A model generated the notes under the pieces. That model saw nothing but the letters and a program-made list of their open reading frames with translations. It was not told the DNA's origin and searched no databases. A stretch of 64,000 bases of DNA from an uncultured Acidobacteriota bacterium (GTDB lineage: Bacteria > Acidobacteriota > Thermoanaerobaculia > Gp7-AA8): the NCBI GenBank assembly GCA_963822445.1, contig CAWGHO010000003.1, forward strand, positions 1,152,001 to 1,216,000, read 5' to 3'. Below, piece by piece: positions 1-64,000 of the stretch. Made by a program: the position numbers and the translations under genes. Numbering within the stretch: position 1 is the first letter of the stretch; every line of letters begins with the position of its first letter.

Positions 1-956
1 GGCATGCGGGAGTGGCGGTAATACTCGAAAGCAAGGGCGACCTTGCCGGAGCGCTGCGGCATTATGAGCAGGCTCGCGAGGTCAAACACGAGCTCGCCCG
101 TCGCGATCCTGCCGATCTGGAAGCGCAGGCGGAGTTGGCGCGCGCTTACAACAAGGTGGCCGTGCTGTTGTACAAGAAGGGTGATCTCCGCGGCGCCCTC
201 GACTACTCGCAGCGCGAGGTCGAGATTTACCGCCGGCTTGTCTCGCAGGAACCGAAACAGGCCATCTGGAAGCGCCGCCTGTCGAACAGCGTCACCTATC
301 TGGCGCGGACGCTCAGCCATACCGGAAACAGCGACGCGGCGCGGGCGATGTTCGAGGAAGCGCTGACGATGAATCGCGCCATCGCGGCGCTCGATCCGGC
401 CAATGTCGAATGGCAGCGCAACGTCGCCATGTCCCTTCGCTGGCTCGCGAGCGAACACTCAGACCGCGGCGATCGCTCCGAGGCCCTGAAACTGTGCCGC
501 GAAGCGGTTGAGATCATCGTTGACGTCGTCAAGCGCGACCCCTCGCGCACTGGATTCGTCATCGATTCGATGAATGTGAAGACTGACTATGCGCGGCTGC
601 TTGCGGAGCAAGGCGATCCGCGCGGAATGGCGATGCTTCGGGAAGTTCTGACGGGGCTGGAGGCGGTTGCGAAAGACCGCATGACGCGTTACCAGGCCGG
701 CCGGTGCGCGGTCATTCTCGGCGAGCTGTCATTGAAGAAAGATCGTGCCGCCGCGGCGGCCGCATTCGATCGCGCAGCCCGCCACATGGAACCGATCGTG
801 GAACAGACGACGCATCCGGACGAGATGGCCATTTGGACCCGGCTTTTGATCCATCAAAAGCGCTTGCCTGAAGCTCGCGCGAGCCTCGCTCGCTTGCGCG
901 GTACCGGCTACGCCACCACTCAGCTTGAACAGCTCTGCTCCGAGCACGGATGCTAG
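1..956 (+). CDS. TPR-repeat protein, 5'-truncated at the window edge; probably the C-terminal part of a Ser/Thr kinase-TPR protein
   Basis: TPR-like helical repeats (ALRHYEQAREVK, DPANVEWQRNVA). Colinear with the TPR half of 5503..7959: KHELARRDPADLEAQAELARAYNKVA vs [26 protein letters not shown]; WKRRLSNSVTYLA vs [13 protein letters not shown]. The kinase part is not visible. Confidence 0.75.
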   Translation, partial: HAGVAVILESKGDLAGALRHYEQAREVKHELARRDPADLEAQAELARAYNKVAVLLYKKGDLRGALDYSQREVEIYRRLVSQEPKQAIWKRRLSNSVTYLARTLSHTGNSDAARAMFEEALTMNRAIAALDPANVEWQRNVAMSLRWLASEHSDRGDRSEALKLCREAVEIIVDVVKRDPSRTGFVIDSMNVKTDYARLLAEQGDPRGMAMLREVLTGLEAVAKDRMTRYQAGRCAVILGELSLKKDRAAAAAAFDRAARHMEPIVEQTTHPDEMAIWTRLLIHQKRLPEARASLARLRGTGYATTQLEQLCSEHGC

Positions 957-983
957 CAGGGAGAGAAAATTAGGGAGGAAATC

Positions 984-1454
984 ATGTCCAACGGAGTCAA
1001 CACATTTCCGGTCAACGTCTCCTGCAATTCAGGCAGTACCAGCGCAAATCCACCGAAGTTACCCGTGAAGCGTGCCCAGGGCACCGCGATCACGATCAAC
1101 TGGAACGCTCAGGGCGGCAGCACGTTCCCGGAGTCAGGGTTCTTCAGTTGGAAGAACAGCACCAACCCCGGCATCCTGCCGACGCGCAGCAGCGACGGGA
1201 CGACATTGACGCTGAACTACAACATCCCCGGGTCCGTGAACTGGGCGTACAACATCACCTTGTCGGGATGCGCAACCCAGGATCCCGAAATCGATAATGA
1301 GGTGCCTCCTGGTGAGGAAGAAGTGATCCCGCCGAAAAACCCGCCCGGACAGCAGGGACCCGGCGGCCCGACGGGTGGTGGAAACGTCGGCGGTGGTCAG
1401 CCCGGCGGCGGCCAGACCGGTGGCAGTCAGAACGACCCGGCCAAATCTGATTGA
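984..1454 (+). CDS. Small beta-rich protein with DPEIDN motif (DP-EP/DUF1888-like) and Pro/Gly/Gln low-complexity tail
   Basis: Strong SD (gggagga) before the ATG. About 105-aa core ending AYNITL...DPEIDN, then a P/G/Q tail. Paralog at 7956..8399. Family call is by motif resemblance. Confidence 0.7.
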   Translation: MSNGVNTFPVNVSCNSGSTSANPPKLPVKRAQGTAITINWNAQGGSTFPESGFFSWKNSTNPGILPTRSSDGTTLTLNYNIPGSVNWAYNITLSGCATQDPEIDNEVPPGEEEVIPPKNPPGQQGPGGPTGGGNVGGGQPGGGQTGGSQNDPAKSD

Positions 1455-2251
1455 TGCGTGATCCTCGGGCCGGCGGAAACGCCGGCCCTGTTTCGTTTGT
1501 GGAGCGCGGTCTCGAAGAGTGCTTCCGCACGTTCGCCGCGCTTCCGGGTGCCGTCGTCGAGGATCGCGACGATGTTCTGGCCGTGCGTACCGATCTTCCG
1601 CTCACGTTTCTGAACGGCATCTCGCGCACGGCATTCGCCGCTGACGCGAACGAGCGCGTTCGCGAGACGGCGGCTTGGTTTCGCGATCGTGGAACGCCGT
1701 TTCGATGGTGGCTCACGCCGTCGGTCGAGCCGCCGGATCTCATTCGCGTGCTCGCTGCGAATGGGTTGCGGCATTTTTATTACGCGACGGGGATGGCAGC
1801 GGACATCAGCGACGGTGGTCCAGTTCGGGAAGTAACTGGTCTTTCCATCGTTCGCGTGAAGGACGGACGAACGCTGTCGACGTGGGTCGATGTATTCGCG
1901 GAAGTCTTCTCGTTGTCGGAGAAGGCGAAAGGCGTCTGGTACGACGTCTACTCGCGCCTCGACACCTGGCGTCACTTCCTTGCCATGCTCGACGGCAGGC
2001 CCGTGGCCACGACTTCGCTCTGTCTTGGCGGTGAGGTCGGAGGCATCTTCCACGTGGGGACGTTGCCCGAAGCGCGCGGGCGGGGAGTGGGTGCGGCGGT
2101 CACCGCCGCGGCGATGCGCGAAGCAGCGGACACGGGATGCACGGTCGCGGCGCTGCAGTCATCGGAGATGGCGGTGAACGTCTACCGTTCGATCGGCTTC
2201 GAAGTCTGCTGCGAGCTCGAGTTGTACGACTGGAAGCCCGAGTACGACTGA
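1454..2251 (+). CDS. GNAT family N-acetyltransferase
   Basis: Acetyl-CoA motif VGTLPEARGRGVG and VYRSIGF; TGATG coupling to the upstream stop. Confidence 0.9.
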   Translation: MRDPRAGGNAGPVSFVERGLEECFRTFAALPGAVVEDRDDVLAVRTDLPLTFLNGISRTAFAADANERVRETAAWFRDRGTPFRWWLTPSVEPPDLIRVLAANGLRHFYYATGMAADISDGGPVREVTGLSIVRVKDGRTLSTWVDVFAEVFSLSEKAKGVWYDVYSRLDTWRHFLAMLDGRPVATTSLCLGGEVGGIFHVGTLPEARGRGVGAAVTAAAMREAADTGCTVAALQSSEMAVNVYRSIGFEVCCELELYDWKPEYD

Positions 2252-2253
2252 GG

Positions 2254-3552
2254 CTACTCGCCGCCTTCGTCGCCACCGCCGAGGAGATGCTTCCCGCGAT
2301 TTCCCGGGAGTTGCTCGGTGTGCTGGCGCGCGCCACCGCGGCGGCGACGGCGGCGTCGCGGCCCTTTCGGCGTCATCGCCGGCGCGTCATCGTCGGCATC
2401 AACCACTGCAGGCGCGGGTGGCGCAGGTGGACGCGGTTCAGCTTTCTTCGCGCCGCGATCGTTGAGCTTGTCCTCGTCGAGCAGCCATACCCACTGCGTA
2501 TCGGGCACTGCGGCCGCTGGAGCGGCCACCTCGGCCACAGGCCTTTCGCGGCGCGGCTCGCGCTCGCGACGCGGATGCTGCGGCTGCTGTTGCTGCTGCG
2601 GACGCCGCGCGACCGCCGGCGACTCGAGCCGCTTCACCCGAATCAGCACATCCTCGGTGAGCCGGCGATTCACGGCGATCAGATCCGCGAGCAGCGCGAT
2701 CAGCCAGGTGTGAAATCCGGTGATCAGAAACACAGCCGCCAGAATCAGCGACTGAATGTGGCCGCCGCGCTCGCCCTGGAAGAAGTACCAGAGGAAACGC
2801 GCGCCGAGGATCATGCCGAGGAGCATCAGGACCGAGCCGATGGCGAAGAAGGTCTTGAGCGGACGGTAGAGCGTGTAGATGCGGAAGATGGTGGCCATCG
2901 ACTTGCGCATGTACGTGCCGATGCCGCTGTACAAACGCGAAGGGCGCGTCGGCGCGTTCGTGCGCACGCTCACGCTCTGCACGCCGAGGTTGCGGTTGCC
3001 GGCCTGTATGACCGTCTCCAGCGTGTAGGTGAACGGATTGAAGACGTTGATCTGCATCGCCGCTTCGCGCGTGAACGCGCGGAAACCGCTGGTGACGTCC
3101 GCGACGCTGAGTCCCGAGGCCTTGCCGACCGTCCAGCTGCCCATGCGTTGCAGCATCCGCTTGAGCGGCGACATGTGCGGCGATTTCGACACCTCGCGAT
3201 CGCCGATCACCACTTCCGCCGTGCCTTTCACGATCGGGTTGACCAGGCGGACGATGTCCGCGGCCACGTACTGATTGTCGGCGTCGGTGTTGACGATGAT
3301 GTCCGCGCCGAGGCGCAGCGCGGCGTCGATTCCGGCGACGAATGCCGAGGAGAGGCCGCGGTGGCTCTTGAGCTGGAGCACGTGGTTCGCGCCGGCCTTG
3401 CGCGCGGCCTCGGCGGTCTTGTCGGAGGACCCGTCATCGATGACCAGGGTCTCGATCGAAGTCACGCCGTCGATTTTCTTCGGCAGGTCGCGCAGGGCCT
3501 GCGCGATGGTCGCCTCTTCGTTGTAAGCAGGGATTTGAACGATAAGCTTCAT
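2254..3552 (-). CDS. Glycosyltransferase family 2 (DPM1/ArnC-like) with 2 TM helices and a disordered C-terminal tail
   Basis: IPAYNEE, VIDDGSSD, DADNQY, DVTSGFRAF; two hydrophobic helices. Confidence 0.92.
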   Translation of the reverse strand: MKLIVQIPAYNEEATIAQALRDLPKKIDGVTSIETLVIDDGSSDKTAEAARKAGANHVLQLKSHRGLSSAFVAGIDAALRLGADIIVNTDADNQYVAADIVRLVNPIVKGTAEVVIGDREVSKSPHMSPLKRMLQRMGSWTVGKASGLSVADVTSGFRAFTREAAMQINVFNPFTYTLETVIQAGNRNLGVQSVSVRTNAPTRPSRLYSGIGTYMRKSMATIFRIYTLYRPLKTFFAIGSVLMLLGMILGARFLWYFFQGERGGHIQSLILAAVFLITGFHTWLIALLADLIAVNRRLTEDVLIRVKRLESPAVARRPQQQQQPQHPRREREPRRERPVAEVAAPAAAVPDTQWVWLLDEDKLNDRGAKKAEPRPPAPPAPAVVDADDDAPAMTPKGPRRRRRRRGGARQHTEQLPGNRGKHLLGGGDEGGE

Positions 3553-3555
3553 TTA

Positions 3556-4500
3556 GTGAAAGTCGCAGTCATCATGCCGGTCGAACGTCTCGGCGGTGAG
3601 GCCGAGCGCGCCATCTCCTCGGTACTCAATCAGGAAGCGCCGTTTCCGTTCGAGCTGATTGTCGTGTCGGCGGCAGCGTTGAATTTGCCGGGAAATCTGC
3701 CTGCCGAAACCCGCGTACGAAACGTCCTCGAGCAGGATCGTAATCCCGCAACTCGAAGAAATCGAGCAGTTTCCGCCGTTTCGGCCGATGTGGAGGTCCT
3801 GGCCTTCGTCGATGACGACGCCGTGGCCGATCCGCGCTGGCTGGCGACGGCGGTCGCGTACCTCGATGCGAATCCGGACGTGCTCGCCATCGGAGGACCC
3901 GATCCGGCGCCTCCCGATTCGACGATTGCGGAGCTCATCTCGGACACGCTGCTGGCGACGCGGTGGATCGGCAGCGGCGTTGCGGCTCATGAGAATCGCC
4001 GTGGCATTTTCGACGTCACGCGCGCAAGCGACGTGGCCCTGGTCAATCTGTTCGTGCGACGCAACGCGTTCACTGGATTCGACGAGTCGATCGGCTACAT
4101 CGGCGAGGACACGAAGCTGATCGAAGAGCTGATGAAGCGCGGCCGGGTCGTGTATCACGACGGCGTGCGCGTCTTTCATCGCCGTCGCGCGTTTCCCGGA
4201 CCGTATCTCCGCCAGCGCTGGCGTTATCGCGTGAAGACCGGCCGCATGATCGCGACCGGGGAGCGGGCGCGCGATCCGCGCATCGATGCGTTTCTATTCG
4301 CGGGCTTCCTGGCGATCATCCTCGCGCCGTTCGTGATCATCCCGTACGCGATCCTCACCTTCATCCTCGGCGCGATGGCGACGCGGTTGCCGATGCGCTG
4401 GTGGCCGGTGATTCCGCTCGCCTTCGCGATGCATCACCTCACGTACTGGGTGGGCCTCGTGAGCGGAATCATGCAGGGATCTCAGCGCGCTCCACGTTGA
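3556..4500 (+). CDS. Glycosyltransferase family 2 with C-terminal TM helices
   Basis: GTG start gives KVAVIMP; AFVDDD (DxD), GFDE..GED, hydrophobic C-terminus. Upstream part of ORF 2137..4500 is an antisense shadow. Confidence 0.88.
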   Translation: MKVAVIMPVERLGGEAERAISSVLNQEAPFPFELIVVSAAALNLPGNLPAETRVRNVLEQDRNPATRRNRAVSAVSADVEVLAFVDDDAVADPRWLATAVAYLDANPDVLAIGGPDPAPPDSTIAELISDTLLATRWIGSGVAAHENRRGIFDVTRASDVALVNLFVRRNAFTGFDESIGYIGEDTKLIEELMKRGRVVYHDGVRVFHRRRAFPGPYLRQRWRYRVKTGRMIATGERARDPRIDAFLFAGFLAIILAPFVIIPYAILTFILGAMATRLPMRWWPVIPLAFAMHHLTYWVGLVSGIMQGSQRAPR

Positions 4501-5392
4501 ACATCACCTTCACCGCGTGATTCTTCCGCGGCAGCGGGACGATCTTCCGGAGCAGGGGATCGAAGTAGTCCTTGAGCATGGACGGGCGCGGGGCGGTGAG
4601 GTAGCGGTCGGGATACATGCGCACGCCTTCCGGCCCGACCACTTCCAGTTCCTCCCGGCGCGTGACTTTCTGCACGGCGCAGGGAACGTGCGTCACGCCG
4701 TGCTCGCGCAATGCGAAGACGCGATGACTGCCGTTGCCGAGGACCAGGCGATTCTCGACGTGCATGGCGTTGACGATGTTCGGGCCGTATCCGACGACCA
4801 GGCCGACGATCGACGTCACCGCCGCGGCCATCGGATTCACCAGCTGATCGGGATCGAGCAGGACCGGCTCGATGAACCGGAGATCGTTGGACGGCGACAC
4901 GAAGGTATAGGCGTTGGGCGCGGTCTTGAGCGCGCGCACCGGCGCGCGCTGCGGATTGACGGAGATGCAGGTGTGAAAGACGTCCTCGGCCGACGGGTTT
5001 TCGTCGAGCCGTTCGCGGATGCGGCGCACCTGGGAGAGGTTGATGTGCTTCTGGAAAACGACCAGGCGATCGAGCTCCACCATCGCGATCTCGGTCGACA
5101 CCATCTGGAACGCGCGGCGGAAGAGGGGAGTGGCCTTCGCACTTTCCGCCAGCGCCTCGAGCTCCGGAGGCAACGGTCCGGGCGCAGCACCGTCGGCGAT
5201 TCCGGCCTCGATGCGCTCCAGTTCGCGAATCCGATCGTTCGCGGTGCGCCATTCCGCCATCAGCTCCCCCTCGCTGTAACGCCTGGCGTCGACGGCGAGC
5301 GTGAGCACGGCGCCGATTACTTCAGTGACCGGCGGCCTGCCGAAGAGAAAGAGATGATCATCGGCCTCCTGGGCCGCGGGCGTCGTATTCAT
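4469..5392 (-). CDS. Hypothetical protein with ParB/sulfiredoxin-like motif
   Basis: LVLGNGSHRVFAL..G..HVP resembles the ParB/Srx DGxHR motif; globular-looking sequence. Confidence 0.65.
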   Translation of the reverse strand: MNTTPAAQEADDHLFLFGRPPVTEVIGAVLTLAVDARRYSEGELMAEWRTANDRIRELERIEAGIADGAAPGPLPPELEALAESAKATPLFRRAFQMVSTEIAMVELDRLVVFQKHINLSQVRRIRERLDENPSAEDVFHTCISVNPQRAPVRALKTAPNAYTFVSPSNDLRFIEPVLLDPDQLVNPMAAAVTSIVGLVVGYGPNIVNAMHVENRLVLGNGSHRVFALREHGVTHVPCAVQKVTRREELEVVGPEGVRMYPDRYLTAPRPSMLKDYFDPLLRKIVPLPRKNHAVKVMFNVERAEIPA

Positions 5393-5450
5393 TATGGGAA
5401 TTCCCGTTCCTTATTGTACGGAAGCACGGCGAAGAGGCGATAAGGAACTG

Positions 5451-5459
5451 TGCTAAAGT
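5451..5459 (+). promoter_or_regulatory. Putative extended -10 element (TGcTAAAGT) upstream of the kinase gene
   Basis: TGnTANNNT pattern about 44 nt before the ATG at 5503. Confidence 0.3.
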
Positions 5460-5502
5460 TTCGTCGGGTCTTACCAAATACAACTTCGGGGCTCCGCCAT
5501 CA

Positions 5503-7959
5503 ATGGACTTGATCGGCCAGCGGTTTCGCGACATTCGTGTTCTTGGCCTCATCGGCGAAGGAGCGATGGGCGCGGTCTACTCGGCGCACCACGAAACGCT
5601 CGATCGCAAAGTCGCGCTCAAGGCCCTCCACTTCGACGCCCGTCTCGATGAAGAAGCGCATCAGCGGATGTTGCGCGAGGCGCGCGCGCTGTCGAAGCTG
5701 GACCATCCGAACGCCTGCCGGATTTACGACTATCTGCGCGAAGCGGGTCAGGACCTGCTCGTGCTCGAGTACATCGACGGAAAGACGCTCGAGTCGGTGC
5801 GCGGAAATCTTTCCTACAAAGAGAAGCTGCGGGTGGCCGCGTCGATTGCCAGCGTTCTCGTGGCCGCGCACCGCGCGGGCATTGTCCATCGCGATCTCAA
5901 GCCCGAGAACGTGATGATGACCTCGTCGGGCGACGTGAAAGTGCTCGACTTCGGTCTCGCGCGGCTCATGCACATGCGCTCCGCCGGCGGATCGGGACCT
6001 CACGCCGTCGTGAATGACGTTCCCGACGCGTCGATGAAAGAAACGACGCCATCGTTCGGGGGCGGACGCGAATCGAAGCGCTCATTCCTGCTCACCGCGG
6101 CCGGCATCACCATGGGCACGCCGCTTTACATGAGTCCCGAACAGGCCCGCGGGGAGGCACTCACGCCGGCCAGCGACATGTACACGTTCGGCCTCGTGCT
6201 GCAGACGCTCTTCACGGGGATCGAGCCGCATCCCGAGCTTCTTTCGGCGCGTGAAGTGATCCTTCGGGCCGCGCGCAACGTGACCGAGCCGGTGCGCGGA
6301 ACGGATCGCGCCGTGATCGCGCTGATCGAGCATCTCAAGCAGACGGCACCGACCGACCGCCCCACGGCTGGTGAAACGCTGGCAAAGCTGAACTGGATCA
6401 TGGACCGGCCTAAACGCATCGGACGGCGTTCCGCGGCCGCGGCGCTCGTCCTGATCCTGGGTACGGGCACGTGGCGCTACACGGTCGATCTTGCGGAACA
6501 GCGCACGCTCGCCGTCAAGGCGCGCGCAGAAGCGGAGCATCGCAGAGGACAGGCCGAGGATCTGATCGACTTCATGGTGGACGACCTGCACAAGCAGCTC
6601 GTGCCGATTGGAAAGGTCGACATCCTCGACGAGGCCGCGGAACGGGCCATGGCCTACATGTCCTCCCAGCGACCGGAGCTGATGGCGGCCGACGAACTGG
6701 CTCACAACGCCACCGCGCTGCACAACGTCGGCAAGGTACGCGGCAGCCAGGGAAAGCGCGCCGAAGCCCTCAAAGCCTTCCAGCAGTCGCTGATCCTCGC
6801 CAATGCGGCCGTGAAGAAAGAGCCGTCGAATCTCCAGGCGCTGTTCACGCTGGGGCAGTCGCAGTTCTGGGTCGGTGAGACCCACCGGCGAATGGGCAAC
6901 AAGCAGGTGGCTCTGGCGAAGATGAAGGACTACCTGGCGACGTCGGAGCGTCTCGCGCGCGCGGCGCCCGCGAATCAGGAGTACCAGGTCGAGCTGGCCT
7001 ACGGTTACAGCAACGTCGGGAGCATGCTCCAGGTCGACAAGGACTACGACGGCGCGCTCGTCAACTACCAGCGCTGTCTCGCCATCAAGCAGGGGCGCCT
7101 TCGAACGGACCCGTCGAACCGCGAGTGGCAGGCCGACCTCGCCACGACCATCAACAAGTTGGCCTTCGCCAATCAGAGCAAAGGCGATCTCGTACAGGCC
7201 CGCATCCACTTCGAGGAAGAGAATCGGATCCTCAAGAAGCTCGTCAGCGAGAAGTCCGATCACGCACCGTGGCGTAACCGACTGGTCACCAGCCACTGGT
7301 ATCTGGCGGGCCTGCTCAACGATCTGGGGGAAGTGGACGAGGCGGCGGCGAAGCTCGCGGCGGCGCTCGAGGATGCGGAGAGGCTTGTGAAGCTCGACGG
7401 GGCGAACACACTCTGGCGCCGCAATCTGATCGTCAGCCTGGCAAACCTCGGCAACACCGAGCGCATGCGCGGCAATCTCGCCGAGGCACGGCGGCTGCTC
7501 GAGCGCGTGCGTCCGCTGCAGCGCGAGCTCGAGCGCGACGCGCCGGAGATGAAGGAATGGCGCACAGACGCGCCGATGATCGACCTCTGGCTGGCGATGA
7601 CGCTCTACGAATCCAACGAGCTCGCCGCCGCGGAACAACTGGCAGTGCGGACCGTCGGCGCACTGCGGGAACCTGAGCTCACCGCCGATGCGCACCTGCT
7701 TCTGGGGCAGATCGCCGCCAGACAGCGGCGTCCCGAGGATGCTCGCGCGCATTGGCAGCTCGCCGCGGACGCGGTGGGGGAGAGCAAGGGCCTGCGGGTT
7801 GCGGATCGCCGCGCGCGAGCCCTGCTCGTTTCCGGAAAGACCACAGAAGCGCAGCCAATCCTGGACTGGCTGCGGGAAGCGCGGTACGCCAACAGGGATC
7901 TCACGACCGTAGTCGCTTCAATCAATGGTTCGAGCAGAAAGAGAGGAATGAGCTCATGA
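5503..7959 (+). CDS. Hanks-type Ser/Thr protein kinase with C-terminal TPR domain
   Basis: [33 protein letters not shown]; short hydrophobic segment ([14 protein letters not shown]); then TPRs. Confidence 0.95.
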
Positions 7960-8399
7960 CTTACCAGATCAATGTTTATCTGAACACCACCGCCAACCCA
8001 CCGGTGACCTGTTCCCCGGACACGATGGCGGTCTCCTTCGGAACGCAGGACGTTCAGTGGAGCATGGCCGCCGGCCAGAACGGGTCGATCTCCGCGATCA
8101 CCTGGGGCAGCGGCGGCGATCCGTTTTCCGTCGACCCCAGCGCCTCGAACAACTGGACCGGTACCGACGACAACTCCAACACTTCGGGCGCCGGCCAGAT
8201 GTACTCGTACACGATCTCAGTGACCTACAACAACACGACGTATTCGTCGGATCCCGAGATCGAAAACGACCCCCAGCCTCCGCCTCCGCCGCCGGCGCCA
8301 GGACCAGAGATGGTCGAGCCGCCGACGGCAGCAAACGTTCGGCGACACCGCCGCCGCCACAGCATCAGTCATGCAGCGAAGAGCGACGGCAACAGCTAA
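7956..8399 (+). CDS. Small beta-rich protein with DPEIEN motif (DP-EP/DUF1888-like) and Pro-rich/basic tail
   Basis: ATGA overlap with the kinase stop; SD gagagga; YSYTISV...SDPEIEND then PQPPPPPP. Paralog of 984..1454. Confidence 0.75.
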   Translation: MTYQINVYLNTTANPPVTCSPDTMAVSFGTQDVQWSMAAGQNGSISAITWGSGGDPFSVDPSASNNWTGTDDNSNTSGAGQMYSYTISVTYNNTTYSSDPEIENDPQPPPPPPAPGPEMVEPPTAANVRRHRRRHSISHAAKSDGNS

Positions 8400-8408
8400 C
8401 CTAAACCC

Positions 8409-8435
8409 GAACGGGCCGGCCATGCCGGCCCGTTC
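8409..8435 (+). terminator. GC-rich hairpin after the kinase/DP-EP operon (no U-tract)
   Basis: gaacgggccggc-cat-gccggcccgttc, perfect 12-bp stem starting 10 nt after the stop. Confidence 0.55.
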
Positions 8436-8473
8436 AGTCATCCGGGAATCGCGATTGCAACTCGCCGCCGGAC

Positions 8474-8779
8474 ATGAGCGTTCTCGACCTCGACTCCACC
8501 CTCGTCCGTCGCGGTACTCAGGCAATCACCTTCGGGCAGATGGCTGATTTTGCCGATCGCATCGAGCGCCGGCCCCTCGATCAGCTCGTGACCGACCTCC
8601 CCGGCCTGGCGCGCCTCTCCGACATGAAGTTCAGCCTGGCCCGGCAGGTCATCCGCCGGCGGGCTCGTGCGCTGGGCGACATCGATCGCGAACAGCTCCG
8701 GACCCTGGCCATGGAAATCGCTTCCACCGCACCCGGCACGGTTGCCGAACGGATCCGGGCGATCTTCGCCTGGGACTGA
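8474..8779 (+). CDS. Hypothetical protein (101 aa, helical)
   Basis: ATG ORF filling the intergenic gap with host-like codon pattern; no recognisable motif. Confidence 0.6.
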   Translation: MSVLDLDSTLVRRGTQAITFGQMADFADRIERRPLDQLVTDLPGLARLSDMKFSLARQVIRRRARALGDIDREQLRTLAMEIASTAPGTVAERIRAIFAWD

Positions 8780-8828
8780 AGCCCGCGGAAATGCATACAC
8801 TTACGTCGCGGTTGCCACCCGCGACTCG

Positions 8829-9911
8829 ATGAAGTTTTCCGACAAGCTCCCCTATCTGAAGTATCTGGTCGACAAGCGCGGCATGCGCCCGGTCTACCTG
8901 ATCCTCGGCCTGACCTACGACTGCAACTCCTTCTGCCGCACCTGCTTCAACTGGGAGCAGCTCCGGAAGAACAAGGAGCACGAGCTGTCGCTGGACGAGA
9001 TCAAGCAGACCCTTTCGTCGATGGGCGACCTGCTGTTCATCGTCATGAGCGGGGGCGAGCCCTTTCTCCGCCGTGATCTGCCGGAGATCTGCGAGTTTCT
9101 GTCGACCAACAACCACGTCAAGCAGATCACCATCCCCACCGGTGCCATCACCAGCGATCTGATCGCCCGCCAGGTCGAGACGACGCTGCAGCGCTGCCCG
9201 AACACGCAGATCGTGGTCAACCTCTCCATCGACCACATCGGCGAGAAGCACGACTGGATCCGCGGCGTTCCCGGCAACTACGAGAAGGCGAAGAAGACCT
9301 ACGCGCATCTCATCGCCTTGCGCGACAAGTACGCGAACCTGACGGTGAACGTGCACACGTGCTTGTGCACCTACAACGCCGAGGATCTGGACGTCCTGTT
9401 CGAGGGCGTGCGGCGCGATTTTCCGAAGGTCTCCTTCCACTCCTTCGAGATGCTGCGCGGCGATCAGCCCGACAAGAACATCCAGCCCATCACCACCGAG
9501 CGCTATCGAGAGCTGTTGCCGAAGCTGGAGGAGTACTGGAACAGCTACCGCAACTACGACGGCTTCCTGAAGTTCGTGAAGATCTATTCGCGGAAGATGG
9601 AGCTGGCCGTGCTCGAACAGGAAACGCAGGTTCGCCCGTGCCACGCCGGTCTCGTCTCGGGCGTGCTCGACGCGCGCGGCGAAGTGCGGATGTGCGAGCT
9701 GCGCGAGGCCGTGGGGAACGTGAAGGACACCGGCTTCAACTGGGACAAGCTCTGGTTCTCGCCCGAGGCGGATGAACAGCGCCGCTCGATCCGCGCGAAG
9801 GAGTGCCACTGCACGCACTCCTGCTTCATGTCGTCCTCGCTGGTGTTCGACGTCCGGACCTGGGGCGCGTATCTGCAGAGCACCGTCGTGAATTTCCTCT
9901 CCGCTTCGTGA
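8829..9911 (+). CDS. Radical SAM protein with SPASM/twitch-like C-terminal domain
   Basis: CNSFCRTC, SGGEPFLR, C-terminal PCHAG...G.VRMC...CHCTHSC. Confidence 0.92.
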   Translation: MKFSDKLPYLKYLVDKRGMRPVYLILGLTYDCNSFCRTCFNWEQLRKNKEHELSLDEIKQTLSSMGDLLFIVMSGGEPFLRRDLPEICEFLSTNNHVKQITIPTGAITSDLIARQVETTLQRCPNTQIVVNLSIDHIGEKHDWIRGVPGNYEKAKKTYAHLIALRDKYANLTVNVHTCLCTYNAEDLDVLFEGVRRDFPKVSFHSFEMLRGDQPDKNIQPITTERYRELLPKLEEYWNSYRNYDGFLKFVKIYSRKMELAVLEQETQVRPCHAGLVSGVLDARGEVRMCELREAVGNVKDTGFNWDKLWFSPEADEQRRSIRAKECHCTHSCFMSSSLVFDVRTWGAYLQSTVVNFLSAS

Positions 9912-10990
9912 AGACCATCCTCGTCGGCCCGGTCTACCCCTTCCGCGCCGGCATCGCCTACTGCACGACGCGTCTCGCCGAGGAGCTGCGGTGCGAGGTG
10001 ATCTCCTTCAAACGGCAGTTCCCGAAGTTTCTTTATCCGGGCGGCGATGACGTCGATCCGACCCTGCCGCGCGCGAATGCGAGGTTCCTTCTCGACATCG
10101 TGAATCCCTTCACCTGGCTGCGCACGGCGTTGCTGCTGCGGCGCGAGAAGCCGGATGCGGTGATCCTGGTCTGGTGGGTGTGGGTGTGGGCGCTGCCGTA
10201 CCTGACGTTGATTGCGTTGCTGCCGAAGAAGACGCGGGTGATCCTGCAGTGCCACAACATCGGCGACAAGGAACCAGCGGCCTGGAAGCGGATGCTGAGC
10301 AATCTCGTGCTGCGGCGGGGGGATGTGCTCGTGGTGCATGCGAAGACCGAGGCGGAGGATGCGTGGAGACGAACCACCAAACCGATTGTTTCCACCTTCC
10401 TCCCGGTGCATGAGTTGGGCGGCGCAATTCCATCCCGCGCCGACGCCCGCAAACAGCTCGGACTCAAAGACAACGTCGCCCTTTTCTTCGGCCACGTCCG
10501 CCCATTCAAAGGCCTCGACATCGCGTTGAACGCATGGCGACTGCTGAAGACCGACGTCACCCTCGTCGTCGCCGGCGAGGCCTGGTGGAAATCGGAGGAC
10601 GAGTATCGCCGGCTCGCGAAAGGACTGGACAACGTCCGCTTCGACTTCCGCTTCATCCCCGATGCGGAGATCGCCACGTACTTTGCCGCGGCGGACGTCG
10701 TGCTCGCGCCCTATCGCATCGAAGCCCAGAGCGGCGTCGCACTGACCGCGTTTCACTTCGCCCGGCCGGTCATTGCCACGCGCGTCGGCGGGTTGCCGGA
10801 GATCATCGAGGAAGGCCGGAACGGGATGCTCGTGCCGGTCGAGGATCCCGCGGCGCTGGCGAAAGCCGTGGATGCGTTTTTCGCGCGGAACGATCGCGAG
10901 GAGGTGGAGCGACAGGCCGCAGCCTCGGCCCGTAAGTATTCCTGGGAGGAATACGGAGCGCTCCTCGGGCGCTTGGTGGCAGGCGAATGA
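9908..10990 (+). CDS. Glycosyltransferase family 4
   Basis: GTGA overlap; GP.YPFRAGIA, FFGHVRPFKG, RPVIATRVGGLPEII. Confidence 0.92.
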   Translation: MKTILVGPVYPFRAGIAYCTTRLAEELRCEVISFKRQFPKFLYPGGDDVDPTLPRANARFLLDIVNPFTWLRTALLLRREKPDAVILVWWVWVWALPYLTLIALLPKKTRVILQCHNIGDKEPAAWKRMLSNLVLRRGDVLVVHAKTEAEDAWRRTTKPIVSTFLPVHELGGAIPSRADARKQLGLKDNVALFFGHVRPFKGLDIALNAWRLLKTDVTLVVAGEAWWKSEDEYRRLAKGLDNVRFDFRFIPDAEIATYFAAADVVLAPYRIEAQSGVALTAFHFARPVIATRVGGLPEIIEEGRNGMLVPVEDPAALAKAVDAFFARNDREEVERQAAASARKYSWEEYGALLGRLVAGE

Positions 10991-11913
10991 AGTTTTCCCC
11001 TTCACGGATCAAGGTCGGTCTCGAGCTGACCTCCAAGTGCAATCTGCGCTGCGGGATGTGCCCGCTGCCGGTGCTCCGCCGTCCGTACGAGGACATGGAG
11101 TGGCACCTCGTCGAAAAGGCCGAGCGCGAGATCCACGGGATGGGCCTGAAGCTCAAGTGGCTGCACGAGATGGGGGAGCCGCTGCTGTACGCGCGGATCG
11201 ACGACGCCATCCGCCTCTTCCCCGAGGCCAGCGTGTCGACGAACGGCCTGGTGCTGACCGAGGAGGTCGGCGCGAAGCTGCTCGCTTCGCCGCTCAAGCG
11301 CCTGCGCATCTGCGTCGACTCGATCAACCCGAAGGTCTATCCCCAGCTCCGCACCGGCGGAGACTTCGACAAGCTCGTCGATCTCACCCAGAAGTTCCTC
11401 AGGCAGGCCAAGGGCCATCCGATGCGCATCGAGATCCAGAAGATGCGCTCGCGGCTGACGCTCGAGGAGACCACGGACGACTTCCGCAAGCTCTTCGATC
11501 TCCGCCAGTTCAAAAATGCGCGGGTCATCGAGAAAACGTGCGAGGCCCTCGACGTCAACGAGGAGACCGATCTGCACGGGAAGTTCTACGGCTGCGTGCA
11601 GGGCGCCTTTTTTACCTGGGTGGTGGTCTTCGCCGACGGCCGGGTCACGCACTGCTGCTACGACGCGCACGGCGATCAGGTGATGGGCGATCTGAAGACG
11701 CACTCGCTGCGCGAGATCATCGAGAGCGACCGCTTCGCCACGATGCAGGACGCCTTCAACCGCCGCGACTTCTCCCAGCTCCCCCGGTGCGGCGAGTGCT
11801 TCAAGCACGGCGGCGAGTCGCACACGTTCAACGACGTGCTGACCCGCGTTCAGAACCTTCCCGGCGCCGCGAAGGACGCGGTGCGGAAGGTCATTGACTT
11901 GCGGTACCGCTAG
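10987..11913 (+). CDS. Radical SAM/SPASM-domain protein
   Basis: ATGA overlap; CNLRCGMC, GEPLL, C...DGRVTHCC.D...CGEC. Confidence 0.92.
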   Translation: MKFSPSRIKVGLELTSKCNLRCGMCPLPVLRRPYEDMEWHLVEKAEREIHGMGLKLKWLHEMGEPLLYARIDDAIRLFPEASVSTNGLVLTEEVGAKLLASPLKRLRICVDSINPKVYPQLRTGGDFDKLVDLTQKFLRQAKGHPMRIEIQKMRSRLTLEETTDDFRKLFDLRQFKNARVIEKTCEALDVNEETDLHGKFYGCVQGAFFTWVVVFADGRVTHCCYDAHGDQVMGDLKTHSLREIIESDRFATMQDAFNRRDFSQLPRCGECFKHGGESHTFNDVLTRVQNLPGAAKDAVRKVIDLRYR

Positions 11914-12751
11914 GTACCTTCAGTGCCTCCTCGATCAACCGCGCAAGACGCAGACCGGCCAGGAGCATGCGCTCTTCGATGATGGGCACCGCCTCCCTCA
12001 CGTAGGTTTCGTCGAACGGCTTCTTGGTCGTGTGGAGCTCCCTCGCTTTCTGGTGCGATTCGTTGAGCCACGACGTCGACGTTCCCGTGGCGAGCACCGC
12101 TGGGTCGCGTCCGGCGAGCGTGTCGTTCATCAGCCGGGTCACCCACTGCGCGTCGGTGCGGCCCTGCTTCTCGATGATGCCGGAGTCCCAGACGCTGTGC
12201 AGGTTGGTCTCCCGTCCGTCGAATGTCAGCTTCACGAGATTGGCGCCGAGGTCGGGATCGCCGTTCGGAAGGCGTCCGAAGCCGGTGTGAAACGGCTGGT
12301 GCATGTCGCCCATGAAGTGAATGAGGTAGATCAGCGCCGACTCGTGGTCGCAATTGTTGCGCTTCGAATCGCTGAGAATCTCCACCATCCGGTCGATGCG
12401 GCGGACCACGCAGTCGCCGTTCGGACAGTCCCTGCTCTCGTCGTACGTCGGATTGGCGATGTCGATGTTCACGAAGTGCCAGTCGCGCGTGGGCAGGGCC
12501 AGCTCGATCTGGCGGAAGTCGTCGGGAGCGTTGGCGACCGCGGCGAACGACCGCGGGTCGTCGCACGGCGCGCAGTCTCTGTTGTGGTTGTTCGCGCGCA
12601 GAGCATCCCGGGCTCGTTGCAGCGCCTGGGGCGAGGTCTGCTCGAGACGCTTCTCGGCGATCTGACCGACCACGCGATGTCCCTGCGCGCCCCACCCGAA
12701 CGCCGACTGCGAAATCACCATCAGGATGAGCAACAATCCGCACCTCTTCAT
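11891..12751 (-). CDS. S1/P1 nuclease family protein, secreted
   Basis: SD GAGGAGG; signal peptide then mature WGAQGH; WHF, HFMGDMHQPFH, NLHSVWD zinc ligands. Confidence 0.93.
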   Translation of the reverse strand: MKRCGLLLILMVISQSAFGWGAQGHRVVGQIAEKRLEQTSPQALQRARDALRANNHNRDCAPCDDPRSFAAVANAPDDFRQIELALPTRDWHFVNIDIANPTYDESRDCPNGDCVVRRIDRMVEILSDSKRNNCDHESALIYLIHFMGDMHQPFHTGFGRLPNGDPDLGANLVKLTFDGRETNLHSVWDSGIIEKQGRTDAQWVTRLMNDTLAGRDPAVLATGTSTSWLNESHQKARELHTTKKPFDETYVREAVPIIEERMLLAGLRLARLIEEALKVPSGTASQ

Positions 12752-12995
12752 GACCATCCTCCTCAATCTTCTTTTCGGCTTCGCCCCGATTCTCATTCTC
12801 GGCGCGAGCATCGCCGCCGGCACGGACGACGATCCGCGGCACCGCCGCGTTTTCTTGCTGGTTTATGGACTATGGGCCTTCACGTTGGCAATTGCCAACT
12901 GGATCAAGTCCGGGAACCTGTTCTGGATCGGCCTCTGGATTGTCTTCGGGATCGTCGCGCTGGCGATCAGTTTTCGCAGGCCTTCACCTGAATGA
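12750..12995 (+). CDS. Small membrane protein (3 predicted TM helices)
   Basis: Three hydrophobic stretches filling the gap between genes; start 12726 or 12750. Confidence 0.5.
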   Translation: MTILLNLLFGFAPILILGASIAAGTDDDPRHRRVFLLVYGLWAFTLAIANWIKSGNLFWIGLWIVFGIVALAISFRRPSPE

Positions 12996-13961
12996 AATCG
13001 GGATGTCGTCCATGGTCAGCACGCCGTGGCGCGCCTGCACGATCCGGGGAATGCAGTTGACGACCATGGCCGCGGTGGCGCGATCGCCGTGGACGCCGTG
13101 CTTGATCTCCATCTCCACGTCGGGGACGCCGCGCACGATCACGCGATCCGCGGCCACGGCTTCCGCGCCGACGTACATCCGCAGCTCGAGGCTCACGTCG
13201 ACGCGGCCCTTGCCGTAAATCGTCTGATGCACGCCGGCGACCTGTCCCGGCGCGACTTTGAGGTACTGCGTGATGATCTCGCGGTCGGCGATGATCGGCT
13301 CGATCGTTTCCTCGCTGACGCTGGTGAAGTCGACGCCCAGGCCGTTGCCGACCATGATCAGCGACTCCCTGAGGCCCATGTGCTTGATCTTCCCCGCGGC
13401 GACGGCGGCGCGGAACTCGTCGACGGTCATGCTCGCCCCGACCTTGCGCTGCAGCGGCTCGCGGCGGGTCGATGCGTTCTGGATGCGGATGATCTCGACG
13501 GACTTCACGTCCTGGCAGACCGAGGTGATGGTGAGGGGGAGCTTGTCCATCACGAAGCCGGGATTCACGCCGGTGCCGATGAGAGCGGCGCTGTTCGATC
13601 GCGCGATCTGCTGCAGCTCTTCGCGGATCTTCGTGTCGAGCGGGAAGGAGAGCTCCTCGCAGGTCGAGACGACGTGCGAGCCGCGCGACAGCAACTCTTT
13701 CAATTGATCGGCGACGTCGACGAGGCGCGAGCCGGTCGAGTGGCAGACCACGTCGGCTTTGACGTTGAGGTCCGCGGTGACGGCGACGCCGACTTCGCGC
13801 CCGAGGCCGATCACTTCGCCGACGTCTTTGCCGATCTTGTTCGGATCGATGTCGACCGCTGCGACCAGCTTGACCCACGATTTGGTGAGGAGCAGGCGCG
13901 CGATCTCCGCGCCGATGGGGCCGATGCCGTACTGAGCAACGGTGATGGGTTGAATGTTCAT
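12984..13961 (-). CDS. NAD(P)-dependent dehydrogenase, DapB-like / 2,4-diaminopentanoate dehydrogenase-like family
   Basis: Rossmann YGIGPIG; VVSTCEEL, GTGVNPGF, GVHGDRATAA. Confidence 0.85.
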   Translation of the reverse strand: MNIQPITVAQYGIGPIGAEIARLLLTKSWVKLVAAVDIDPNKIGKDVGEVIGLGREVGVAVTADLNVKADVVCHSTGSRLVDVADQLKELLSRGSHVVSTCEELSFPLDTKIREELQQIARSNSAALIGTGVNPGFVMDKLPLTITSVCQDVKSVEIIRIQNASTRREPLQRKVGASMTVDEFRAAVAAGKIKHMGLRESLIMVGNGLGVDFTSVSEETIEPIIADREIITQYLKVAPGQVAGVHQTIYGKGRVDVSLELRMYVGAEAVAADRVIVRGVPDVEMEIKHGVHGDRATAAMVVNCIPRIVQARHGVLTMDDIPISFR

Positions 13962-13980
13962 GCGGCGCGGATTGTAAGCG

Positions 13981-15045
13981 CTAAAAGAGCGATGCCTCCG
14001 CGCTCGGCTCTTCCTCGTCCTCGTCGAGAAAGTTCGAGACTCCCACGCCCACCAACCTGTATCGCGCATCCGGCGGAAAGTCGAAGCGATCCAGCAGCGA
14101 CACACCAAGGTCCGCGAGCTGCTGCGCGCTCGACGGAAGCTCGGGCGGCGTGATCCGCCGCGTCGCGGTTTGAAAGTCCGGGGTGCGCAGTTTCACGGTG
14201 ACGGTGCGGCCGCGCATCGATTTCTGTTCGAGCGTCTCCCACAGTTTCTGCGCCTGTTCCGCGATCCAGGCCGCGGCTTCTTCGCGGGTCACGTCTTTCG
14301 CGAAGGTGTTCTCGCTCGACCACGACTTGCGTTTGCGCGATGGCTCCACAGGGCTTTCGTCGATGCCGCGCGCGAGCTCCCACAGACGCGTGCCCCATTT
14401 GCCGAAGCGGGCAATGAGCTCGTTCTGCTCGAACTGGTGAAAATCGCCCACCGTCTCGATCTTCATCTCATGCAACACAGCCTCGGTCGCCTTGCCGACG
14501 CCGGGGATCTTGCGGACGGGGAGCGAGACCAGGAACTTCTCGACCTGGTGCGGACGGATGACGAAGCAGCCGTCGGGCTTGCGCCAGTCCGAGGCGATTT
14601 TCGCGAGGAACTTGTTCGGGGCTACGCCGGCGGAGGCGGTGAGATTCGTTTCCTCGCGGATCTCGCGGCGGATCGTTTCCGCGGTTTCGGTCGCCGTCGG
14701 AATGCCGGTCAGCTCCTGGGTCACATCGAGATAGGCCTCGTCCAACGAGAGAGGCTCGACCAGCGGCGTATGCCGCTCGAAGATCTCCCGGATCTGCTTC
14801 GAGACCGCGCGATAACGCTCGAAATCAGGGACGAGCCAGACCCCGGACGGACACAATCGCTTGGCTCGCGAGGCGGGCATCGCCGAGTGCACGCCGAACT
14901 TGCGGGCCTCGTAGGACGCGGCGCAAACGACGCTCCGTTCGCCGGCCCAGCCGACGATGACCGGCTTGCCTTTGAGCGACGGATCGTCACGTTGTTCGAC
15001 GGATGCGTAGAACGCATCCATGTCGATGTGAATAATCTTCCGCAC
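13981..15045 (-). CDS. dinB: DNA polymerase IV
   Basis: RKIIHIDMDAFYASVEQRD, SYEARKFGV, SLDEAYLD, NKFLAKIASDW.KPDG. Confidence 0.96.
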   Translation of the reverse strand: MRKIIHIDMDAFYASVEQRDDPSLKGKPVIVGWAGERSVVCAASYEARKFGVHSAMPASRAKRLCPSGVWLVPDFERYRAVSKQIREIFERHTPLVEPLSLDEAYLDVTQELTGIPTATETAETIRREIREETNLTASAGVAPNKFLAKIASDWRKPDGCFVIRPHQVEKFLVSLPVRKIPGVGKATEAVLHEMKIETVGDFHQFEQNELIARFGKWGTRLWELARGIDESPVEPSRKRKSWSSENTFAKDVTREEAAAWIAEQAQKLWETLEQKSMRGRTVTVKLRTPDFQTATRRITPPELPSSAQQLADLGVSLLDRFDFPPDARYRLVGVGVSNFLDEDEEEPSAEASLF

Positions 15046-15047
15046 CT

Positions 15048-16163
15048 GTGAGCATCCTAAACGACCTCCCCACTCCCGCTTTTCTCGTCGATCGACCGGC
15101 ACTGAACCGCAACTGCGCGCGAATGCGCGAGAAGGCCCTCGCGTCCGGCGTGGCCTTCCGCCCGCACGTGAAAACGCATAAGTCCGTGGAGATCGGACGC
15201 ATCCAGCACGACGGCGCGCCGGGAGCGATCACCGTGTCGACGCTCGCCGAGGGGGAGGTTTTCGCGGCGGATGGCTTCCGGGACATTACCTACGCCGTGC
15301 CGCTTGCGCCGTCACGCGACAAGCTCGATCGCGTGAACGCGCTCGCCGCTCGTGTCGATCGACTCAGCGTTCTCATCGACTCGGAAACGGCGTTGCGCGC
15401 GCTCGAGGAGTACGCGGCGTCGCATGACATGGTCTTCGACGTTTTTCTGAAGGTCGATTGCGGCTATCACCGCGCCGGCGTCGATCCATCGAGCCCCGAC
15501 AGCGTCCGGCTGGCGATGGGCATGGCCCGTTCGGAAGGCGTGCGCTTTCAGGGTCTGCTCACGCATGCGGGTCACTCCTACAACGCGCGGGACATCGAGG
15601 AGATCCGGCGCGTGGCCGCGGAGGAGTCGGGCTCGCTGAGCCGCTTCCGCGCCCTCCTCGCCACAGAAGGCCTCGGCGACGCCCGCCGCAGCATCGGCTC
15701 GACGCCGACGCTTTCGGTGACGGAACGGTTCAGCGACTGCGATGAAGTGCGTCCGGGCAATTATGTTTTCTACGACGCCTTCCAGGCCACGATCGGGTCC
15801 TGCGCGTTCGAAGACGTCGCCGTGTCGGTGCTGGCGACGGTCGTCGGCTCGTATCCCGAGCGTGGTTCGGTAATTGTCGACGCGGGCGCACTCGCAATGT
15901 CGAAAGACGCCGGCCCCGAGCACGTCGATCCGAAGTTCGGTTACGGAATCGTCTGCGATCTCGATCTGCGCCCGCTGCCGATGCGCGTCGCCGCGCTGTC
16001 GCAGGAGCATGGAAAGCTGGTAGGGGAGGCGCGGCTGCCGGTCGGAACGCGCGTGCGCATCGTTCCGAATCACTCCTGCCTGACCGCGGCGATGTTCGAC
16101 AAGTACGCGATCGTGGAGCGGGGGAAGGTCGTCGATGAATGGAAGCCGGTAAGAGGTTGGTGA
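15048..16163 (+). CDS. Fold-type III PLP enzyme, DSD1/D-threonine aldolase family
   Basis: RPHVKTHK (PLP lysine), D.GYHRAG, GSTPT, EVRPGNYVFYD, SQEHG, PNHSC. Confidence 0.9.
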   Translation: MSILNDLPTPAFLVDRPALNRNCARMREKALASGVAFRPHVKTHKSVEIGRIQHDGAPGAITVSTLAEGEVFAADGFRDITYAVPLAPSRDKLDRVNALAARVDRLSVLIDSETALRALEEYAASHDMVFDVFLKVDCGYHRAGVDPSSPDSVRLAMGMARSEGVRFQGLLTHAGHSYNARDIEEIRRVAAEESGSLSRFRALLATEGLGDARRSIGSTPTLSVTERFSDCDEVRPGNYVFYDAFQATIGSCAFEDVAVSVLATVVGSYPERGSVIVDAGALAMSKDAGPEHVDPKFGYGIVCDLDLRPLPMRVAALSQEHGKLVGEARLPVGTRVRIVPNHSCLTAAMFDKYAIVERGKVVDEWKPVRGW

Positions 16164-17096
16164 TGAAGAAACTGGAAGGGAAAGTCGCTGTCGTCGCCGG
16201 TGCCACCCGCGGTGCGGGACGCGGAATCGCCACCGCGCTCGGGGAACTGGGAGCAACGGTTTACTGCACCGGCCGGAGCGTTCCGGGTAGTCCGGGGATG
16301 AAGGGTCGCCCGGAGACGATCGATCAGACCGCGGAGATCGTGACGGCGCGCGGCGGTCGCGGGATCGCCGTGCAGGTCGATCACACGGTGCCGGAGCAGG
16401 TCGAGCGTTTGTTCGAGCAGGTCGGCGAGTTCGACATCCTCATCAACGACATCTGGGGCGGCGACGAGCTCGCCGAGTGGGGAAAGAAGCTGTGGGAGAC
16501 GAAGCTCGAGGACGGGCTGACGATGATCGACCGCGCGATCAAGACGCACATCATCACCAGCTACTACGGCCTTCCGCGGATGCGAGCGGGCGGGCTGGTC
16601 GTCGAGATCACGGACGGCGACGCGTACTTTTATCGCGGGCATTTTTTCTACGACCTGGTGAAGACGACGGTCATCCGGATGGCCTTCGCGCTCTCGCAGG
16701 AGCTGAAGGGCCGCGGACATCACCGCTGTCGCCGTGACGCCCGGCTTCCTGCGTTCGGAGTGGATGCTCGACCAGTTCGGCGTGACGGAGGCGAACTGGC
16801 GGGATGCGGCGAAGAAGGTGAAGGAGTTCATCGCCTCGGAGACGCCGCTCTTCGTCGGCCGCGGCATCGCCGCGCTCGCCGCAGACCCGAATGTCGCGTC
16901 GAAGAACGGCCGCGTCGTCGCCTCCTGGGATCTCGGCGACGAATACGGCGTCAATGATGCCGACGGCACGCGCCCGCACTTCATCCGCTGGCTGGAGGAG
17001 AACGAGCCGAAGATGGCCGCCGGCTGGAAGAAACTCGACGACACGTTTTACTCGTATTGGGGCTCGATGCCGTATGAGATGCCGGCGCAGGAGTGA
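16163..17096 (+). pseudogene. SDR family oxidoreductase interrupted by a +1 frameshift near 16715 (or a sequencing error)
   Basis: AGATRGAG and YDLVK in one frame; the continuation DITAVAVTPGFLRSE...SETP lies in the frame of ORF 16734..17096. Confidence 0.8.
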
Positions 17097-17154
17097 TTGG
17101 GGGTTAGGAGTAGCGGTGATGGTTGGTTCGACGAATCACTGAACACTAATCGCT

Positions 17155-17166
17155 TAGTTAGCCCGC
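17155..17166 (+). mobile_element. Integron core-site-like sequence (GTTAGCC), left boundary of the low-GC segment
   Basis: tagttagcccgc is the exact reverse complement of gcgggctaacta at 19854..19865. Confidence 0.5.
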
Positions 17167-17180
17167 GCGTGAACGCACGA

Positions 17181-17189
17181 TGTTATACT
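17181..17189 (+). promoter_or_regulatory. Putative extended -10 promoter (TGtTATACT) for the Roco gene
   Basis: Near-consensus TGnTATAAT about 70 nt upstream of the ATG at 17260. Confidence 0.45.
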
Positions 17190-17259
17190 TCATGACTTAC
17201 GTACAACCGCTGAGTTACTCCATCGTAAATCGGTGCTTCGTCCCCCTTGCGGAGGCTTC

Positions 17260-19809
17260 ATGGCGACGGCAAACGAAGACGCACGGCTACTGACCGAACT
17301 GAAGAAGCTGCTCCGTGAACACGGCGAGAAACGCGAGTTGGCGCTAGTTCCGCCACCGCTCATTCTGCCGTTCTGGTCCATCGGCTATGCGGTGAATGGT
17401 AGCGGCTCCGTGATCGGAATTAAGATAGGCGGTTCACCTGGCGCGCAGCGAGCCCTCGAACTTATCGCGCGATTTCGCCATCTTGAGCGGCTCGTATTTC
17501 ACAGCGCTGAAGATGTGTATGTGCCTGCAGCGATCGGTAACCTCACAAATCTCCGCTTTCTGAGTCTTGGCGGGTCGGTTAAACGGCTCCCGCCGGAATT
17601 CTTGAATCTCGCGCTAGATGTTTATGACGCGCACGCACCGGACGGCCAGTCGCAGGTGATGAGAAGGTTCGACCAGCTGGCGGACGCGATAAGGGAAACG
17701 AAAGGCACGGCTGCCCCAGTGACGTTACCGCCCGACGATGCCGAGCGCGAAGCCGATTACGAGCGACGCGACAAAGAGAACGAGGAAATTATCGCGGCGA
17801 TCTGGCGCGACGATGCGCCTAACAACGGCACTGTCGACTTACGTCTTCGGCGTGAGGTGCTGGCAGCTTGCGATGAAAGCCTGCGGCTCCGTGGTTTATA
17901 CCTTTCGGGCGCGGAGCTAGAAGATCCCCCACTTGAGATAGCTGTCAAGGGACGTGATGCGATAGAGCGGTACTTTGAAGACCGGCGCGGCGGTGATTTG
18001 CCGTTGAATGAGGTTAAGATCATTCTAGTCGGCCACGGTAGTGCCGGCAAAACCTCCCTCGTTAAGCGAGTATTCGGCGACTCGTTCGACCAGAATGAGC
18101 CACAAACACACGGGATAAATATTCGTACTTGGCATTGCGGCGTAGAGAACAACGCTGAGATCAAGGCGAACTTTTGGGATTTCGGCGGTCAGGAGATAAT
18201 GCACGCAACGCACCAGTTCTTCCTGTCCAAGCGAAGCTTCTACATACTGCTGCTGGACGGCCGGAAAGAGGAGGATGCGGAATACTGGCTACAGCACATA
18301 GAAAGTTTCGGGGGCGATTCGCCAATCTTGGTAGTGTTGAACAAAATCGATGAGCATCCCTCTTTCGACGTCAATCGGCGTTTTTTGAAGCAAAAGTACC
18401 CCGGCATAGTCGATTTTTGTCGCATTTCATGCGCGACTGGACTCGGTATCGATTCGTTCACGCAGCGACTCCGAGACGAAATCGGCAAGGTATCGATTCT
18501 CCGGACGCGTTGGCCTGCGAATTGGTTTCGTGTCAAGCAGCGGCTGGAATCTCTCGATACCTCGTATATCTCCCTCACAGATTACAATCGCATTTGCGAC
18601 GAGGAGGCCGTACGAGATCCCGCGAGCCGCGAAACACTCGTAGATTTCTTGCACGATTTAGGTGTAATTCTTCACTTTCGTGACCTGCATCTGCTCGACA
18701 CGCACGTCTTGGATCCCTTGTGGGTCACCGAAGGCGTCTATAAGATCATAAATTCGGAAATCGTTGCCACGCAGCGCGGTAAGCTCCGGCTTGATCAATT
18801 GTCATCGGTGTTGACTGGTGGTGAAGACGCGGTCCATCGTTTTCCCAAAGACAAGCATCAATATATCGTTGAGCTCATGTTGAAGTTTGAGCTTTGTTAC
18901 CGTTTGGACATGGCCTCCATTCTGATTCCGGATCTGCTCGACATTCAGGAACCGCCGCTACCGTTGGATCGGCAGGGCAGCCTCCGTTTCATCTTTGAAT
19001 ACAGTTACCTGCCACGGTCGGTGATTCCGCGTTTCATCGTACGCATGCACCGCGATATTAAAGGGCAGAATCTGTGGCGCACCGGAGTAATGCTGGCTGA
19101 CGATGCGCTTGGCGCCACAGCACTCGTCCGCGCGGACGAAAAAGCGAGACGTATTTATGTGTCTGTCACCGGTGGGCAAAAGCGGGATTACTTCGCTATC
19201 ATTCGAAAGGTAATTGCCGACATTAACAGTTCGTTCGAGAAGTTGGCAGTCACTGAGCTTGTGCCTTTGCCGGATGCCCCGGACATCGCCATCGACTACC
19301 GTGAGCTGGTCGGACATGAACAGGCGGGGCGCGATGACATCTTCGTCGGTCGACTAGGTCGTGCCTACAACGTTTCTAGCCTGTTGAGCGGGATCGAAGA
19401 CGTCCTCCGGCGAGACCGGCTCGCGCACACTGTCATCAATGTCCATGGCGACTACATCGCAACTCAAAAGGGAGGAGGCGAGACCTCGCTGTTCAACGAA
19501 AGCGCGTATGAAAGGGAAAGCATGGCCTACGAGCCCCGGGAGTGGGAGCGAATGGTAACGTATGCGACCGGCGCGACGTTCTTGGCCGTAGTTGGATTCC
19601 TCGTAATTCGCAACAAACCGTTCGCGGATCCGAACTTAGTCGTCTTGGTTCGCACGGTCTTGAGTTTAATTATAGCCGTTTTCGGTGCGACGATACCCGG
19701 GATGCTCAGGGTCGATCTCACTGCCAAAGGGGTTCTCATCAGGGCTGGTGGAGCTTTAGCGCTCTTCGTCATCACATTCATGCTGACGCCCGCAGTTTTG
19801 CCGGGTTGA
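17260..19809 (+). CDS. Roco protein: short LRR region, Roc GTPase, COR domain and C-terminal TM module
   Basis: SD GGAGG; LRR IGNLTNLRFLSL; P-loop GHGSAGKTS, QTHGI, WDFGGQEIMHATHQFF, NKID; COR FLHDLGVI; three hydrophobic C-terminal helices. Confidence 0.92.
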   Translation: MATANEDARLLTELKKLLREHGEKRELALVPPPLILPFWSIGYAVNGSGSVIGIKIGGSPGAQRALELIARFRHLERLVFHSAEDVYVPAAIGNLTNLRFLSLGGSVKRLPPEFLNLALDVYDAHAPDGQSQVMRRFDQLADAIRETKGTAAPVTLPPDDAEREADYERRDKENEEIIAAIWRDDAPNNGTVDLRLRREVLAACDESLRLRGLYLSGAELEDPPLEIAVKGRDAIERYFEDRRGGDLPLNEVKIILVGHGSAGKTSLVKRVFGDSFDQNEPQTHGINIRTWHCGVENNAEIKANFWDFGGQEIMHATHQFFLSKRSFYILLLDGRKEEDAEYWLQHIESFGGDSPILVVLNKIDEHPSFDVNRRFLKQKYPGIVDFCRISCATGLGIDSFTQRLRDEIGKVSILRTRWPANWFRVKQRLESLDTSYISLTDYNRICDEEAVRDPASRETLVDFLHDLGVILHFRDLHLLDTHVLDPLWVTEGVYKIINSEIVATQRGKLRLDQLSSVLTGGEDAVHRFPKDKHQYIVELMLKFELCYRLDMASILIPDLLDIQEPPLPLDRQGSLRFIFEYSYLPRSVIPRFIVRMHRDIKGQNLWRTGVMLADDALGATALVRADEKARRIYVSVTGGQKRDYFAIIRKVIADINSSFEKLAVTELVPLPDAPDIAIDYRELVGHEQAGRDDIFVGRLGRAYNVSSLLSGIEDVLRRDRLAHTVINVHGDYIATQKGGGETSLFNESAYERESMAYEPREWERMVTYATGATFLAVVGFLVIRNKPFADPNLVVLVRTVLSLIIAVFGATIPGMLRVDLTAKGVLIRAGGALALFVITFMLTPAVLPG

Positions 19810-19853
19810 AAAGACGCATGCCTTCGAAATCTGGATGTCTCATCGTCGTACAT

Positions 19854-19950
19854 GCGGGCTAACTATGGTGTGAAGCCGGCAGCGGGCCGTTCGCCGCGCC
19901 CCGGCGGCCGAGCCGCCTACCGATCCCAAGACGCACGGCGTCACGCCGCT
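19854..19950 (+). mobile_element. Degenerate attC-like site
   Basis: GGCTAAC (R''-like), 5-nt spacer, tgtgaagc (L''-like); ggtgtgaagccg pairs 10/12 with cggcgtcacgcc at 19936..19947. No clean R' GTT at canonical spacing. Confidence 0.45.
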
Positions 19951-20087
19951 TGCAGATCTCCGTCAGTCGAAAACCGCGGCAAGGGGCGCGCCGGAGCCGG
20001 AAGTTCGCTTTGCTTTCCGTTACGGCGTCAGACAGAAGAGCCCGCGTCCACAACCAAAGGCAACGAAGTAACAACGCGAGGTGCTCC

Positions 20088-20596
20088 ATGTCCGTGGTCC
20101 CATCGGCATCGACCGAAGTCGTTACGAATGACTGGAAGTAAACACCGGCATCGGCGGCTGGCTGGTTCTCGTCGCGATAGGTCTCTGCGTATCGCCGGTG
20201 CTTCAGCTGCTTACCTTGGCGAATCTTCTGCCGATTTTTACTAACGGCACGTGGTCGCTCCTTACCGATTCGGCCAGCGCGGCGTATCACCGTTTGTGGG
20301 GACCCGTGATCGCGCTTGAAGTCGTGATGAACGTTCTGTTCATCGCCAGTGAGGCGATTCTCATTTTCTGGTTCTTCAGGAAATCGGGCCGCTTTCCGAA
20401 GGCTATGATCGCTTATCTGTTCATGGTCTTCGTACTCGTCGCATTGGACTACTTCTTAGCGCAGGCAATTCCCGCGGTGGCTGACCAGAACGACGCCGAA
20501 ACTCGGGGAGCGTTCATTCGGTCAGGTGTGTCTTGCGCCATATGGATGCCGTATTTCTTGGTGTCGAAGCGGGTTAAGGCAACATTCGTAAACTGA
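20088..20596 (+). pseudogene. DUF2569-like membrane protein with apparent 1-nt deletion near 20132
   Basis: SD GAGGT plus ATG 20088 gives MSVVPSASTEVVTND then a stop. The shifted frame reads LEVNTGIGGWLVLVAIG...IWMPYFLVSKRVKATFVN, matching my recollection of DUF2569 (GIGGWL; YFxxSKRVKxTF). Confidence 0.7.
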
Positions 20597-20644
20597 GCCG
20601 ACCGGCGGCATCGCCGAGAGGCAGACCGGCGTGCCCCGCGCAGG

Positions 20645-20727
20645 AGTAGGCGGTAGGTAGGAGACCTGCCGCTCCATCCACCGCCTACCGCGAGGCCGCG
20701 CAGCGGCCGTACCGCCTACTGCCTACT
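20645..20727. repeat. Intergenic element made of short AGTAGGC/GCCTACT units in inverted arrangement
   Basis: agtaggcggta (20645..20655) and taccgcctact (20710..20720) form an 11-bp inverted repeat, with extra gcctac units and an inner GC hairpin. Confidence 0.6.
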
Positions 20728-20736
20728 ATTGGCGTC

Positions 20737-21366
20737 ATGAACTACCTCACCGACGGTCCCGCCGACTCGCCCCACATCTTCCTCTTCGCCCACGGCGCGG
20801 GCGGGGCGATGGACACGCCGTTCATGACCCGCGTCGCGCGAGACCTCGGCGAACGGGGGATTCGCGTGGTTCGCTTCGAGTTTCCATACATGGCGGCGCG
20901 GCGGGAAGGCGGGAAGCGCGGCGCGCCGGATCGCCAGCCTGTACTTCTCGACACGTTTCGGCGGGTGGTCGAAGAGCATGGCGGCGGTGGGAAAGTTGTC
21001 GTCGGCGGGAAGTCGATGGGCGGGCGGATGGCCAGCATGGTCGCGGACGAGCTCGGCGTGCGAGGGCTGATCTGCCTCGGCTATCCCTTCCATCCGCCGG
21101 GAAAACCTCAGCAACTTCGCACGGCCCACCTAACTTCTCTCCGCACTCCGGCGTTAATCATTCAGGGGACCCGCGATCCTTTTGGAACCGAGAGCGAGGT
21201 TTCCACGTATGAGCTATCGAAGACGATTCGCATCGAGTGGCTGGAGGATGGGGACCATTCCTTCAAACCGCGGGCGAGCTCCGGGACGACCGAGCGGCAG
21301 AACCTCGAGCGCGCGGCAGGGTTGATGGAGGAATTCCTCAACACACGTGCCCCTTTCCGCGCTTGA
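20737..21366 (+). CDS. Alpha/beta hydrolase (KANL3/Tex30-like)
   Basis: HGAG, nucleophile GKSMGG, QGTRDPFG, DGDHS. Confidence 0.9.
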   Translation: MNYLTDGPADSPHIFLFAHGAGGAMDTPFMTRVARDLGERGIRVVRFEFPYMAARREGGKRGAPDRQPVLLDTFRRVVEEHGGGGKVVVGGKSMGGRMASMVADELGVRGLICLGYPFHPPGKPQQLRTAHLTSLRTPALIIQGTRDPFGTESEVSTYELSKTIRIEWLEDGDHSFKPRASSGTTERQNLERAAGLMEEFLNTRAPFRA

Positions 21367-21394
21367 GTATATGCTGCTAGAGTTAAGTACGTAT

Positions 21395-21787
21395 ATGCGC
21401 CCCAAGGTCCTGATCGTCGAAGATGACGCCGCCACCCGTGACGCTTTGCGACGGATTCTGGTCGCCGAGGGGTGCGACGTCGACCTGGCCATCGATGGCG
21501 AGAAGGCCGTGGGATGCCTGGCCCGGAATCGCTACGACGCCGTCGTTCTCGACATCGCTCTGCCGAAGATGAGCGGCACCGACGTGATGGAGTACATCGC
21601 CAGTACGACGCCGGAGCTGCTCTCCGCGATCATCGTCGTCACCGGCCTCGACGTCGGCGAGATCCGCAAGCTGTTCCCGTCGGTGTGCGAGACGCTGGCG
21701 AAGCCGGTCATGCCTTCGCGTCTGCTGGCCTCGGTTCGCCGCTGCTTCGGCAGCCTGGGCGGATCGGCAGGCATCAGCGTCGCATAA
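21395..21787 (+). CDS. Single-domain response regulator (REC)
   Basis: VLIVEDD, VLDIALPKMSG, IVVTG, KP. Confidence 0.9.
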   Translation: MRPKVLIVEDDAATRDALRRILVAEGCDVDLAIDGEKAVGCLARNRYDAVVLDIALPKMSGTDVMEYIASTTPELLSAIIVVTGLDVGEIRKLFPSVCETLAKPVMPSRLLASVRRCFGSLGGSAGISVA

Positions 21788-21797
21788 ACGCCGCGCC

Positions 21798-22760
21798 GTG
21801 GGCGCCTCGCTTTCGCGATCCGAAGTCAGTCAGCTCCTCGAGCTCGATCCAACGGTCGTCGATGCCCTCATCGACAGCGGCCGGATCCTCTGTCATGTGA
21901 AACGCGGCGAGGCGCGCATCCCCGTCGAGCAGCTCGAAGGATTCCTGCGCGACTCGCTGGTGCGGCTGTATCGCGCCGAAGCGGCGGCGGCCGCGCCGAT
22001 CGTCATGGTTCGCGAGCCGGAACCGGAACGGCCGCCGGCGCCACCCCCCGAGCCGGCGCCCGAGGTTCCCGCGGAGGCCGTGAGCCGGCCGGTGCAGACG
22101 CCGGTTCACCACGAAGACGACGAAGAAGCCGACCGGCCGGAGCTGCGCATCGCTTCGCGCTATGTGCCGTTGCGGCAGATCGACGGCATCTTCGGCGAGA
22201 CGAAGTTCTCGCTCCTGCAGATTTCGGCGACGGGCTTGCGGATCAAGCATCGCGACTCACTGCTGCCGGGCACCGAGGCCAAGGTTTCCTTTGCGTTGAT
22301 GAAGCCGGCGCGGTCCTTCGTCGTTCGCGCGCGAGTGGTCTGGACGAGCATCGCCCGCTCCGGCGAGGACCGCTTCTCGATCAGCGGCCTGCGCGTGACC
22401 GCGCATCAGGAACGGCTCGCGCGCGCGATCGATCTGTTGAAGTCGACGAACGAGCTGCAGCCCGAGCGCCGCGCGCAGGTGCGCCGTGCGACGGACGGCG
22501 TGGTCGCGATCGAAGAGATTTCGGACGAAGAGATCGCCCTCGTGACGAACGCCATCCAGAAGTTCGCCACCGATCCCGTCGAGGCCAGCCGCTGGTATTC
22601 GCGCGCGCGCTTTTCGATGGCGGATGAAAACGTGCGGAAAGCCGCGCCGGAACGCCCCCGCGACCGCGAAGAAGTCCTCGGCATCTGGGAGTATCTCGAC
22701 CATCAGGTGGAGATTCCGAAGATTGCGGGGATCGTGGGTTGGGTGCGGCAGGCGGGGTAG
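21798..22760 (+). CDS. Excisionase/MerR-like HTH plus PilZ-like domain protein
   Basis: N-terminal LSRSEVSQLL..IDSGRI...RIP; Pro-rich linker; RIASR...QISATGL and ARVVW (PilZ RxxxR / D-x-S-x-x-G-like). Confidence 0.65.
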   Translation: MGASLSRSEVSQLLELDPTVVDALIDSGRILCHVKRGEARIPVEQLEGFLRDSLVRLYRAEAAAAAPIVMVREPEPERPPAPPPEPAPEVPAEAVSRPVQTPVHHEDDEEADRPELRIASRYVPLRQIDGIFGETKFSLLQISATGLRIKHRDSLLPGTEAKVSFALMKPARSFVVRARVVWTSIARSGEDRFSISGLRVTAHQERLARAIDLLKSTNELQPERRAQVRRATDGVVAIEEISDEEIALVTNAIQKFATDPVEASRWYSRARFSMADENVRKAAPERPRDREEVLGIWEYLDHQVEIPKIAGIVGWVRQAG

Positions 22761-22786
22761 GTCCCTCGACTACGCTCGGGATGACA
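22761..22786. repeat. REP-like extragenic palindromic sequence between convergent genes
   Basis: Reverse complement is TGTCATCCCGAGCGTAGTCGAGGGAC, an imperfect hairpin with a TGTCATC 5' tail, typical REP form. Confidence 0.55.
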
Positions 22787-22790
22787 TCAG

Positions 22791-25019
22791 CTACAACGGC
22801 TCCACCGTCGCCCCGATGATGAATCCGCTGAAGTTCGGGTTGTGCCGCACCGCATCCACCGAAAACGAAGGCAGCGTCTCGATCCGGCTCAGCGTTCTGT
22901 ACAACTTCTGGTAGGCGACGCTCTGCAGCTCGACGCTCTTGATCGTCAGCGGTGTGGCCAGGCCGTAGCGCTCGGCGTCGATTTCGTCGAGGCGGATCGG
23001 GCGGCGCACTTCCTCCGACACCGGATCCCATTCGCCGACGAGAATCGCGCTCTCGGTCTCGGCCACGACCAGGTCCGAGGTTCCGAGCTCGTTCTCCGCC
23101 TGCGCGGCCACGGCGACATTCCGCGCGGCGCTCCGATTGCGTTCCTGCTCGAGTAATTGAAGAAGAGGTTTGGACTCATCCATCACGGAGATCTCCGCGA
23201 TCTCGGGCGTGAGCCAGACGACCTCGCCGATGTCCTGCGTCCCGATTCCTTTCAGCGCTACCGATCCGAGGAGGCGGATGCCGATGTAGCCGCCCAGCTC
23301 ATCAGCGGATACGCCGAGGTAGACGCTCCAAGGAGTGCGCAGGCGATACACCTTCTGTGCATCTTCGGAAAGCTCGGTCGACAGCTGACGAAGGAAGGGG
23401 ATCGAGACGACGATGCCTTCGTTGATGAGATGGCCGCTCTCGTTCACGTACGCGTAGAACTCGCGCTGCTGCTGCAGGGCGTCGGTGTGATCGACGCTCC
23501 GCGCCAGCGGCGAGAAGAAGCGGTAGACCTCGTTCTGGTCGTAACCGTGCGTCAGAAGCAGGTGCTGTACGTCCTCGAGCTCTTTCGTCGCTTTGCCCGT
23601 GGTCAGACGGGACAGCTCAACGATACCGGGACCGTAAAACTCGATGATCTGCGCGCCGTCGGTCGAAACCTGCATCGGCAGGAGCCGGTAGTACCCGTAG
23701 TTGAGGGCGATGCGCATGCCCTTGTTGAAAGCGAACCCTTTCGAGCGGGCGCGCGAGTAGAAGCGCTGGATCTCGATCGCCGCCTGCACGACGCGCGTGG
23801 CCCGTCGCGACGTGTAGAACGCGCCGTCGCCGAGGAACTTCTCGAATTGCAGACCGTGCCGGCGGGTGATGGCGGCCAGCTCGCGCTGGAACTCGAGCAT
23901 CTGCCGGTAGGAGCTCTGCTCTTCGCCTTTGCCGCCGCGGGCGATCTCGCCGAGGGTCTCGGTGAAGGAGGTGATGTCGTAGACCAGGCCGTAGCGATAG
24001 ACGATCGGCTCGACCACGCCGCGCCGTCCGAAGTCCATCGGCCGGATGGCGCGCGAGTAAACGGCATCCGTCCCGTCGTCAGCCACGTTCTCACCCGCCT
24101 CGGTCGTCCTCATCCAGGTGATCGACCGCCGCAACGCCTGCACGAGGAACAGCTCCAGCGCGCGGCGGCTCAGTGAATCGATGAGCGAGCTGTCCTGAAC
24201 GGGACGGTAGGCGGAGTGATCGCCGAGAAGCTGGCGGACCCGGGGATCGAGGACGGCGATCGCGGGGAGGATCGCCTCGGGATATCCGAGCAGGGTCAGG
24301 GCGCGACGGAGAAGCTTGTCCTTCGATGCGAGGTCCTGGGCCTGACCGCGCATGTCGTCGAATGCGCGGCGGAAGCTCGAGTAGTCGCGGCGCATGTACG
24401 AGAAGTAGCCCCGCAGCTCGCGCAGATCCGGCCCGACGAACTCCTCGGCCGCGATCAGCGGGTTTTCCAGCAACAGCTCGAGGAACCCTTCCGGGTGCTC
24501 GATCTCCCTGAGCGCCGCGACCCACTTCTCATGCAGCGTGTACTTCAGCCGGTCCGCTTCGTCGCGCGACAGGCGAGCGTCCAGGCCGCGATGGACGACG
24601 GCCGTGAGGGCGCGCGCCGCGTGCTGGGAGTGCAGGAGCCAGAAGACGGAGTGGTAGTCCGAGAGGATGCTCGAGTTCCGGGCGTTGTGCGCGAGCTTCA
24701 GGACCTGATCGCGGTACTGGGCGAGGAGGTCGTCGACGCGGCGCTGGGATTGCTGATCGCCGGTGCGGGCCTCAACCTCCTGGTTGAGCCATCGTCCCAG
24801 CCGGGCCTCGAGCTCGTCGACCATGGCCGATTTCGCGAGAGGGAAGCCGTAACTCTTCGGGACGAGCTCGTCGACCAGGAAGATCTTGGCCGGGACCGGA
24901 AGGCGGGCGCTGGAGGTGAGCCCGATCGCGTCCGTGAGGAAATGACGGACGTCGATGTCGCGGCGGAAGGGGAAGGCGTCCTGCCGCTGCCGCAGGAACT
25001 GGATGAGGTTCTCGTGCAC
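22791..25019 (-). CDS. Protein with divergent class III nucleotide cyclase domain
   Basis: VYDITSFTE, EKFLGDG, MRIALNYG, FYGPGIVELSRL; start uncertain (GTG 25019 or ATG 25145). Confidence 0.75.
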   Translation of the reverse strand: MHENLIQFLRQRQDAFPFRRDIDVRHFLTDAIGLTSSARLPVPAKIFLVDELVPKSYGFPLAKSAMVDELEARLGRWLNQEVEARTGDQQSQRRVDDLLAQYRDQVLKLAHNARNSSILSDYHSVFWLLHSQHAARALTAVVHRGLDARLSRDEADRLKYTLHEKWVAALREIEHPEGFLELLLENPLIAAEEFVGPDLRELRGYFSYMRRDYSSFRRAFDDMRGQAQDLASKDKLLRRALTLLGYPEAILPAIAVLDPRVRQLLGDHSAYRPVQDSSLIDSLSRRALELFLVQALRRSITWMRTTEAGENVADDGTDAVYSRAIRPMDFGRRGVVEPIVYRYGLVYDITSFTETLGEIARGGKGEEQSSYRQMLEFQRELAAITRRHGLQFEKFLGDGAFYTSRRATRVVQAAIEIQRFYSRARSKGFAFNKGMRIALNYGYYRLLPMQVSTDGAQIIEFYGPGIVELSRLTTGKATKELEDVQHLLLTHGYDQNEVYRFFSPLARSVDHTDALQQQREFYAYVNESGHLINEGIVVSIPFLRQLSTELSEDAQKVYRLRTPWSVYLGVSADELGGYIGIRLLGSVALKGIGTQDIGEVVWLTPEIAEISVMDESKPLLQLLEQERNRSAARNVAVAAQAENELGTSDLVVAETESAILVGEWDPVSEEVRRPIRLDEIDAERYGLATPLTIKSVELQSVAYQKLYRTLSRIETLPSFSVDAVRHNPNFSGFIIGATVEPL

Positions 25020-25146
25020 CCGGGCGGACTGTGTGCGGGTCCCGTGCCGCACCCGGCAGCGATCTTGAAAGGATGCGTCCCGGCTGTACGACGAGTAACG
25101 CAGCGCTTCAGCAGTTCCACATTTCCGAAAATCTGGAGGTTTCATC

Positions 25147-26715
25147 GTGCGTACATCAGCCGGGGTCCTTTCATTGCTCCTCGTACTGTCCGCTTTTGGT
25201 CAGGTCACCTCGCCTGGCGGGTTTCTCGAGCGCGGCACGACCGCGTTCCGCTCAGGCGATTACGGCTCGGCCGTGATCGACCTGCAGGCGGCGGCGCAGG
25301 GCTACATGTCGCCCGAGAACATGCAGCGGTACGTGAACACGGGCAAATTCGAGAACCTCGACAAGCTGGAGGAAGCGCTGGTTTATCTCGCGCTTTCCCA
25401 GTCGAAGCTCGGCCGTGAAGGCGATGCGCGCGAGACGATCCTCCGGCTGATGTCGGCCGAGCGGATCAAGCCGACTTACGAGCGTCTGCAGATCGCCGAG
25501 GCCAAAGAGTTCGACATGCTGGTCGCTTCGCTGGTACCGGCCTCGACCCTTCCGCCGAACATGCAGATCGCGGCCGCGACGCCGGCACCTGCGCCTGCGC
25601 CGCCGACGGCCGTCGCGGAAGCGGAAGAGACGACGCCGCTGCCTTCGGTCACCGCGGCTCCGGCACCTGTCATCGCCGAAGCCCCACCGGCGCCCGCCCC
25701 CGTGCAGACCGAAGGGCGGTTCGTGACGCAGCGGACGATGGCCGAAGAACGTGCTGAGCGGGAACGGATCGTCGCCGAGCTGGTTGCCATCGAGCGCGCG
25801 CGGATCGAGAAGGAAGCAGAAGCGAGGATCGCCGCGGAGCGCCAGGCCACCGAGCGCGCCGCCGCTGAAAAGATCGCCGCCGCCGAACAGCGCGCCACGA
25901 CCGTCGAGACCGAGGCGCAGCAGCGGATCGCTGCGGCCCAGACGGAAGCCGACCGAAAAGCAGCCGAGGCCGCTGCGGAAGCGCAGCAGAGTGCCGCCGC
26001 GGCCGCCGCGGAAGCGCAGCAGAAGGCAGCCGCAGCGGAAGCGGAGGCGCAGCAGCGCATTGCCGCATCGCAGCGCGAGGCCGAGCAGAAGATCGCCACG
26101 CTGCAGAACGAATCGCAGGAACGCTTGACTGTCGCCGAGGCTGATGCTGCGGCACGGATTGCGGCGGCGAGGAAAGAAGCGGAAGAGCGTGTAGCCGCGG
26201 CAGAAGCTGCAGCGAAACGCGACGCCGAGGCCCGCGTGGCCGCATTGCAGCAGGAGACCGAACGGCGCATCGCGGCCGAGCGTGCCGAGGCCGAACGTGC
26301 CGCCGCGGCGCAGATCGCGGAGGCGGCGGCCAATGCCCGCCGCGCGTACGTGACCAGCCTCCGCCAGGCCGACGCACTTGCGAACAAAGGCGATCTCGAG
26401 GGCGCGAACGCCATCTACCAGCGCGTCGCGAACACCGAGACCGCGCCGCGTGAGCTGATCGCCGAAGCGGCGGTCGGCATGTATCGCACCGGCGCGTTCC
26501 GCCAATCAGCGGCGGCATTCAAGCGCCTCGGCCTCTTCGCGAAAGGCGAGGAAGACCTCCGCTACTACAACGCCGTCGCGCTCTACGAGATCGGCAACTA
26601 CCAGGAAGCGAAGAAGGAGCTCGCCTGCGCGCTGCCCTTCATTCAACTGACCGACGACGTGAGCCGCTATCGCGCAAAGATCGAGCAGACCTCATCCCAG
26701 CAGGCGATGAAATAG
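25147..26715 (+). CDS. Secreted TPR / Pro-rich / coiled-coil / TPR protein
   Basis: Signal peptide (VLSLLLVLSAFG-Q); TPR-like helices at both ends; Ala/Glu-rich centre. Confidence 0.8.
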   Translation: MRTSAGVLSLLLVLSAFGQVTSPGGFLERGTTAFRSGDYGSAVIDLQAAAQGYMSPENMQRYVNTGKFENLDKLEEALVYLALSQSKLGREGDARETILRLMSAERIKPTYERLQIAEAKEFDMLVASLVPASTLPPNMQIAAATPAPAPAPPTAVAEAEETTPLPSVTAAPAPVIAEAPPAPAPVQTEGRFVTQRTMAEERAERERIVAELVAIERARIEKEAEARIAAERQATERAAAEKIAAAEQRATTVETEAQQRIAAAQTEADRKAAEAAAEAQQSAAAAAAEAQQKAAAAEAEAQQRIAASQREAEQKIATLQNESQERLTVAEADAAARIAAARKEAEERVAAAEAAAKRDAEARVAALQQETERRIAAERAEAERAAAAQIAEAAANARRAYVTSLRQADALANKGDLEGANAIYQRVANTETAPRELIAEAAVGMYRTGAFRQSAAAFKRLGLFAKGEEDLRYYNAVALYEIGNYQEAKKELACALPFIQLTDDVSRYRAKIEQTSSQQAMK

Positions 26716-26733
26716 AAAGCTACGAACGAGTCC

Positions 26734-29700
26734 ATGACCCAGGAGACCCGCCGCAACATCTTTCGGTACGGCATCGCCATCGATCTGGTGATCCTGGCGA
26801 CCGGAATAGGAATGATGTTGCCGATGTCGCCGCGGGCGCTGGTGATCATGTACGTCGGCGCGATCGCGCTGACGGTGTGGAAGGGCGGGTGGAAGGGCGG
26901 TCTCGCGGCGTTGGGGCTGTCGGTGCTCGCGCTGCTGTCGATGTTCCCGTCGGAGACCGGCGCGGCGCAGCTCATCGAGCTCACCGGTGCCGCGGTCGCC
27001 GCCGGCGCGATCATCAGCGCCGCGCAGGTTCCGCGCATGCCCGTGATGCAGCCCGCCGCCGCGGCGCTGCGCTCGAACGTCGTCGCGTTCAATGCTTCTG
27101 TCATCGATGAGGAAGAAATCGCGCGCGAATCGCTAGAGCGTCATCGCATCGCGCGCACGCTCGAGAAGACTGCGGCGATTCAGATTGAAACGCTTCGTCG
27201 TGATGCCGAACGAGCGCGTCGCGAAGCCGAGGAAATGGCCGTACGCGAGCGCGAAGCAGCGGAACGCGCCGTTCAGGAAGAAGCGCGGCGCCTGGCCGAG
27301 CAACAGCGGCGCGCCGCGGAAGAAGAAGTCCTGCGCCGCGCCGAAGAGGAGCATCGCGCTGCGGAGGCCCGCGAGCGCGAGCGGATGGAACGGCACCGCG
27401 TCGAAGAGGATCGCGCCGTCGCGGAGCGCAATCGCGCGGCCGAGGAGCTCGCCGGGCAGCTCGCGCGCGAGCGGGAAGAGATGGAACGCATCGCTCGCGC
27501 CGAAGCGGAGCGCATCGCCGAGGAACAGCGGCGTGTCGAAGCGGAACTGACGCAGCAGCTCGCCCGCGAGCGCGAAGAAGCGCAGCGTCTCCTCCAGGAG
27601 CGGCTCGAGACCGAACGCCGCGTCGCTGAAGAAGAACTGCGGTCGCGTCTCGAAGCCGAGCGCGAAGCGTTGCGCGTGCAGATGGAGAAGCAGCTCGCCG
27701 CGGAGCGCGAAGCGATCGAGCGGGAAGCTGCCGCGCGCGTCGAGGCTGCGCGGAAAGCCGCTGAAGAAGAAGCCAGCCGTCGTGTCGCGGAAACGGCCAC
27801 GAAGCGGGTCCCGCCGCCGGCGCCGAAGCACACGGTCGTCGATTCGCTCAAGCAGACGTTCAGCGGCTGGTTTCAGAGCGCCGAGCCGCACCGGCCCGTG
27901 CCGCCGAAGCGAAAAATCGCGACCAACGTGGCGCCGCCGCGAAAGGCAGCGACGACGAACGGGTCGCCGGCACGCCGGGTCACGCGATCGCAACCGGTTC
28001 AGCGCAAGCCGCGGCTGCTGATGGTCGAGCGCCGTCGCGCCACCGCGGACACCGCCGCGCCGAAGTTGCGCCAGCGCGGCATGGAAGTCGGCGTGGTCGA
28101 GCGATGGGTCGACGCTGTGGACGAGATCTTCCGCGTTCGCCCCGATGCCATCGTCCTCGACGTCGAGCATCCCGAGTTCGAGAAGATCCACTACACGCTG
28201 ACAACCAAGTACAGCGACATGCCGATCGTCCTCAGTGGACGGTCGAGCACTGCCGCTCCTGCCACGTCCCGCCGCGCCGCGTTCGTCGTCCGGCCGTACG
28301 ACGTGGACGAACTGGTGCGGCTGGCGGAAAAGGCGAGCTCGCGTCCGGAGGATCTGCTGGCCGAGCAGGCCGCGCCGCGTGTCGCACCGAAAGCGCCGGT
28401 GGCACCGGCGTCGCGGCCAATCGCCGAACAGAGGCCGCAACCGCGACCCGTTGCCGTTGCGCCGGTGGTTGTTTCTTCTGCACCCTCGGACACATACGAG
28501 GTCGGTTGCTTCTCCTGCCGCGTCGAATTCGATGCCGTCGAAGCAGACTGGTGCAGCTGCCTGGCGAAAGAGCGCTCGCTGGTCTGCACGAACTGCCTTT
28601 CCTGCTTCTGCAAAGCACCTCCCGCGTACAAAGAGAAGTTCTGGGTCGAAGCACCGCCGCGACTGTTCGAGCGCAAGACCTCCGACGCGCGCCGGCAGCA
28701 GAATGTGCTTCCGCCGAATCCTGCGCCAGCCGATGTGAAGCGGCCCCTGGTCCTCACCGTCGAAGACGACGAGGACATCCAGGCCATCATCGCCCGCGTC
28801 TGCTCGAACCTCGGCTACGGCTTCATCTACGCAACCAACGGTCAGGACGGCCTCGAGGTCGCGCGTGAATACCGGCCGAACCTCATCCTCTCCGACGCGT
28901 TCATGCCGAAGCTCGACGGCCGGGAGATGTGCCGCATCCTCAAGGAAGACCCGGGCTTCGATTGCAAGATGGTCGTGATGACCGGCCTGTACACCGACAC
29001 GAAGTATCGGAGCGAGGCCCTCAAGCGGTTCCACGTCGACGACTACATCGCCAAGCCCGTCTCCATCACCGATCTGATCAACCTTCTGCAGAGACATCTG
29101 GAAGGCATCGCCGGTCTTCCCATGCAGGAAGATCTGCACGAGCTTCATCGCCAGGACATCTTCGAGGAGGAGGATGAGCTCGAGAGCAGTCTGGAAGGGG
29201 AGCCGGCCGAGGAAGGGATTGCGCTGGCTGATCTGCTCGACACGCCACGGACGATCGAAGTGCGGCCGCGGCTCGTTGCCGTTCCGAAGAGCGACTCCTA
29301 CGACGTCTGCTGCTTCAACTGCCAGAACACCTTCGACGCGACCCGCGCGGATTGGTGCACGTGCGTGGGCCGCGATCAGACCGTGGTCTGCACGCACTGC
29401 GGCGGATGCTTCTGCAAGTCTCCCGCGGCGTACAAAGAGCGGTTCTGGATGGACGCGCCGCCGTCGCTGTTCGAGCGGAAGATGCTCGGCTCGAAGCGGC
29501 ACCATGGCGAGAAGGCCAATCCTGTTCCGTCCGACGTCAAGCGTCCGCTGATCCTGCTCGTTGAAGACGACGAGAACGTGCAACTGATAGTGAAGACAGT
29601 CGTTACGACGATGGGCTTTGGATTCGTGGTCGGTGCGAACGGGCAGGAAGGCCTGAGCCTCGCCCGCGAGTACAACCCCGACCTCATCCTGTCCGACGCG

Positions 29701-29931
29701 TTCATGCCGAAGCTCGATGGACGGGAGATGTGCCGCCTGTTGAAAGAGGATCCGGCGACGTCGCGCTCGAAGGCGATCATCATGACCGGCCTGTACACCG
29801 ATCGTAAGTACCGCAACGAGGCCCTCGACTACTTCAAGGTCGACGATTACGTGGCCAAGCCGCTGGCCGTCGACGATCTGATCAAACTGTTCAAGAAGCA
29901 TCTGCCCCAGGAAGTCCAGGCGGCGAACTAA
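26734..29931 (+). CDS. Membrane-anchored multi-receiver protein: TM domain, E/R-rich helix, degenerate REC, then 2x (8-Cys module + REC)
   Basis: Four hydrophobic N-terminal segments; two RECs each with VEDD, ILSDAFMPKLDG, MTG and KP; duplicated CxxC..CxC..CxxCxxCxC. Confidence 0.88.
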   Translation: MTQETRRNIFRYGIAIDLVILATGIGMMLPMSPRALVIMYVGAIALTVWKGGWKGGLAALGLSVLALLSMFPSETGAAQLIELTGAAVAAGAIISAAQVPRMPVMQPAAAALRSNVVAFNASVIDEEEIARESLERHRIARTLEKTAAIQIETLRRDAERARREAEEMAVREREAAERAVQEEARRLAEQQRRAAEEEVLRRAEEEHRAAEARERERMERHRVEEDRAVAERNRAAEELAGQLAREREEMERIARAEAERIAEEQRRVEAELTQQLAREREEAQRLLQERLETERRVAEEELRSRLEAEREALRVQMEKQLAAEREAIEREAAARVEAARKAAEEEASRRVAETATKRVPPPAPKHTVVDSLKQTFSGWFQSAEPHRPVPPKRKIATNVAPPRKAATTNGSPARRVTRSQPVQRKPRLLMVERRRATADTAAPKLRQRGMEVGVVERWVDAVDEIFRVRPDAIVLDVEHPEFEKIHYTLTTKYSDMPIVLSGRSSTAAPATSRRAAFVVRPYDVDELVRLAEKASSRPEDLLAEQAAPRVAPKAPVAPASRPIAEQRPQPRPVAVAPVVVSSAPSDTYEVGCFSCRVEFDAVEADWCSCLAKERSLVCTNCLSCFCKAPPAYKEKFWVEAPPRLFERKTSDARRQQNVLPPNPAPADVKRPLVLTVEDDEDIQAIIARVCSNLGYGFIYATNGQDGLEVAREYRPNLILSDAFMPKLDGREMCRILKEDPGFDCKMVVMTGLYTDTKYRSEALKRFHVDDYIAKPVSITDLINLLQRHLEGIAGLPMQEDLHELHRQDIFEEEDELESSLEGEPAEEGIALADLLDTPRTIEVRPRLVAVPKSDSYDVCCFNCQNTFDATRADWCTCVGRDQTVVCTHCGGCFCKSPAAYKERFWMDAPPSLFERKMLGSKRHHGEKANPVPSDVKRPLILLVEDDENVQLIVKTVVTTMGFGFVVGANGQEGLSLAREYNPDLILSDAFMPKLDGREMCRLLKEDPATSRSKAIIMTGLYTDRKYRNEALDYFKVDDYVAKPLAVDDLIKLFKKHLPQEVQAAN

Positions 29932-29973
29932 ACCGCTGGCGTATCTCCTGCATTTGTCGAGTTCGGCAAACCG

Positions 29974-31029
29974 ATGATTGCGACGAAGCTATTAGCGCTT
30001 GCATTGATGGCGGCGCTCAACCCGCTCGTGGCCCGTGCGCCCGAACCGCGCGGCATGACTCCCGAAAATTGCGAAGTCAGCGACGCGCCGCCGATGCCGC
30101 GCACGGTCATCGCTGCCGCGGATCTTCCCGGTGAGGAATCGGCGATGCCCCTTCCGCCGGTCAGGCCGGCCGCGCGCGCGTTGCCGGCATCGACTTCGTC
30201 CGCTCACGTCTCCGAGTTGAAACGCGCGCTGGCCGCGAACGACCGTCCCGCGTTCGACGCGGCGCTGGCGCGCGCGAAGGAAGATGGGGTGGCGACGCGC
30301 GTCTACGAGGACATCGCCCGCATCTGGGACGCGCAGTTCCAGTCGCCGTTCTTCGCCGAGGATTCGGATGCGTATCGCGTGGCGAGCTCGTATCCGGGAT
30401 ACGCGGAGGCGGTGCGCCGTCAGGTGTTCACCGATGCCAGCGGCAGGAAGTACTACCCGGCCGCGGAGTCCCGCGCATTCGTCGCGACGCACGCCGGCGT
30501 GCGATCGCCGACCTCGCGTCGCATCACGACGACGACTGACAGAAAACCTGCTCCGACGCCATCCAGAACGACTCCATCGCGAACGACCACTCGCCGGTCC
30601 ACGCCGGCGACGTCCGGCAAAACAGCAAGCTCAAAACCCGCCGCGAGCAGAAAGAAGGCGCCGCCGAGCTCACCCGATCCCTCGGCACCGCCCAGGATCG
30701 CCGCGCGGGAGCCCGCGCCGGTGGTGGCTTCTCCGGCCGTCGAGAAATCGCCGGCCAGTGCACCACCGGCCGCGGGGATGTTGGACACCGCGGCGCCGTC
30801 CCCGCCAGCCGCCGATCCGATGGCAACCGACACGGACACCAGGCTGACTGACACGGTGGCCGCCGACACGATGACCACGTCCGCCGTCACGGAAACCGGC
30901 ACCACGGCTCCGGTCACGACCACCACCGCCGCCGCGGAACCGGCGAAGGGCCGGCCGATCCTCATCCCGGCGATCCTCATCCTGATCGGCCTGGGCGTGC
31001 TGATCCTCCTTTTCCGCACCAAGGCCTAG
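29974..31029 (+). CDS. Exported Thr/Pro-rich protein with C-terminal TM anchor
   Basis: Signal peptide, low-complexity T/P/A linker, ILIPAILILIGLGVLILLF-RTKA tail. Confidence 0.75.
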   Translation: MIATKLLALALMAALNPLVARAPEPRGMTPENCEVSDAPPMPRTVIAAADLPGEESAMPLPPVRPAARALPASTSSAHVSELKRALAANDRPAFDAALARAKEDGVATRVYEDIARIWDAQFQSPFFAEDSDAYRVASSYPGYAEAVRRQVFTDASGRKYYPAAESRAFVATHAGVRSPTSRRITTTTDRKPAPTPSRTTPSRTTTRRSTPATSGKTASSKPAASRKKAPPSSPDPSAPPRIAAREPAPVVASPAVEKSPASAPPAAGMLDTAAPSPPAADPMATDTDTRLTDTVAADTMTTSAVTETGTTAPVTTTTAAAEPAKGRPILIPAILILIGLGVLILLFRTKA

Positions 31030-31061
31030 AACGAAATCTCCAATCAGGTCAGGGTGTTGAG

Positions 31062-31067
31062 TACAAT
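31062..31067 (+). promoter_or_regulatory. -10 box (TACAAT) of the tRNA gene
   Basis: Near-consensus hexamer 18 nt upstream of the tRNA. Confidence 0.5.
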
Positions 31068-31085
31068 CCGCACTCCTTCCGTCAT

Positions 31086-31162
31086 GCGCCCGTAGCTCAG
31101 CTGGATAGAGCGTTCGCCTCCGGAGCGAAAGGTCGCAGGTTCGAATCCTGCCGGGCGCACCA
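31086..31162 (+). tRNA. tRNA-Arg(CCG)
   Basis: GCGCCCG/CGGGCGC acceptor stem, D-arm AGCTCAGCTGGATAGAGC, anticodon arm TTCGC-CTCCGGA-GCGAA, GGTTCGAATCC, encoded CCA. Confidence 0.97.
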
Positions 31163-31170
31163 AAACAATC

Positions 31171-31449
31171 TCACCGCCGCCGCGTCAACGAAGACTCGAG
31201 CACATCCTCTTTTTCCTCTTCCTCCACTTCACAGCCGAGGATGAAGCCGACCACGGTGAGGAGCGCACTTACGCCGATTGCAGCGAGCGGCCAGCCGGGA
31301 ATCGTGGCGAAGAACGCGATGCCCAGCAGGCCCGCGGCCATGAGGTAGAACGAGGCCTGGATGTGTCGCCGCCAGGTTGCGTGGCAGGCGATGCAAACAG
31401 CGGCGAGCGTGATGGCGCCCATGAACAACTGAAAGATCTTCGGTTCCAT
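31171..31449 (-). CDS. Small membrane protein (3 TM, acidic tail)
   Basis: SD GGAG before the ATG; MEPKIFQLFMGAITLAAV..., three hydrophobic helices. Confidence 0.7.
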   Translation of the reverse strand: MEPKIFQLFMGAITLAAVCIACHATWRRHIQASFYLMAAGLLGIAFFATIPGWPLAAIGVSALLTVVGFILGCEVEEEEKEDVLESSLTRRR

Positions 31450-31602
31450 CTTGGTCTCCAGGCCTCGCTCTCCGGAGTCCGCGGTGATCCACAGGCCGTG
31501 CCCCGGAGTCCGCGTCGAGGTACTTATCCGGAGCGACGTGACGCAGAACACAACCGGCTGAGACTTCGCGCCTGCGATTTGCATCGCATAATCGCCTCGG
31601 AA

Positions 31603-32825
31603 ATGATCAGCCCGGCCCCTACCGCGTCTCTTCAGCACGTGGTGCGCTTGAAAGAGACCGGAGATCTCGATCGCGCCGCGCGTGCAGCCGAAGATGCGCT
31701 TCGGCACGAGAGCGATTCCTCCGATCAACTCGCGTTGCTCCGCGAGCTCGCCGACATCCAGGCGAAGAAAGGGCAGTGGGCTCTCGCGCAGCAGGCCATC
31801 GATCGCGGGCTCGCGCTCGTCGACCGGTTGCGCGACGACGAAGCGCGCGATGCGTTGCTCGAGCGCCGCGCCTGGGTTTTCTTTCGCGAAGGCAAGATCG
31901 CCGAGGCCAAGCGGCTTTGTGAGGAGATGCTCGGGCGGCTGCGCGATTCGAATCGCGTCGGCCTGCTCGCTGACCTCCTCAATACCCGCGGTGGCATCGC
32001 CTGGCAGGAGGGGCGGATCGACGACGCCATGGCCGCCATCGGGGAGAGCATCTCCCTCTACGATCTCGCCCGGAATCAGAACGGCGCCGCCCACAGCCGC
32101 CTGAACCTCGGCATCCTCTGCTTCGCCCGGGGAGACTGGCAGCGCGCGCGCCGCTATCTCGTGCAATCGCGGCGCATCCGCGCCGCGAGCGGGGCAACGT
32201 CCGGCCTGGCCCTCGTGCTCCTGAACCTCGGCCAGGTGGAACTGGCCAGCGGGAAGTTGAGCCTCGCGCGCCGCTACCTCGATGAGAGCGCGGAGCGGAG
32301 CCGTGCCGCCGGCGAGGAGCATGAGGCGCTCTTCGCGGAGATGGCCCTGGCCCAGATCGACCTTTTCGAGAATCGGATCGACGATGCCGCGGCGCGGATC
32401 GGCCAGATCATGCGCGCTCGCCAGGCCCTGACCGGGGATGCGCTGGTTCAGGCCCTCTGGCTGCAGGCGCTCATCGAGTGCCGCCGTGGAAACGTCGACC
32501 ATGCCATCGACCTCGCCAGGGATGCCCGGCGGAAGGCCCACGGGACCGGAATTGCTGAGTCCAGTGCCGATGCCTGCCGGGCTCTTGGCACAATTTACCG
32601 ATCGGCCGGCCGGTTCGACGACGCAAAGGCCCTTCTGGACGAGTCCCTGATGCTGGCGCGGAAGGCCGAGGACCCTTATCGGAGGGCGCTTGCTGATTCG
32701 AGCTCTCGGAAGTGACCGGCGACTCGGTTCGGGCGAGCTCTGCAGTGACCGTTTTCAAGCGGTTGGGGGCCAAATACGACCTCACACGGGCCAAATTTGG
32801 AAAGTTGCTCGCCCCGAAAATGTGA
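31603..32825 (+). CDS. Stand-alone TPR protein; 1-nt deletion near 32697 stops the annotated frame at 32715
   Basis: ERRAWVFFRE, LNTRGG, NLG repeats, DPYRRALA. The shifted frame continues FELSEV...VFKRLGAKYDLTRA to TGA 32823..32825, matching the paralog's VFQHLGAKRDLARA. Confidence 0.8.
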
Positions 32826-32933
32826 TCTACGTCACATTCTGACTCTTTCAGACTTCCCTCACGCTCAGTTGGTAGTAGGTTCGCACTAGGCGGCGGTCGG
32901 AACCGAGACAATACAGAGAAGCTGAGGACTCAC

Positions 32934-35900
32934 ATGACGGGCAAAGTGCGGCAGTCACATTGCGTCGTAATGATGTGGGCAGTAATCGCGGTTGTTCTGA
33001 GCACCACGACGTCGTTTGCAGCAACACCATCCGCGTACGTCGAGCAATCACTGCTCGACCGGCGTGGCAACGTGCCGGTCATCGTGACCGCACGGGACTC
33101 GCGAACCGCGGCCCTGGCGGTTCGCAGCGCCGGCGGGCGCGTCACCAGCGACCTCTGGATCGTCGACGCGGTCGCCGCGAGCGTCCCCGTTCGCTCGATC
33201 GAGCGTCTGGCGAAGAAGCCCGGGATCGTCTCCGTCGTCGAGAACAAGCAGGTTCGCGCGGCGGGCGAGTGGAACGGATGGGTGAGCGATCTGCGCATCC
33301 TGAAGGGCCAGTACTCGGTCGCCGGCACGATGTACGGAGCGCCGACGCACCTTCCCGACGGCGGCTTCGTCCAGGTCGGGACCGAGGGCGAAATCCTGAT
33401 CGTCAACGCCGACGGCTCGGAGAAAGCGCGCGTGAAGCTCACGAACGGCGGCCCGTTCTACGGCTCGGCCGGCGCCGACGCCAGCGGCCGCATCTTCGTC
33501 CCCGCGGTCTACGGCGTGATGTACGGGCTTTCCGCGGACGGAGCGATCCTCTGGGAAAACGCGTCGATGCTGAACACGACGTACTTTTACCCGACGCCCG
33601 TCGTCTCCAGCGACGGCACGGTCATCGTCGTCGCCTACAACGGCGTCGTCTACGGCTTCGACCCCGACAACGGCTCGATCCGCTGGTCGCAGTCGATCCT
33701 CCGCAACAACGCCGAGTACAAGACCTCGCCGATCATTGGACCGGACGACACGATGTACGTCAGCAGCGACAACGGTGAAGTCTTCGCCGTGACGTCGACC
33801 GGCGGTGTGAAGTGGTCGGCCAGCATCAACGGCAACCAGAAGGGGAGCTACGCGGGGGCCACGCCGGTTCTACGCGGCGGCACGCTGTACGTCAACGCCG
33901 GCTCGAAGCTCGTCGGATTCGACGCGGCCATGGGCGCGATCCGCTTTTCCTTCACCGCCGATTCGACGCTGATCGGATCACCGACGCTCGCGCCGGACGG
34001 CGGCGTCATCATCGCCTCGGCGGCCAAGGTCTACGCCCTGACCTCCACCGGACAGATGCAGTGGACGGCGGCGTCCACCGGCAACGTCTTCATCCGCCAG
34101 CCGCTGGTCTCGCCCGACAACACCAGCGTTTACGTCGCCATCGACACCGCCAAAGGCAAGACCGCGCAGGGCATCACCGCCTTCAAGCGCGTTGGTGGCC
34201 AGGCCAAGTGGACCGCACCGTACGCGCTCGGCGTGAACACGCTCATCGCCGATCCAGTCATCGACGCCGACGGCGGCGTGATCTTCACCGCCTCGAACAC
34301 GAGCATGTATCGCCTCAATCCGGACGGTACCGAGTCGCACCGCCTCAAGACCCACACCGCGATCACGCATCTCTCCCAGGCTTCGGACTCGGGCAACATC
34401 GTCATCCGCCTCAGCGCCGCCCCGCAGCTCATGTTCGCCGGCCGCCTGCCGAACGCATGGAACGGCCGCCCCGACGTGGAGAAGGGCTCATCGAGGGGCC
34501 GGTACAAGCTCGTCAATCCGTACACCGTCGACATCGGCGCCGATCAGGTTCACAAGAAGACGGTCACTGGTACGTCGACGTTCCTCCGCGGCAACGGTGT
34601 CACCGTCGCCGTCGTGGACAGCGGCGTGTACTGGGATCCCGACGTGAAGTCGATCCTCGGTCCCCAGCTCCAGCAGCAGTTCGCCGGCCAGGCTGACTAC
34701 GTCGATCCGACCTGCGGCTCCGCGTCGGGCTGCACCCAGCATGGCGACTACGCCTTCTTCGATTTCAACGGCAGCCGCGACACGTACGGCCACGGCACGC
34801 ACGTCGCCGGCACGGTCTCGAACAAGCTCCTCTACGAAGCGCTCGCGCAGGGGCAGAACTCCGACCAGATCTTCATCGGCGTGGCGCCCGACGCGAAGAT
34901 TCTGAGCGTCCGCGTCCTCGGCTCCGACGGCACCGGCTCATACGAGTCGGTGGTCAAGGGCATCCAGTACGTCGTCGACAACAAGGACAAGTACGGCGTG
35001 CGCGTGCTGAACCTCAGCATCAGCGCCTTCGCTACGGTTCCGTACTTCGTCGACCCGCTCAATCGCGCGGTCGAGCGGGCCTGGCAGAAGGGGATCGTCG
35101 TTCTCGCCGCGGCCGGTAACGTCGGCCCGTTCGCGCAGACGATCACCGTGCCCGGCAACGATCCCTACGTCATCACCGTCGGCGCGGTGAACTCGCGGCG
35201 TACCGCGGGCTACTGGAAGGACGACATCGTCGCGGGCTGGTCCGCCACCGGACCGACGCATGACGGATTCGTGAAGCCGGACATCCTCGCGCCGGGCTCG
35301 CAGATCGTGTCGTACATGTACAACGATCCGAGCGGCACGAACACGCCGGCGCTCGTTCGCCAGCATCCCGACTATTCATCCGACCCGACCCTGTTCCGCA
35401 TGAACGGAACGAGCATGGCCACGGGCGTTGCCTCCGGCGTCGTCGCACTGATGCTGCAGGCCAACCCGAGCCTCACGCCCGACCAGGTGAAGTTCCGCCT
35501 CATGGACACCGCGCGTGCATCGCTCGAAGGCGACGAGCCGGCATTCAACGTGTTCCAGCAGGGCGCCGGACGCATCTGGGCACCCGATGCGGTCTTCGCC
35601 ACGTCGACCGCGGCGGCCAATGCGGGTTTGAGTCTCCCCGGCGATCTCGCGCGCGGCTATGAGACCGTCGAGGACCTGGCGTACCACTATCAGGGCCCGG
35701 TGCAGAGACAGCTCAGCGACGGCGGTAACGCGTGGCTCTACTACGTCGACAACGGCGGCGAGATGATCGGCCTCGGCGTATCTGATCTGAACGGCCGCTG
35801 GCTCAGCCGGAGCGATGCTCTCAGTGGGGCCTATGCCTGGGGCGGCGGAACGTCCTTCACCTGGGCCGGCGGTCTGTCCGGCGTCGATCTAGCCAAGAAC

Positions 35901-36218
35901 GGTCATGTCACCTGGAGCAGCATCAAGCTGATCTGGGGCGGCGGCGGGCCAGGTGGCGCCATCAAGCTGATCTGGGGCGGCCTCACCGGCAGCATCAAGT
36001 TGATCTGGGGCGGCTCGGGTCCCTGGGAGGGCGGCCCGGCCTGGGGCAGCATCAAGCTGATCTGGGGCGGCGACGCCGGAACGTACGCGGGCTCGCGCAT
36101 GTCGTGGGTGAGCTCCGTCTCAACGCATCGTCCGACCGGAAGCAACCACGCCTGGGTCGGAGACGATTGGGTCGAGCCACCCGTCAACACCACTCCATCC
36201 CCTGCAGGTACGCAATAG
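32934..36218 (+). CDS. Secreted subtilisin-like S8 peptidase with inserted PQQ/BamB-like beta-propeller and Trp-Gly repeat tail
   Basis: SD GAGGA; signal peptide; prodomain; propeller repeats (G.VY..D..G...W); triad VAVVDSG / HGTHVAG / GTSMAT; oxyanion AAGN; 4x IKLIWGG. Confidence 0.95.
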   Translation: MTGKVRQSHCVVMMWAVIAVVLSTTTSFAATPSAYVEQSLLDRRGNVPVIVTARDSRTAALAVRSAGGRVTSDLWIVDAVAASVPVRSIERLAKKPGIVSVVENKQVRAAGEWNGWVSDLRILKGQYSVAGTMYGAPTHLPDGGFVQVGTEGEILIVNADGSEKARVKLTNGGPFYGSAGADASGRIFVPAVYGVMYGLSADGAILWENASMLNTTYFYPTPVVSSDGTVIVVAYNGVVYGFDPDNGSIRWSQSILRNNAEYKTSPIIGPDDTMYVSSDNGEVFAVTSTGGVKWSASINGNQKGSYAGATPVLRGGTLYVNAGSKLVGFDAAMGAIRFSFTADSTLIGSPTLAPDGGVIIASAAKVYALTSTGQMQWTAASTGNVFIRQPLVSPDNTSVYVAIDTAKGKTAQGITAFKRVGGQAKWTAPYALGVNTLIADPVIDADGGVIFTASNTSMYRLNPDGTESHRLKTHTAITHLSQASDSGNIVIRLSAAPQLMFAGRLPNAWNGRPDVEKGSSRGRYKLVNPYTVDIGADQVHKKTVTGTSTFLRGNGVTVAVVDSGVYWDPDVKSILGPQLQQQFAGQADYVDPTCGSASGCTQHGDYAFFDFNGSRDTYGHGTHVAGTVSNKLLYEALAQGQNSDQIFIGVAPDAKILSVRVLGSDGTGSYESVVKGIQYVVDNKDKYGVRVLNLSISAFATVPYFVDPLNRAVERAWQKGIVVLAAAGNVGPFAQTITVPGNDPYVITVGAVNSRRTAGYWKDDIVAGWSATGPTHDGFVKPDILAPGSQIVSYMYNDPSGTNTPALVRQHPDYSSDPTLFRMNGTSMATGVASGVVALMLQANPSLTPDQVKFRLMDTARASLEGDEPAFNVFQQGAGRIWAPDAVFATSTAAANAGLSLPGDLARGYETVEDLAYHYQGPVQRQLSDGGNAWLYYVDNGGEMIGLGVSDLNGRWLSRSDALSGAYAWGGGTSFTWAGGLSGVDLAKNGHVTWSSIKLIWGGGGPGGAIKLIWGGLTGSIKLIWGGSGPWEGGPAWGSIKLIWGGDAGTYAGSRMSWVSSVSTHRPTGSNHAWVGDDWVEPPVNTTPSPAGTQ
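35922..36071 (+). repeat. Four 21-nt intragenic repeats encoding IKLIWGG
   Basis: atcaagYtgatctggggcggc at 35922, 35961, 35994 and 36051. Confidence 0.95.
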
Positions 36219-36241
36219 AGAGGTAGGCATCGCAAGGAGAC

Positions 36242-37525
36242 ATGCAGATGACTACCGAGGCAACGATTCAAGCGGTTCGGCGATTGAAGGCCCTCGGCCG
36301 GTACGTCGACGCCGAGGGGGAGCTGGAACGGGCTCTCGACCAGAACGGAAACCTGCAGACGCTCGAGCGGGTCTCGCTTCTGTACGAGCTCGCCGATGTC
36401 TGCTCGAAGGTCGGCGCGTGGCAACGCGGCCAGACCGTGATCGACGAGGCACTGGAGCTTCTGGGCCCCCACGCGGAAGTGCAGCACTCCGATCTCTGGA
36501 TCGCGCTCATGGAGCGGCGGGCCTGGATCTACTTCCGCCAGACCCGTCTGCGCGACGCGCGGGCGACCGCGCTGAAGCTTCTGGCGAAACTGAACAACCA
36601 GGACTCGAGCTCGGCGCACCTCGCCAGCATCTACAACACCCTCGGCGGCGTCGCGTACAGCGAAGGCCGTGCAGAAGAAGGGATGCGCGCCATCGAGCGG
36701 AGCATCGAGCACTACGAAAAGGCCGGCGACAGGTCGGGGCTGGCCACGGCGCGCATGAACTTCGGCGTGCTTCTTCTGACGGAAGGGAAGTGGCCTGAAG
36801 CCGCGGAGCAATTCGCGGAATCGGACCGCGTTCGGCGCGATTTGCCCGATCAAACCGGCCGGTCGTCGAATCTCTTGAACCTCGGTCTGCTCGAGCTTTC
36901 TCTGGGAGAGCATGACAAAGCCCGCCAGCATCTCGACGAGAGTCTGGCCATGAGCGAGGAGACCGGCGAATGCCACGTCGCCTCGCACGCGCAACTCGGT
37001 CTCGCGTATCTGGCGCTCATCGAGTCACGCGTCGATGATGCCGACAGGTATGTCAACGCGGCGATCGCCCGCGACGACCGGATGTGCGGTGACGATCGCG
37101 TTCAGGCGACCTGGGTGCGCGCTCTCATCGAGTGCGAGCGCGGATCGACCGATCGGGCCGTGAAACTGGCCAGCGAAGCGCGAAAGATCGCGCAGGAGTC
37201 CTCGCTCGTCGATTGGGAAGCCGATTGCTGCCGGGCCATCGGCATCGCGCACTTGCGTTCGAAGGAGTACGACACGGCGCACAACTTCTTCGCCGAGTCC
37301 GCGTCGCTCGCGCAACGAGCGTCCGATCCGTACCGCCGCGCGCTGGCGCTGCTCGAGATCAGCACCCTGTGCCACGAAGCGTCATGCAGCGACGCTTCGG
37401 CCGCCGAGCGCTGGTCCGCGCAGGGCCGGACGAGCGTCGACGAGGCCGCGAAGGTGTTCCAGCATCTCGGCGCGAAGCGCGATCTGGCGCGCGCCGAGTC
37501 GGTGCGCGCGAATTTCGCGGCGTAG
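36242..37525 (+). CDS. Stand-alone TPR protein, paralog of 31603..32825 and of the TPR domain of 37614..41072
   Basis: SD AAGGAG; ERRAWIYFRQ, YNTLGG, MNFG, NLLNLG, QATWVRALIEC, DPYRRALALLE. Confidence 0.88.
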   Translation: MQMTTEATIQAVRRLKALGRYVDAEGELERALDQNGNLQTLERVSLLYELADVCSKVGAWQRGQTVIDEALELLGPHAEVQHSDLWIALMERRAWIYFRQTRLRDARATALKLLAKLNNQDSSSAHLASIYNTLGGVAYSEGRAEEGMRAIERSIEHYEKAGDRSGLATARMNFGVLLLTEGKWPEAAEQFAESDRVRRDLPDQTGRSSNLLNLGLLELSLGEHDKARQHLDESLAMSEETGECHVASHAQLGLAYLALIESRVDDADRYVNAAIARDDRMCGDDRVQATWVRALIECERGSTDRAVKLASEARKIAQESSLVDWEADCCRAIGIAHLRSKEYDTAHNFFAESASLAQRASDPYRRALALLEISTLCHEASCSDASAAERWSAQGRTSVDEAAKVFQHLGAKRDLARAESVRANFAA

Positions 37526-37613
37526 TGGAGTGCGGCGGCTCTGCCGCCGCTTTCCGACGCCGGAGGCGCGCTCCGCGCGCAGCCAAAGCGGCGGCAGAGC
37601 CGCCGCACTCCAC
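37525..37613. repeat. REPIN-like 29-bp perfect inverted repeat; may act as a bidirectional terminator
   Basis: gtggagtgcggcggctctgccgccgcttt (37525..37553) and its exact reverse complement (37585..37613), between convergent stops. Confidence 0.85.
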
Positions 37614-40600
37614 CTACAACATCGCCGTGGCGCGCTGCGCATCATGCGCGGCGCCGAGCCGCGCCAACGTCCGCGCGGCTTCCTCGATCAACTCATTGCA
37701 TTTGCGCGCGTTTCCCAACTCCAGTAGCGCCAGCGCTTCGCGATACGGATCGCTCGCTTTCCTCGCGGCCTCGATCGATCTCTGAAACGCGATCTCCGCG
37801 GCCGCGCCATCGCCGCGACGCGCATGCAACGATCCGAGGACGCGCATGGAGTCCGCCTCCGAATCTCTCACGCCGAATTCACAGGCGGTCCGGCAGGCTT
37901 CCTCGGCCATCACGATCGCGTCATCGACCGACCTCTCCGCCGCGATCAATGCCGAGACCCACTGGATGTCGATGCGATGGTCATTCGTCAGCGCGCGGTC
38001 GTACGCGGTCAGGCTCTGCAGCGCCGTCTCGGCATCGCCGATCCGCTTCTCCAGGATCGCCACCTGCGCCAGGCCGATCAGCGCTGCCGCAGCGACCATG
38101 TCTTCGCCGAGATGCACGCTCACGGAAAGACTGGCCTCGCAATCGCGGCGAGCCGCGGCATGCTCGCCCATGGCCATGTGCAGTGCGGCGAGGTTCAGCA
38201 GGTTCTCCGCGCGGCCGACGACGTAGCCGATCTCGCGGCGGATGAAATCCGATCGCTCGTAGCTCTCCGCCGCCTCCTTCCACCGGCCCTGGCCGTAGTA
38301 CAGGATGCCCAGGTTCATGTGCGCGTTGGCCTTGCCGAAGAGGTAGCCGATCTTGTGGTAGATCGCGAGGCTCTTGCGGACGTACTCCGCGGCCTGCTCC
38401 AGACGTCCGTACTTCCAGAGCACGCCGCCAAGCGTGTTGTAGAGATTCGCGAGCAGCACCGGCTCAGCGGCGTTGTCGGACTCGACTTCGCGCGCGAGCT
38501 CGTCGGCGATCAGAAGCGATTCGTCGAGGCGCTGCTGACGGAAGCGCACCCAGGCCAGGCGCTCGCGGATGGTCCGCCGCACCGCGGTTGATTCGGTTCC
38601 GGCGAATTCGGCGATGGTCAGCGACGCCATGTCGAGATGCTGCGCCGCTTCTTCGAGCATGCCCTCGCGCGCCTCGACGTCGGCAAGCTCCACGAGCAGA
38701 TCGATCAGCAGGCGGAACGGCGGACGCTCGAGCTGCGACGCGCGATTCGAAACGTCGATCAGCGCGTCCTCGAGAATCCTGCGCGTCTCGCTGAGGCGGC
38801 CGAGGAACTTCAGTGAGCGCCCGTGCAACAGCTCGAGGCGGTTGTACTCGTCGCGATCGAACTCCGGGAGGATCCGGACGATGTCGAGCGCGCGGCGGTA
38901 GTGATCCGCGGCAACGTCGTTCGCATGGCGGCGCGCGGAGCGTTCCGCCGCGCCGAGCAGATACGGCACCGCCTTCGCGGCTTCGCCACTTTCGGAGTAG
39001 TGGTACGCGAGCACCTCGTCGCGCTCGTTCGCCGGCCAGAAGCTGCCTTTTTCCACTGCTTCGGCGACCTCGCGATGCATTTCCTGGCGATCGCGTTTGA
39101 GCAGCGTGCTGTGAATCGCTTCCTGAATGAGCGCGTGGCGGAACGCGTATCCCTTCTCCAGGCCGAACGCCTCTTCCTCGAGGAACTCGCGGGCCTCGAG
39201 CTCCTCGAGAGCATCGACGGTGTCGATCGGTGCCCCGGCCAGGAGCTGCTGGAGCAGACGCACGGGGAAGGACCGGCCGAGGATTGCCGCGCGTTGCAGC
39301 ACGCGGCGAAGCTCGCGGGGGAGGCAATCGAAGCGCGTGACCATCAGCCCGCGCAGGCTCGACGGCACGTCATGGAGCACAGCCGCTGCCTCGCCGGTCA
39401 CCCGCCACTCGCCGGCGGTTCCGACGAGGCCTCCGCGATCGAGGAGCATCCGCACCAGCTCCTCGACGTAGAGCGGATTGCCTTCGGCGCGATTGATGAT
39501 CTTCTGCCGCAGCGCGACTGCCTCGACCGAATCGCCCGGAACGAGCTGCTTCACGAGACGCCGCGAATCGGTTGCGCCAAGCGGCTCGAGATCGATCTCG
39601 GAGAAGTGCTCGCCATGCGCGGCGGCCATCTCCACCAGCGGCCGGATCGTGGTGGCGCGCTCGAGATGGCGGGAGATCACGATCATCATCAGCGGCTGAT
39701 CGCCGGCGGACTGGATGAAGTACTGGAGGAAATCGCGCGACGCGGAATCGACCCAGTGCAGATCGTCGAACAGGAGCACGGCCGGTTTGTTGCGCGTGGC
39801 GGCGATGATGATCCGTCGCAGCGCGGCGTGGGTCTGCTCCTGGAGCATGGCCTCGTCGAGAAGGCGCAGTCGGTGTTCGGAAACCTCGTCGCTCTGCGGA
39901 AGGCCGAGGACGTTGAGAACGTACGGGGTCACCTCGGCTTCGGGAAGGTCGTGCGCAGCGATGAATGCCGCTGCTGCCTGTGACTGCGCGGCCGCGGGAT
40001 CGGCCGCGTCGATGCCGAGGATGGCGCGGAGGAGATCGGCGGCCAGGGTGAGCGGGCGGGAACGGCTCAAGGCAATGCAGCGCGCGCCGTAAATCGAGAC
40101 CGCGTCGTTGTCGAGCGTGCGGATGAACTCATGCACGAGCCGGGTCTTGCCGACGCCGGCCTCGCCGCACACGAACGCGATCTGCGTGACGCCGGTCGCG
40201 CGCATGCGTCGCAGCGATTCCTGGAGGAGGGCCGTGGCCGACTCGCGTCCGATGAGGGGGATGGTCATCCCCGGGACGCCGCGTTGCGGCCCGACGTGCG
40301 GCTGCACGCCGGCAACGCGGTAGGCCGTGACCGGGCGCGAGATCCCTTTCAGCGAAAGCGGCGGGACGGTCTCGTAGCGGAAATTCGCCGAAGTGCGGTT
40401 GTATGTTTCCTCGCTGACCAGCACGGAGCCCGGCTCCGCCGCGGTCTGCAGCCGCGAGGCGAGATTCACCGTGTCGCCGATGACCGTGTATTCCGTGTGC
40501 GCGGCGCTGCCGATCTTTCCGGCGATCACCTCACCGGTGTGCACGCCGATGCGGATGCGGAACTGAAAGCCGTGTTGCGCGGCGAGGCGCTCGCGCATCG

Positions 40601-41072
40601 GCCGGATCACGCGCTGCATGTCCCAGGCGGCGCGGACGGCGCGCTCGGCGTCGTTCTCATGGGCGGCGGGAGCTCCGAAGAGCGCCATCAGGCCGTCGCC
40701 CGTGAATTTGTCGATCGTGCCTTCGTATTCGTTGACCACGTCGGCGAGAAGCTTGAGGGCCTCGTCGATGAACGAGTAGACGTCTTCGCTGTCGAGGCGG
40801 CTGGAGGTGGCGGTGAAGTCGGTGACGTCGGCGAACAGCACCGTGACCTCGCGCCGCTCTGTCGACGGCCCCTCGGCCGGATCTTCCGCGCGGATGGTGA
40901 AAGAGTGCGCGCCCTCGCGCGTCAGGGCCGCGCCGCAGGAAGAGCAGAAACGGCTGCCGGCGGCATTGGAAACGCCGCAGCGGGCGCAATCGGTACGGAC
41001 GGGAGATCCGCACCTCCGGCAATCCGCCGAATCAGCGGACATCTGTGAACCGCAATTCGGGCAGAAACGCAC
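37614..41072 (-). CDS. Double zinc ribbon - class III adenylate cyclase - STAND/AAA ATPase - TPR protein
   Basis: 4x CxxC; LFADVTDFT, DKFTGDG, RIGVHTG, YTVIGDTVNLASRL; Walker A GEAGVGKT, Walker B LLFDDLHW; GNPLYVEE; TPRs. Confidence 0.95.
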   Translation of the reverse strand: MRFCPNCGSQMSADSADCRRCGSPVRTDCARCGVSNAAGSRFCSSCGAALTREGAHSFTIRAEDPAEGPSTERREVTVLFADVTDFTATSSRLDSEDVYSFIDEALKLLADVVNEYEGTIDKFTGDGLMALFGAPAAHENDAERAVRAAWDMQRVIRPMRERLAAQHGFQFRIRIGVHTGEVIAGKIGSAAHTEYTVIGDTVNLASRLQTAAEPGSVLVSEETYNRTSANFRYETVPPLSLKGISRPVTAYRVAGVQPHVGPQRGVPGMTIPLIGRESATALLQESLRRMRATGVTQIAFVCGEAGVGKTRLVHEFIRTLDNDAVSIYGARCIALSRSRPLTLAADLLRAILGIDAADPAAAQSQAAAAFIAAHDLPEAEVTPYVLNVLGLPQSDEVSEHRLRLLDEAMLQEQTHAALRRIIIAATRNKPAVLLFDDLHWVDSASRDFLQYFIQSAGDQPLMMIVISRHLERATTIRPLVEMAAAHGEHFSEIDLEPLGATDSRRLVKQLVPGDSVEAVALRQKIINRAEGNPLYVEELVRMLLDRGGLVGTAGEWRVTGEAAAVLHDVPSSLRGLMVTRFDCLPRELRRVLQRAAILGRSFPVRLLQQLLAGAPIDTVDALEELEAREFLEEEAFGLEKGYAFRHALIQEAIHSTLLKRDRQEMHREVAEAVEKGSFWPANERDEVLAYHYSESGEAAKAVPYLLGAAERSARRHANDVAADHYRRALDIVRILPEFDRDEYNRLELLHGRSLKFLGRLSETRRILEDALIDVSNRASQLERPPFRLLIDLLVELADVEAREGMLEEAAQHLDMASLTIAEFAGTESTAVRRTIRERLAWVRFRQQRLDESLLIADELAREVESDNAAEPVLLANLYNTLGGVLWKYGRLEQAAEYVRKSLAIYHKIGYLFGKANAHMNLGILYYGQGRWKEAAESYERSDFIRREIGYVVGRAENLLNLAALHMAMGEHAAARRDCEASLSVSVHLGEDMVAAAALIGLAQVAILEKRIGDAETALQSLTAYDRALTNDHRIDIQWVSALIAAERSVDDAIVMAEEACRTACEFGVRDSEADSMRVLGSLHARRGDGAAAEIAFQRSIEAARKASDPYREALALLELGNARKCNELIEEAARTLARLGAAHDAQRATAML

Positions 41073-41206
41073 TTTTGACGGGCTCCCGGGAACGTGATGA
41101 CCGATATTGCCACTACTGGTTTTGGAATCGGTATGCGAAAAACAGACCCAGCAGCAGCAAGTTGCCGGCCGACCGCCCGGCCTGAAAGGTGCAAGCGCGC
41201 TCGGCG

Positions 41207-42766
41207 GTGAGTATTCGGCGGTTCTTCATCGCTTTCGCGCTGATTGCGCTGGCTTGTGGACGCGAGCAGCAGCGCGCGCCCACGCCGGCACCGGCCCCGG
41301 TGCAACCGCGCGACGGCGGCACGCTCACCCGCCGGCTGGAGAACGAGGTCACCACTCTCAACTACCTCCTCCACACGACGGACTACGAGCGGAACGTTCT
41401 CGCCTATCTGTACGACCCGCTCATCGATCTCGACGAGAACCTGCAACCGATTCCCGGCACGGCGGCGAGTTGGACGGTCTCTCCCGACCGGCTGACCTAC
41501 ACGCTGAAGCTCGATCCGCGGTCGACGTTCAGCGACGGCAAGCCCGTTCGCGCCAGCGACATCGTCTTCACCATCCGCAAGATCATCGAGGCCGAGTCGA
41601 TGCAGTACTCGTCGTTCTTCACCGGGCTCGATCTGAACCGGTTGCGCGCGCTCGACGACAGGACCGTCGAAGTGGTCTTCACCGAGCCGCACGTGGCCCG
41701 CTGGTACGCCTTCAACATCGGCGTGTTACCGGAGCACGTTTACGGCAAGGGCGATTTCAAGAACGACTTCAACGACATGGCCGTCGGCAACGGGCCCTAC
41801 GTGCTCGCGCGCCGCCAGGCGGAACAGCCGATCACGCTCGAGCGGCGTGCCGACTACTGGCGCGAGAAGCCGCACATTCAGCGCATCGTCTTCAAGGTCA
41901 TCGGCGACACCACCGTGGCCTGGAACGCGATGAAGCGGGGCGACATCGACGAGATGCGGCTCAAGACCGACTTCTGGGCTCGCGAGAAGAACGCGCCGAA
42001 CGTCGAGTTCCACGACGTCTGGGCCCTTCAGTACAACTGCATCGCCTGGAACAACCGCGATCCCATCCTGCGCGACCCGCGCGTCCGCCGCGCGCTGGCC
42101 ATGGCCTTCGACACGAAGCAGGTCATCGACACGATGTACCACGGCCAGGCCCGCGCCATCAGCGGCCCGTTCACGCCCGATCAGTGGGCATACAACGCCG
42201 CCGTTCCGCCGGTGAAGTTCGATCTCGCCGGCGCGCGGAAGCTGCTCGACGAGGCGGGATGGAAAGACAAGAAGCTCGCACTGACGATGATCCTTCCCGC
42301 CGGCAACACCGTCGGCCTCGAGCAGGGGCAGATCCTGCAGGATGCCCTGGGGAAGATCGGCGTGACGCTGAGCGTGCAGGCCCTCGAAGGGGCGGCGTTC
42401 TTCGAGCACATCATGCGCGGCAACTACCAGTCGGCCTTTTTCGCCTGGTCTCTCGATCCCGAGCCCGATCTCTATCCGCTGTTCCACTCGACCCAGATCC
42501 CGCCGGCCGGGATGAACGTGATCGGCTACTCGAATCCCGAAGTGGATCGGGCCATCGACGAGGCCCGCCGCACGTTCGACCTTCCCACGCGGCGAGCCGC
42601 CTACCACCGCCTTCATGTCATGCTCGCCGCCGATCAGCCGTATCTCTGGACGCTGCAGCTCGCCCAGAAGTGGGCCGTGAACAAGAGAGTGAAGAACGTG
42701 AAAGTGTCGAAGGGCTTCGGACTGTTCATTTGGCATCCCGGGCCGAAGCAGTGGTGGCTTCAATAG
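41207..42766 (+). CDS. ABC transporter substrate-binding lipoprotein, family 5 (OppA/DppA-like)
   Basis: Lipobox ALIALAC; LYDPLI, SWTVSPD..YTLKL, FSDG.PV.ASD, VGNGPY, DPRVRRAL. No permease or ATPase genes in the window. Confidence 0.92.
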   Translation: MSIRRFFIAFALIALACGREQQRAPTPAPAPVQPRDGGTLTRRLENEVTTLNYLLHTTDYERNVLAYLYDPLIDLDENLQPIPGTAASWTVSPDRLTYTLKLDPRSTFSDGKPVRASDIVFTIRKIIEAESMQYSSFFTGLDLNRLRALDDRTVEVVFTEPHVARWYAFNIGVLPEHVYGKGDFKNDFNDMAVGNGPYVLARRQAEQPITLERRADYWREKPHIQRIVFKVIGDTTVAWNAMKRGDIDEMRLKTDFWAREKNAPNVEFHDVWALQYNCIAWNNRDPILRDPRVRRALAMAFDTKQVIDTMYHGQARAISGPFTPDQWAYNAAVPPVKFDLAGARKLLDEAGWKDKKLALTMILPAGNTVGLEQGQILQDALGKIGVTLSVQALEGAAFFEHIMRGNYQSAFFAWSLDPEPDLYPLFHSTQIPPAGMNVIGYSNPEVDRAIDEARRTFDLPTRRAAYHRLHVMLAADQPYLWTLQLAQKWAVNKRVKNVKVSKGFGLFIWHPGPKQWWLQ

Positions 42767-43590
42767 AGCATTCGCTGCATCTGCCCGACGGCGAGCGCGG
42801 TCATCTGCTGGTCATGCTGCACGGCTGCGTGCAGCCGGCGAGCGAGCTCGCGATCGCCACGCGCATGAACGCCGCCGCCGCGGCGAAGGGCTGGGCGGTG
42901 TTGTGGCCCCAGCAGTCGCAGGCCGCGCATGAATTGCGCTGCTGGAACTGGTACCTGCCCGACCATCAGAACCGCGGTGCCGGCGAGCCGGCGATGCTCG
43001 CTGAGCTCATTCGCGATGTGCGCGCCGAGCACGGTCTCGATCGCGTGTTTCTCGGCGGCATTTCCGCCGGCGCGGCGATGAGCGCGGTGCTCGCGGCGAA
43101 CTATCCCGAGATGATCACGGCCATCGCGATGCACTCCGGAATCGCATTCGGTGCGGCGTCGACCGTGGCCGGCGCGCTCACGGCCATGCGCACCGGCGAT
43201 CTGGATCCGCTCGCGCTCGGAGTCCAGGCGAATCAGGCGATGGGCGAGCGAGCACGCGTGATTCCGACGCTCGTGCTGCACGGCCGCCAGGATGCAGCGC
43301 TCCATCCGCGCAACGGGACGAATCTCGCCGGGCAGTGGGCCGTGGCAAACGCAATCGCCCTCGGCAAACCGGCGGCGATTCCGTCATCGCGAGAAACGAC
43401 TCATCGCGAGGAAGGCCGTTACGACGCGACGATCGTCACCTACGACGACGTCGACGTCGAGGAATGGCGCATCGCCCCCCTCGGACATGCCTGGTCGGGC
43501 GGATCAGCCGAGGCGACGTATACCGATCCGAAGGGTCCCGACGCGACGAGGGCCGTGATCGACTTCTTCAGCCGTTTTTCCCGACCTTGA
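42751..43590 (+). CDS. PHB depolymerase-family esterase (alpha/beta hydrolase)
   Basis: LVMLHGC.Q, CWNW, GISAGAAM, HG..D, GHAWSGG, GPDA; only the 3' third of ORF 41107..43590 is coding. Confidence 0.88.
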   Translation: MVASIEHSLHLPDGERGHLLVMLHGCVQPASELAIATRMNAAAAAKGWAVLWPQQSQAAHELRCWNWYLPDHQNRGAGEPAMLAELIRDVRAEHGLDRVFLGGISAGAAMSAVLAANYPEMITAIAMHSGIAFGAASTVAGALTAMRTGDLDPLALGVQANQAMGERARVIPTLVLHGRQDAALHPRNGTNLAGQWAVANAIALGKPAAIPSSRETTHREEGRYDATIVTYDDVDVEEWRIAPLGHAWSGGSAEATYTDPKGPDATRAVIDFFSRFSRP

Positions 43591-44629
43591 CCTCGTCGCC
43601 GACCACGTCCTCGACGTAGAGCATCTTCGAGAGCACCAGCGCCGCGGCCAGCAGCGGCTCGGCCACCAGCATCCCCATCACGCCGAAGACGATCGCCATC
43701 GCCGACACCCCCACGACCGTGAGCACCGGCGGGATGTCGAGGCGCTTTTCGAGGATCAGCGGCGTGATCACGTTGCCCTCGAGCTGCTGGACGATCACGT
43801 AGAGAACGACCACGGCCAGCGCCTTCTGCGGCGAGTCGACGAGCGCGATGCCGATCGCCGGGATCGCACTGACGAACGGTCCGAAGAAGGGGATCAGCTC
43901 CATCAGTCCCGCGAGCAGACCGAGCGCCGCCGCCCCTTTCACGCCCAACAATGCCAGCCCGATTCCGGTGATCAGCCCGATGGCGACCATCGCGATCAGC
44001 CGCGCGATCAGCCATTGCCGCAGCGTTTGCGCGAGGGTCGTCAGCACTTCGCGCGCTCGCGGCCGCGATCGATGCGGAACGAGATGCAGGATGCCGTCGC
44101 GATACTTGCCCGGCTCCGCGGCGATGTACATCCCGATGAAGAGCACGATCACCACGCCGCCGATCGCGCCGAACACCGAGGAGATGATCGGGAAGAGGAA
44201 CTTCGTCGCGCCGCGCAGCTCTTTCGTCAGTTGCGCGGACAGGCCGCCACCCTGCTTTTTCTGCTGCGGCGTGTCGAGACCGAGCGCCTTCGACGCGCCG
44301 GAGGACCCGAACTTCTTCTCGATCTCGTCGATGACTTTCGGCAGCTCTTTGGCGATCTCGCCGGTCTGCCTGCGCACCGCGGGCGCGACCATCGCCCCGA
44401 TGCCGATCAGCAGTCCGATGACCACGATCATCGAGATCGCCGCGCCGAGGCCGCGCCGTACTTTGAATTTTTCGAGGAAGTCGACCGCGCGGGCCAGCGC
44501 CAGTCCGAGCAGCACGCCGAGGAGGGTGACGATGAAGATGGCGTGGGCGATCCAGAGGAAACGGAGGGCGATGAGGACCGCGAAGACGATCGCCGTGACC
44601 TTCAACGCCGTAGCTGCACGGATCTCCAC
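43568..44629 (-). CDS. AI-2E family transporter
   Basis: Multi-TM; LIPFFGP, VQQLEGNVITP, FGVMGMLVAEPL. Confidence 0.9.
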   Translation of the reverse strand: MEIRAATALKVTAIVFAVLIALRFLWIAHAIFIVTLLGVLLGLALARAVDFLEKFKVRRGLGAAISMIVVIGLLIGIGAMVAPAVRRQTGEIAKELPKVIDEIEKKFGSSGASKALGLDTPQQKKQGGGLSAQLTKELRGATKFLFPIISSVFGAIGGVVIVLFIGMYIAAEPGKYRDGILHLVPHRSRPRAREVLTTLAQTLRQWLIARLIAMVAIGLITGIGLALLGVKGAAALGLLAGLMELIPFFGPFVSAIPAIGIALVDSPQKALAVVVLYVIVQQLEGNVITPLILEKRLDIPPVLTVVGVSAMAIVFGVMGMLVAEPLLAAALVLSKMLYVEDVVGDEVKVGKNG

Positions 44630-44665
44630 GCTCCGAACGGGGAGCAGATGTTGTGCCCGGCAGTC

Positions 44666-45127
44666 CTATTGCCGTCTCGCGAGCACCCCATCCATCGTGA
44701 AGTACAGCGAAGCCAGACGCTGCGCGACCTGAGGATCGCCCTGCGCGAGCTGCACGGAAATCGCGTCGCGCGACGAGGCGTACGAACCGAGCGCGCCGCG
44801 CGTGCGCGGTTGCTCGGCGAGACCGGGATCGTCAGCCAGTCGCGCACACCCGTCGAAGAACCGGCGCGCGGCCAGCGCCGCGTTCGCGTAGTTGCTGCGC
44901 TGGGCTTCGAGCGCGGCGATGCCGAGGTCACGGTGGGTGTTGGCCAGCTCCAGGTCGAGCGTCGTCGCTCGCAGCGTCTTCGCCTGCCGATCGGCACGCA
45001 GGCGCTGGGGCGCGTACCCGGCCACGAACGATCCAACGAGAAGCCCGATTACGAGCAGCACGCTCTTCGGGGACATGCGCGAGCTGCGGGTTGGCGCCGG
45101 CGGGGGAGGAGCGGAAGCTGGTTGCAT
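44666..45127 (-). CDS. Hypothetical protein with N-terminal TM anchor
   Basis: VLLVIGLLVGSFVAGY then a helical domain; alternative start at 45076. Confidence 0.65.
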   Translation of the reverse strand: MQPASAPPPPAPTRSSRMSPKSVLLVIGLLVGSFVAGYAPQRLRADRQAKTLRATTLDLELANTHRDLGIAALEAQRSNYANAALAARRFFDGCARLADDPGLAEQPRTRGALGSYASSRDAISVQLAQGDPQVAQRLASLYFTMDGVLARRQ

Positions 45128-45136
45128 GAGAGGACT

Positions 45137-48100
45137 TTAGTTGAGCTGAGCCATGTCGCGCACGGTCTCGGCGAGCTGCATCGGGTCGACCGGCTTCTTC
45201 AGAAACGCGTCGAAGCCGCGCGCAAGCGCATTCTCCCGATCCTCGGGACGCCCGAACGCGGTCAGGGCAATGACCGGCACGCGCCGTCCGGAGTCTCGCA
45301 GCTTGCGCACGAAGTCGTAGCCATCCTCGCCGGGCATGGCGATGTCGCAAACCACGACATCCGGGTTTCCATCGCCCATCGTCTCGAACGCCTCGGCCAC
45401 GGTTTCCGCGCAGGTCACGTCTGCCCCGGCGCGGCGGAGAATCGTGGCCACGACGTCGCGCGTCGGTTGGTGATCGTCGATGACCAGCACGGACTTTCCC
45501 TGCAGCGAAGGAAGCTCGGACTCGCCGGTGGCTTTCCCTGAACCGATCCTGCTCGCGTCGCAAAGCACCGGCAATTCCAGAGTGAACGTCGATCCGCGGC
45601 CTTCGCCCTCGCTCTGCGCGCTGATGCTTCCGCCGTGCAACTCGACGAGCGAGCGGACAATGGCCAGGCCGAGGCCGATGCCGCCGTGCGCGCGGGTGGT
45701 GGAGCTGTCCTGCTGGCGGAACGGCTCGAAGACGTGCGCCAGAAACGATCGAGGAATGCCCATGCCGCTGTCGCGAACGACGAGCGTCACCGTCTCCTCG
45801 GTCGCGGAAAGGCGGACGATCACGTTTCCGCCGCGCGGCGTGAACTTGATCGCGTTCGTCATCAGGTTCCAGATGATCTGCTGCAATCGCGCGGGGTCGC
45901 CGAGAACTGGCGGAATCTGCGCGGGGAAGCTCGTCAGCACCTCGATGTTCTTCGCCGCCGCTGCTGGTTGCACGGTGGCGACTGCGGCTTCCGCGACCGT
46001 GCGCAGGTCGACCGAGTCCATCTGGATGCGCATCTTCCCGGCCATGATCCGCGACATGTCGAGGATGTCTTCGATCAGGTCCATCTGCATGGTCGCGCTG
46101 CGCTCGATGGCGTCGACGGCCTGCTGCATGTCCGCGCCGTCGAGGCCCATCTTGAGCATGCGCGCCCAGCCGAGGACCGCGGTCATGGGCGTGCGAAGCT
46201 CGTGGGAGAGCGTGGCCAGGAACTCGTCCTTCGCGCGATTGGCGTCCTGGGCCGCGGTGTACAGCCGGGCGTTGTCCACCGCGACCGAAGCGCGCCGCGC
46301 GACCTCCTCGGCGAACTCCAGATCGGCCTCGGTGAAGCGGCGGTTCGAATCGGAGGAAACGAGCGTGAGCGTGCCGAATACCCTCTCCCGCGTCTTCAGC
46401 GGGACGACGATGAACGAGACGATGTTCAACGACTTGAGCACGGCGCGGTGTTCTTCCGAAGTCTGCGCGGCCTCGATGAGCTCGGGCGGGACGAACGACA
46501 TCCACTCCGCCTGGCCGGTGCGGATCACGCGCGTGACGGTGTCGGTTTTCGGATCGGGAGGGAAACGGCGGCGCAGCTCGTGGGCAAGCTCGACTTTCGC
46601 CGGGTCCTTGTGCGCAACGGCGAGACGCCGGTGCGGTCCACCTTCTTCATCAGCGATGTCGACGGCGCACCAATCCGCGACCTCGGGGACCATCAGGCTG
46701 GCCAGCGTTTTCAGGGTGGTCTCGTAGTCGAGTGATGACGTCAGGACGTCGGTGGCCTTGCCGAGAAAGCGCTGCCGGTCATCGGCGACTTTGCGCTCGT
46801 CGATGTCCATCGTCGTGCCGACCCACTCGACGATCGCGCCCTGCTCGTCGAGGAGCGGAACCGCGGTCGTGGCGTGCCAGCGATACCCGCCGGCTCGCGA
46901 CCGCAAGCGGAACTCGCGGGCCATCGGCGTTTGTGTGTCGACCGCGGTCTTCCAATCTGCGACCACCTGGTCGCGATCGTCGGGATGAATTGCTTCGGCC
47001 CAGCCCCAGCCGAGGATCTCTTCCGGGGTCTGGCCGGTGATGTCGCGCCAGGAAGGAATGTCGACCGTGACCCGGCCGTCCGGCGCGGCGATCCAGATGG
47101 CCTGCGCGTTCGGCGCAGCCATCACCAGCGATTTGTAGCGGGCCTCGCTGCGCGCGAGCCGCTCGCGTTCCCGGCGGACGGCGTCGTAGAGGCGGACGTT
47201 GTCGATGGCGATTCCCGCTTGCGCGGCCAGGGCCACGGCGATCTGTTCTTCGCTTTCCGTGAAGACGCCCGTTTCCTCGTGGCCGAAGAAAAGACCGCCC
47301 AGCACTTCGCCGGAGCGCGACACCACGGGCACGGCCAGGTAACTCGCGACGGGAAGATGTCCCTCGGGCATGCCGTGATGGGGCGCGTTCCTGCCGTAGC
47401 GCGGATCGCGGCGGATGTCCGCGCTGCGGACGACACCCGTTCCGCTGAACGTCGGCTCGAATACGGCGGTGTTGCGCGGCATGGGGAAGCGGGAGAAGGC
47501 CTCGCGCGGAACGCCGGAGATCGTGTAGAGCGTGTACGACTCGCCGGCTTCGTTGATGACGTTGTAAAAGAACGCGCCGAATTGCGCGTTGGTGAGCTCA
47601 GTGGCCGCGTCGGTGACGGCCTGCACGACGCGTTGCAGATCGAGCTCGCCGGCCACGACGCGCGCCGCTTCGGCGAAGCGATCGAACTTGCGCGCGCTGA
47701 CCGCGGCCGACAGCAGCTCGCCGATGATCGCGCCGAGGTGATGCTCTTCCTCGGAGATCTCGCGAGGCGTGCGGAAGTAGCAGGAGAGCGTGCCCGCGGC
47801 CTCACCGCGAATGCTGAGCGGGATGACGAATGCCTGGCGGATGCCCTGGACGTCGTAGAAGACGCGGCGGTCGGCAGCCAGCGGCCAGGCCGCGATGTCG
47901 GTGACGAACGGACCCTTCGAGAGGACCGATTCGTTGCGCTTCTCCTCGATCGAATAGAGAGCGTATTCCGCGGACAGTCCGCGGCCGGAAGTGATCTCCC
48001 AGCGGCCAACGCGGCCGTCGTATCGCCAGATCGCGTAGGCATCGGCGGGGATGATCTCCGGGACGATCTCCAGAACCTTTTCCACGAGGTTGCGCGACGG

Positions 48101-48166
48101 GAGATCGGAGCGGAGAAGGCTCGATACACGCGCAAGTGCGGCAAGACGGGGCGAGGTATCGGACAT
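45137..48166 (-). CDS. Hybrid sensor histidine kinase (GAF-GAF-PAS-GAF-HisKA-HATPase-REC)
   Basis: SYLAVPV, IHPDD, LSHELRTP, NAIKFT, GIGLGL, VCDIAMP; start ATG 48166 (alternative 48202). Confidence 0.95.
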   Translation of the reverse strand: MSDTSPRLAALARVSSLLRSDLPSRNLVEKVLEIVPEIIPADAYAIWRYDGRVGRWEITSGRGLSAEYALYSIEEKRNESVLSKGPFVTDIAAWPLAADRRVFYDVQGIRQAFVIPLSIRGEAAGTLSCYFRTPREISEEEHHLGAIIGELLSAAVSARKFDRFAEAARVVAGELDLQRVVQAVTDAATELTNAQFGAFFYNVINEAGESYTLYTISGVPREAFSRFPMPRNTAVFEPTFSGTGVVRSADIRRDPRYGRNAPHHGMPEGHLPVASYLAVPVVSRSGEVLGGLFFGHEETGVFTESEEQIAVALAAQAGIAIDNVRLYDAVRRERERLARSEARYKSLVMAAPNAQAIWIAAPDGRVTVDIPSWRDITGQTPEEILGWGWAEAIHPDDRDQVVADWKTAVDTQTPMAREFRLRSRAGGYRWHATTAVPLLDEQGAIVEWVGTTMDIDERKVADDRQRFLGKATDVLTSSLDYETTLKTLASLMVPEVADWCAVDIADEEGGPHRRLAVAHKDPAKVELAHELRRRFPPDPKTDTVTRVIRTGQAEWMSFVPPELIEAAQTSEEHRAVLKSLNIVSFIVVPLKTRERVFGTLTLVSSDSNRRFTEADLEFAEEVARRASVAVDNARLYTAAQDANRAKDEFLATLSHELRTPMTAVLGWARMLKMGLDGADMQQAVDAIERSATMQMDLIEDILDMSRIMAGKMRIQMDSVDLRTVAEAAVATVQPAAAAKNIEVLTSFPAQIPPVLGDPARLQQIIWNLMTNAIKFTPRGGNVIVRLSATEETVTLVVRDSGMGIPRSFLAHVFEPFRQQDSSTTRAHGGIGLGLAIVRSLVELHGGSISAQSEGEGRGSTFTLELPVLCDASRIGSGKATGESELPSLQGKSVLVIDDHQPTRDVVATILRRAGADVTCAETVAEAFETMGDGNPDVVVCDIAMPGEDGYDFVRKLRDSGRRVPVIALTAFGRPEDRENALARGFDAFLKKPVDPMQLAETVRDMAQLN

Positions 48167-48200
48167 TGCGACCGCCGGATTGTGATGCAATGTGAGATCC

Positions 48201-49259
48201 ATGCGTATGGCCTTCGTGAGCGCGGCGGTGCTGGTCTCGCTGTCGGCATCAGCCGATGTTCGCCGCGGGGGAATCGCGTTCCATTACGCCACGCCGCTCA
48301 CCGCGCGCGAGCTCGATTGGTTCGGCCGCTTCGAGGTGCTGGTCACGCACGATCCACTGCCGCGCGCGCAGGTCGACGCGCTCCGTCGCCGCGGAACGAA
48401 GCTCGTGTTGTACGAATGGGCGGTCGCGTTCTACACCTCGCGCGCGACGACGTGGGACAAGTCCCTTCCGCCCTCCGCTCTCCTGAACCGCAAGCCGTTG
48501 CGCGGGCATCTCGGCGCGAACGACTCCGACGCGTTCTACTTCGATCCGGGTTCGCGCGAGCATCAGCAGGGCCGCGCGGAACAACTCGCGCGGCGGTTGC
48601 GGGCCATCGGTTACGACGGCGCGTTCCTCGATACGACCACGTCCGCCAGCGTGCATCCGGCCGCGCTGACCGAATATCGGCGGCGCCATCCGGACCTCGA
48701 TTACGACAGGGCCTTCGCCCGTTTTCTGAAGAGTCTCCGCGCCGCGGGGATGATGATCGTGACCAATCAGGGATACCGCCGCGCCGATGATGTGCTGCCG
48801 CACGTCGACTGGGACGTGACCGAGAGCCTGATCACGTATCCGCAGGAAGGCTCTTTTACGCTGCGGCCGTGGAACGCGCCCGGCGATCTGTGGAACAGCA
48901 CTGCCTTTCTGTTTCGGAAGCTGATCTCGCCCGCGCAACGCAGGTACCCGCGCGTCCGCTTCGCACACATCAACTACCTCACGAAAGCGGATCCGAAAAC
49001 GATCGAGCAAATCATCGCCATCGCCCGCCTCTACGATCACGACGCGTTCCTGGCCATGGCCGATCTGAGCAAAGTGATCGAGACCGATCTGTACTTTTTC
49101 GATCTCGGCCGTCCGAAGCCGCGGGTAGAAACGGCCCGCGGCGCCTATCGCGATTTCGAGAACGGCTTCGTCGCCTACAACGCGAGCGCGAAGCCGATGA
49201 AGGTAGGGAAGGTGGTCGTGCCGCCGTCGAGCGCGATCATCCTGAGGCAACCTCGATGA
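48201..49259 (+). CDS. Secreted PelA-hydrolase-like (GH114/GH166-type) endo-alpha-1,4-polygalactosaminidase
   Basis: Signal peptide; IAFHYA.P...EL..F, GYDGAFLDT, NQGY, TESL resemble PelA/GH114 catalytic motifs; pelF-like gene nearby. Confidence 0.65.
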   Translation: MRMAFVSAAVLVSLSASADVRRGGIAFHYATPLTARELDWFGRFEVLVTHDPLPRAQVDALRRRGTKLVLYEWAVAFYTSRATTWDKSLPPSALLNRKPLRGHLGANDSDAFYFDPGSREHQQGRAEQLARRLRAIGYDGAFLDTTTSASVHPAALTEYRRRHPDLDYDRAFARFLKSLRAAGMMIVTNQGYRRADDVLPHVDWDVTESLITYPQEGSFTLRPWNAPGDLWNSTAFLFRKLISPAQRRYPRVRFAHINYLTKADPKTIEQIIAIARLYDHDAFLAMADLSKVIETDLYFFDLGRPKPRVETARGAYRDFENGFVAYNASAKPMKVGKVVVPPSSAIILRQPR

Positions 49260-50155
49260 TCGAGCTTCGCGAGGGGGCGGCCTCGGATCGCGAAGAGATC
49301 CTCGCCCTGCGCAAACGCTGTTTTCCCGATGACGATCTCGAGAAGCAGGACCCGCGGTTCTGGGACTGGGAGTTCGGCTCCGGCCGCACCTTCATGGCCG
49401 TCGACGGCAGCCGCTGCATCGCTCACCTCGGCTTTTATCCACAGACCTACGTGATCGACGGCGAGAGCGTGACTGCGATGCTGGCCGTCGATGCGATGAC
49501 CGATCCCGAGTACCGCCGCCAGCATCTGTTCACGCGCGTCGCCGAATTCGCCCGCGACAAGTTGCGCGACGCCGTTCAATTGAGCACGGCCTGGCAGATC
49601 CGCGACGCGGTCTTGCCGGCCATGGCCGTGAATGGATGGAAGCCGCTGCTTCGAGCCTCGGTGCTGGTCAAACCGATCGCATTGCGCTCGATCGCGGGCG
49701 AACTGCCGGCTGCAACGGCCACGTTTCCCGAGCTGCCGCTGCTCGCGACGGTGAATCGCGCCGTGCGAACGACGGACTACCTCGACTGGCGCTTCAAAAA
49801 GAATCCGCTCTGGCAATACGCGATCGACGCGAATGACCATGCCTACGTCGTCACCCGCCGCACGACCCTGCGCGGTTACGACACGCTGGCCATCGCCGAC
49901 ATCGGTTGGCGCCCCGGCCAGTCGCGCGAGGCGCGCCTGCTGCTGCGCGATGCCATCGCCCGCGGCCGCGCCGCCGGCGTCCAGCTCGCCGCCGTGCTCA
50001 TGACCCTCGGCCACCCGGCCCTGCCGACGTTCGTGCGCTCCGGATTCCTGCCGTCGCCGCACCGTTTCCGCTTCCTGGTCAACGTTTTCGACGAGCGCCT
50101 CCGCCTCGGCCGGGCGAAATGGGCGCTGACCTGGGCGGACACCGACCACTTGTGA
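49256..50155 (+). CDS. GNAT family N-acetyltransferase
   Basis: ATGA overlap; DAMTDPEYRRQHLF motif A; YLDWRF; C-terminal DTD. Confidence 0.85.
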   Translation: MIELREGAASDREEILALRKRCFPDDDLEKQDPRFWDWEFGSGRTFMAVDGSRCIAHLGFYPQTYVIDGESVTAMLAVDAMTDPEYRRQHLFTRVAEFARDKLRDAVQLSTAWQIRDAVLPAMAVNGWKPLLRASVLVKPIALRSIAGELPAATATFPELPLLATVNRAVRTTDYLDWRFKKNPLWQYAIDANDHAYVVTRRTTLRGYDTLAIADIGWRPGQSREARLLLRDAIARGRAAGVQLAAVLMTLGHPALPTFVRSGFLPSPHRFRFLVNVFDERLRLGRAKWALTWADTDHL

Positions 50156-50188
50156 TCTGGCACGATGTATGGTACAACGTATGGCATT

Positions 50189-50416
50189 ATGAAGAAGACC
50201 ACCATCTACCTTCCGGACGACCTCAAAAAGAAGGTCGAGGCGGCGGCCAAGGCCGGGCGTCAGTCGGAAGCCGACGTCATCCGTGACGCGATCTCGAGTG
50301 CAGTCGACGCAAAGCCGATCTATCCCGCTCCGCGCGTGCCGCTGCCCGGGATGAAGCTCGGGGATCCGACGATCGCGGAGCGCGCCGGCGATCTGCTCGA
50401 AGGCTTCGGCGAGTGA
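50189..50416 (+). CDS. vapB: RHH/CopG-family antitoxin (VapB-like)
   Basis: MKKTTIYLPDDL...SEADVIRDA; C-terminal LEGFGE; GTGA overlap with the PIN gene. Confidence 0.88.
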   Translation: MKKTTIYLPDDLKKKVEAAAKAGRQSEADVIRDAISSAVDAKPIYPAPRVPLPGMKLGDPTIAERAGDLLEGFGE

Positions 50417-50832
50417 TCCTGCTCGACACGAGCGGCCTGCTGGCTGCGCTTTTCGACGACCAGCGTCATCACGAGGAGTGTGCGGACGTCCTGCGGAATG
50501 CCCAGGGGCCGCTGATCCTGTCGCCGTTCGTGCTTGCTGAGACCGACTACCTGATCCAGAAGTACGCCGGCGTGAAAGCGGAACTGATGTTTCTCGAGGA
50601 CGTCGCGCGCGGCGCGTACAAGCTCGTCGACATTCGTCCCGACGACATGACGGACATTCGAGTCATGGTGTTGCGCTACAAAGACCTGAACATCGGCGTC
50701 ACCGATGCGTCTTTGATCGTGTTGGCTGACCGCTTCGATTGCCGCGACATATTGACGCTCGACATCCGCCACTTCCGGGCCACGCGGCCGACGACGAAGA
50801 AGAGCTTTCGCATCCTTCCCGCCGATCTCTGA
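50413..50832 (+). CDS. vapC: PIN-domain toxin (VapC)
   Basis: ILLDTS, VLAE, DAS, LTLD.RHF acidic PIN residues. Confidence 0.92.
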   Translation: MILLDTSGLLAALFDDQRHHEECADVLRNAQGPLILSPFVLAETDYLIQKYAGVKAELMFLEDVARGAYKLVDIRPDDMTDIRVMVLRYKDLNIGVTDASLIVLADRFDCRDILTLDIRHFRATRPTTKKSFRILPADL

Positions 50833-51599
50833 TGCCGCACGCGCTCTTTGTCTTCGCCCATCAGGATGACGAGATCGCGACGGCGACGCGTCTTCTCCAT
50901 CTCCTTCGTCAAGGCTGGACCGTTTCCATCGTCTACCTCACCAACGGGGAAGGCGGCCGCGCGAAGTCGGATGTCCGCGATGAGGAAACGCGGAGAGTAC
51001 TGGCGCAGCTCGGCGTCGATCTGTCGCGCGTTCACTTCGCGGGATCGCGCGAGCGCATTCCCGACGGGCGGCTCTTCCTGCATCTCGATCGCTCGCTGCA
51101 GTTGCTCGAGGAATCGGTCGCTGAAGCGGATGAAGCCTGGACGCTGGCGTACGAGGGCGGACATCACGATCACGACGCCGCGCATCTCGTGGCCATGGCC
51201 TACGCGGCGAAGCGGGGAGTGCCACTCTTCGAGATGCCGCTGTATCACGGCTACGGCTTGCCCGGCCCGTTCTTCAACACCCTCGCGCCCTTGCGCATCG
51301 GCGGAACGTGGTCGGCGCGGCAGATCGCGTTCTCCGAAGGATTTCGCATTGCCCTGCTCTGCCGTTTCTACACGTCGCAGCGCAAGACGTGGCTCGGATT
51401 GCTGCCCGAGGCGCTTCTGCGGCTGGCGGTGGGACGGCGGGAGTGGACGCGCGAGGCCGATCTCGACCGACTCCGCGACAAGCCCCATCGCGGAAAGCTG
51501 TTCTACGAGCGGCGGTTCGGCGTCACGTGGGAGGACTTCGAGGCGAAGGCGAAGCCGTTTGTGGCTGCGATTGCGCCGCATCCTCCTCGGCCGGCTTGA
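50832..51599 (+). CDS. PIG-L/LmbE family deacetylase
   Basis: AHQDDE, LTNGE, R..E, GGHHDHD; TGATG coupling to vapC. Confidence 0.9.
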   Translation: MPHALFVFAHQDDEIATATRLLHLLRQGWTVSIVYLTNGEGGRAKSDVRDEETRRVLAQLGVDLSRVHFAGSRERIPDGRLFLHLDRSLQLLEESVAEADEAWTLAYEGGHHDHDAAHLVAMAYAAKRGVPLFEMPLYHGYGLPGPFFNTLAPLRIGGTWSARQIAFSEGFRIALLCRFYTSQRKTWLGLLPEALLRLAVGRREWTREADLDRLRDKPHRGKLFYERRFGVTWEDFEAKAKPFVAAIAPHPPRPA

Positions 51600-52587
51600 C
51601 GAGCGGGCCGCCGTTGATCGGCTCGCGCGGAACGGCCTGCAGATCGAGATTCACCGCCGAGACCAGCAGCTGCACGCCGATCATGATCATCATCGCCGAC
51701 AGCACCACCGTGCCGACCGGCGCACCGACGGAGCGGCTCGCGTACCACCACCAGTGATAGCCGCCGTAGATCAGGCCGGCCAGCAGCAGCGGCAGGCCGC
51801 ACGCGATCTGAAACGACTCGACGGTGAAGTCGTAGACGAAGTTCTTGAGCGTGATGCGGCGCAGCAGGCAGGCGAGGAGGCGGCCGGGAAACTGGCGCAT
51901 CACGCGGCCGATGCGCAGGCTCGACGTCTCGCCGGCGTACCTCGCCGGCATCGACACTTCATGTACCACCGCGCCGAGGACGTAGAGGTGGCCGAGCATC
52001 GAGGTTTCGAAAAAGTAGGTCGGATCGACCTTCTTCAGCGGGATCTGCGAGAGCACGTCCGCGCGGATGGCGACGAAGCCGTTGGTCGGATCGAAGCATT
52101 GCCAGTATCCGGTCGCGGCCTTCGCCAGGAAGCTGAGGACGACGTTGCCGATGCGCCGCACGGTCGGCATCGAGCGCAAGGCCTGGAAGTCGCGGAATCG
52201 ATTGCCTTTCGTGTAGTCGGCCGTTCCGTCGACGAGCGGCTGCACGAGCTGGGGCATGAGCCAGAGCGGCATCTGCCCGTCGCCGTCCACTTTCACGACG
52301 ACGTCGGCCCCGGCTTCGAGGGCCTTCTGAAAGCCGGTGATCATCGCGCCGCCGACGCCGCGGTTCACCTCGTGATGCAAGACGATGATCCGGGGATCGA
52401 GCTGCGCGTAACGTTCCGCGACCGCGGCGGTGTCGTCCTGCGACGCGTCGTCGACGACGATGATGGTCTTTACGATCGGCGGCATCTGCCGCAGCACGTC
52501 GCCGAGGTGCGTCGCAACGTTGTAGGCGGGAACGACGGCGATGACGTGCGCATCGGGCCGCTTCCGAAGCTGCAGCCGCGAGCTCAT
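51523..52587 (-). CDS. Glycosyltransferase family 2 with 2 C-terminal TM helices
   Basis: VPAYN, VDDASQD, NRGVGGA, DGDGQM, DPTNGF. Confidence 0.92.
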   Translation of the reverse strand: MSSRLQLRKRPDAHVIAVVPAYNVATHLGDVLRQMPPIVKTIIVVDDASQDDTAAVAERYAQLDPRIIVLHHEVNRGVGGAMITGFQKALEAGADVVVKVDGDGQMPLWLMPQLVQPLVDGTADYTKGNRFRDFQALRSMPTVRRIGNVVLSFLAKAATGYWQCFDPTNGFVAIRADVLSQIPLKKVDPTYFFETSMLGHLYVLGAVVHEVSMPARYAGETSSLRIGRVMRQFPGRLLACLLRRITLKNFVYDFTVESFQIACGLPLLLAGLIYGGYHWWWYASRSVGAPVGTVVLSAMMIMIGVQLLVSAVNLDLQAVPREPINGGPLVKPAEEDAAQSQPQTASPSPRSPPT

Positions 52588-54590
52588 CGCGCCGCCTCCG
52601 CGAGCCGATTGGTCTCTTCCTGAGTGCGTTGGATGACGTACACGCGCACGTTCTCATCATCCATGAAGATCCGCATGTCGCGGTGATTGAGTTGATAGAG
52701 AAAGCACCACGTCTGCAGACGTTGCTCGATGTCGGCGCGCGAGAACTGCGTGGCCCACGTGTTGATCTGGAAGCGGTGCGGCACTTTCTCCACGGCGATG
52801 AAAACATACCGCGTCGGAATCGGCAGCTGTCGCGCCTCGGGGTCGTAACGCTCCAGAAAATCGGCGGCGGACAGATGGAACCCGCGGCCGAGGACCATCG
52901 GGAACTCCTGGCCGTAGGTGACGAGCGTCCAGGTGAAGGGCTCGATCTTCCGCTGGATCTCGAGCACCGCGTACGCCGTCGCGCCGTAGCCGGAGTAGTT
53001 GATCAGTTTGTCGTGCGCGCCGGCGAGAGGCACGCGCCACAGCCACAGCGCGAGCGCGGCCACGGTGATGATGCGCGCGAGCTTCACCCGCGAGAGCTCG
53101 AAGATCGCGATGCCGAGAAGGATGGCCAGGGTCATGGCCAGCCAGCCGGCGTTGCGGCGGACCTCGATGATCTCCGGCCAGCCGAATCGCGAGGCGAGGT
53201 GGGTCGCGGTGAAGACGAAGGTCGCGGCGGCGATCCAGTAGTGCTTCCGGAAGAGCAGGGCGATGGCGATGACCAGGCAGGCGATGAGGAACGGTGTGAT
53301 CGCGACCCAGGTCACGATCCGCGCGGTGTCCCCTTCGCGCAGGAAGGGGAAGTAGTAAGCCGCGGCCGAGCCCGCGCTGTTGGCGCTCGCGGCATCGCGG
53401 GCGCCGACGTTCGGGTAGGCGATGTAGCCGAGCATCCACGTCGAGCCGATGACGATTCCTGCCGCGCCGAGAAGCATGGCCCGTCCGATCTCGCGCACGT
53501 TCGCGCGTTGGACGAGGACGGTGATACCGGAGAGGAGCACCAGCGGGACGGCGACGCCGGGGTGGGTGGCGGCGATGGCGGCGGTGCAGAAGAGGAAGCC
53601 GCTGAGGTGCCACCAGCTCTCTCTCTTCAGCAGGAACATGACCGCCGGGAACAGCAGCACGATGGCCAGTTCCTGCGGCAACGTCGCGGTCTGGCGCTGA
53701 AACACGGTCTGCAGGACATCGAACTCGCCGCTCGTCTCCGGAAGGTCCGCGTACGTCATTCGCTCGAACGCACGAGCGTCGGCGATGTTCTCGGTGGCCA
53801 TGCTGCCGCCGAGGAGGAAGTACTGGCTCGCGCCGCCGATCATCGTGGCGAAGAGCAACCCGGCCACGAGTCCGGCGACGAGGCTGCGCGACAACCGTCG
53901 CGCTGCATCGGCAACGGCGAGAGTCATCAGCACGCCGACGATCGGTCCGAAGAAATTCAGCAGCAGGATCGAATCGACATTCGTGAGATCGCGAATGGCC
54001 ATCAGCAGGAAATGCATCCCGCGCGGATACGGTCCCCAGGCGGGATCGACCTGCTTGCCCTGCTCGAGCAGGCGGATCAAGTAGAGGTGAACGTAAGTGT
54101 CCGAGAAACCGAGATTCGCGGTTGCGAACGGCCGGTAAAGGCGAATCGCCGCCGCGACCGCGACCAGCGACGACCACGCGGCGATCTGCCACGAGAACCC
54201 GAAACGCGATCGCGTCCGCCGCAGCACGCGGCGCATCCGGCGGCGCACGTTCACCCTTCCTTCGATCACGTTCAGCGCTGAAACGACGACGGTTCGATAG
54301 AGATCGCGCAGTTGCCCCGCGGGCGAGCGTCCCGTGACGCGCGCGCGAACGGCGAGAACCAGCGCGGCGATGGCCAGAACGAGCGTCAACGACGAATAGA
54401 TGTTGAGAAGCGTCAGCAGTTGCCCGCCGAGAGTCAGAAGGGTGATGCCGGCGGCGAGGCACCACCAGAACCACTCCAGGCGGTCCAGCTCCGCCGGACG
54501 TTTGCGCGCGAGCCGCGGCACGACGAGGAACAGCAGCACCAGCGCCGCCGTGATGCGCAGAACCGCGTCGATGCCGAGGAGCGTGTACAT
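52584..54590 (-). CDS. Polytopic membrane protein, GT-C-like
   Basis: Many TM helices; loop SDTYVH...YPRGMH resembles GT-C glycosyltransferase first-loop motifs. Confidence 0.65.
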   Translation of the reverse strand: MYTLLGIDAVLRITAALVLLFLVVPRLARKRPAELDRLEWFWWCLAAGITLLTLGGQLLTLLNIYSSLTLVLAIAALVLAVRARVTGRSPAGQLRDLYRTVVVSALNVIEGRVNVRRRMRRVLRRTRSRFGFSWQIAAWSSLVAVAAAIRLYRPFATANLGFSDTYVHLYLIRLLEQGKQVDPAWGPYPRGMHFLLMAIRDLTNVDSILLLNFFGPIVGVLMTLAVADAARRLSRSLVAGLVAGLLFATMIGGASQYFLLGGSMATENIADARAFERMTYADLPETSGEFDVLQTVFQRQTATLPQELAIVLLFPAVMFLLKRESWWHLSGFLFCTAAIAATHPGVAVPLVLLSGITVLVQRANVREIGRAMLLGAAGIVIGSTWMLGYIAYPNVGARDAASANSAGSAAAYYFPFLREGDTARIVTWVAITPFLIACLVIAIALLFRKHYWIAAATFVFTATHLASRFGWPEIIEVRRNAGWLAMTLAILLGIAIFELSRVKLARIITVAALALWLWRVPLAGAHDKLINYSGYGATAYAVLEIQRKIEPFTWTLVTYGQEFPMVLGRGFHLSAADFLERYDPEARQLPIPTRYVFIAVEKVPHRFQINTWATQFSRADIEQRLQTWCFLYQLNHRDMRIFMDDENVRVYVIQRTQEETNRLAEAAR

Positions 54591-54591
54591 G

Positions 54592-56190
54592 TCAGTAAGC
54601 GGCGTAGTAGTGATAGTCGAGTCCCGCGAGCACTTCGCGGATCGACCGGGACGTGAGAATGGCCATGACCACCGCGCCGGCGAGCAGGCCCAGAACCGCG
54701 TACGAATAGCTGATGGCCCGGCTGCAGATGAATCCGACGGCGATGTTGACCGCGAGCGCGATTCCGACCGCGCGCACGACCATCTCCACGCGCGACAGCG
54801 TCAGCAGCATGAGTGTGTTCTGCAGCGCGAACATGAAGATCACATACGCGATCGTCGCCAGCACGAACACGCGGGCGGTGGTCGGCGCACGGAGCGCCTC
54901 GTAGACCGGCAGCGACGGGATCTCGCGCAGCGTCAACGCCACCGCGACGGCCACGAACACCGCGACGACGGCCGCACCGCCGAGGATGAAGCCGCGGCGG
55001 CGGTGCTCATCGATCGACTTCGCCGTGAAGCGCTCGGTCTCGATGCTCTTCACCCGTTTCTCGTTCGGAACGAGCGTCTCCGAGAACCTGCGCGTCGCAT
55101 GCTCGACCACGCCGCTGAGCAGCATGACCACGATCAGCGCCAGGTCCATCCCCAGCTCGTACCGCACGTTCAGCCAGAAACCGTACGGCGGAAAGTCCTC
55201 GCGGCCCGTTCCCGACGTCCAGGCGATTACCCGATCGGCGAAGAGGAAGCTGTTGTAGAGCAGACCGTAAAGAAAGAACCGCGACGTGCTGTACACGAGC
55301 ACAGTCAGCCGCGGCGGATTGACAGCGCCCTGGCCCGTGCCGCCCCGTGCCATGGCGTTGAGGTGATGCAGCGCGAGCGCGAAGCTGAGTACGTCCGCGA
55401 CGAGAAGTCCGATCGCATTCGCGAGGATCGGCGGCGCTCCGAATCCTTTCGCCGCGATCAGTACCATCGCCAGCGCAATCGCCGTCGTCAGAAAGAAAAG
55501 CCAGGTCTTGCGCACGAGGTAGATCAGCGCCCAGTTCAGCCAGAGAATCGCCAGCGCCACGTAATAACCGGCGGCGGTGAGCACGATCGACCAGGGCAGC
55601 AATCCGAAAATCGCATTGATCGCCAGTGCTGGAATCAGCAATGCCAGCACGATCCGCAGCGCGATGGACCACGCCCGCAGCGCGGTCCATCGCGCCAGCC
55701 ACTCTTCCTGCTGATACACGTAGAACAGGCCGCGGCGGACGATGGCCTGCATGAAGCCGCCCGTTACCACGTAACTGGCGATGAAGCCGAGGGCGATGGC
55801 GGTGCCGATGCGCAGATCCATTTCGATCGCGCCCCACACGCCGTAACCCCAGACGACCATGGTCACGGCCTGCAACGCCATCGGCAGCGAGAAACTGAGG
55901 CCGATGATGTAGTTCCGGAGAAACCGTCCCAGCGCCGAAACACGGGGCTGGGGATCCTCGGGCTCCGCTTCGAATCGCAACCGATCCTCGAGAAACCACG
56001 AGTAGATGCGCCGCGCCAGATCGAACAGATCGCGCGCGTCGTAATCGGCGCGCGCATCGGAATCGCGCAAGCCCATGACCTCGAGCTGCGCCGCGATCTC
56101 CCACTCGTCTTTCGGAATGCCGATCAGATCGATGACCTGCTGGGCGAGGTCGTGGGCGGGCGTGGCGGCGGGTGCGGGATGGGCGGTCAT
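54592..56190 (-). CDS. PelG-like polysaccharide exporter (multi-TM)
   Basis: About 12 TM helices, FADR.IAW, YELGM; ATGA-coupled directly behind the pelF-like gene. Confidence 0.65.
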   Translation of the reverse strand: MTAHPAPAATPAHDLAQQVIDLIGIPKDEWEIAAQLEVMGLRDSDARADYDARDLFDLARRIYSWFLEDRLRFEAEPEDPQPRVSALGRFLRNYIIGLSFSLPMALQAVTMVVWGYGVWGAIEMDLRIGTAIALGFIASYVVTGGFMQAIVRRGLFYVYQQEEWLARWTALRAWSIALRIVLALLIPALAINAIFGLLPWSIVLTAAGYYVALAILWLNWALIYLVRKTWLFFLTTAIALAMVLIAAKGFGAPPILANAIGLLVADVLSFALALHHLNAMARGGTGQGAVNPPRLTVLVYSTSRFFLYGLLYNSFLFADRVIAWTSGTGREDFPPYGFWLNVRYELGMDLALIVVMLLSGVVEHATRRFSETLVPNEKRVKSIETERFTAKSIDEHRRRGFILGGAAVVAVFVAVAVALTLREIPSLPVYEALRAPTTARVFVLATIAYVIFMFALQNTLMLLTLSRVEMVVRAVGIALAVNIAVGFICSRAISYSYAVLGLLAGAVVMAILTSRSIREVLAGLDYHYYAAY

Positions 56191-57665
56191 GCCGCCAGGT
56201 GCCTGTACAGATCGAGATATCGGCCGATGGAGTGATCGAGGCGGAATTCGTCGAGCACGCGGGCCCGCGCTTTTGCGCCGAGGCGGAGGCGGAGGTGGTG
56301 ATCGTCGAGGAGCTTTGCGACTTCCACGGCGAAGCGCTCGTCGTCGCGCGGCTTGACCAGAACGCCGCAGCCTTCGAGTGCCTCGCCGACGCCACCGACG
56401 TCGCTGGCGACGATCGCCTTTTCGCAAGCCATGGCCTCGATGACCGAATACGGAAACGCTTCGGAAATCGAGGTCAGCAGAACGACATCCGCATCGCGAT
56501 ACGCGCCGACGACATCCTCGGTCGCCGAGCCGATGGTCACGCGATCCTCGACGCCGAGGCGTTTGCGCAGGGTGAGGCAGCGGCGGTAGTAGGCCTCGTC
56601 CGCGACGGCGCCGTGAACCGTGAACTTCGCCTTCGGATGCGTGTCCTTCAGGCGTGCCGCGACGCGCAGCAGCGTCTCGATGTCCTTCAGCGGATCGATG
56701 CGCGCCGTCGCCACGACGTGATGCTCGCCGTGCAGTTTGGGAGTGGCGGTGAAATGCTCGGGATCGACGCCGTTGTAGATCACCCGGATCTTCTGCTGCG
56801 GTGTTCCATGCGCGACTTCCCAGCGGGTGTTGTAGTGGCAGACCGGCGCGACGACGTCGGCGAAGTGGTAGTTCGCGCGGACGATCGCGGTGATGAGATT
56901 CATCAGAAACTGCTTGCAGAAGAAGAGTCGGCGGAAGCGCGAGAGAAACAGGTATTGCTCGCGCAGATACACGCCATGTTCGGTGAGGATCATCGGCGTG
57001 CCGTGCCGCACTTTCGCGGTGATGCAGGGAATGCCGCAGAACGCCGCCGCTGTCGAATGAGTGACATCCGTCTTCGGCACGCGCACGTTGAGCACGATCA
57101 GGAAGTGGTAGAGCCAGCGCAGGCACTCGGTGAGATCGAACACGGACGGAAGCTGATGTTCGGGGCCGGGCCGAGTCGTCCGTTCGGACAACTCCCTGCT
57201 GCACTTTTCGACGCTGCTCTTGAACTCGTTCCAGACCGCGCGTGATTTGAAGGTCGCGTTGTAGTCATGAACGCGAAAGTAGTCTTCGAGCGCGACCAGC
57301 ACGTTGCCGAGGGTTGGCGAGTCGTCCGGTGCGGAGCAGACGACGGTGAGGAACTTGCGGAAGTGGGGGAGGAACTCGCGCTCGATCGCTTCGTCGGTCG
57401 TGCGGCGTTTGCGGTCGTAAAGCTGGGCGAAGGCGATCTCGGTCATGAACTCGGCCGGCTCTTCGATGCCCCACAGCGGGACGTTGAGAATCCGGCGCAC
57501 GTTGTCCGGCGGCTCGAACTTCTGCTCGATGTGCGGATTCATCATCAACGGCAGGAGGGTCCAGCGAACGTCGGGCGTGTTGCGCAGCAGGGCATCGCAC
57601 CAGGTGCTCACCCCGCCCGCGCTGTACGGATACGTCCCCTCGGTGGTCATGAGGATGGAGAGCAT
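56187..57665 (-). CDS. pelF: PelF-like GT4 glycosyltransferase (DUF3492 N-terminus)
   Basis: EGTYPY..GGVSTW, LTEHGVYLRE, ARIDPLKDIETL, SISEAFPYSVIEAMA. Confidence 0.85.
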   Translation of the reverse strand: MLSILMTTEGTYPYSAGGVSTWCDALLRNTPDVRWTLLPLMMNPHIEQKFEPPDNVRRILNVPLWGIEEPAEFMTEIAFAQLYDRKRRTTDEAIEREFLPHFRKFLTVVCSAPDDSPTLGNVLVALEDYFRVHDYNATFKSRAVWNEFKSSVEKCSRELSERTTRPGPEHQLPSVFDLTECLRWLYHFLIVLNVRVPKTDVTHSTAAAFCGIPCITAKVRHGTPMILTEHGVYLREQYLFLSRFRRLFFCKQFLMNLITAIVRANYHFADVVAPVCHYNTRWEVAHGTPQQKIRVIYNGVDPEHFTATPKLHGEHHVVATARIDPLKDIETLLRVAARLKDTHPKAKFTVHGAVADEAYYRRCLTLRKRLGVEDRVTIGSATEDVVGAYRDADVVLLTSISEAFPYSVIEAMACEKAIVASDVGGVGEALEGCGVLVKPRDDERFAVEVAKLLDDHHLRLRLGAKARARVLDEFRLDHSIGRYLDLYRHLAA

Positions 57666-58933
57666 CACTGCCCCCCGATCGGCGATGACACCCGTTGCTG
57701 CAGCGATCCCGACTGCGCGCCCCACTTGAGCCGCTGCTGCAGCTTCCAGCGATCGACACGAACGGAGAGGAGATCGCTTTCGCGCCGCGCGACGTGCGCC
57801 GCCGCATCGACGAGATCGGCTTGCGGACGCACGCCGGCCGTGACCAGCCGCGCCACCGATTCCTCGCGTCTCTTCGCCACGTTGACCGCTTCGGTGAGGA
57901 TCTCGATCCGCTTGTCGGCAGCCGCGACGGCGAGCCAGAGCAGGTCGAGACGATTGCGGGTCGCGGTCGCGGTGAGGTTCCGCACGCGCACCGCTTCATC
58001 CGCCTCGATCCGCGCCTCGGCCAGACGTCGCGCGGCGGCCGCATCGAGCAGCGGAAAGGACATGGACACGCGAAGGCCGTAGATGCCGAACGCGCCTTCC
58101 TCGACGTCCGAGCGGAACGTGCTCGGGACGGCGGCCATCCCGCCGAACGCGGAGAGCATGAACTGAGGTCGATGCAGCGCGACGGCATCCTGCAATGCGA
58201 GTCGCTTGCGTTGTTCCATCAGCGCCGCGCGCGCGACCGCGGCATCGGCCTCGACGATGCTGTCGATGCGGATCTCTTTGAGCATCGGCTCGTCGCGAAT
58301 TTCGAGCGCTGCGTGAAGCGCTTCCCCGGACGTGTCGCCGATCATCTGCTTGAGACGGGTCTCGGCTTCGAGGCGTCCGAGCTCGAGATCGACGAGCTGC
58401 GATTCGGTGGCGAGGGCCTGGTCTTCCCACTGGGCGGCGGTGAGGTTCGAGATCTGTCCCGTGTCGAGCATGATCTGCGCGCGATCGCGAAGAATCGCCG
58501 CGCGCCGCGCGCCTTCGGCCAGAAGCTGGATGCGCTGCTCGGCGATGTACAGATCGCCGAACGCTTCGAGCGTCTCGCGAAACACATCCTCGGCTTCATC
58601 GAGTGCGCGGCGACGGACGATCTGGGCGTCGGCGCGAATGCCAAGCCGCCGACGCTCCTCCGCACCGCGGCTGAAGAGCGGGTAATCGACATTGACGAGC
58701 GCCGTGAACGCGTCGATGCGGCCGACGTTCTGATTGAGAAGATTCAGATTTTCCGCGGTGCTGATTCCGGCTTCCGCGCGGATCACCGGCAGCGTGCGGA
58801 AGGGGAGGGCCTCGATGATCTGGGCGCGATCGTCGTACGTAGTCGCGGCCGCGCGCGTGCGCATGGCCCGCTCCAGTGCCGCGGGGAAGGTGAGAGTGGC
58901 AGCCAGCGTGACGATGGCGACGGCGTTCATCAC
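57665..58933 (-). CDS. TolC-family outer-membrane efflux protein
   Basis: Signal peptide; duplicated beta-hairpin plus long helices (V.YPLFS.G; MSFPLLD); coupled to the HlyD-type gene. Confidence 0.75.
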   Translation of the reverse strand: MMNAVAIVTLAATLTFPAALERAMRTRAAATTYDDRAQIIEALPFRTLPVIRAEAGISTAENLNLLNQNVGRIDAFTALVNVDYPLFSRGAEERRRLGIRADAQIVRRRALDEAEDVFRETLEAFGDLYIAEQRIQLLAEGARRAAILRDRAQIMLDTGQISNLTAAQWEDQALATESQLVDLELGRLEAETRLKQMIGDTSGEALHAALEIRDEPMLKEIRIDSIVEADAAVARAALMEQRKRLALQDAVALHRPQFMLSAFGGMAAVPSTFRSDVEEGAFGIYGLRVSMSFPLLDAAAARRLAEARIEADEAVRVRNLTATATRNRLDLLWLAVAAADKRIEILTEAVNVAKRREESVARLVTAGVRPQADLVDAAAHVARRESDLLSVRVDRWKLQQRLKWGAQSGSLQQRVSSPIGGQ

Positions 58934-59859
58934 TTCACCGTGATCACGGCCTGCTGCCCGACCTGCAGGACGCCGTCGGGATTCGGTAGATCGACCACGA
59001 GGACCGCGCCGCCCGCGCCAGGCACGACCCTCTTCACCGGAACCGTGAATTTGCGCGGCGGGACGGTGAAGACCTTGACCTCGACCGGGACGCCGGCGCG
59101 GACGTAACGCACGAGCTCCGGCGCGATCGCGCCGCGAACGTCGACGGTGGCGTTGTTCGCGATCTCGACGACCGGGTCGCGCGGGAAGATGCTGTCGCCG
59201 ACGCGGGCATGCACGCGGGTGATGACGCCGCCGATCGGCGCAACCACGCGCAGGAGCGACTTGCGTTCACTGACGACTGCCTCGTCCGCGCGCGCTTTGT
59301 CGAGCTCGAGTTGGAGAAGGCTGGTGTCGGTCTGCACGACTTTGATCGACGCCCGCTCTTTTTCGGCGAGGTAATCGCGAAGCGCGGCGGCGTACTCGTT
59401 CTCCGCGTTCTCGAGCTCTTCCTTCGAGACGTCGCGGGTCTTGAACAGCTCGCGGTAGCGCTCCCGTTTGGTCTCGCGATTCTTGAGGATCTCCGCGGAG
59501 GCGCGCTCGCGGGCGCCGGAGTCGCCGAGGATCAGGGAGGTGGCGATCGGTCTGCGGGCGTCGCGGAGGCGCTGTTCGGCGACCGCGATCTGCGCGCGAA
59601 CGTGAGCGAGATCACGTTCGATGGAGGCGTTATTCAGCGTGGCCAGGAGCTGTCCGGGCTGCACGGTGGCCCCTTCGGCGACGTCGACCGTGGCCACGCG
59701 GCCGTCGACGGGGGCGATGGCGGTCGCGGTCTGCGCGCTCGCAACCTGCGCGCGGATCTCGACTTTCGGGACGTCCGCCGCCGCGACGTCGTCTTCCTTG
59801 TCGCAGCGCACGACGAGCAGCGACGCGGCAATGCAAGCCAGCATGAGGGTCGCGCGCAA
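58930..59859 (-). CDS. HlyD/periplasmic adaptor (membrane fusion) protein
   Basis: SD GGAGG plus TTG start; APVDGRV..V.VAEGATV..GQ and APIGGVI lipoyl half-motifs around a coiled coil. Confidence 0.88.
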   Translation of the reverse strand: MRATLMLACIAASLLVVRCDKEDDVAAADVPKVEIRAQVASAQTATAIAPVDGRVATVDVAEGATVQPGQLLATLNNASIERDLAHVRAQIAVAEQRLRDARRPIATSLILGDSGARERASAEILKNRETKRERYRELFKTRDVSKEELENAENEYAAALRDYLAEKERASIKVVQTDTSLLQLELDKARADEAVVSERKSLLRVVAPIGGVITRVHARVGDSIFPRDPVVEIANNATVDVRGAIAPELVRYVRAGVPVEVKVFTVPPRKFTVPVKRVVPGAGGAVLVVDLPNPDGVLQVGQQAVITVK

Positions 59860-59935
59860 TTGTGTGTTGACCTCCGGAACCCACCGGCGAAGTTCTTGCA
59901 GACTCTGCTGCAAAAAGCGTGTCATACGCCTGTTC

Positions 59936-61219
59936 ATGAAACGTCTGCCTTTTGCAGTAGCCATGGTCGTGTTGGTGCTCGGGTTGATCGCCGGTGCTGC
60001 CGCGGCATGGACGATTGTCCACCAGGCGCGGCGAACCGCGGCAGAAGAAGTTGCAGCGGCCGTGGCGATCGCCAAATCGAATCCAGCCGCCGTCGCCTCA
60101 CTCGAGTCACTTCCCGCCGTGCAATCGGTGCGCGTTCATGACGCCGCCGGAAAGCTCATCGCCGAGTTCCAGCGCCCTGCCGCACGTTACGGTCTCGCCG
60201 AGCGTCTCGCGCCGGCCGAGGTCGTATGCGATTCGGGAACGGACGGCTCGGTCTGCGTCGAGTCGTCGCCCGGCGCGATCGTGGGAGCGGTGCGAACCGC
60301 GTCGCTCCTCGCCGCGATCGTGCCGCTGGTCGCAGGTCTGGCGGGCTTCATCGCCGGCCGTGCGCTGGCCGCATCGGCCGACGCGCGCCTCCGCCGCATG
60401 AGCGACGTCATCGACAAGGCCTCGCGCGAGCGTGACTGGTCGCAGCGGCTCGAGCCCGCCGCGGGAGAGCTGGGAAGGCTGATTACCTCCATCAACGAGC
60501 TCCTCGCGCAGATCCAGGAACGCGAGATTGCGGTCCGTCGCCGGACGCTGGAGGTCGAGGCAGTCAACAAGGATCTCGAATCGTTCGCCTACTCCGTGTC
60601 GCACGATCTGCGCTCGCCCCTCGGATCGATCGATGGCTTCACCCAGGCGCTCGAACTGGATTACGGCGATAAGTTCGACGACACAGCCCGCGAGTACCTC
60701 GGCTGGATCCACGAAGCCATCCGCCAGATGCGCGATCTCATCGACGGCCTGCTGCAGATGTCGCGGCTCGCCAAATATGAAGTGCAGCGGGAGACGGTCG
60801 ACCTCAGCTCGATCGCGCAAAGCGTTGCTGATTCACTGAAGCAGAACCAGCCCGACCGGGCGGTGAAGTTCGAGATTCGCGATGGCGTGAGCGCGGTCGG
60901 TGACGAGCGTCTCCTTCGCGCGGTGCTGGAGAACCTCATCGGAAACGCCTGGAAGTTCACACGGAACAAAACGGACGCGCGCATCGAGTTCGGCGCGGCC
61001 GGCGACGCGTTTTACATCCGCGACAACGGCGCGGGCTTCGATCCGGCACATGCCGCGAAGATGTTCCGCCCGTTCCAGCGGCTGCATTCCGCGCGCGAAT
61101 TCGAAGGAACCGGGATCGGTCTGGCGACGGTGCAGAAGATCGTCGAACGGCATGGCGGACGGGCCTGGGCGGAGGGTGAAGTGGAAAAAGGCGCCACGAT
61201 TTACTTCACGACAGGATGA
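59936..61219 (+). CDS. Membrane sensor histidine kinase (2 TM, HAMP, HisKA, HATPase)
   Basis: FAYSVSHDLRSPL, NAWKFT, DNGAGF, GTGIGL. Confidence 0.95.
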   Translation: MKRLPFAVAMVVLVLGLIAGAAAAWTIVHQARRTAAEEVAAAVAIAKSNPAAVASLESLPAVQSVRVHDAAGKLIAEFQRPAARYGLAERLAPAEVVCDSGTDGSVCVESSPGAIVGAVRTASLLAAIVPLVAGLAGFIAGRALAASADARLRRMSDVIDKASRERDWSQRLEPAAGELGRLITSINELLAQIQEREIAVRRRTLEVEAVNKDLESFAYSVSHDLRSPLGSIDGFTQALELDYGDKFDDTAREYLGWIHEAIRQMRDLIDGLLQMSRLAKYEVQRETVDLSSIAQSVADSLKQNQPDRAVKFEIRDGVSAVGDERLLRAVLENLIGNAWKFTRNKTDARIEFGAAGDAFYIRDNGAGFDPAHAAKMFRPFQRLHSAREFEGTGIGLATVQKIVERHGGRAWAEGEVEKGATIYFTTG

Positions 61220-62742
61220 AGAAGCCGCTGCGACTGCTCCTCGTCGAGGATTCCGATCTCGACGCCGCGCACCTGCTTCTGGAGCTGCGCCGTGGCGGCT
61301 TCGAGCTGGAGATAACGCGCGTCGAGACCGCCGAGGATTTCGAGCGCGAGATGCGGTCGGGCACGCCGTGGGACCTCATCATCAGCGACTACCACCTGCC
61401 GCGATTCAGCGCGCCGCAGGCTCTCGAGATCTACCGCTGGTCCGGCCTGGACGTGCCGTTCATCGTCGTGTCGGGCGCGGTGGGCGAGGAAACGGCGGTG
61501 GAGCTGATGCGCTCCGGCGCGCACGACTATCTGCTCAAGCATCGCCTGACGCGTCTCGCGGCCGCGGTCGAGCAGCACGTGCAGCAGGCTCACGAGCGCG
61601 CGAGAGGACGGCAGGCCGAGGATCTCTTTCAGTCGGTGCTGCGCGCGTCTCCGATGCCGAGCCTGATCGTCGATCGCGCGACCGCGTTCGTGGTCGACGG
61701 CAGTGACAGCTTCCGCCGCACGTTCATGGACGCCAATCGCGGGGCCGGGCGAGGTCTGTTCGACCTGGTCGACTTTTCCCACCCCGAGCGCGTCGAGCAG
61801 TTGATCGCCCGCGGATCGGGGACGGCCTGGTATGCCGTGTATTACGTCGGCGGCGTCGCCCGCATGGCCAATCTGCGCTGCTACTCGGTCGAGCATTCCG
61901 GCGCGACGTACGCCTATCTGATTCTCGAAGACGTCACCGAGCAGCATTACCTGAAGGCAGCGTTCGACGCCGTGCCGGAACCGCTGCTGATCATCAGCTC
62001 GCAGCAGAAACTGCTCTACGGAAACCGCGCGGCCGAGGAGCTGTTCGGGAATCTCTACTTCGGGATGGAGGTCGCGCCGCTGCTGCGCGACGAGACGCTC
62101 GCCGATTTATGGTGGAGCAACCTGGAGCGCCATCAGGTGCAGCGCGTGCGCATGGCCAATCGCCCGTACGAGGCCAAGGCCGTGCCGTTCCGCTTTGCCG
62201 GGGAGTCGCAGACTTCGACGATCCTCACGTTCGAAGACGTTGCCGACGAAGAGGAGCTGCGCCGCCAGGCGACGCACGACGCGCTCACGGGCATCTTCAA
62301 TCTCAGACATTTCGAGAGCGTGCTGGCGGAGCAGTTGCCCCAGGGGGGAACGCTCGCGCTGCTCGATCTCGACCATTTCAAGCCGATCAACGACGAGCTC
62401 GGACATGCCGCTGGGGACAAGGCCCTGTCGCTTTTCTCCGGAACGGTGCGCGCCCTTCTCCGTCCGGACGATGTCTTTGCGCGGATCGGCGGTGATGAGT
62501 TCGCGGTGTTCTTCCCCCGCACGTCGCTCGACGGGGCGGTCAGCCTCATCGACGCGATCTACGCGCGGCTGTTGCAGTCTCCGCTGCAGTTCGATGACGT
62601 GACGCGCCCGTTCAGCGCATCCACGGGCCTCGCTGTTGCGAAGAGGGACGACTCGCCGGAGACGCTGAAGCGCCGGGCCGATGAGGCGCTGTACGAGGCC
62701 AAGCGGCAGGGGAGAGGGAGATGGGTAGTCGCCGAATCGTGA
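61216..62742 (+). CDS. Response-regulator diguanylate cyclase (REC-PAS-PAS-GGDEF)
   Basis: LLVED, ISDYHLP; DALTG, DLDHFK.IND..GH..GD, RIGGDEF, ADEALYEAK. Confidence 0.95.
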   Translation: MKKPLRLLLVEDSDLDAAHLLLELRRGGFELEITRVETAEDFEREMRSGTPWDLIISDYHLPRFSAPQALEIYRWSGLDVPFIVVSGAVGEETAVELMRSGAHDYLLKHRLTRLAAAVEQHVQQAHERARGRQAEDLFQSVLRASPMPSLIVDRATAFVVDGSDSFRRTFMDANRGAGRGLFDLVDFSHPERVEQLIARGSGTAWYAVYYVGGVARMANLRCYSVEHSGATYAYLILEDVTEQHYLKAAFDAVPEPLLIISSQQKLLYGNRAAEELFGNLYFGMEVAPLLRDETLADLWWSNLERHQVQRVRMANRPYEAKAVPFRFAGESQTSTILTFEDVADEEELRRQATHDALTGIFNLRHFESVLAEQLPQGGTLALLDLDHFKPINDELGHAAGDKALSLFSGTVRALLRPDDVFARIGGDEFAVFFPRTSLDGAVSLIDAIYARLLQSPLQFDDVTRPFSASTGLAVAKRDDSPETLKRRADEALYEAKRQGRGRWVVAES

Positions 62743-62782
62743 GAGGCCGTGCGGCGGAAAATGCCGGCGTCCTCGCCGCCGC

Positions 62783-63856
62783 CTACATCGCCGGCTGCTT
62801 GGCCACCTTCCGATAAAAAAAATCATCCTTCGCATCGTCCGGCGCTGAGCGGATGGTGCAGTTCAGGCAATCCACACCGGCGCGTGTGCGAATGAACTCT
62901 TCGCGCAAGGCGGCGAGCGGCGCTCCGTTCCAGATCGCGTCGAAGCTGTCGATCATCAGATTGCCGACCGGCGGCCGCGTCCAGGCCATGCAGGGATAGA
63001 CATCGCCGTTCGGGTGGATGGCGATGGTCGTCCAGGGCAGCTGGCAGATCATGGCCTGGCCCTGCTCGTCGAACAGATCGATGCGCGTCGGGCGTCCGCG
63101 GAGATAGCCCGCGTCTTCGATGCCCGTTCTCGCGACGAATGCGGCCAGCTGTTCGCGGCAGCGTTGCACTTTCGCCCAGAAGAGCGGGTCCTGCGTTTCC
63201 TGAATTACGGCGTCACTCATGCGCGACACCGTGCGAACCGCGATCTGCTCCGGCCGCACCTCTTCCATCAGCGCCAGGAACTCTTCGAAGTGATCGATGT
63301 TCGGCTCCGACAGGACGTGATTGATGCGCAGCGCTGGAATGGACGATCGCCGCATCGTTTGAAACAGGCGGACGTTGGCCATGACGTGGTCGAAACGCGA
63401 GCCGGTGCGCAGGCGCTCGAAGACTTCGCGCGTGCCGCCGTCGATGGAGAACGTGAACCGGTTGATGCCGGCGTCGAAGACTTTCTCCAGGATTCGAGGA
63501 TTGAGCAGCGTTCCGTTGGTGATGATGTCGCTGAACGGGACGCCCGCCTCGCGTACGCGCGCGAGCCGGTCCGGAAACTCGCGGGTCATGAACGGCTCGG
63601 TCATGATCGAAAGGCAGAGGTAATTCGTGTGTGGGAAAACGTCCTCGACGATCCGCTCGAAGAGCTCCACGGGCATGTCGTACTTGGCGATGCCGTCGAC
63701 GCGCGCATCGCTGAAGCCGCAGGTGCGGCAGCGGAGATTGCACTTGTTGTTCTGGTCCATGTAGACGCTGAGGAAGCGTCCGTTCGCCGCACTCGGACCG
63801 GTCCAGGAGAGCTTGTGCTTCAGGACGTCGTGATCGTCGAGGGGATGGGAAGTCAC
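62783..63856 (-). CDS. Radical SAM/SPASM-domain protein
   Basis: CNLRCRTC, TNGTLL, C..PW...G.VYPC...C..C. Confidence 0.9.
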   Translation of the reverse strand: MTSHPLDDHDVLKHKLSWTGPSAANGRFLSVYMDQNNKCNLRCRTCGFSDARVDGIAKYDMPVELFERIVEDVFPHTNYLCLSIMTEPFMTREFPDRLARVREAGVPFSDIITNGTLLNPRILEKVFDAGINRFTFSIDGGTREVFERLRTGSRFDHVMANVRLFQTMRRSSIPALRINHVLSEPNIDHFEEFLALMEEVRPEQIAVRTVSRMSDAVIQETQDPLFWAKVQRCREQLAAFVARTGIEDAGYLRGRPTRIDLFDEQGQAMICQLPWTTIAIHPNGDVYPCMAWTRPPVGNLMIDSFDAIWNGAPLAALREEFIRTRAGVDCLNCTIRSAPDDAKDDFFYRKVAKQPAM

Positions 63857-63887
63857 CGGAGAGGTACGCGGCTGCCAGCGACGCCGT

Positions 63888-64000
63888 TTATTGACTGAAG
63901 AACTGCCGCGCTTCTTCGAGCGTCATCGGCTGGGCGAACTGAAAGCCCTGCATCAGCGTCACCCCGATCGCGCGAAGCGTGTCCGCGTCGCTCGCATCGG
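63888..64000 (-). CDS. C-terminus of an EAL-domain (c-di-GMP phosphodiesterase) protein, truncated by the window edge
   Basis: Minus-strand translation DASDADTLRAIGVTLMQGFQFAQPMTLEEARQFFSQ* matches the EAL end motif L..G...QG.x.P. Confidence 0.75.
   Translation of the reverse strand, partial: DASDADTLRAIGVTLMQGFQFAQPMTLEEARQFFSQ

Follow-up and report, generated by a model that had tools for sequence, protein, structure and literature searches.

Subtilases of one S8 subfamily that end in a tail of repeated, tryptophan-containing units are encoded next to sensor genes in three bacterial phyla, and this pairing of tailed protease and sensor is conserved and specific. The neighbourhood suggests a peptide signalling system of a kind that is undescribed outside Firmicutes, and a literature search for such a module found no description. 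The best reading, offered tentatively, is that peptides derived from the tail serve as the ligand of the sensors. The locus from which the analysis started lies in the window, that is, the whole stretch of 64,000 nucleotides analysed here from an uncultured Acidobacteriota bacterium.

The acidobacterial locus and its tailed protease

The five-gene layout of the original prediction proved correct: in the list of open reading frames all five genes lie where they had been placed, each domain is backed by Pfam, and the order is that described, namely a TPR gene, the S8 subtilase, a second TPR gene, a convergent sensor gene and an orphan gene for a family-5 binding protein, with intergenic spacers of 218, 23, 88 and 116 nt. 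No gene for a small secreted propeptide is found between them among open reading frames of at least 80 aa. A scan of positions 31000-43000 for promoters returned 0 promoter-like sites, and a terminator scan of the same interval returned 3 terminator-like sites, fewer than in shuffled sequences. No RNA data are listed that cover positions 32934-37525, and one rhizosphere metagenome DNA run shares few words with this interval. Localisation of the products (secreted protease, cytoplasmic TPR proteins, lipoprotein binding protein) was called from the N-terminal leaders, read by eye.

The protease (1094 aa; 32934..36218, + strand) is probably exported, judging from a hydrophobic leader that ends in SFA/A. 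The leader is followed by a propeptide-like region, a BamB/PQQ-like propeller (PQQ_2, E 3e-23; residues 152-323 and beyond in Pfam), the S8 domain (Peptidase_S8, PF00082, residues 553-866, E 1e-47), a small, beta-rich post-S8 domain, the tail and a terminal motif. Membership in peptidase family S8 is borne out by the fold, whose top Foldseek matches are Tk-SP, Vpr and subtilisins (E 2e-23 and weaker), together with a catalytic triad in subtilisin order; this triad had been predicted to be intact, and its Asp, His and Ser are invariant in 21/21 aligned family members.

The Gly/Trp-rich tail (residues about 979-1068; 35868..36137, + strand), as delimited by the family alignments A1 and A2 and by AlphaFold2, contains degenerate W-x-G-G heptads and the four perfect IKLIWGG units already seen in the original prediction. 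A repeat search places the first, second and fourth unit at residues 997-1003 (35922..35942), 1010-1016 (35961..35981) and 1040-1046 (36051..36071), respectively, and the third occupies residues 1021-1027 (35994..36014), all on the + strand; the 21-nt DNA is identical in three units and carries a single synonymous change, CTG to TTG, in the third. Tandem Repeats Finder detected nothing in positions 35500-36300, as spacers separate the units from one another. The tail is closed by the motif W-V-G-D-D-W-V-E-P-P (36153..36182, + strand; alignments A1 and A2), which reads T/S-x-W-V/I-[GDE]-[DE] across the wider family and of which one Trp is invariant (12/12 sequences in A1, 21/21 in A2).

No confident fold is predicted for the tail: AlphaFold2 assigns it a pLDDT of 21-34 (model residues 450-539), against 75-97 in the catalytic and post-S8 parts, and the value climbs to about 60, with short strands, at the terminal motif. 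A left-handed beta-helix was considered and rejected in view of periods of 7 and 8, the Trp at the core position and the lack of an AlphaFold2 fold. Residues 860-1094 had no meaningful match among PDB sequences (best E 0.59). With the same residues, phmmer returned 55 proteins at E <= 0.001 from 1.84 billion representatives, 34 of them at <= 1e-10 and 3 at <= 1e-30, and an ESM Atlas feature search with residues 900-1094 led to clusters of hypothetical proteins as the nearest, 15-28% with Hexapep, at a score of 0.92.

Each protein of the family repeats a Trp unit of its own, with a period of 6, 7 or 8 residues, such as IKLIWGG, ARLIWSG, ARMTWGG, GTYAWSG, GRSWAG, GYETWAG or GMATWAG. The units are under selection, being identical as protein and diverged at synonymous positions: across 64 period-defined arrays, 474/615 units correspond to the modal unit, with a pooled pS of 0.51 and a pN of 0.079, and in one protein (L045) the 8 copies of a single unit are encoded by DNA that differs in all 8. 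This signature is not specific to released peptides, since two Pro/Thr linker arrays of another member (L033) have pN/pS values of 0.074/0.386 and 0.053/0.474, similar to those of the Trp arrays.

The sensor, its stand-alone TPR copies and the binding protein

The sensor (1152 aa; 37614..41072, - strand), whose gene converges with that of the second TPR protein, comprises in Pfam zinc ribbons (residues 3-47), a cyclase domain (Guanylate_cyc, PF00211, residues 72-251, E 9e-29), an AAA_16 STAND domain (residues 272-464, E 1e-21) and a TPR region from about residue 740, with TPR_12 and related models matching from about residue 875. It thus belongs to the class III nucleotidyl cyclases and to the MalT/LAL-like STAND NTPases. 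The metal-binding Asp, the Lys/Asp pair, the Asn and the Arg of the cyclase are conserved in at least 90% of 23 sensors; their roles with respect to metal, substrate and transition state are presumably those known from the family, and the conserved Lys and Asp fit cAMP as the probable product. An identical architecture is found beside the S8 gene of a Chloroflexales locus (L027). A TOMM kinase/cyclase fusion was rejected as an identity of the sensor, which has no kinase domain and scores 296.7 bits against TIGR03903, below the cut-off of 705.75 and over profile positions 272-931 only.

The TPR domain of the sensor (residues 740-1152; 37617..38855, - strand) is the partner most often conserved beside tailed S8 genes, and two stand-alone relatives of it flank the protease here. 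TPR1 (370 aa; 31603..32715, + strand) matches only TPR_12, TPR_2 and, weakly, TPR_MalT in Pfam, with no second domain type and no leader visible by eye; TPR2 (427 aa; 36242..37525, + strand), likewise assigned by Pfam, begins 23 nt past the S8 stop codon. Both are probably cytoplasmic, as no leader is present at their N-termini. The three TPR regions had been described as colinear paralogs, and so they are, with pairwise identities of 35-38%: 38%, 36% and 35% over about 365 residues (E 2e-64, 1e-64 and 3e-47), the first value relating TPR1 to TPR2 and the last TPR1 to the sensor domain. Strong copies of this TPR clade number three in the 6-Mb genome, all of them at this locus, the next match having an E of 1e-12. 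TPR1 falls within an acidobacterial TPR-only clade (support 100/99), and according to the tree Acidobacteriota and Opitutales each gained stand-alone copies on their own.

A spacer of 116 nt separates the sensor gene from the divergent gene for the orphan family-5 solute-binding protein (41189..42766, + strand) of the OppA/DppA/NikA class (SBP_bac_5, PF00496, 282 bits), a putative lipoprotein given the LIALAC sequence in its leader. No NCBIfam equivalog attains its cut-off, the best being Opp4A (175 bits, cut-off 650) and NikA (141 bits, cut-off 393). In a second acidobacterial genome (G008), a gene for a 59% identical binding protein lies directly behind the S8 gene, and in the tree the protein stands outside both general paralog clades. 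Its linkage to S8 is confined to Acidobacteriota, where it holds for 2/2 assembled loci, the third being on fragmented contigs. Clustering of neighbours at related loci outside Acidobacteriota revealed no conserved transporter. No permease is encoded in the window, as the original prediction had said; an Opp-type permease pair was located elsewhere in the genome, beside a binding-protein paralog with 47% identity.

Pairing of tailed proteases with two sensor classes

A single-protein locus search of genome contigs found no relatives. An alignment-based search of species genomes, with the post-S8 region and tail as query, gave 161 relatives of this S8 subfamily, mostly from Chloroflexota, with others from Opitutales and three from Acidobacteriota. 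Seventy-eight loci were fetched, and the counts below use the 75 with a focal S8 gene (L018-L093), leaving out two that repeat loci of G021 and G008 (L016 and L017) and one that has no focal S8 (L079).

A TPR sensor of the same clade lies within 1.5 kb of the tailed S8 gene at 26/75 loci. At a further 17/75, the tailed protease gene is followed by a different sensor, in which a polytopic-membrane domain, without a match among Pfam and NCBIfam models, is fused to a histidine kinase (HisKA/HATPase) or to HD-GYP. Neither type is found at 32/75 loci, 17 of which have less than 2.5 kb of flank on one side. Of the 37 loci whose flanks reach 2.5 kb or more in both directions, 16 have the TPR sensor, 6 the membrane sensor and 15 neither; a sensor does occur at 1.7-4.2 kb in 7 of these 15, and the remaining 8 have none within about 4 kb. 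Both types within 1.5-1.7 kb were found at one locus only (L046). In an all-against-all clustering of neighbouring open reading frames, no families but these two recurred in more than 7 loci, shadow frames antisense to the S8 and sensor genes aside. A second, independent sensor class beside tailed proteases lends weight to the view that these proteases supply an input to signalling.

At the genome level, 6 of the 8 tailed S8 genes in five genomes of 4-8 Mb adjoin a sensor of the clade, and in three of these genomes the sole tailed S8 gene neighbours the single best sensor match; orphan sensors also occur, for instance two on one contig (G053:C7). On a quick S8 tree with SH-aLRT support, the TPR label changes at least 10 times and the membrane-sensor label at least 5 times, and S8 and TPR distances are correlated (r = 0.83). 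The linkage between proteases with such tails and TPR/cyclase genes, which the original prediction had named as the point to check, is thus kept across three phyla.

Readings of the tail and comparison with known systems

Under the reading that makes tail peptides the ligand, the region would be a laterally spread signalling module with two constants, a secreted subtilase with a flexible tail of identical Trp units and a dedicated sensor. The acidobacterial version would add to its cytoplasmic zinc-ribbon/class III cyclase/STAND/TPR sensor two free TPR copies and a module-specific OppA-like protein. We infer cleavage, import, binding and activation as follows. After export of the protease, the disordered tail would be processed into short W-peptides, which in this genome contain IKLIW, by its own enzyme or by an adjacent molecule; these would be caught by the binding protein and imported through the Opp-type permease encoded elsewhere; peptide bound to the TPR domain would then release the STAND switch and allow synthesis of a cyclic nucleotide, probably cAMP, with the free TPR proteins buffering or tuning the peptide pool. 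Where, as in other lineages, the partner is the polytopic-membrane histidine kinase or HD-GYP protein, the peptide would be sensed extracellularly. It is possible, though doubtful, that the tailed subtilase is a self-processing pheromone polyprotein, an exported enzyme that carries, cuts and releases several copies of its own lineage-specific Trp peptide for two interchangeable types of receptor, the cytoplasmic STAND/TPR cyclase after import and the polytopic-membrane histidine kinase/HD-GYP protein at the surface.

Tail peptides as the ligand are favoured by the linkage and specificity of the pairing, by the clustering result for neighbours, by repeated re-pairing on the S8 tree, by units that are particular to each protein and under selection, by the low pLDDT of the tail, by the stand-alone TPR copies and by the acidobacterial binding protein with a permease pair elsewhere in the genome. 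The tails of Chloroflexales belong on this side as well: they contain four identical S-R/K-R/K-L-V/I-W-V cores between divergent spacers of 25-35 residues, and three of the four cores are preceded by V/I-E/D-P/A/T. Some observations count against peptides as the ligand. The 15/37 well-flanked loci without a sensor within 1.5 kb and the orphan sensors are among them, as is the lack of a conserved transporter outside Acidobacteriota, since a cytoplasmic TPR domain would need import. The Pro that stands just ahead of several Chloroflexales cores would also make a poor subtilisin site.

The main rival, which we hold to be rather unlikely, takes the tail of a cell-surface protease to be structural or adhesive, for instance a spacer rich in Trp and Gly or a segment that binds matrix or wall, the sensors merely regulating the protease or reading another cue (nutrients, general proteolysis products). 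It agrees with the further domains or membrane anchor that follow the tail in some members, where the tail is consequently an internal linker, with the conservation between orthologs of the degenerate framework heptads and the terminal W-V-x-D motif, as expected of a structural element, and with the existence of irregular tails (e.g., L038). The equal pN/pS pattern of the linker arrays also fits, as does the fact that regulators commonly adjoin the genes they control. Covariation of repeat unit and TPR domain, another check named in the original prediction, was negative when run on whole domains: over 28 protease-sensor pairs, a partial Mantel test gave r = -0.08 (p = 0.78) for unit and TPR given S8, and the unit tracks its own protease (r = 0.31, p = 0.001). 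Internal and irregular tails, conserved framework heptads and terminal motif, similar linker values and missing covariation also weigh against the peptide-ligand reading. A complex prediction for the sensor TPR (A3) with the tail (A1 positions 126-196), run without controls, scored 0.01 against a mark of 0.32 and speaks neither for nor against binding. Points against a structural tail are the repeated recruitment of two unrelated sensor classes to the tailed protease and the stand-alone TPR copies without an output, which arose twice; the tail has no confident fold, and the strict identity of units within a protein, combined with length and chemistry that vary between proteins, is hard to explain for a generic spacer.

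Alternatively, the intact tail itself might be the ligand, bound before export by the TPR proteins, which would serve as chaperones or as an export checkpoint and inform the cyclase of the protease load, and touched by the membrane sensors once the enzyme is bound at the surface. No importer would then be necessary, which fits the absence of a conserved transporter, and the TPR-only genes do flank S8 in the same orientation, at distances of 218 nt and 23 nt. This is nonetheless improbable, because identical multi-copy units would be left without a reason and the module-specific acidobacterial binding protein without a role, and covariation is again missing. Even less probable is a multi-core precursor of secreted bioactive peptides (antimicrobial or surface-active), with sensors for regulation or self-protection. 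Repeated identical cores with more variable spacers, the match of the sensor to the TOMM kinase/cyclase model (297 bits, cut-off 706) and an analogy to the enzyme-fused core peptides of burpitides and borosins, as parts of the literature present them, speak for it; the cores, however, are just 6-8 residues long, neither the neighbours of 76 loci nor the window flanks include a conserved modification enzyme, and neither an exporter nor an immunity gene is conserved nearby. Finally, an anti-phage system with a STAND/TPR sensor, a Pycsar-like cyclase and a protease effector is scarcely credible: STAND/TPR proteins are frequent in defence according to passages of PMC7159879, PycC models match the cyclase with up to 103 bits and the PADLOC 'subtilase' model matches S8 with 110 bits, but the PADLOC scan of the locus gave generic cyclase, subtilase and TPR matches only, PycC matches are expected for any class III cyclase, the protease has an export leader, no cNMP-binding effector is linked in the window flanks or among conserved neighbours, and where another partner takes the place of the TPR sensor, it is an ordinary histidine kinase or HD-GYP protein.

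If tail peptides are indeed the ligand, peptide communication would reach Chloroflexota, Verrucomicrobiota and Acidobacteriota, phyla without any described, and RRNPP-like logic would extend to abundant soil and water phyla, with the precursor built into the enzyme that processes it and a cyclic-nucleotide output in place of a transcription factor; peptide sensing would be tied to cAMP, c-di-GMP and two-component outputs. The STAND/TPR cyclases, a large class of orphan sensors, would gain a concrete and synthesisable candidate ligand, a peptide of 6-8 residues that the genome sequence spells out. Even with a structural tail, the association with two sensor types, the unnamed domain of the membrane sensors and the strict unit identity within each protein would be undescribed.

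Among the closest known systems, RRNPP signalling has the logic proposed here, in which peptides are matured by extracellular proteolysis and then imported by Opp-type transporters. Passages of PMC10075063 and PMC9765709 describe adjacent propeptide and receptor genes in Firmicutes and regard peptide-based cell-cell signalling through cytoplasmic TPR receptors as a speciality of that phylum. As in Rap-Phr, NprR-NprX and PlcR-PapR, a cytoplasmic TPR receptor gene stands here beside a candidate peptide source; in contrast, the hosts are Acidobacteriota, Chloroflexota and Verrucomicrobiota, the candidate peptide is the multi-copy tail of a protease instead of the product of a small propeptide gene, and the output is a STAND-gated cyclase, with no HTH or phosphatase domain. 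The TPR proteins match no models beyond the generic TPR and TPR_MalT ones, and a search of TPR1, TPR2 and the sensor, as well as of TPR-only proteins from G008, Opitutales and L064, turned up neither an RRNPP HTH nor a Rap N-domain.

STAND regulators of the MalT/LAL family, cyclase-AAA-TPR proteins among them, which are switched by ligand-released oligomerisation, share with the sensor the order of effector, AAA_16 NTPase and MalT-like TPR sensor region, but here a zinc ribbon with a class III cyclase serves as effector, a peptide of the neighbouring secreted protease is the candidate ligand, and stand-alone copies of the sensor domain accompany it. In Agr/Com-type systems, the pheromone precursor gene lies beside the gene of a membrane receptor, an arrangement resembled by the tailed protease and polytopic-membrane sensor at 17/75 related loci, though not in this window; unlike those systems, no AgrB- or ComAB-type processing exporter is present and the membrane domain has no Pfam/NCBIfam match. 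Identical short cores within one polypeptide, in some cases fused to an enzyme, are familiar from yeast alpha-factor (processed by Kex2), burpitides and borosins. Enzyme-fused or multi-core precursors of burpitides and fungal RiPPs are described in passages of PMC12186524, PMC11253845 and PMC9233826. What sets the present family apart from such precursors is that the fused enzyme is a protease, that no modification enzyme is linked and that the product is proposed to act as a signal for a linked sensor.

Gene content and surroundings of the module

All five genes named in the original prediction are in place, as established by ORF listing and Pfam. The first stand-alone TPR gene (TPR1, 31603-32715, + strand) is followed by the S8 subtilase gene (32934-36218, +), encoding 1094 residues, and by the second stand-alone TPR gene (TPR2, 36242-37525, +), which starts 23 nt past the S8 stop. 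Convergent to these lies the sensor gene (37614-41072, - strand), whose 1152-residue product carries a double zinc ribbon, a class III cyclase, an AAA_16 NTPase and a TPR region, and divergent from it the gene for an OppA-like binding protein with an SBP_bac_5 domain (41189-42766, +). The S8 protein is laid out as a hydrophobic leader, read by eye at the N-terminus, a BamB/PQQ-like propeller and a catalytic domain (residues 553-866), and the four expected IKLIWGG units fall within residues 997-1046, their DNA being the same but for one synonymous change. The TPR regions of TPR1, TPR2 and the sensor are indeed colinear paralogs (35-38% identity, E 3e-47 to 1e-64), and these three are the only strong copies of this TPR clade in the 6-Mb genome. 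By its domains, the sensor is a true class III cyclase of the STAND/TPR kind.

The genes flanking the module, which encode a double-receiver protein, a PHB-depolymerase-type esterase, an AI-2E family transporter and a GAF/PAS hybrid kinase, are signalling or hydrolase genes unrelated to it, and among them there is neither a radical-SAM or other peptide-modifying gene nor an ABC permease. Elsewhere in the window, a 1065-aa protein (26734-29931, +) combines a long Glu/Arg-rich region with two receiver domains, each with a near-duplicate module rich in Cys ahead of it (C-x2-C ... C-x-C ... C-x2-C-x2-C-x-C), and Pfam recognises Response_reg only; an 858-aa bacterial GTPase of Roc-COR (ROCO) type (17233-19809, +) sits in a G+C dip (down to 0.54 at 18-20 kb).

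Within the genus, the S8 tail region is present in 3 of 35 genomes, the window's own included, while at least one paralog of the binding protein occurs in all 35, mostly two to three (46-56% identity); both tallies take in the unpublished genomes G002 and G041, each devoid of a tail-region match. The first of the two other carriers, G008, has a TPR protein, an S8 protein (51% identical) and a binding protein (59% identical), all on the same strand, and the cyclase gene is absent from the 15-kb contig bearing the module; a 2.1-kb contig of the second, G021, carries the end of an S8 gene and, after it, a TPR gene. Their tails carry eight copies of ARLIWSG and about ten of ARMTWGG/ARLTWGG, respectively, and several degenerate heptads plus a terminal W-V/I-G-D-D-W motif are kept in position across the tails. 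Another genome of the class also has about ten S8 paralogs in tandem (G035:C190:276028-293305), which share 40-48% identity with the catalytic domain of the window's S8.

The closest paralogs of the binding protein are those of the two other S8 carriers (66% and 59%). On a tree of 18 paralogs from 10 chosen genomes, S8-linked binding proteins fall outside both the permease-linked clade (support 100/100) and the general orphan clade (100/99), without forming one strict clade, and in three other genomes the paralogs have none of the window's flanking genes around them. Import is feasible, since a permease pair adjoins a 47% identical paralog on contig C3 at 1.70 Mb. Outside Acidobacteriota the binding protein is not part of the module, with weak matches only (loci L033 and L046).

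Tailed subtilases and their sensors across phyla

When S8 residues 860-1094 were compared with 5.8 billion proteins, 18 of 5541 candidates matched at E <= 0.001, each with a unit of its own (e.g. VRLIWGG, LRMTWGG, QMAWAGG, LPTWSGG, TYAWSGG, RYSWGG or GYYYLGGV) followed by T/S-x-W-V-[DEG]. An alignment of 12 S8 tail ends (A1) retrieved 161 relatives from species genomes, of which the best 80 gave 78 loci (L-numbers), nearly all of the carriers being metagenome-assembled genomes; cultured carriers include the Chloroflexales of loci L027 and L032. Going by record titles, hosts are mostly Chloroflexota (Caldilineaceae, Anaerolineae, Chloroflexales, Promineifilaceae), with some Opitutales. The tail unit has a period of 6, 7 or 8 across the family, some tails containing masked N runs (L030, L067, L082), and those S8 N-termini that were inspected bear export leaders. 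Chloroflexales tails are not tight tandem arrays: four identical S-R/K-R/K-L-V/I-W-V cores are set apart by divergent spacers of 25-35 residues, and V/I-E/D-P/A/T stands ahead of three of the four.

Some tails hold two alternating units (GAFIWS/GAFAWA) or a set of related ones (LPTWSG, IPTWSG, VPTWSG, MALWSG) instead of a single unit (L051:3588-8711; L021:8516-11116; L024:7412-11377). Many Chloroflexota members end in a short conserved motif, F/Y-L/I-P-A/L/I-V/L-x(3-5), and others in a hydrophobic helix and then basic residues (S8 ORFs of L020, L021, L031, L036, L038, L040, L055 and L060); these endings may serve in sorting or anchoring.

Stop-to-stop ORFs of all loci were searched with the window's proteins and their neighbours clustered all-against-all. 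Besides S8, and leaving aside opposite-strand shadow ORFs of S8 and sensor, just two neighbour families recur in more than seven loci. One comprises proteins with this TPR clade, mostly of zinc-ribbon/cyclase/AAA_16/TPR architecture as in the window, and TPR-only in Opitutales and L064. The other carries a polytopic-membrane domain of about 260 residues and, by eye, about seven helices, without a match in Pfam or NCBIfam, which is fused to HisKA/HATPase or HD-GYP and usually lies directly downstream of S8. The linkage of S8 to TPR/cyclase genes, on which the original prediction depended, is kept in 26 of the 75 loci that have a focal S8, where a TPR sensor lies no more than 1.5 kb away; 17 have a membrane sensor within that distance and 32 neither, of which 17 have less than 2.5 kb of flank on one side. 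These distances are approximate, being measured on raw ORFs and not gene calls, and the sensor and neighbour calls come from our own profile searches. Where at least 2.5 kb is available on both sides (37 loci), the figures are 16 with a TPR sensor within 1.5 kb, 6 with a membrane sensor and 15 with neither, seven of the last having a sensor at 1.7-4.2 kb. Both types occur together in one locus only, and genome-wide, in five carrier genomes of 4-8 Mb, a sensor of the clade stands beside 6 of 8 tailed S8 genes.

Several variants were observed among these loci. Membrane sensors of Chloroflexota are exemplified by L045:5530-7047, L041:4903-6366, L050:10234-11808 and L062:10762-12294, with about 17 further loci. 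Orphan sensors exist as well, since L105 (G053:C7:6000-25900) has two tandem cyclase/STAND/TPR sensors of the clade at about 9471-16888, flanked by histidine kinases and with no tailed S8 nearby. In Chloroflexales, a protein of about 390 aa precedes the tailed S8 (L027:6241-7413 and its cluster mates L032:6111-7343, L053:6240-7400, L028:2762-3991 and L026:1220-2407); the MshE-like c-di-GMP-binding motif and GAF domain assigned on L027 make it a candidate receptor for a second messenger within the module. Three loci have an open frame of about 2300 aa upstream of the tailed S8 (L022:3-7010, L034:2-6928 and L035:3-6947); cyclase and AAA_16 domains each occur twice in that of L022, the one scanned, suggesting a tandem pair of sensors that are fused or whose intervening stop was missed.

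On a quick S8 tree (74 rows, midpoint root, SH-aLRT support only), acidobacterial and Opitutales genes are nested among those of Chloroflexota, and sensor labels change at least 10 times for TPR and at least five times for the membrane type, which suggests that the module has spread laterally. TPR genes became stand-alone independently in Acidobacteriota (a clade supported at 100/99) and in Opitutales; those of Opitutales group with the fused form (100/100).

Selection, structure and covariation of the tail

In 64 arrays, defined by period and not by identity, 474 of 615 units are modal, and the pooled difference among units is 0.51 at synonymous and 0.079 at non-synonymous sites. Many arrays have identical peptide units that each differ in DNA. 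Thus, selection, and not recent slippage alone, maintains unit identity, while the near-identical DNA of the window's four units indicates that homogenisation there is recent. Pro/Thr linkers in L033 account for two of the 64 arrays and have a ratio similar to that of the Trp arrays, so that this signature is not specific to released peptides.

AlphaFold2, run on a shallow alignment of 21 S8-plus-tail sequences, gives confident models (pLDDT mostly 70-97) of the catalytic domain and of a small, beta-rich domain that follows it; the former resembles ordinary subtilases (Tk-SP, Vpr, subtilisin BPN'). The tail (model residues 450-539, protein 979-1068) is assigned a pLDDT of 21-34, a low confidence that is not proof of disorder, the terminal W-V-G-D-D-W motif reaches about 60, and no repeat fold is predicted from this alignment.

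For 28 protease-sensor pairs, a partial Mantel test, crude in that it takes whole-domain identity and that kin are not independent, shows the unit to vary with the S8 domain of its own protein (r = 0.31, p = 0.001). The expected covariation of unit and TPR domain did not appear once S8 was controlled for (r = -0.08, p = 0.78), which weighs against a simple lock-and-key picture.

Possible function of the pairing, and known systems

The association between the repeat-tailed exported subtilase and its dedicated sensor is genuine, specific and old, and protease and sensor very probably work as a single functional unit. The same protease has recruited two unrelated classes of sensor, one membrane-embedded and the other a cytoplasmic TPR of peptide-binding type. 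The simplest explanation is that the protease supplies the signal, its flexible tail of identical Trp units being the obvious candidate source. The circuit originally proposed, in which the protease releases the peptide from its own tail for re-import and TPR-dependent control of cAMP synthesis, is held tentatively, and we infer its mechanistic steps beyond gene content; the acidobacterial binding protein would contribute an importer component specific to that lineage, with the free TPR proteins as buffers.

In the main rival reading, the tail is structural or an anchor and the sensors do no more than regulate the protease. The Ig-like domains or membrane anchor found beyond the tail in some members speak for it and the recruitment of two sensor classes against it; we consider it somewhat less likely. 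That the intact tail is what is sensed is improbable. Still more doubtful is a tail serving as precursor of a bioactive, non-signalling peptide, and a defence system is hardly credible.

No description of the S8-tail/sensor pairing was found by searching the full text of papers, nor in passages of a STAND survey (PMC7159879). The module of the preferred signalling reading would work much like RRNPP systems, but it does not belong to them, having neither an HTH or Rap domain nor a small propeptide gene, and its membrane-sensor variants bear a likeness to Agr/Com signalling.
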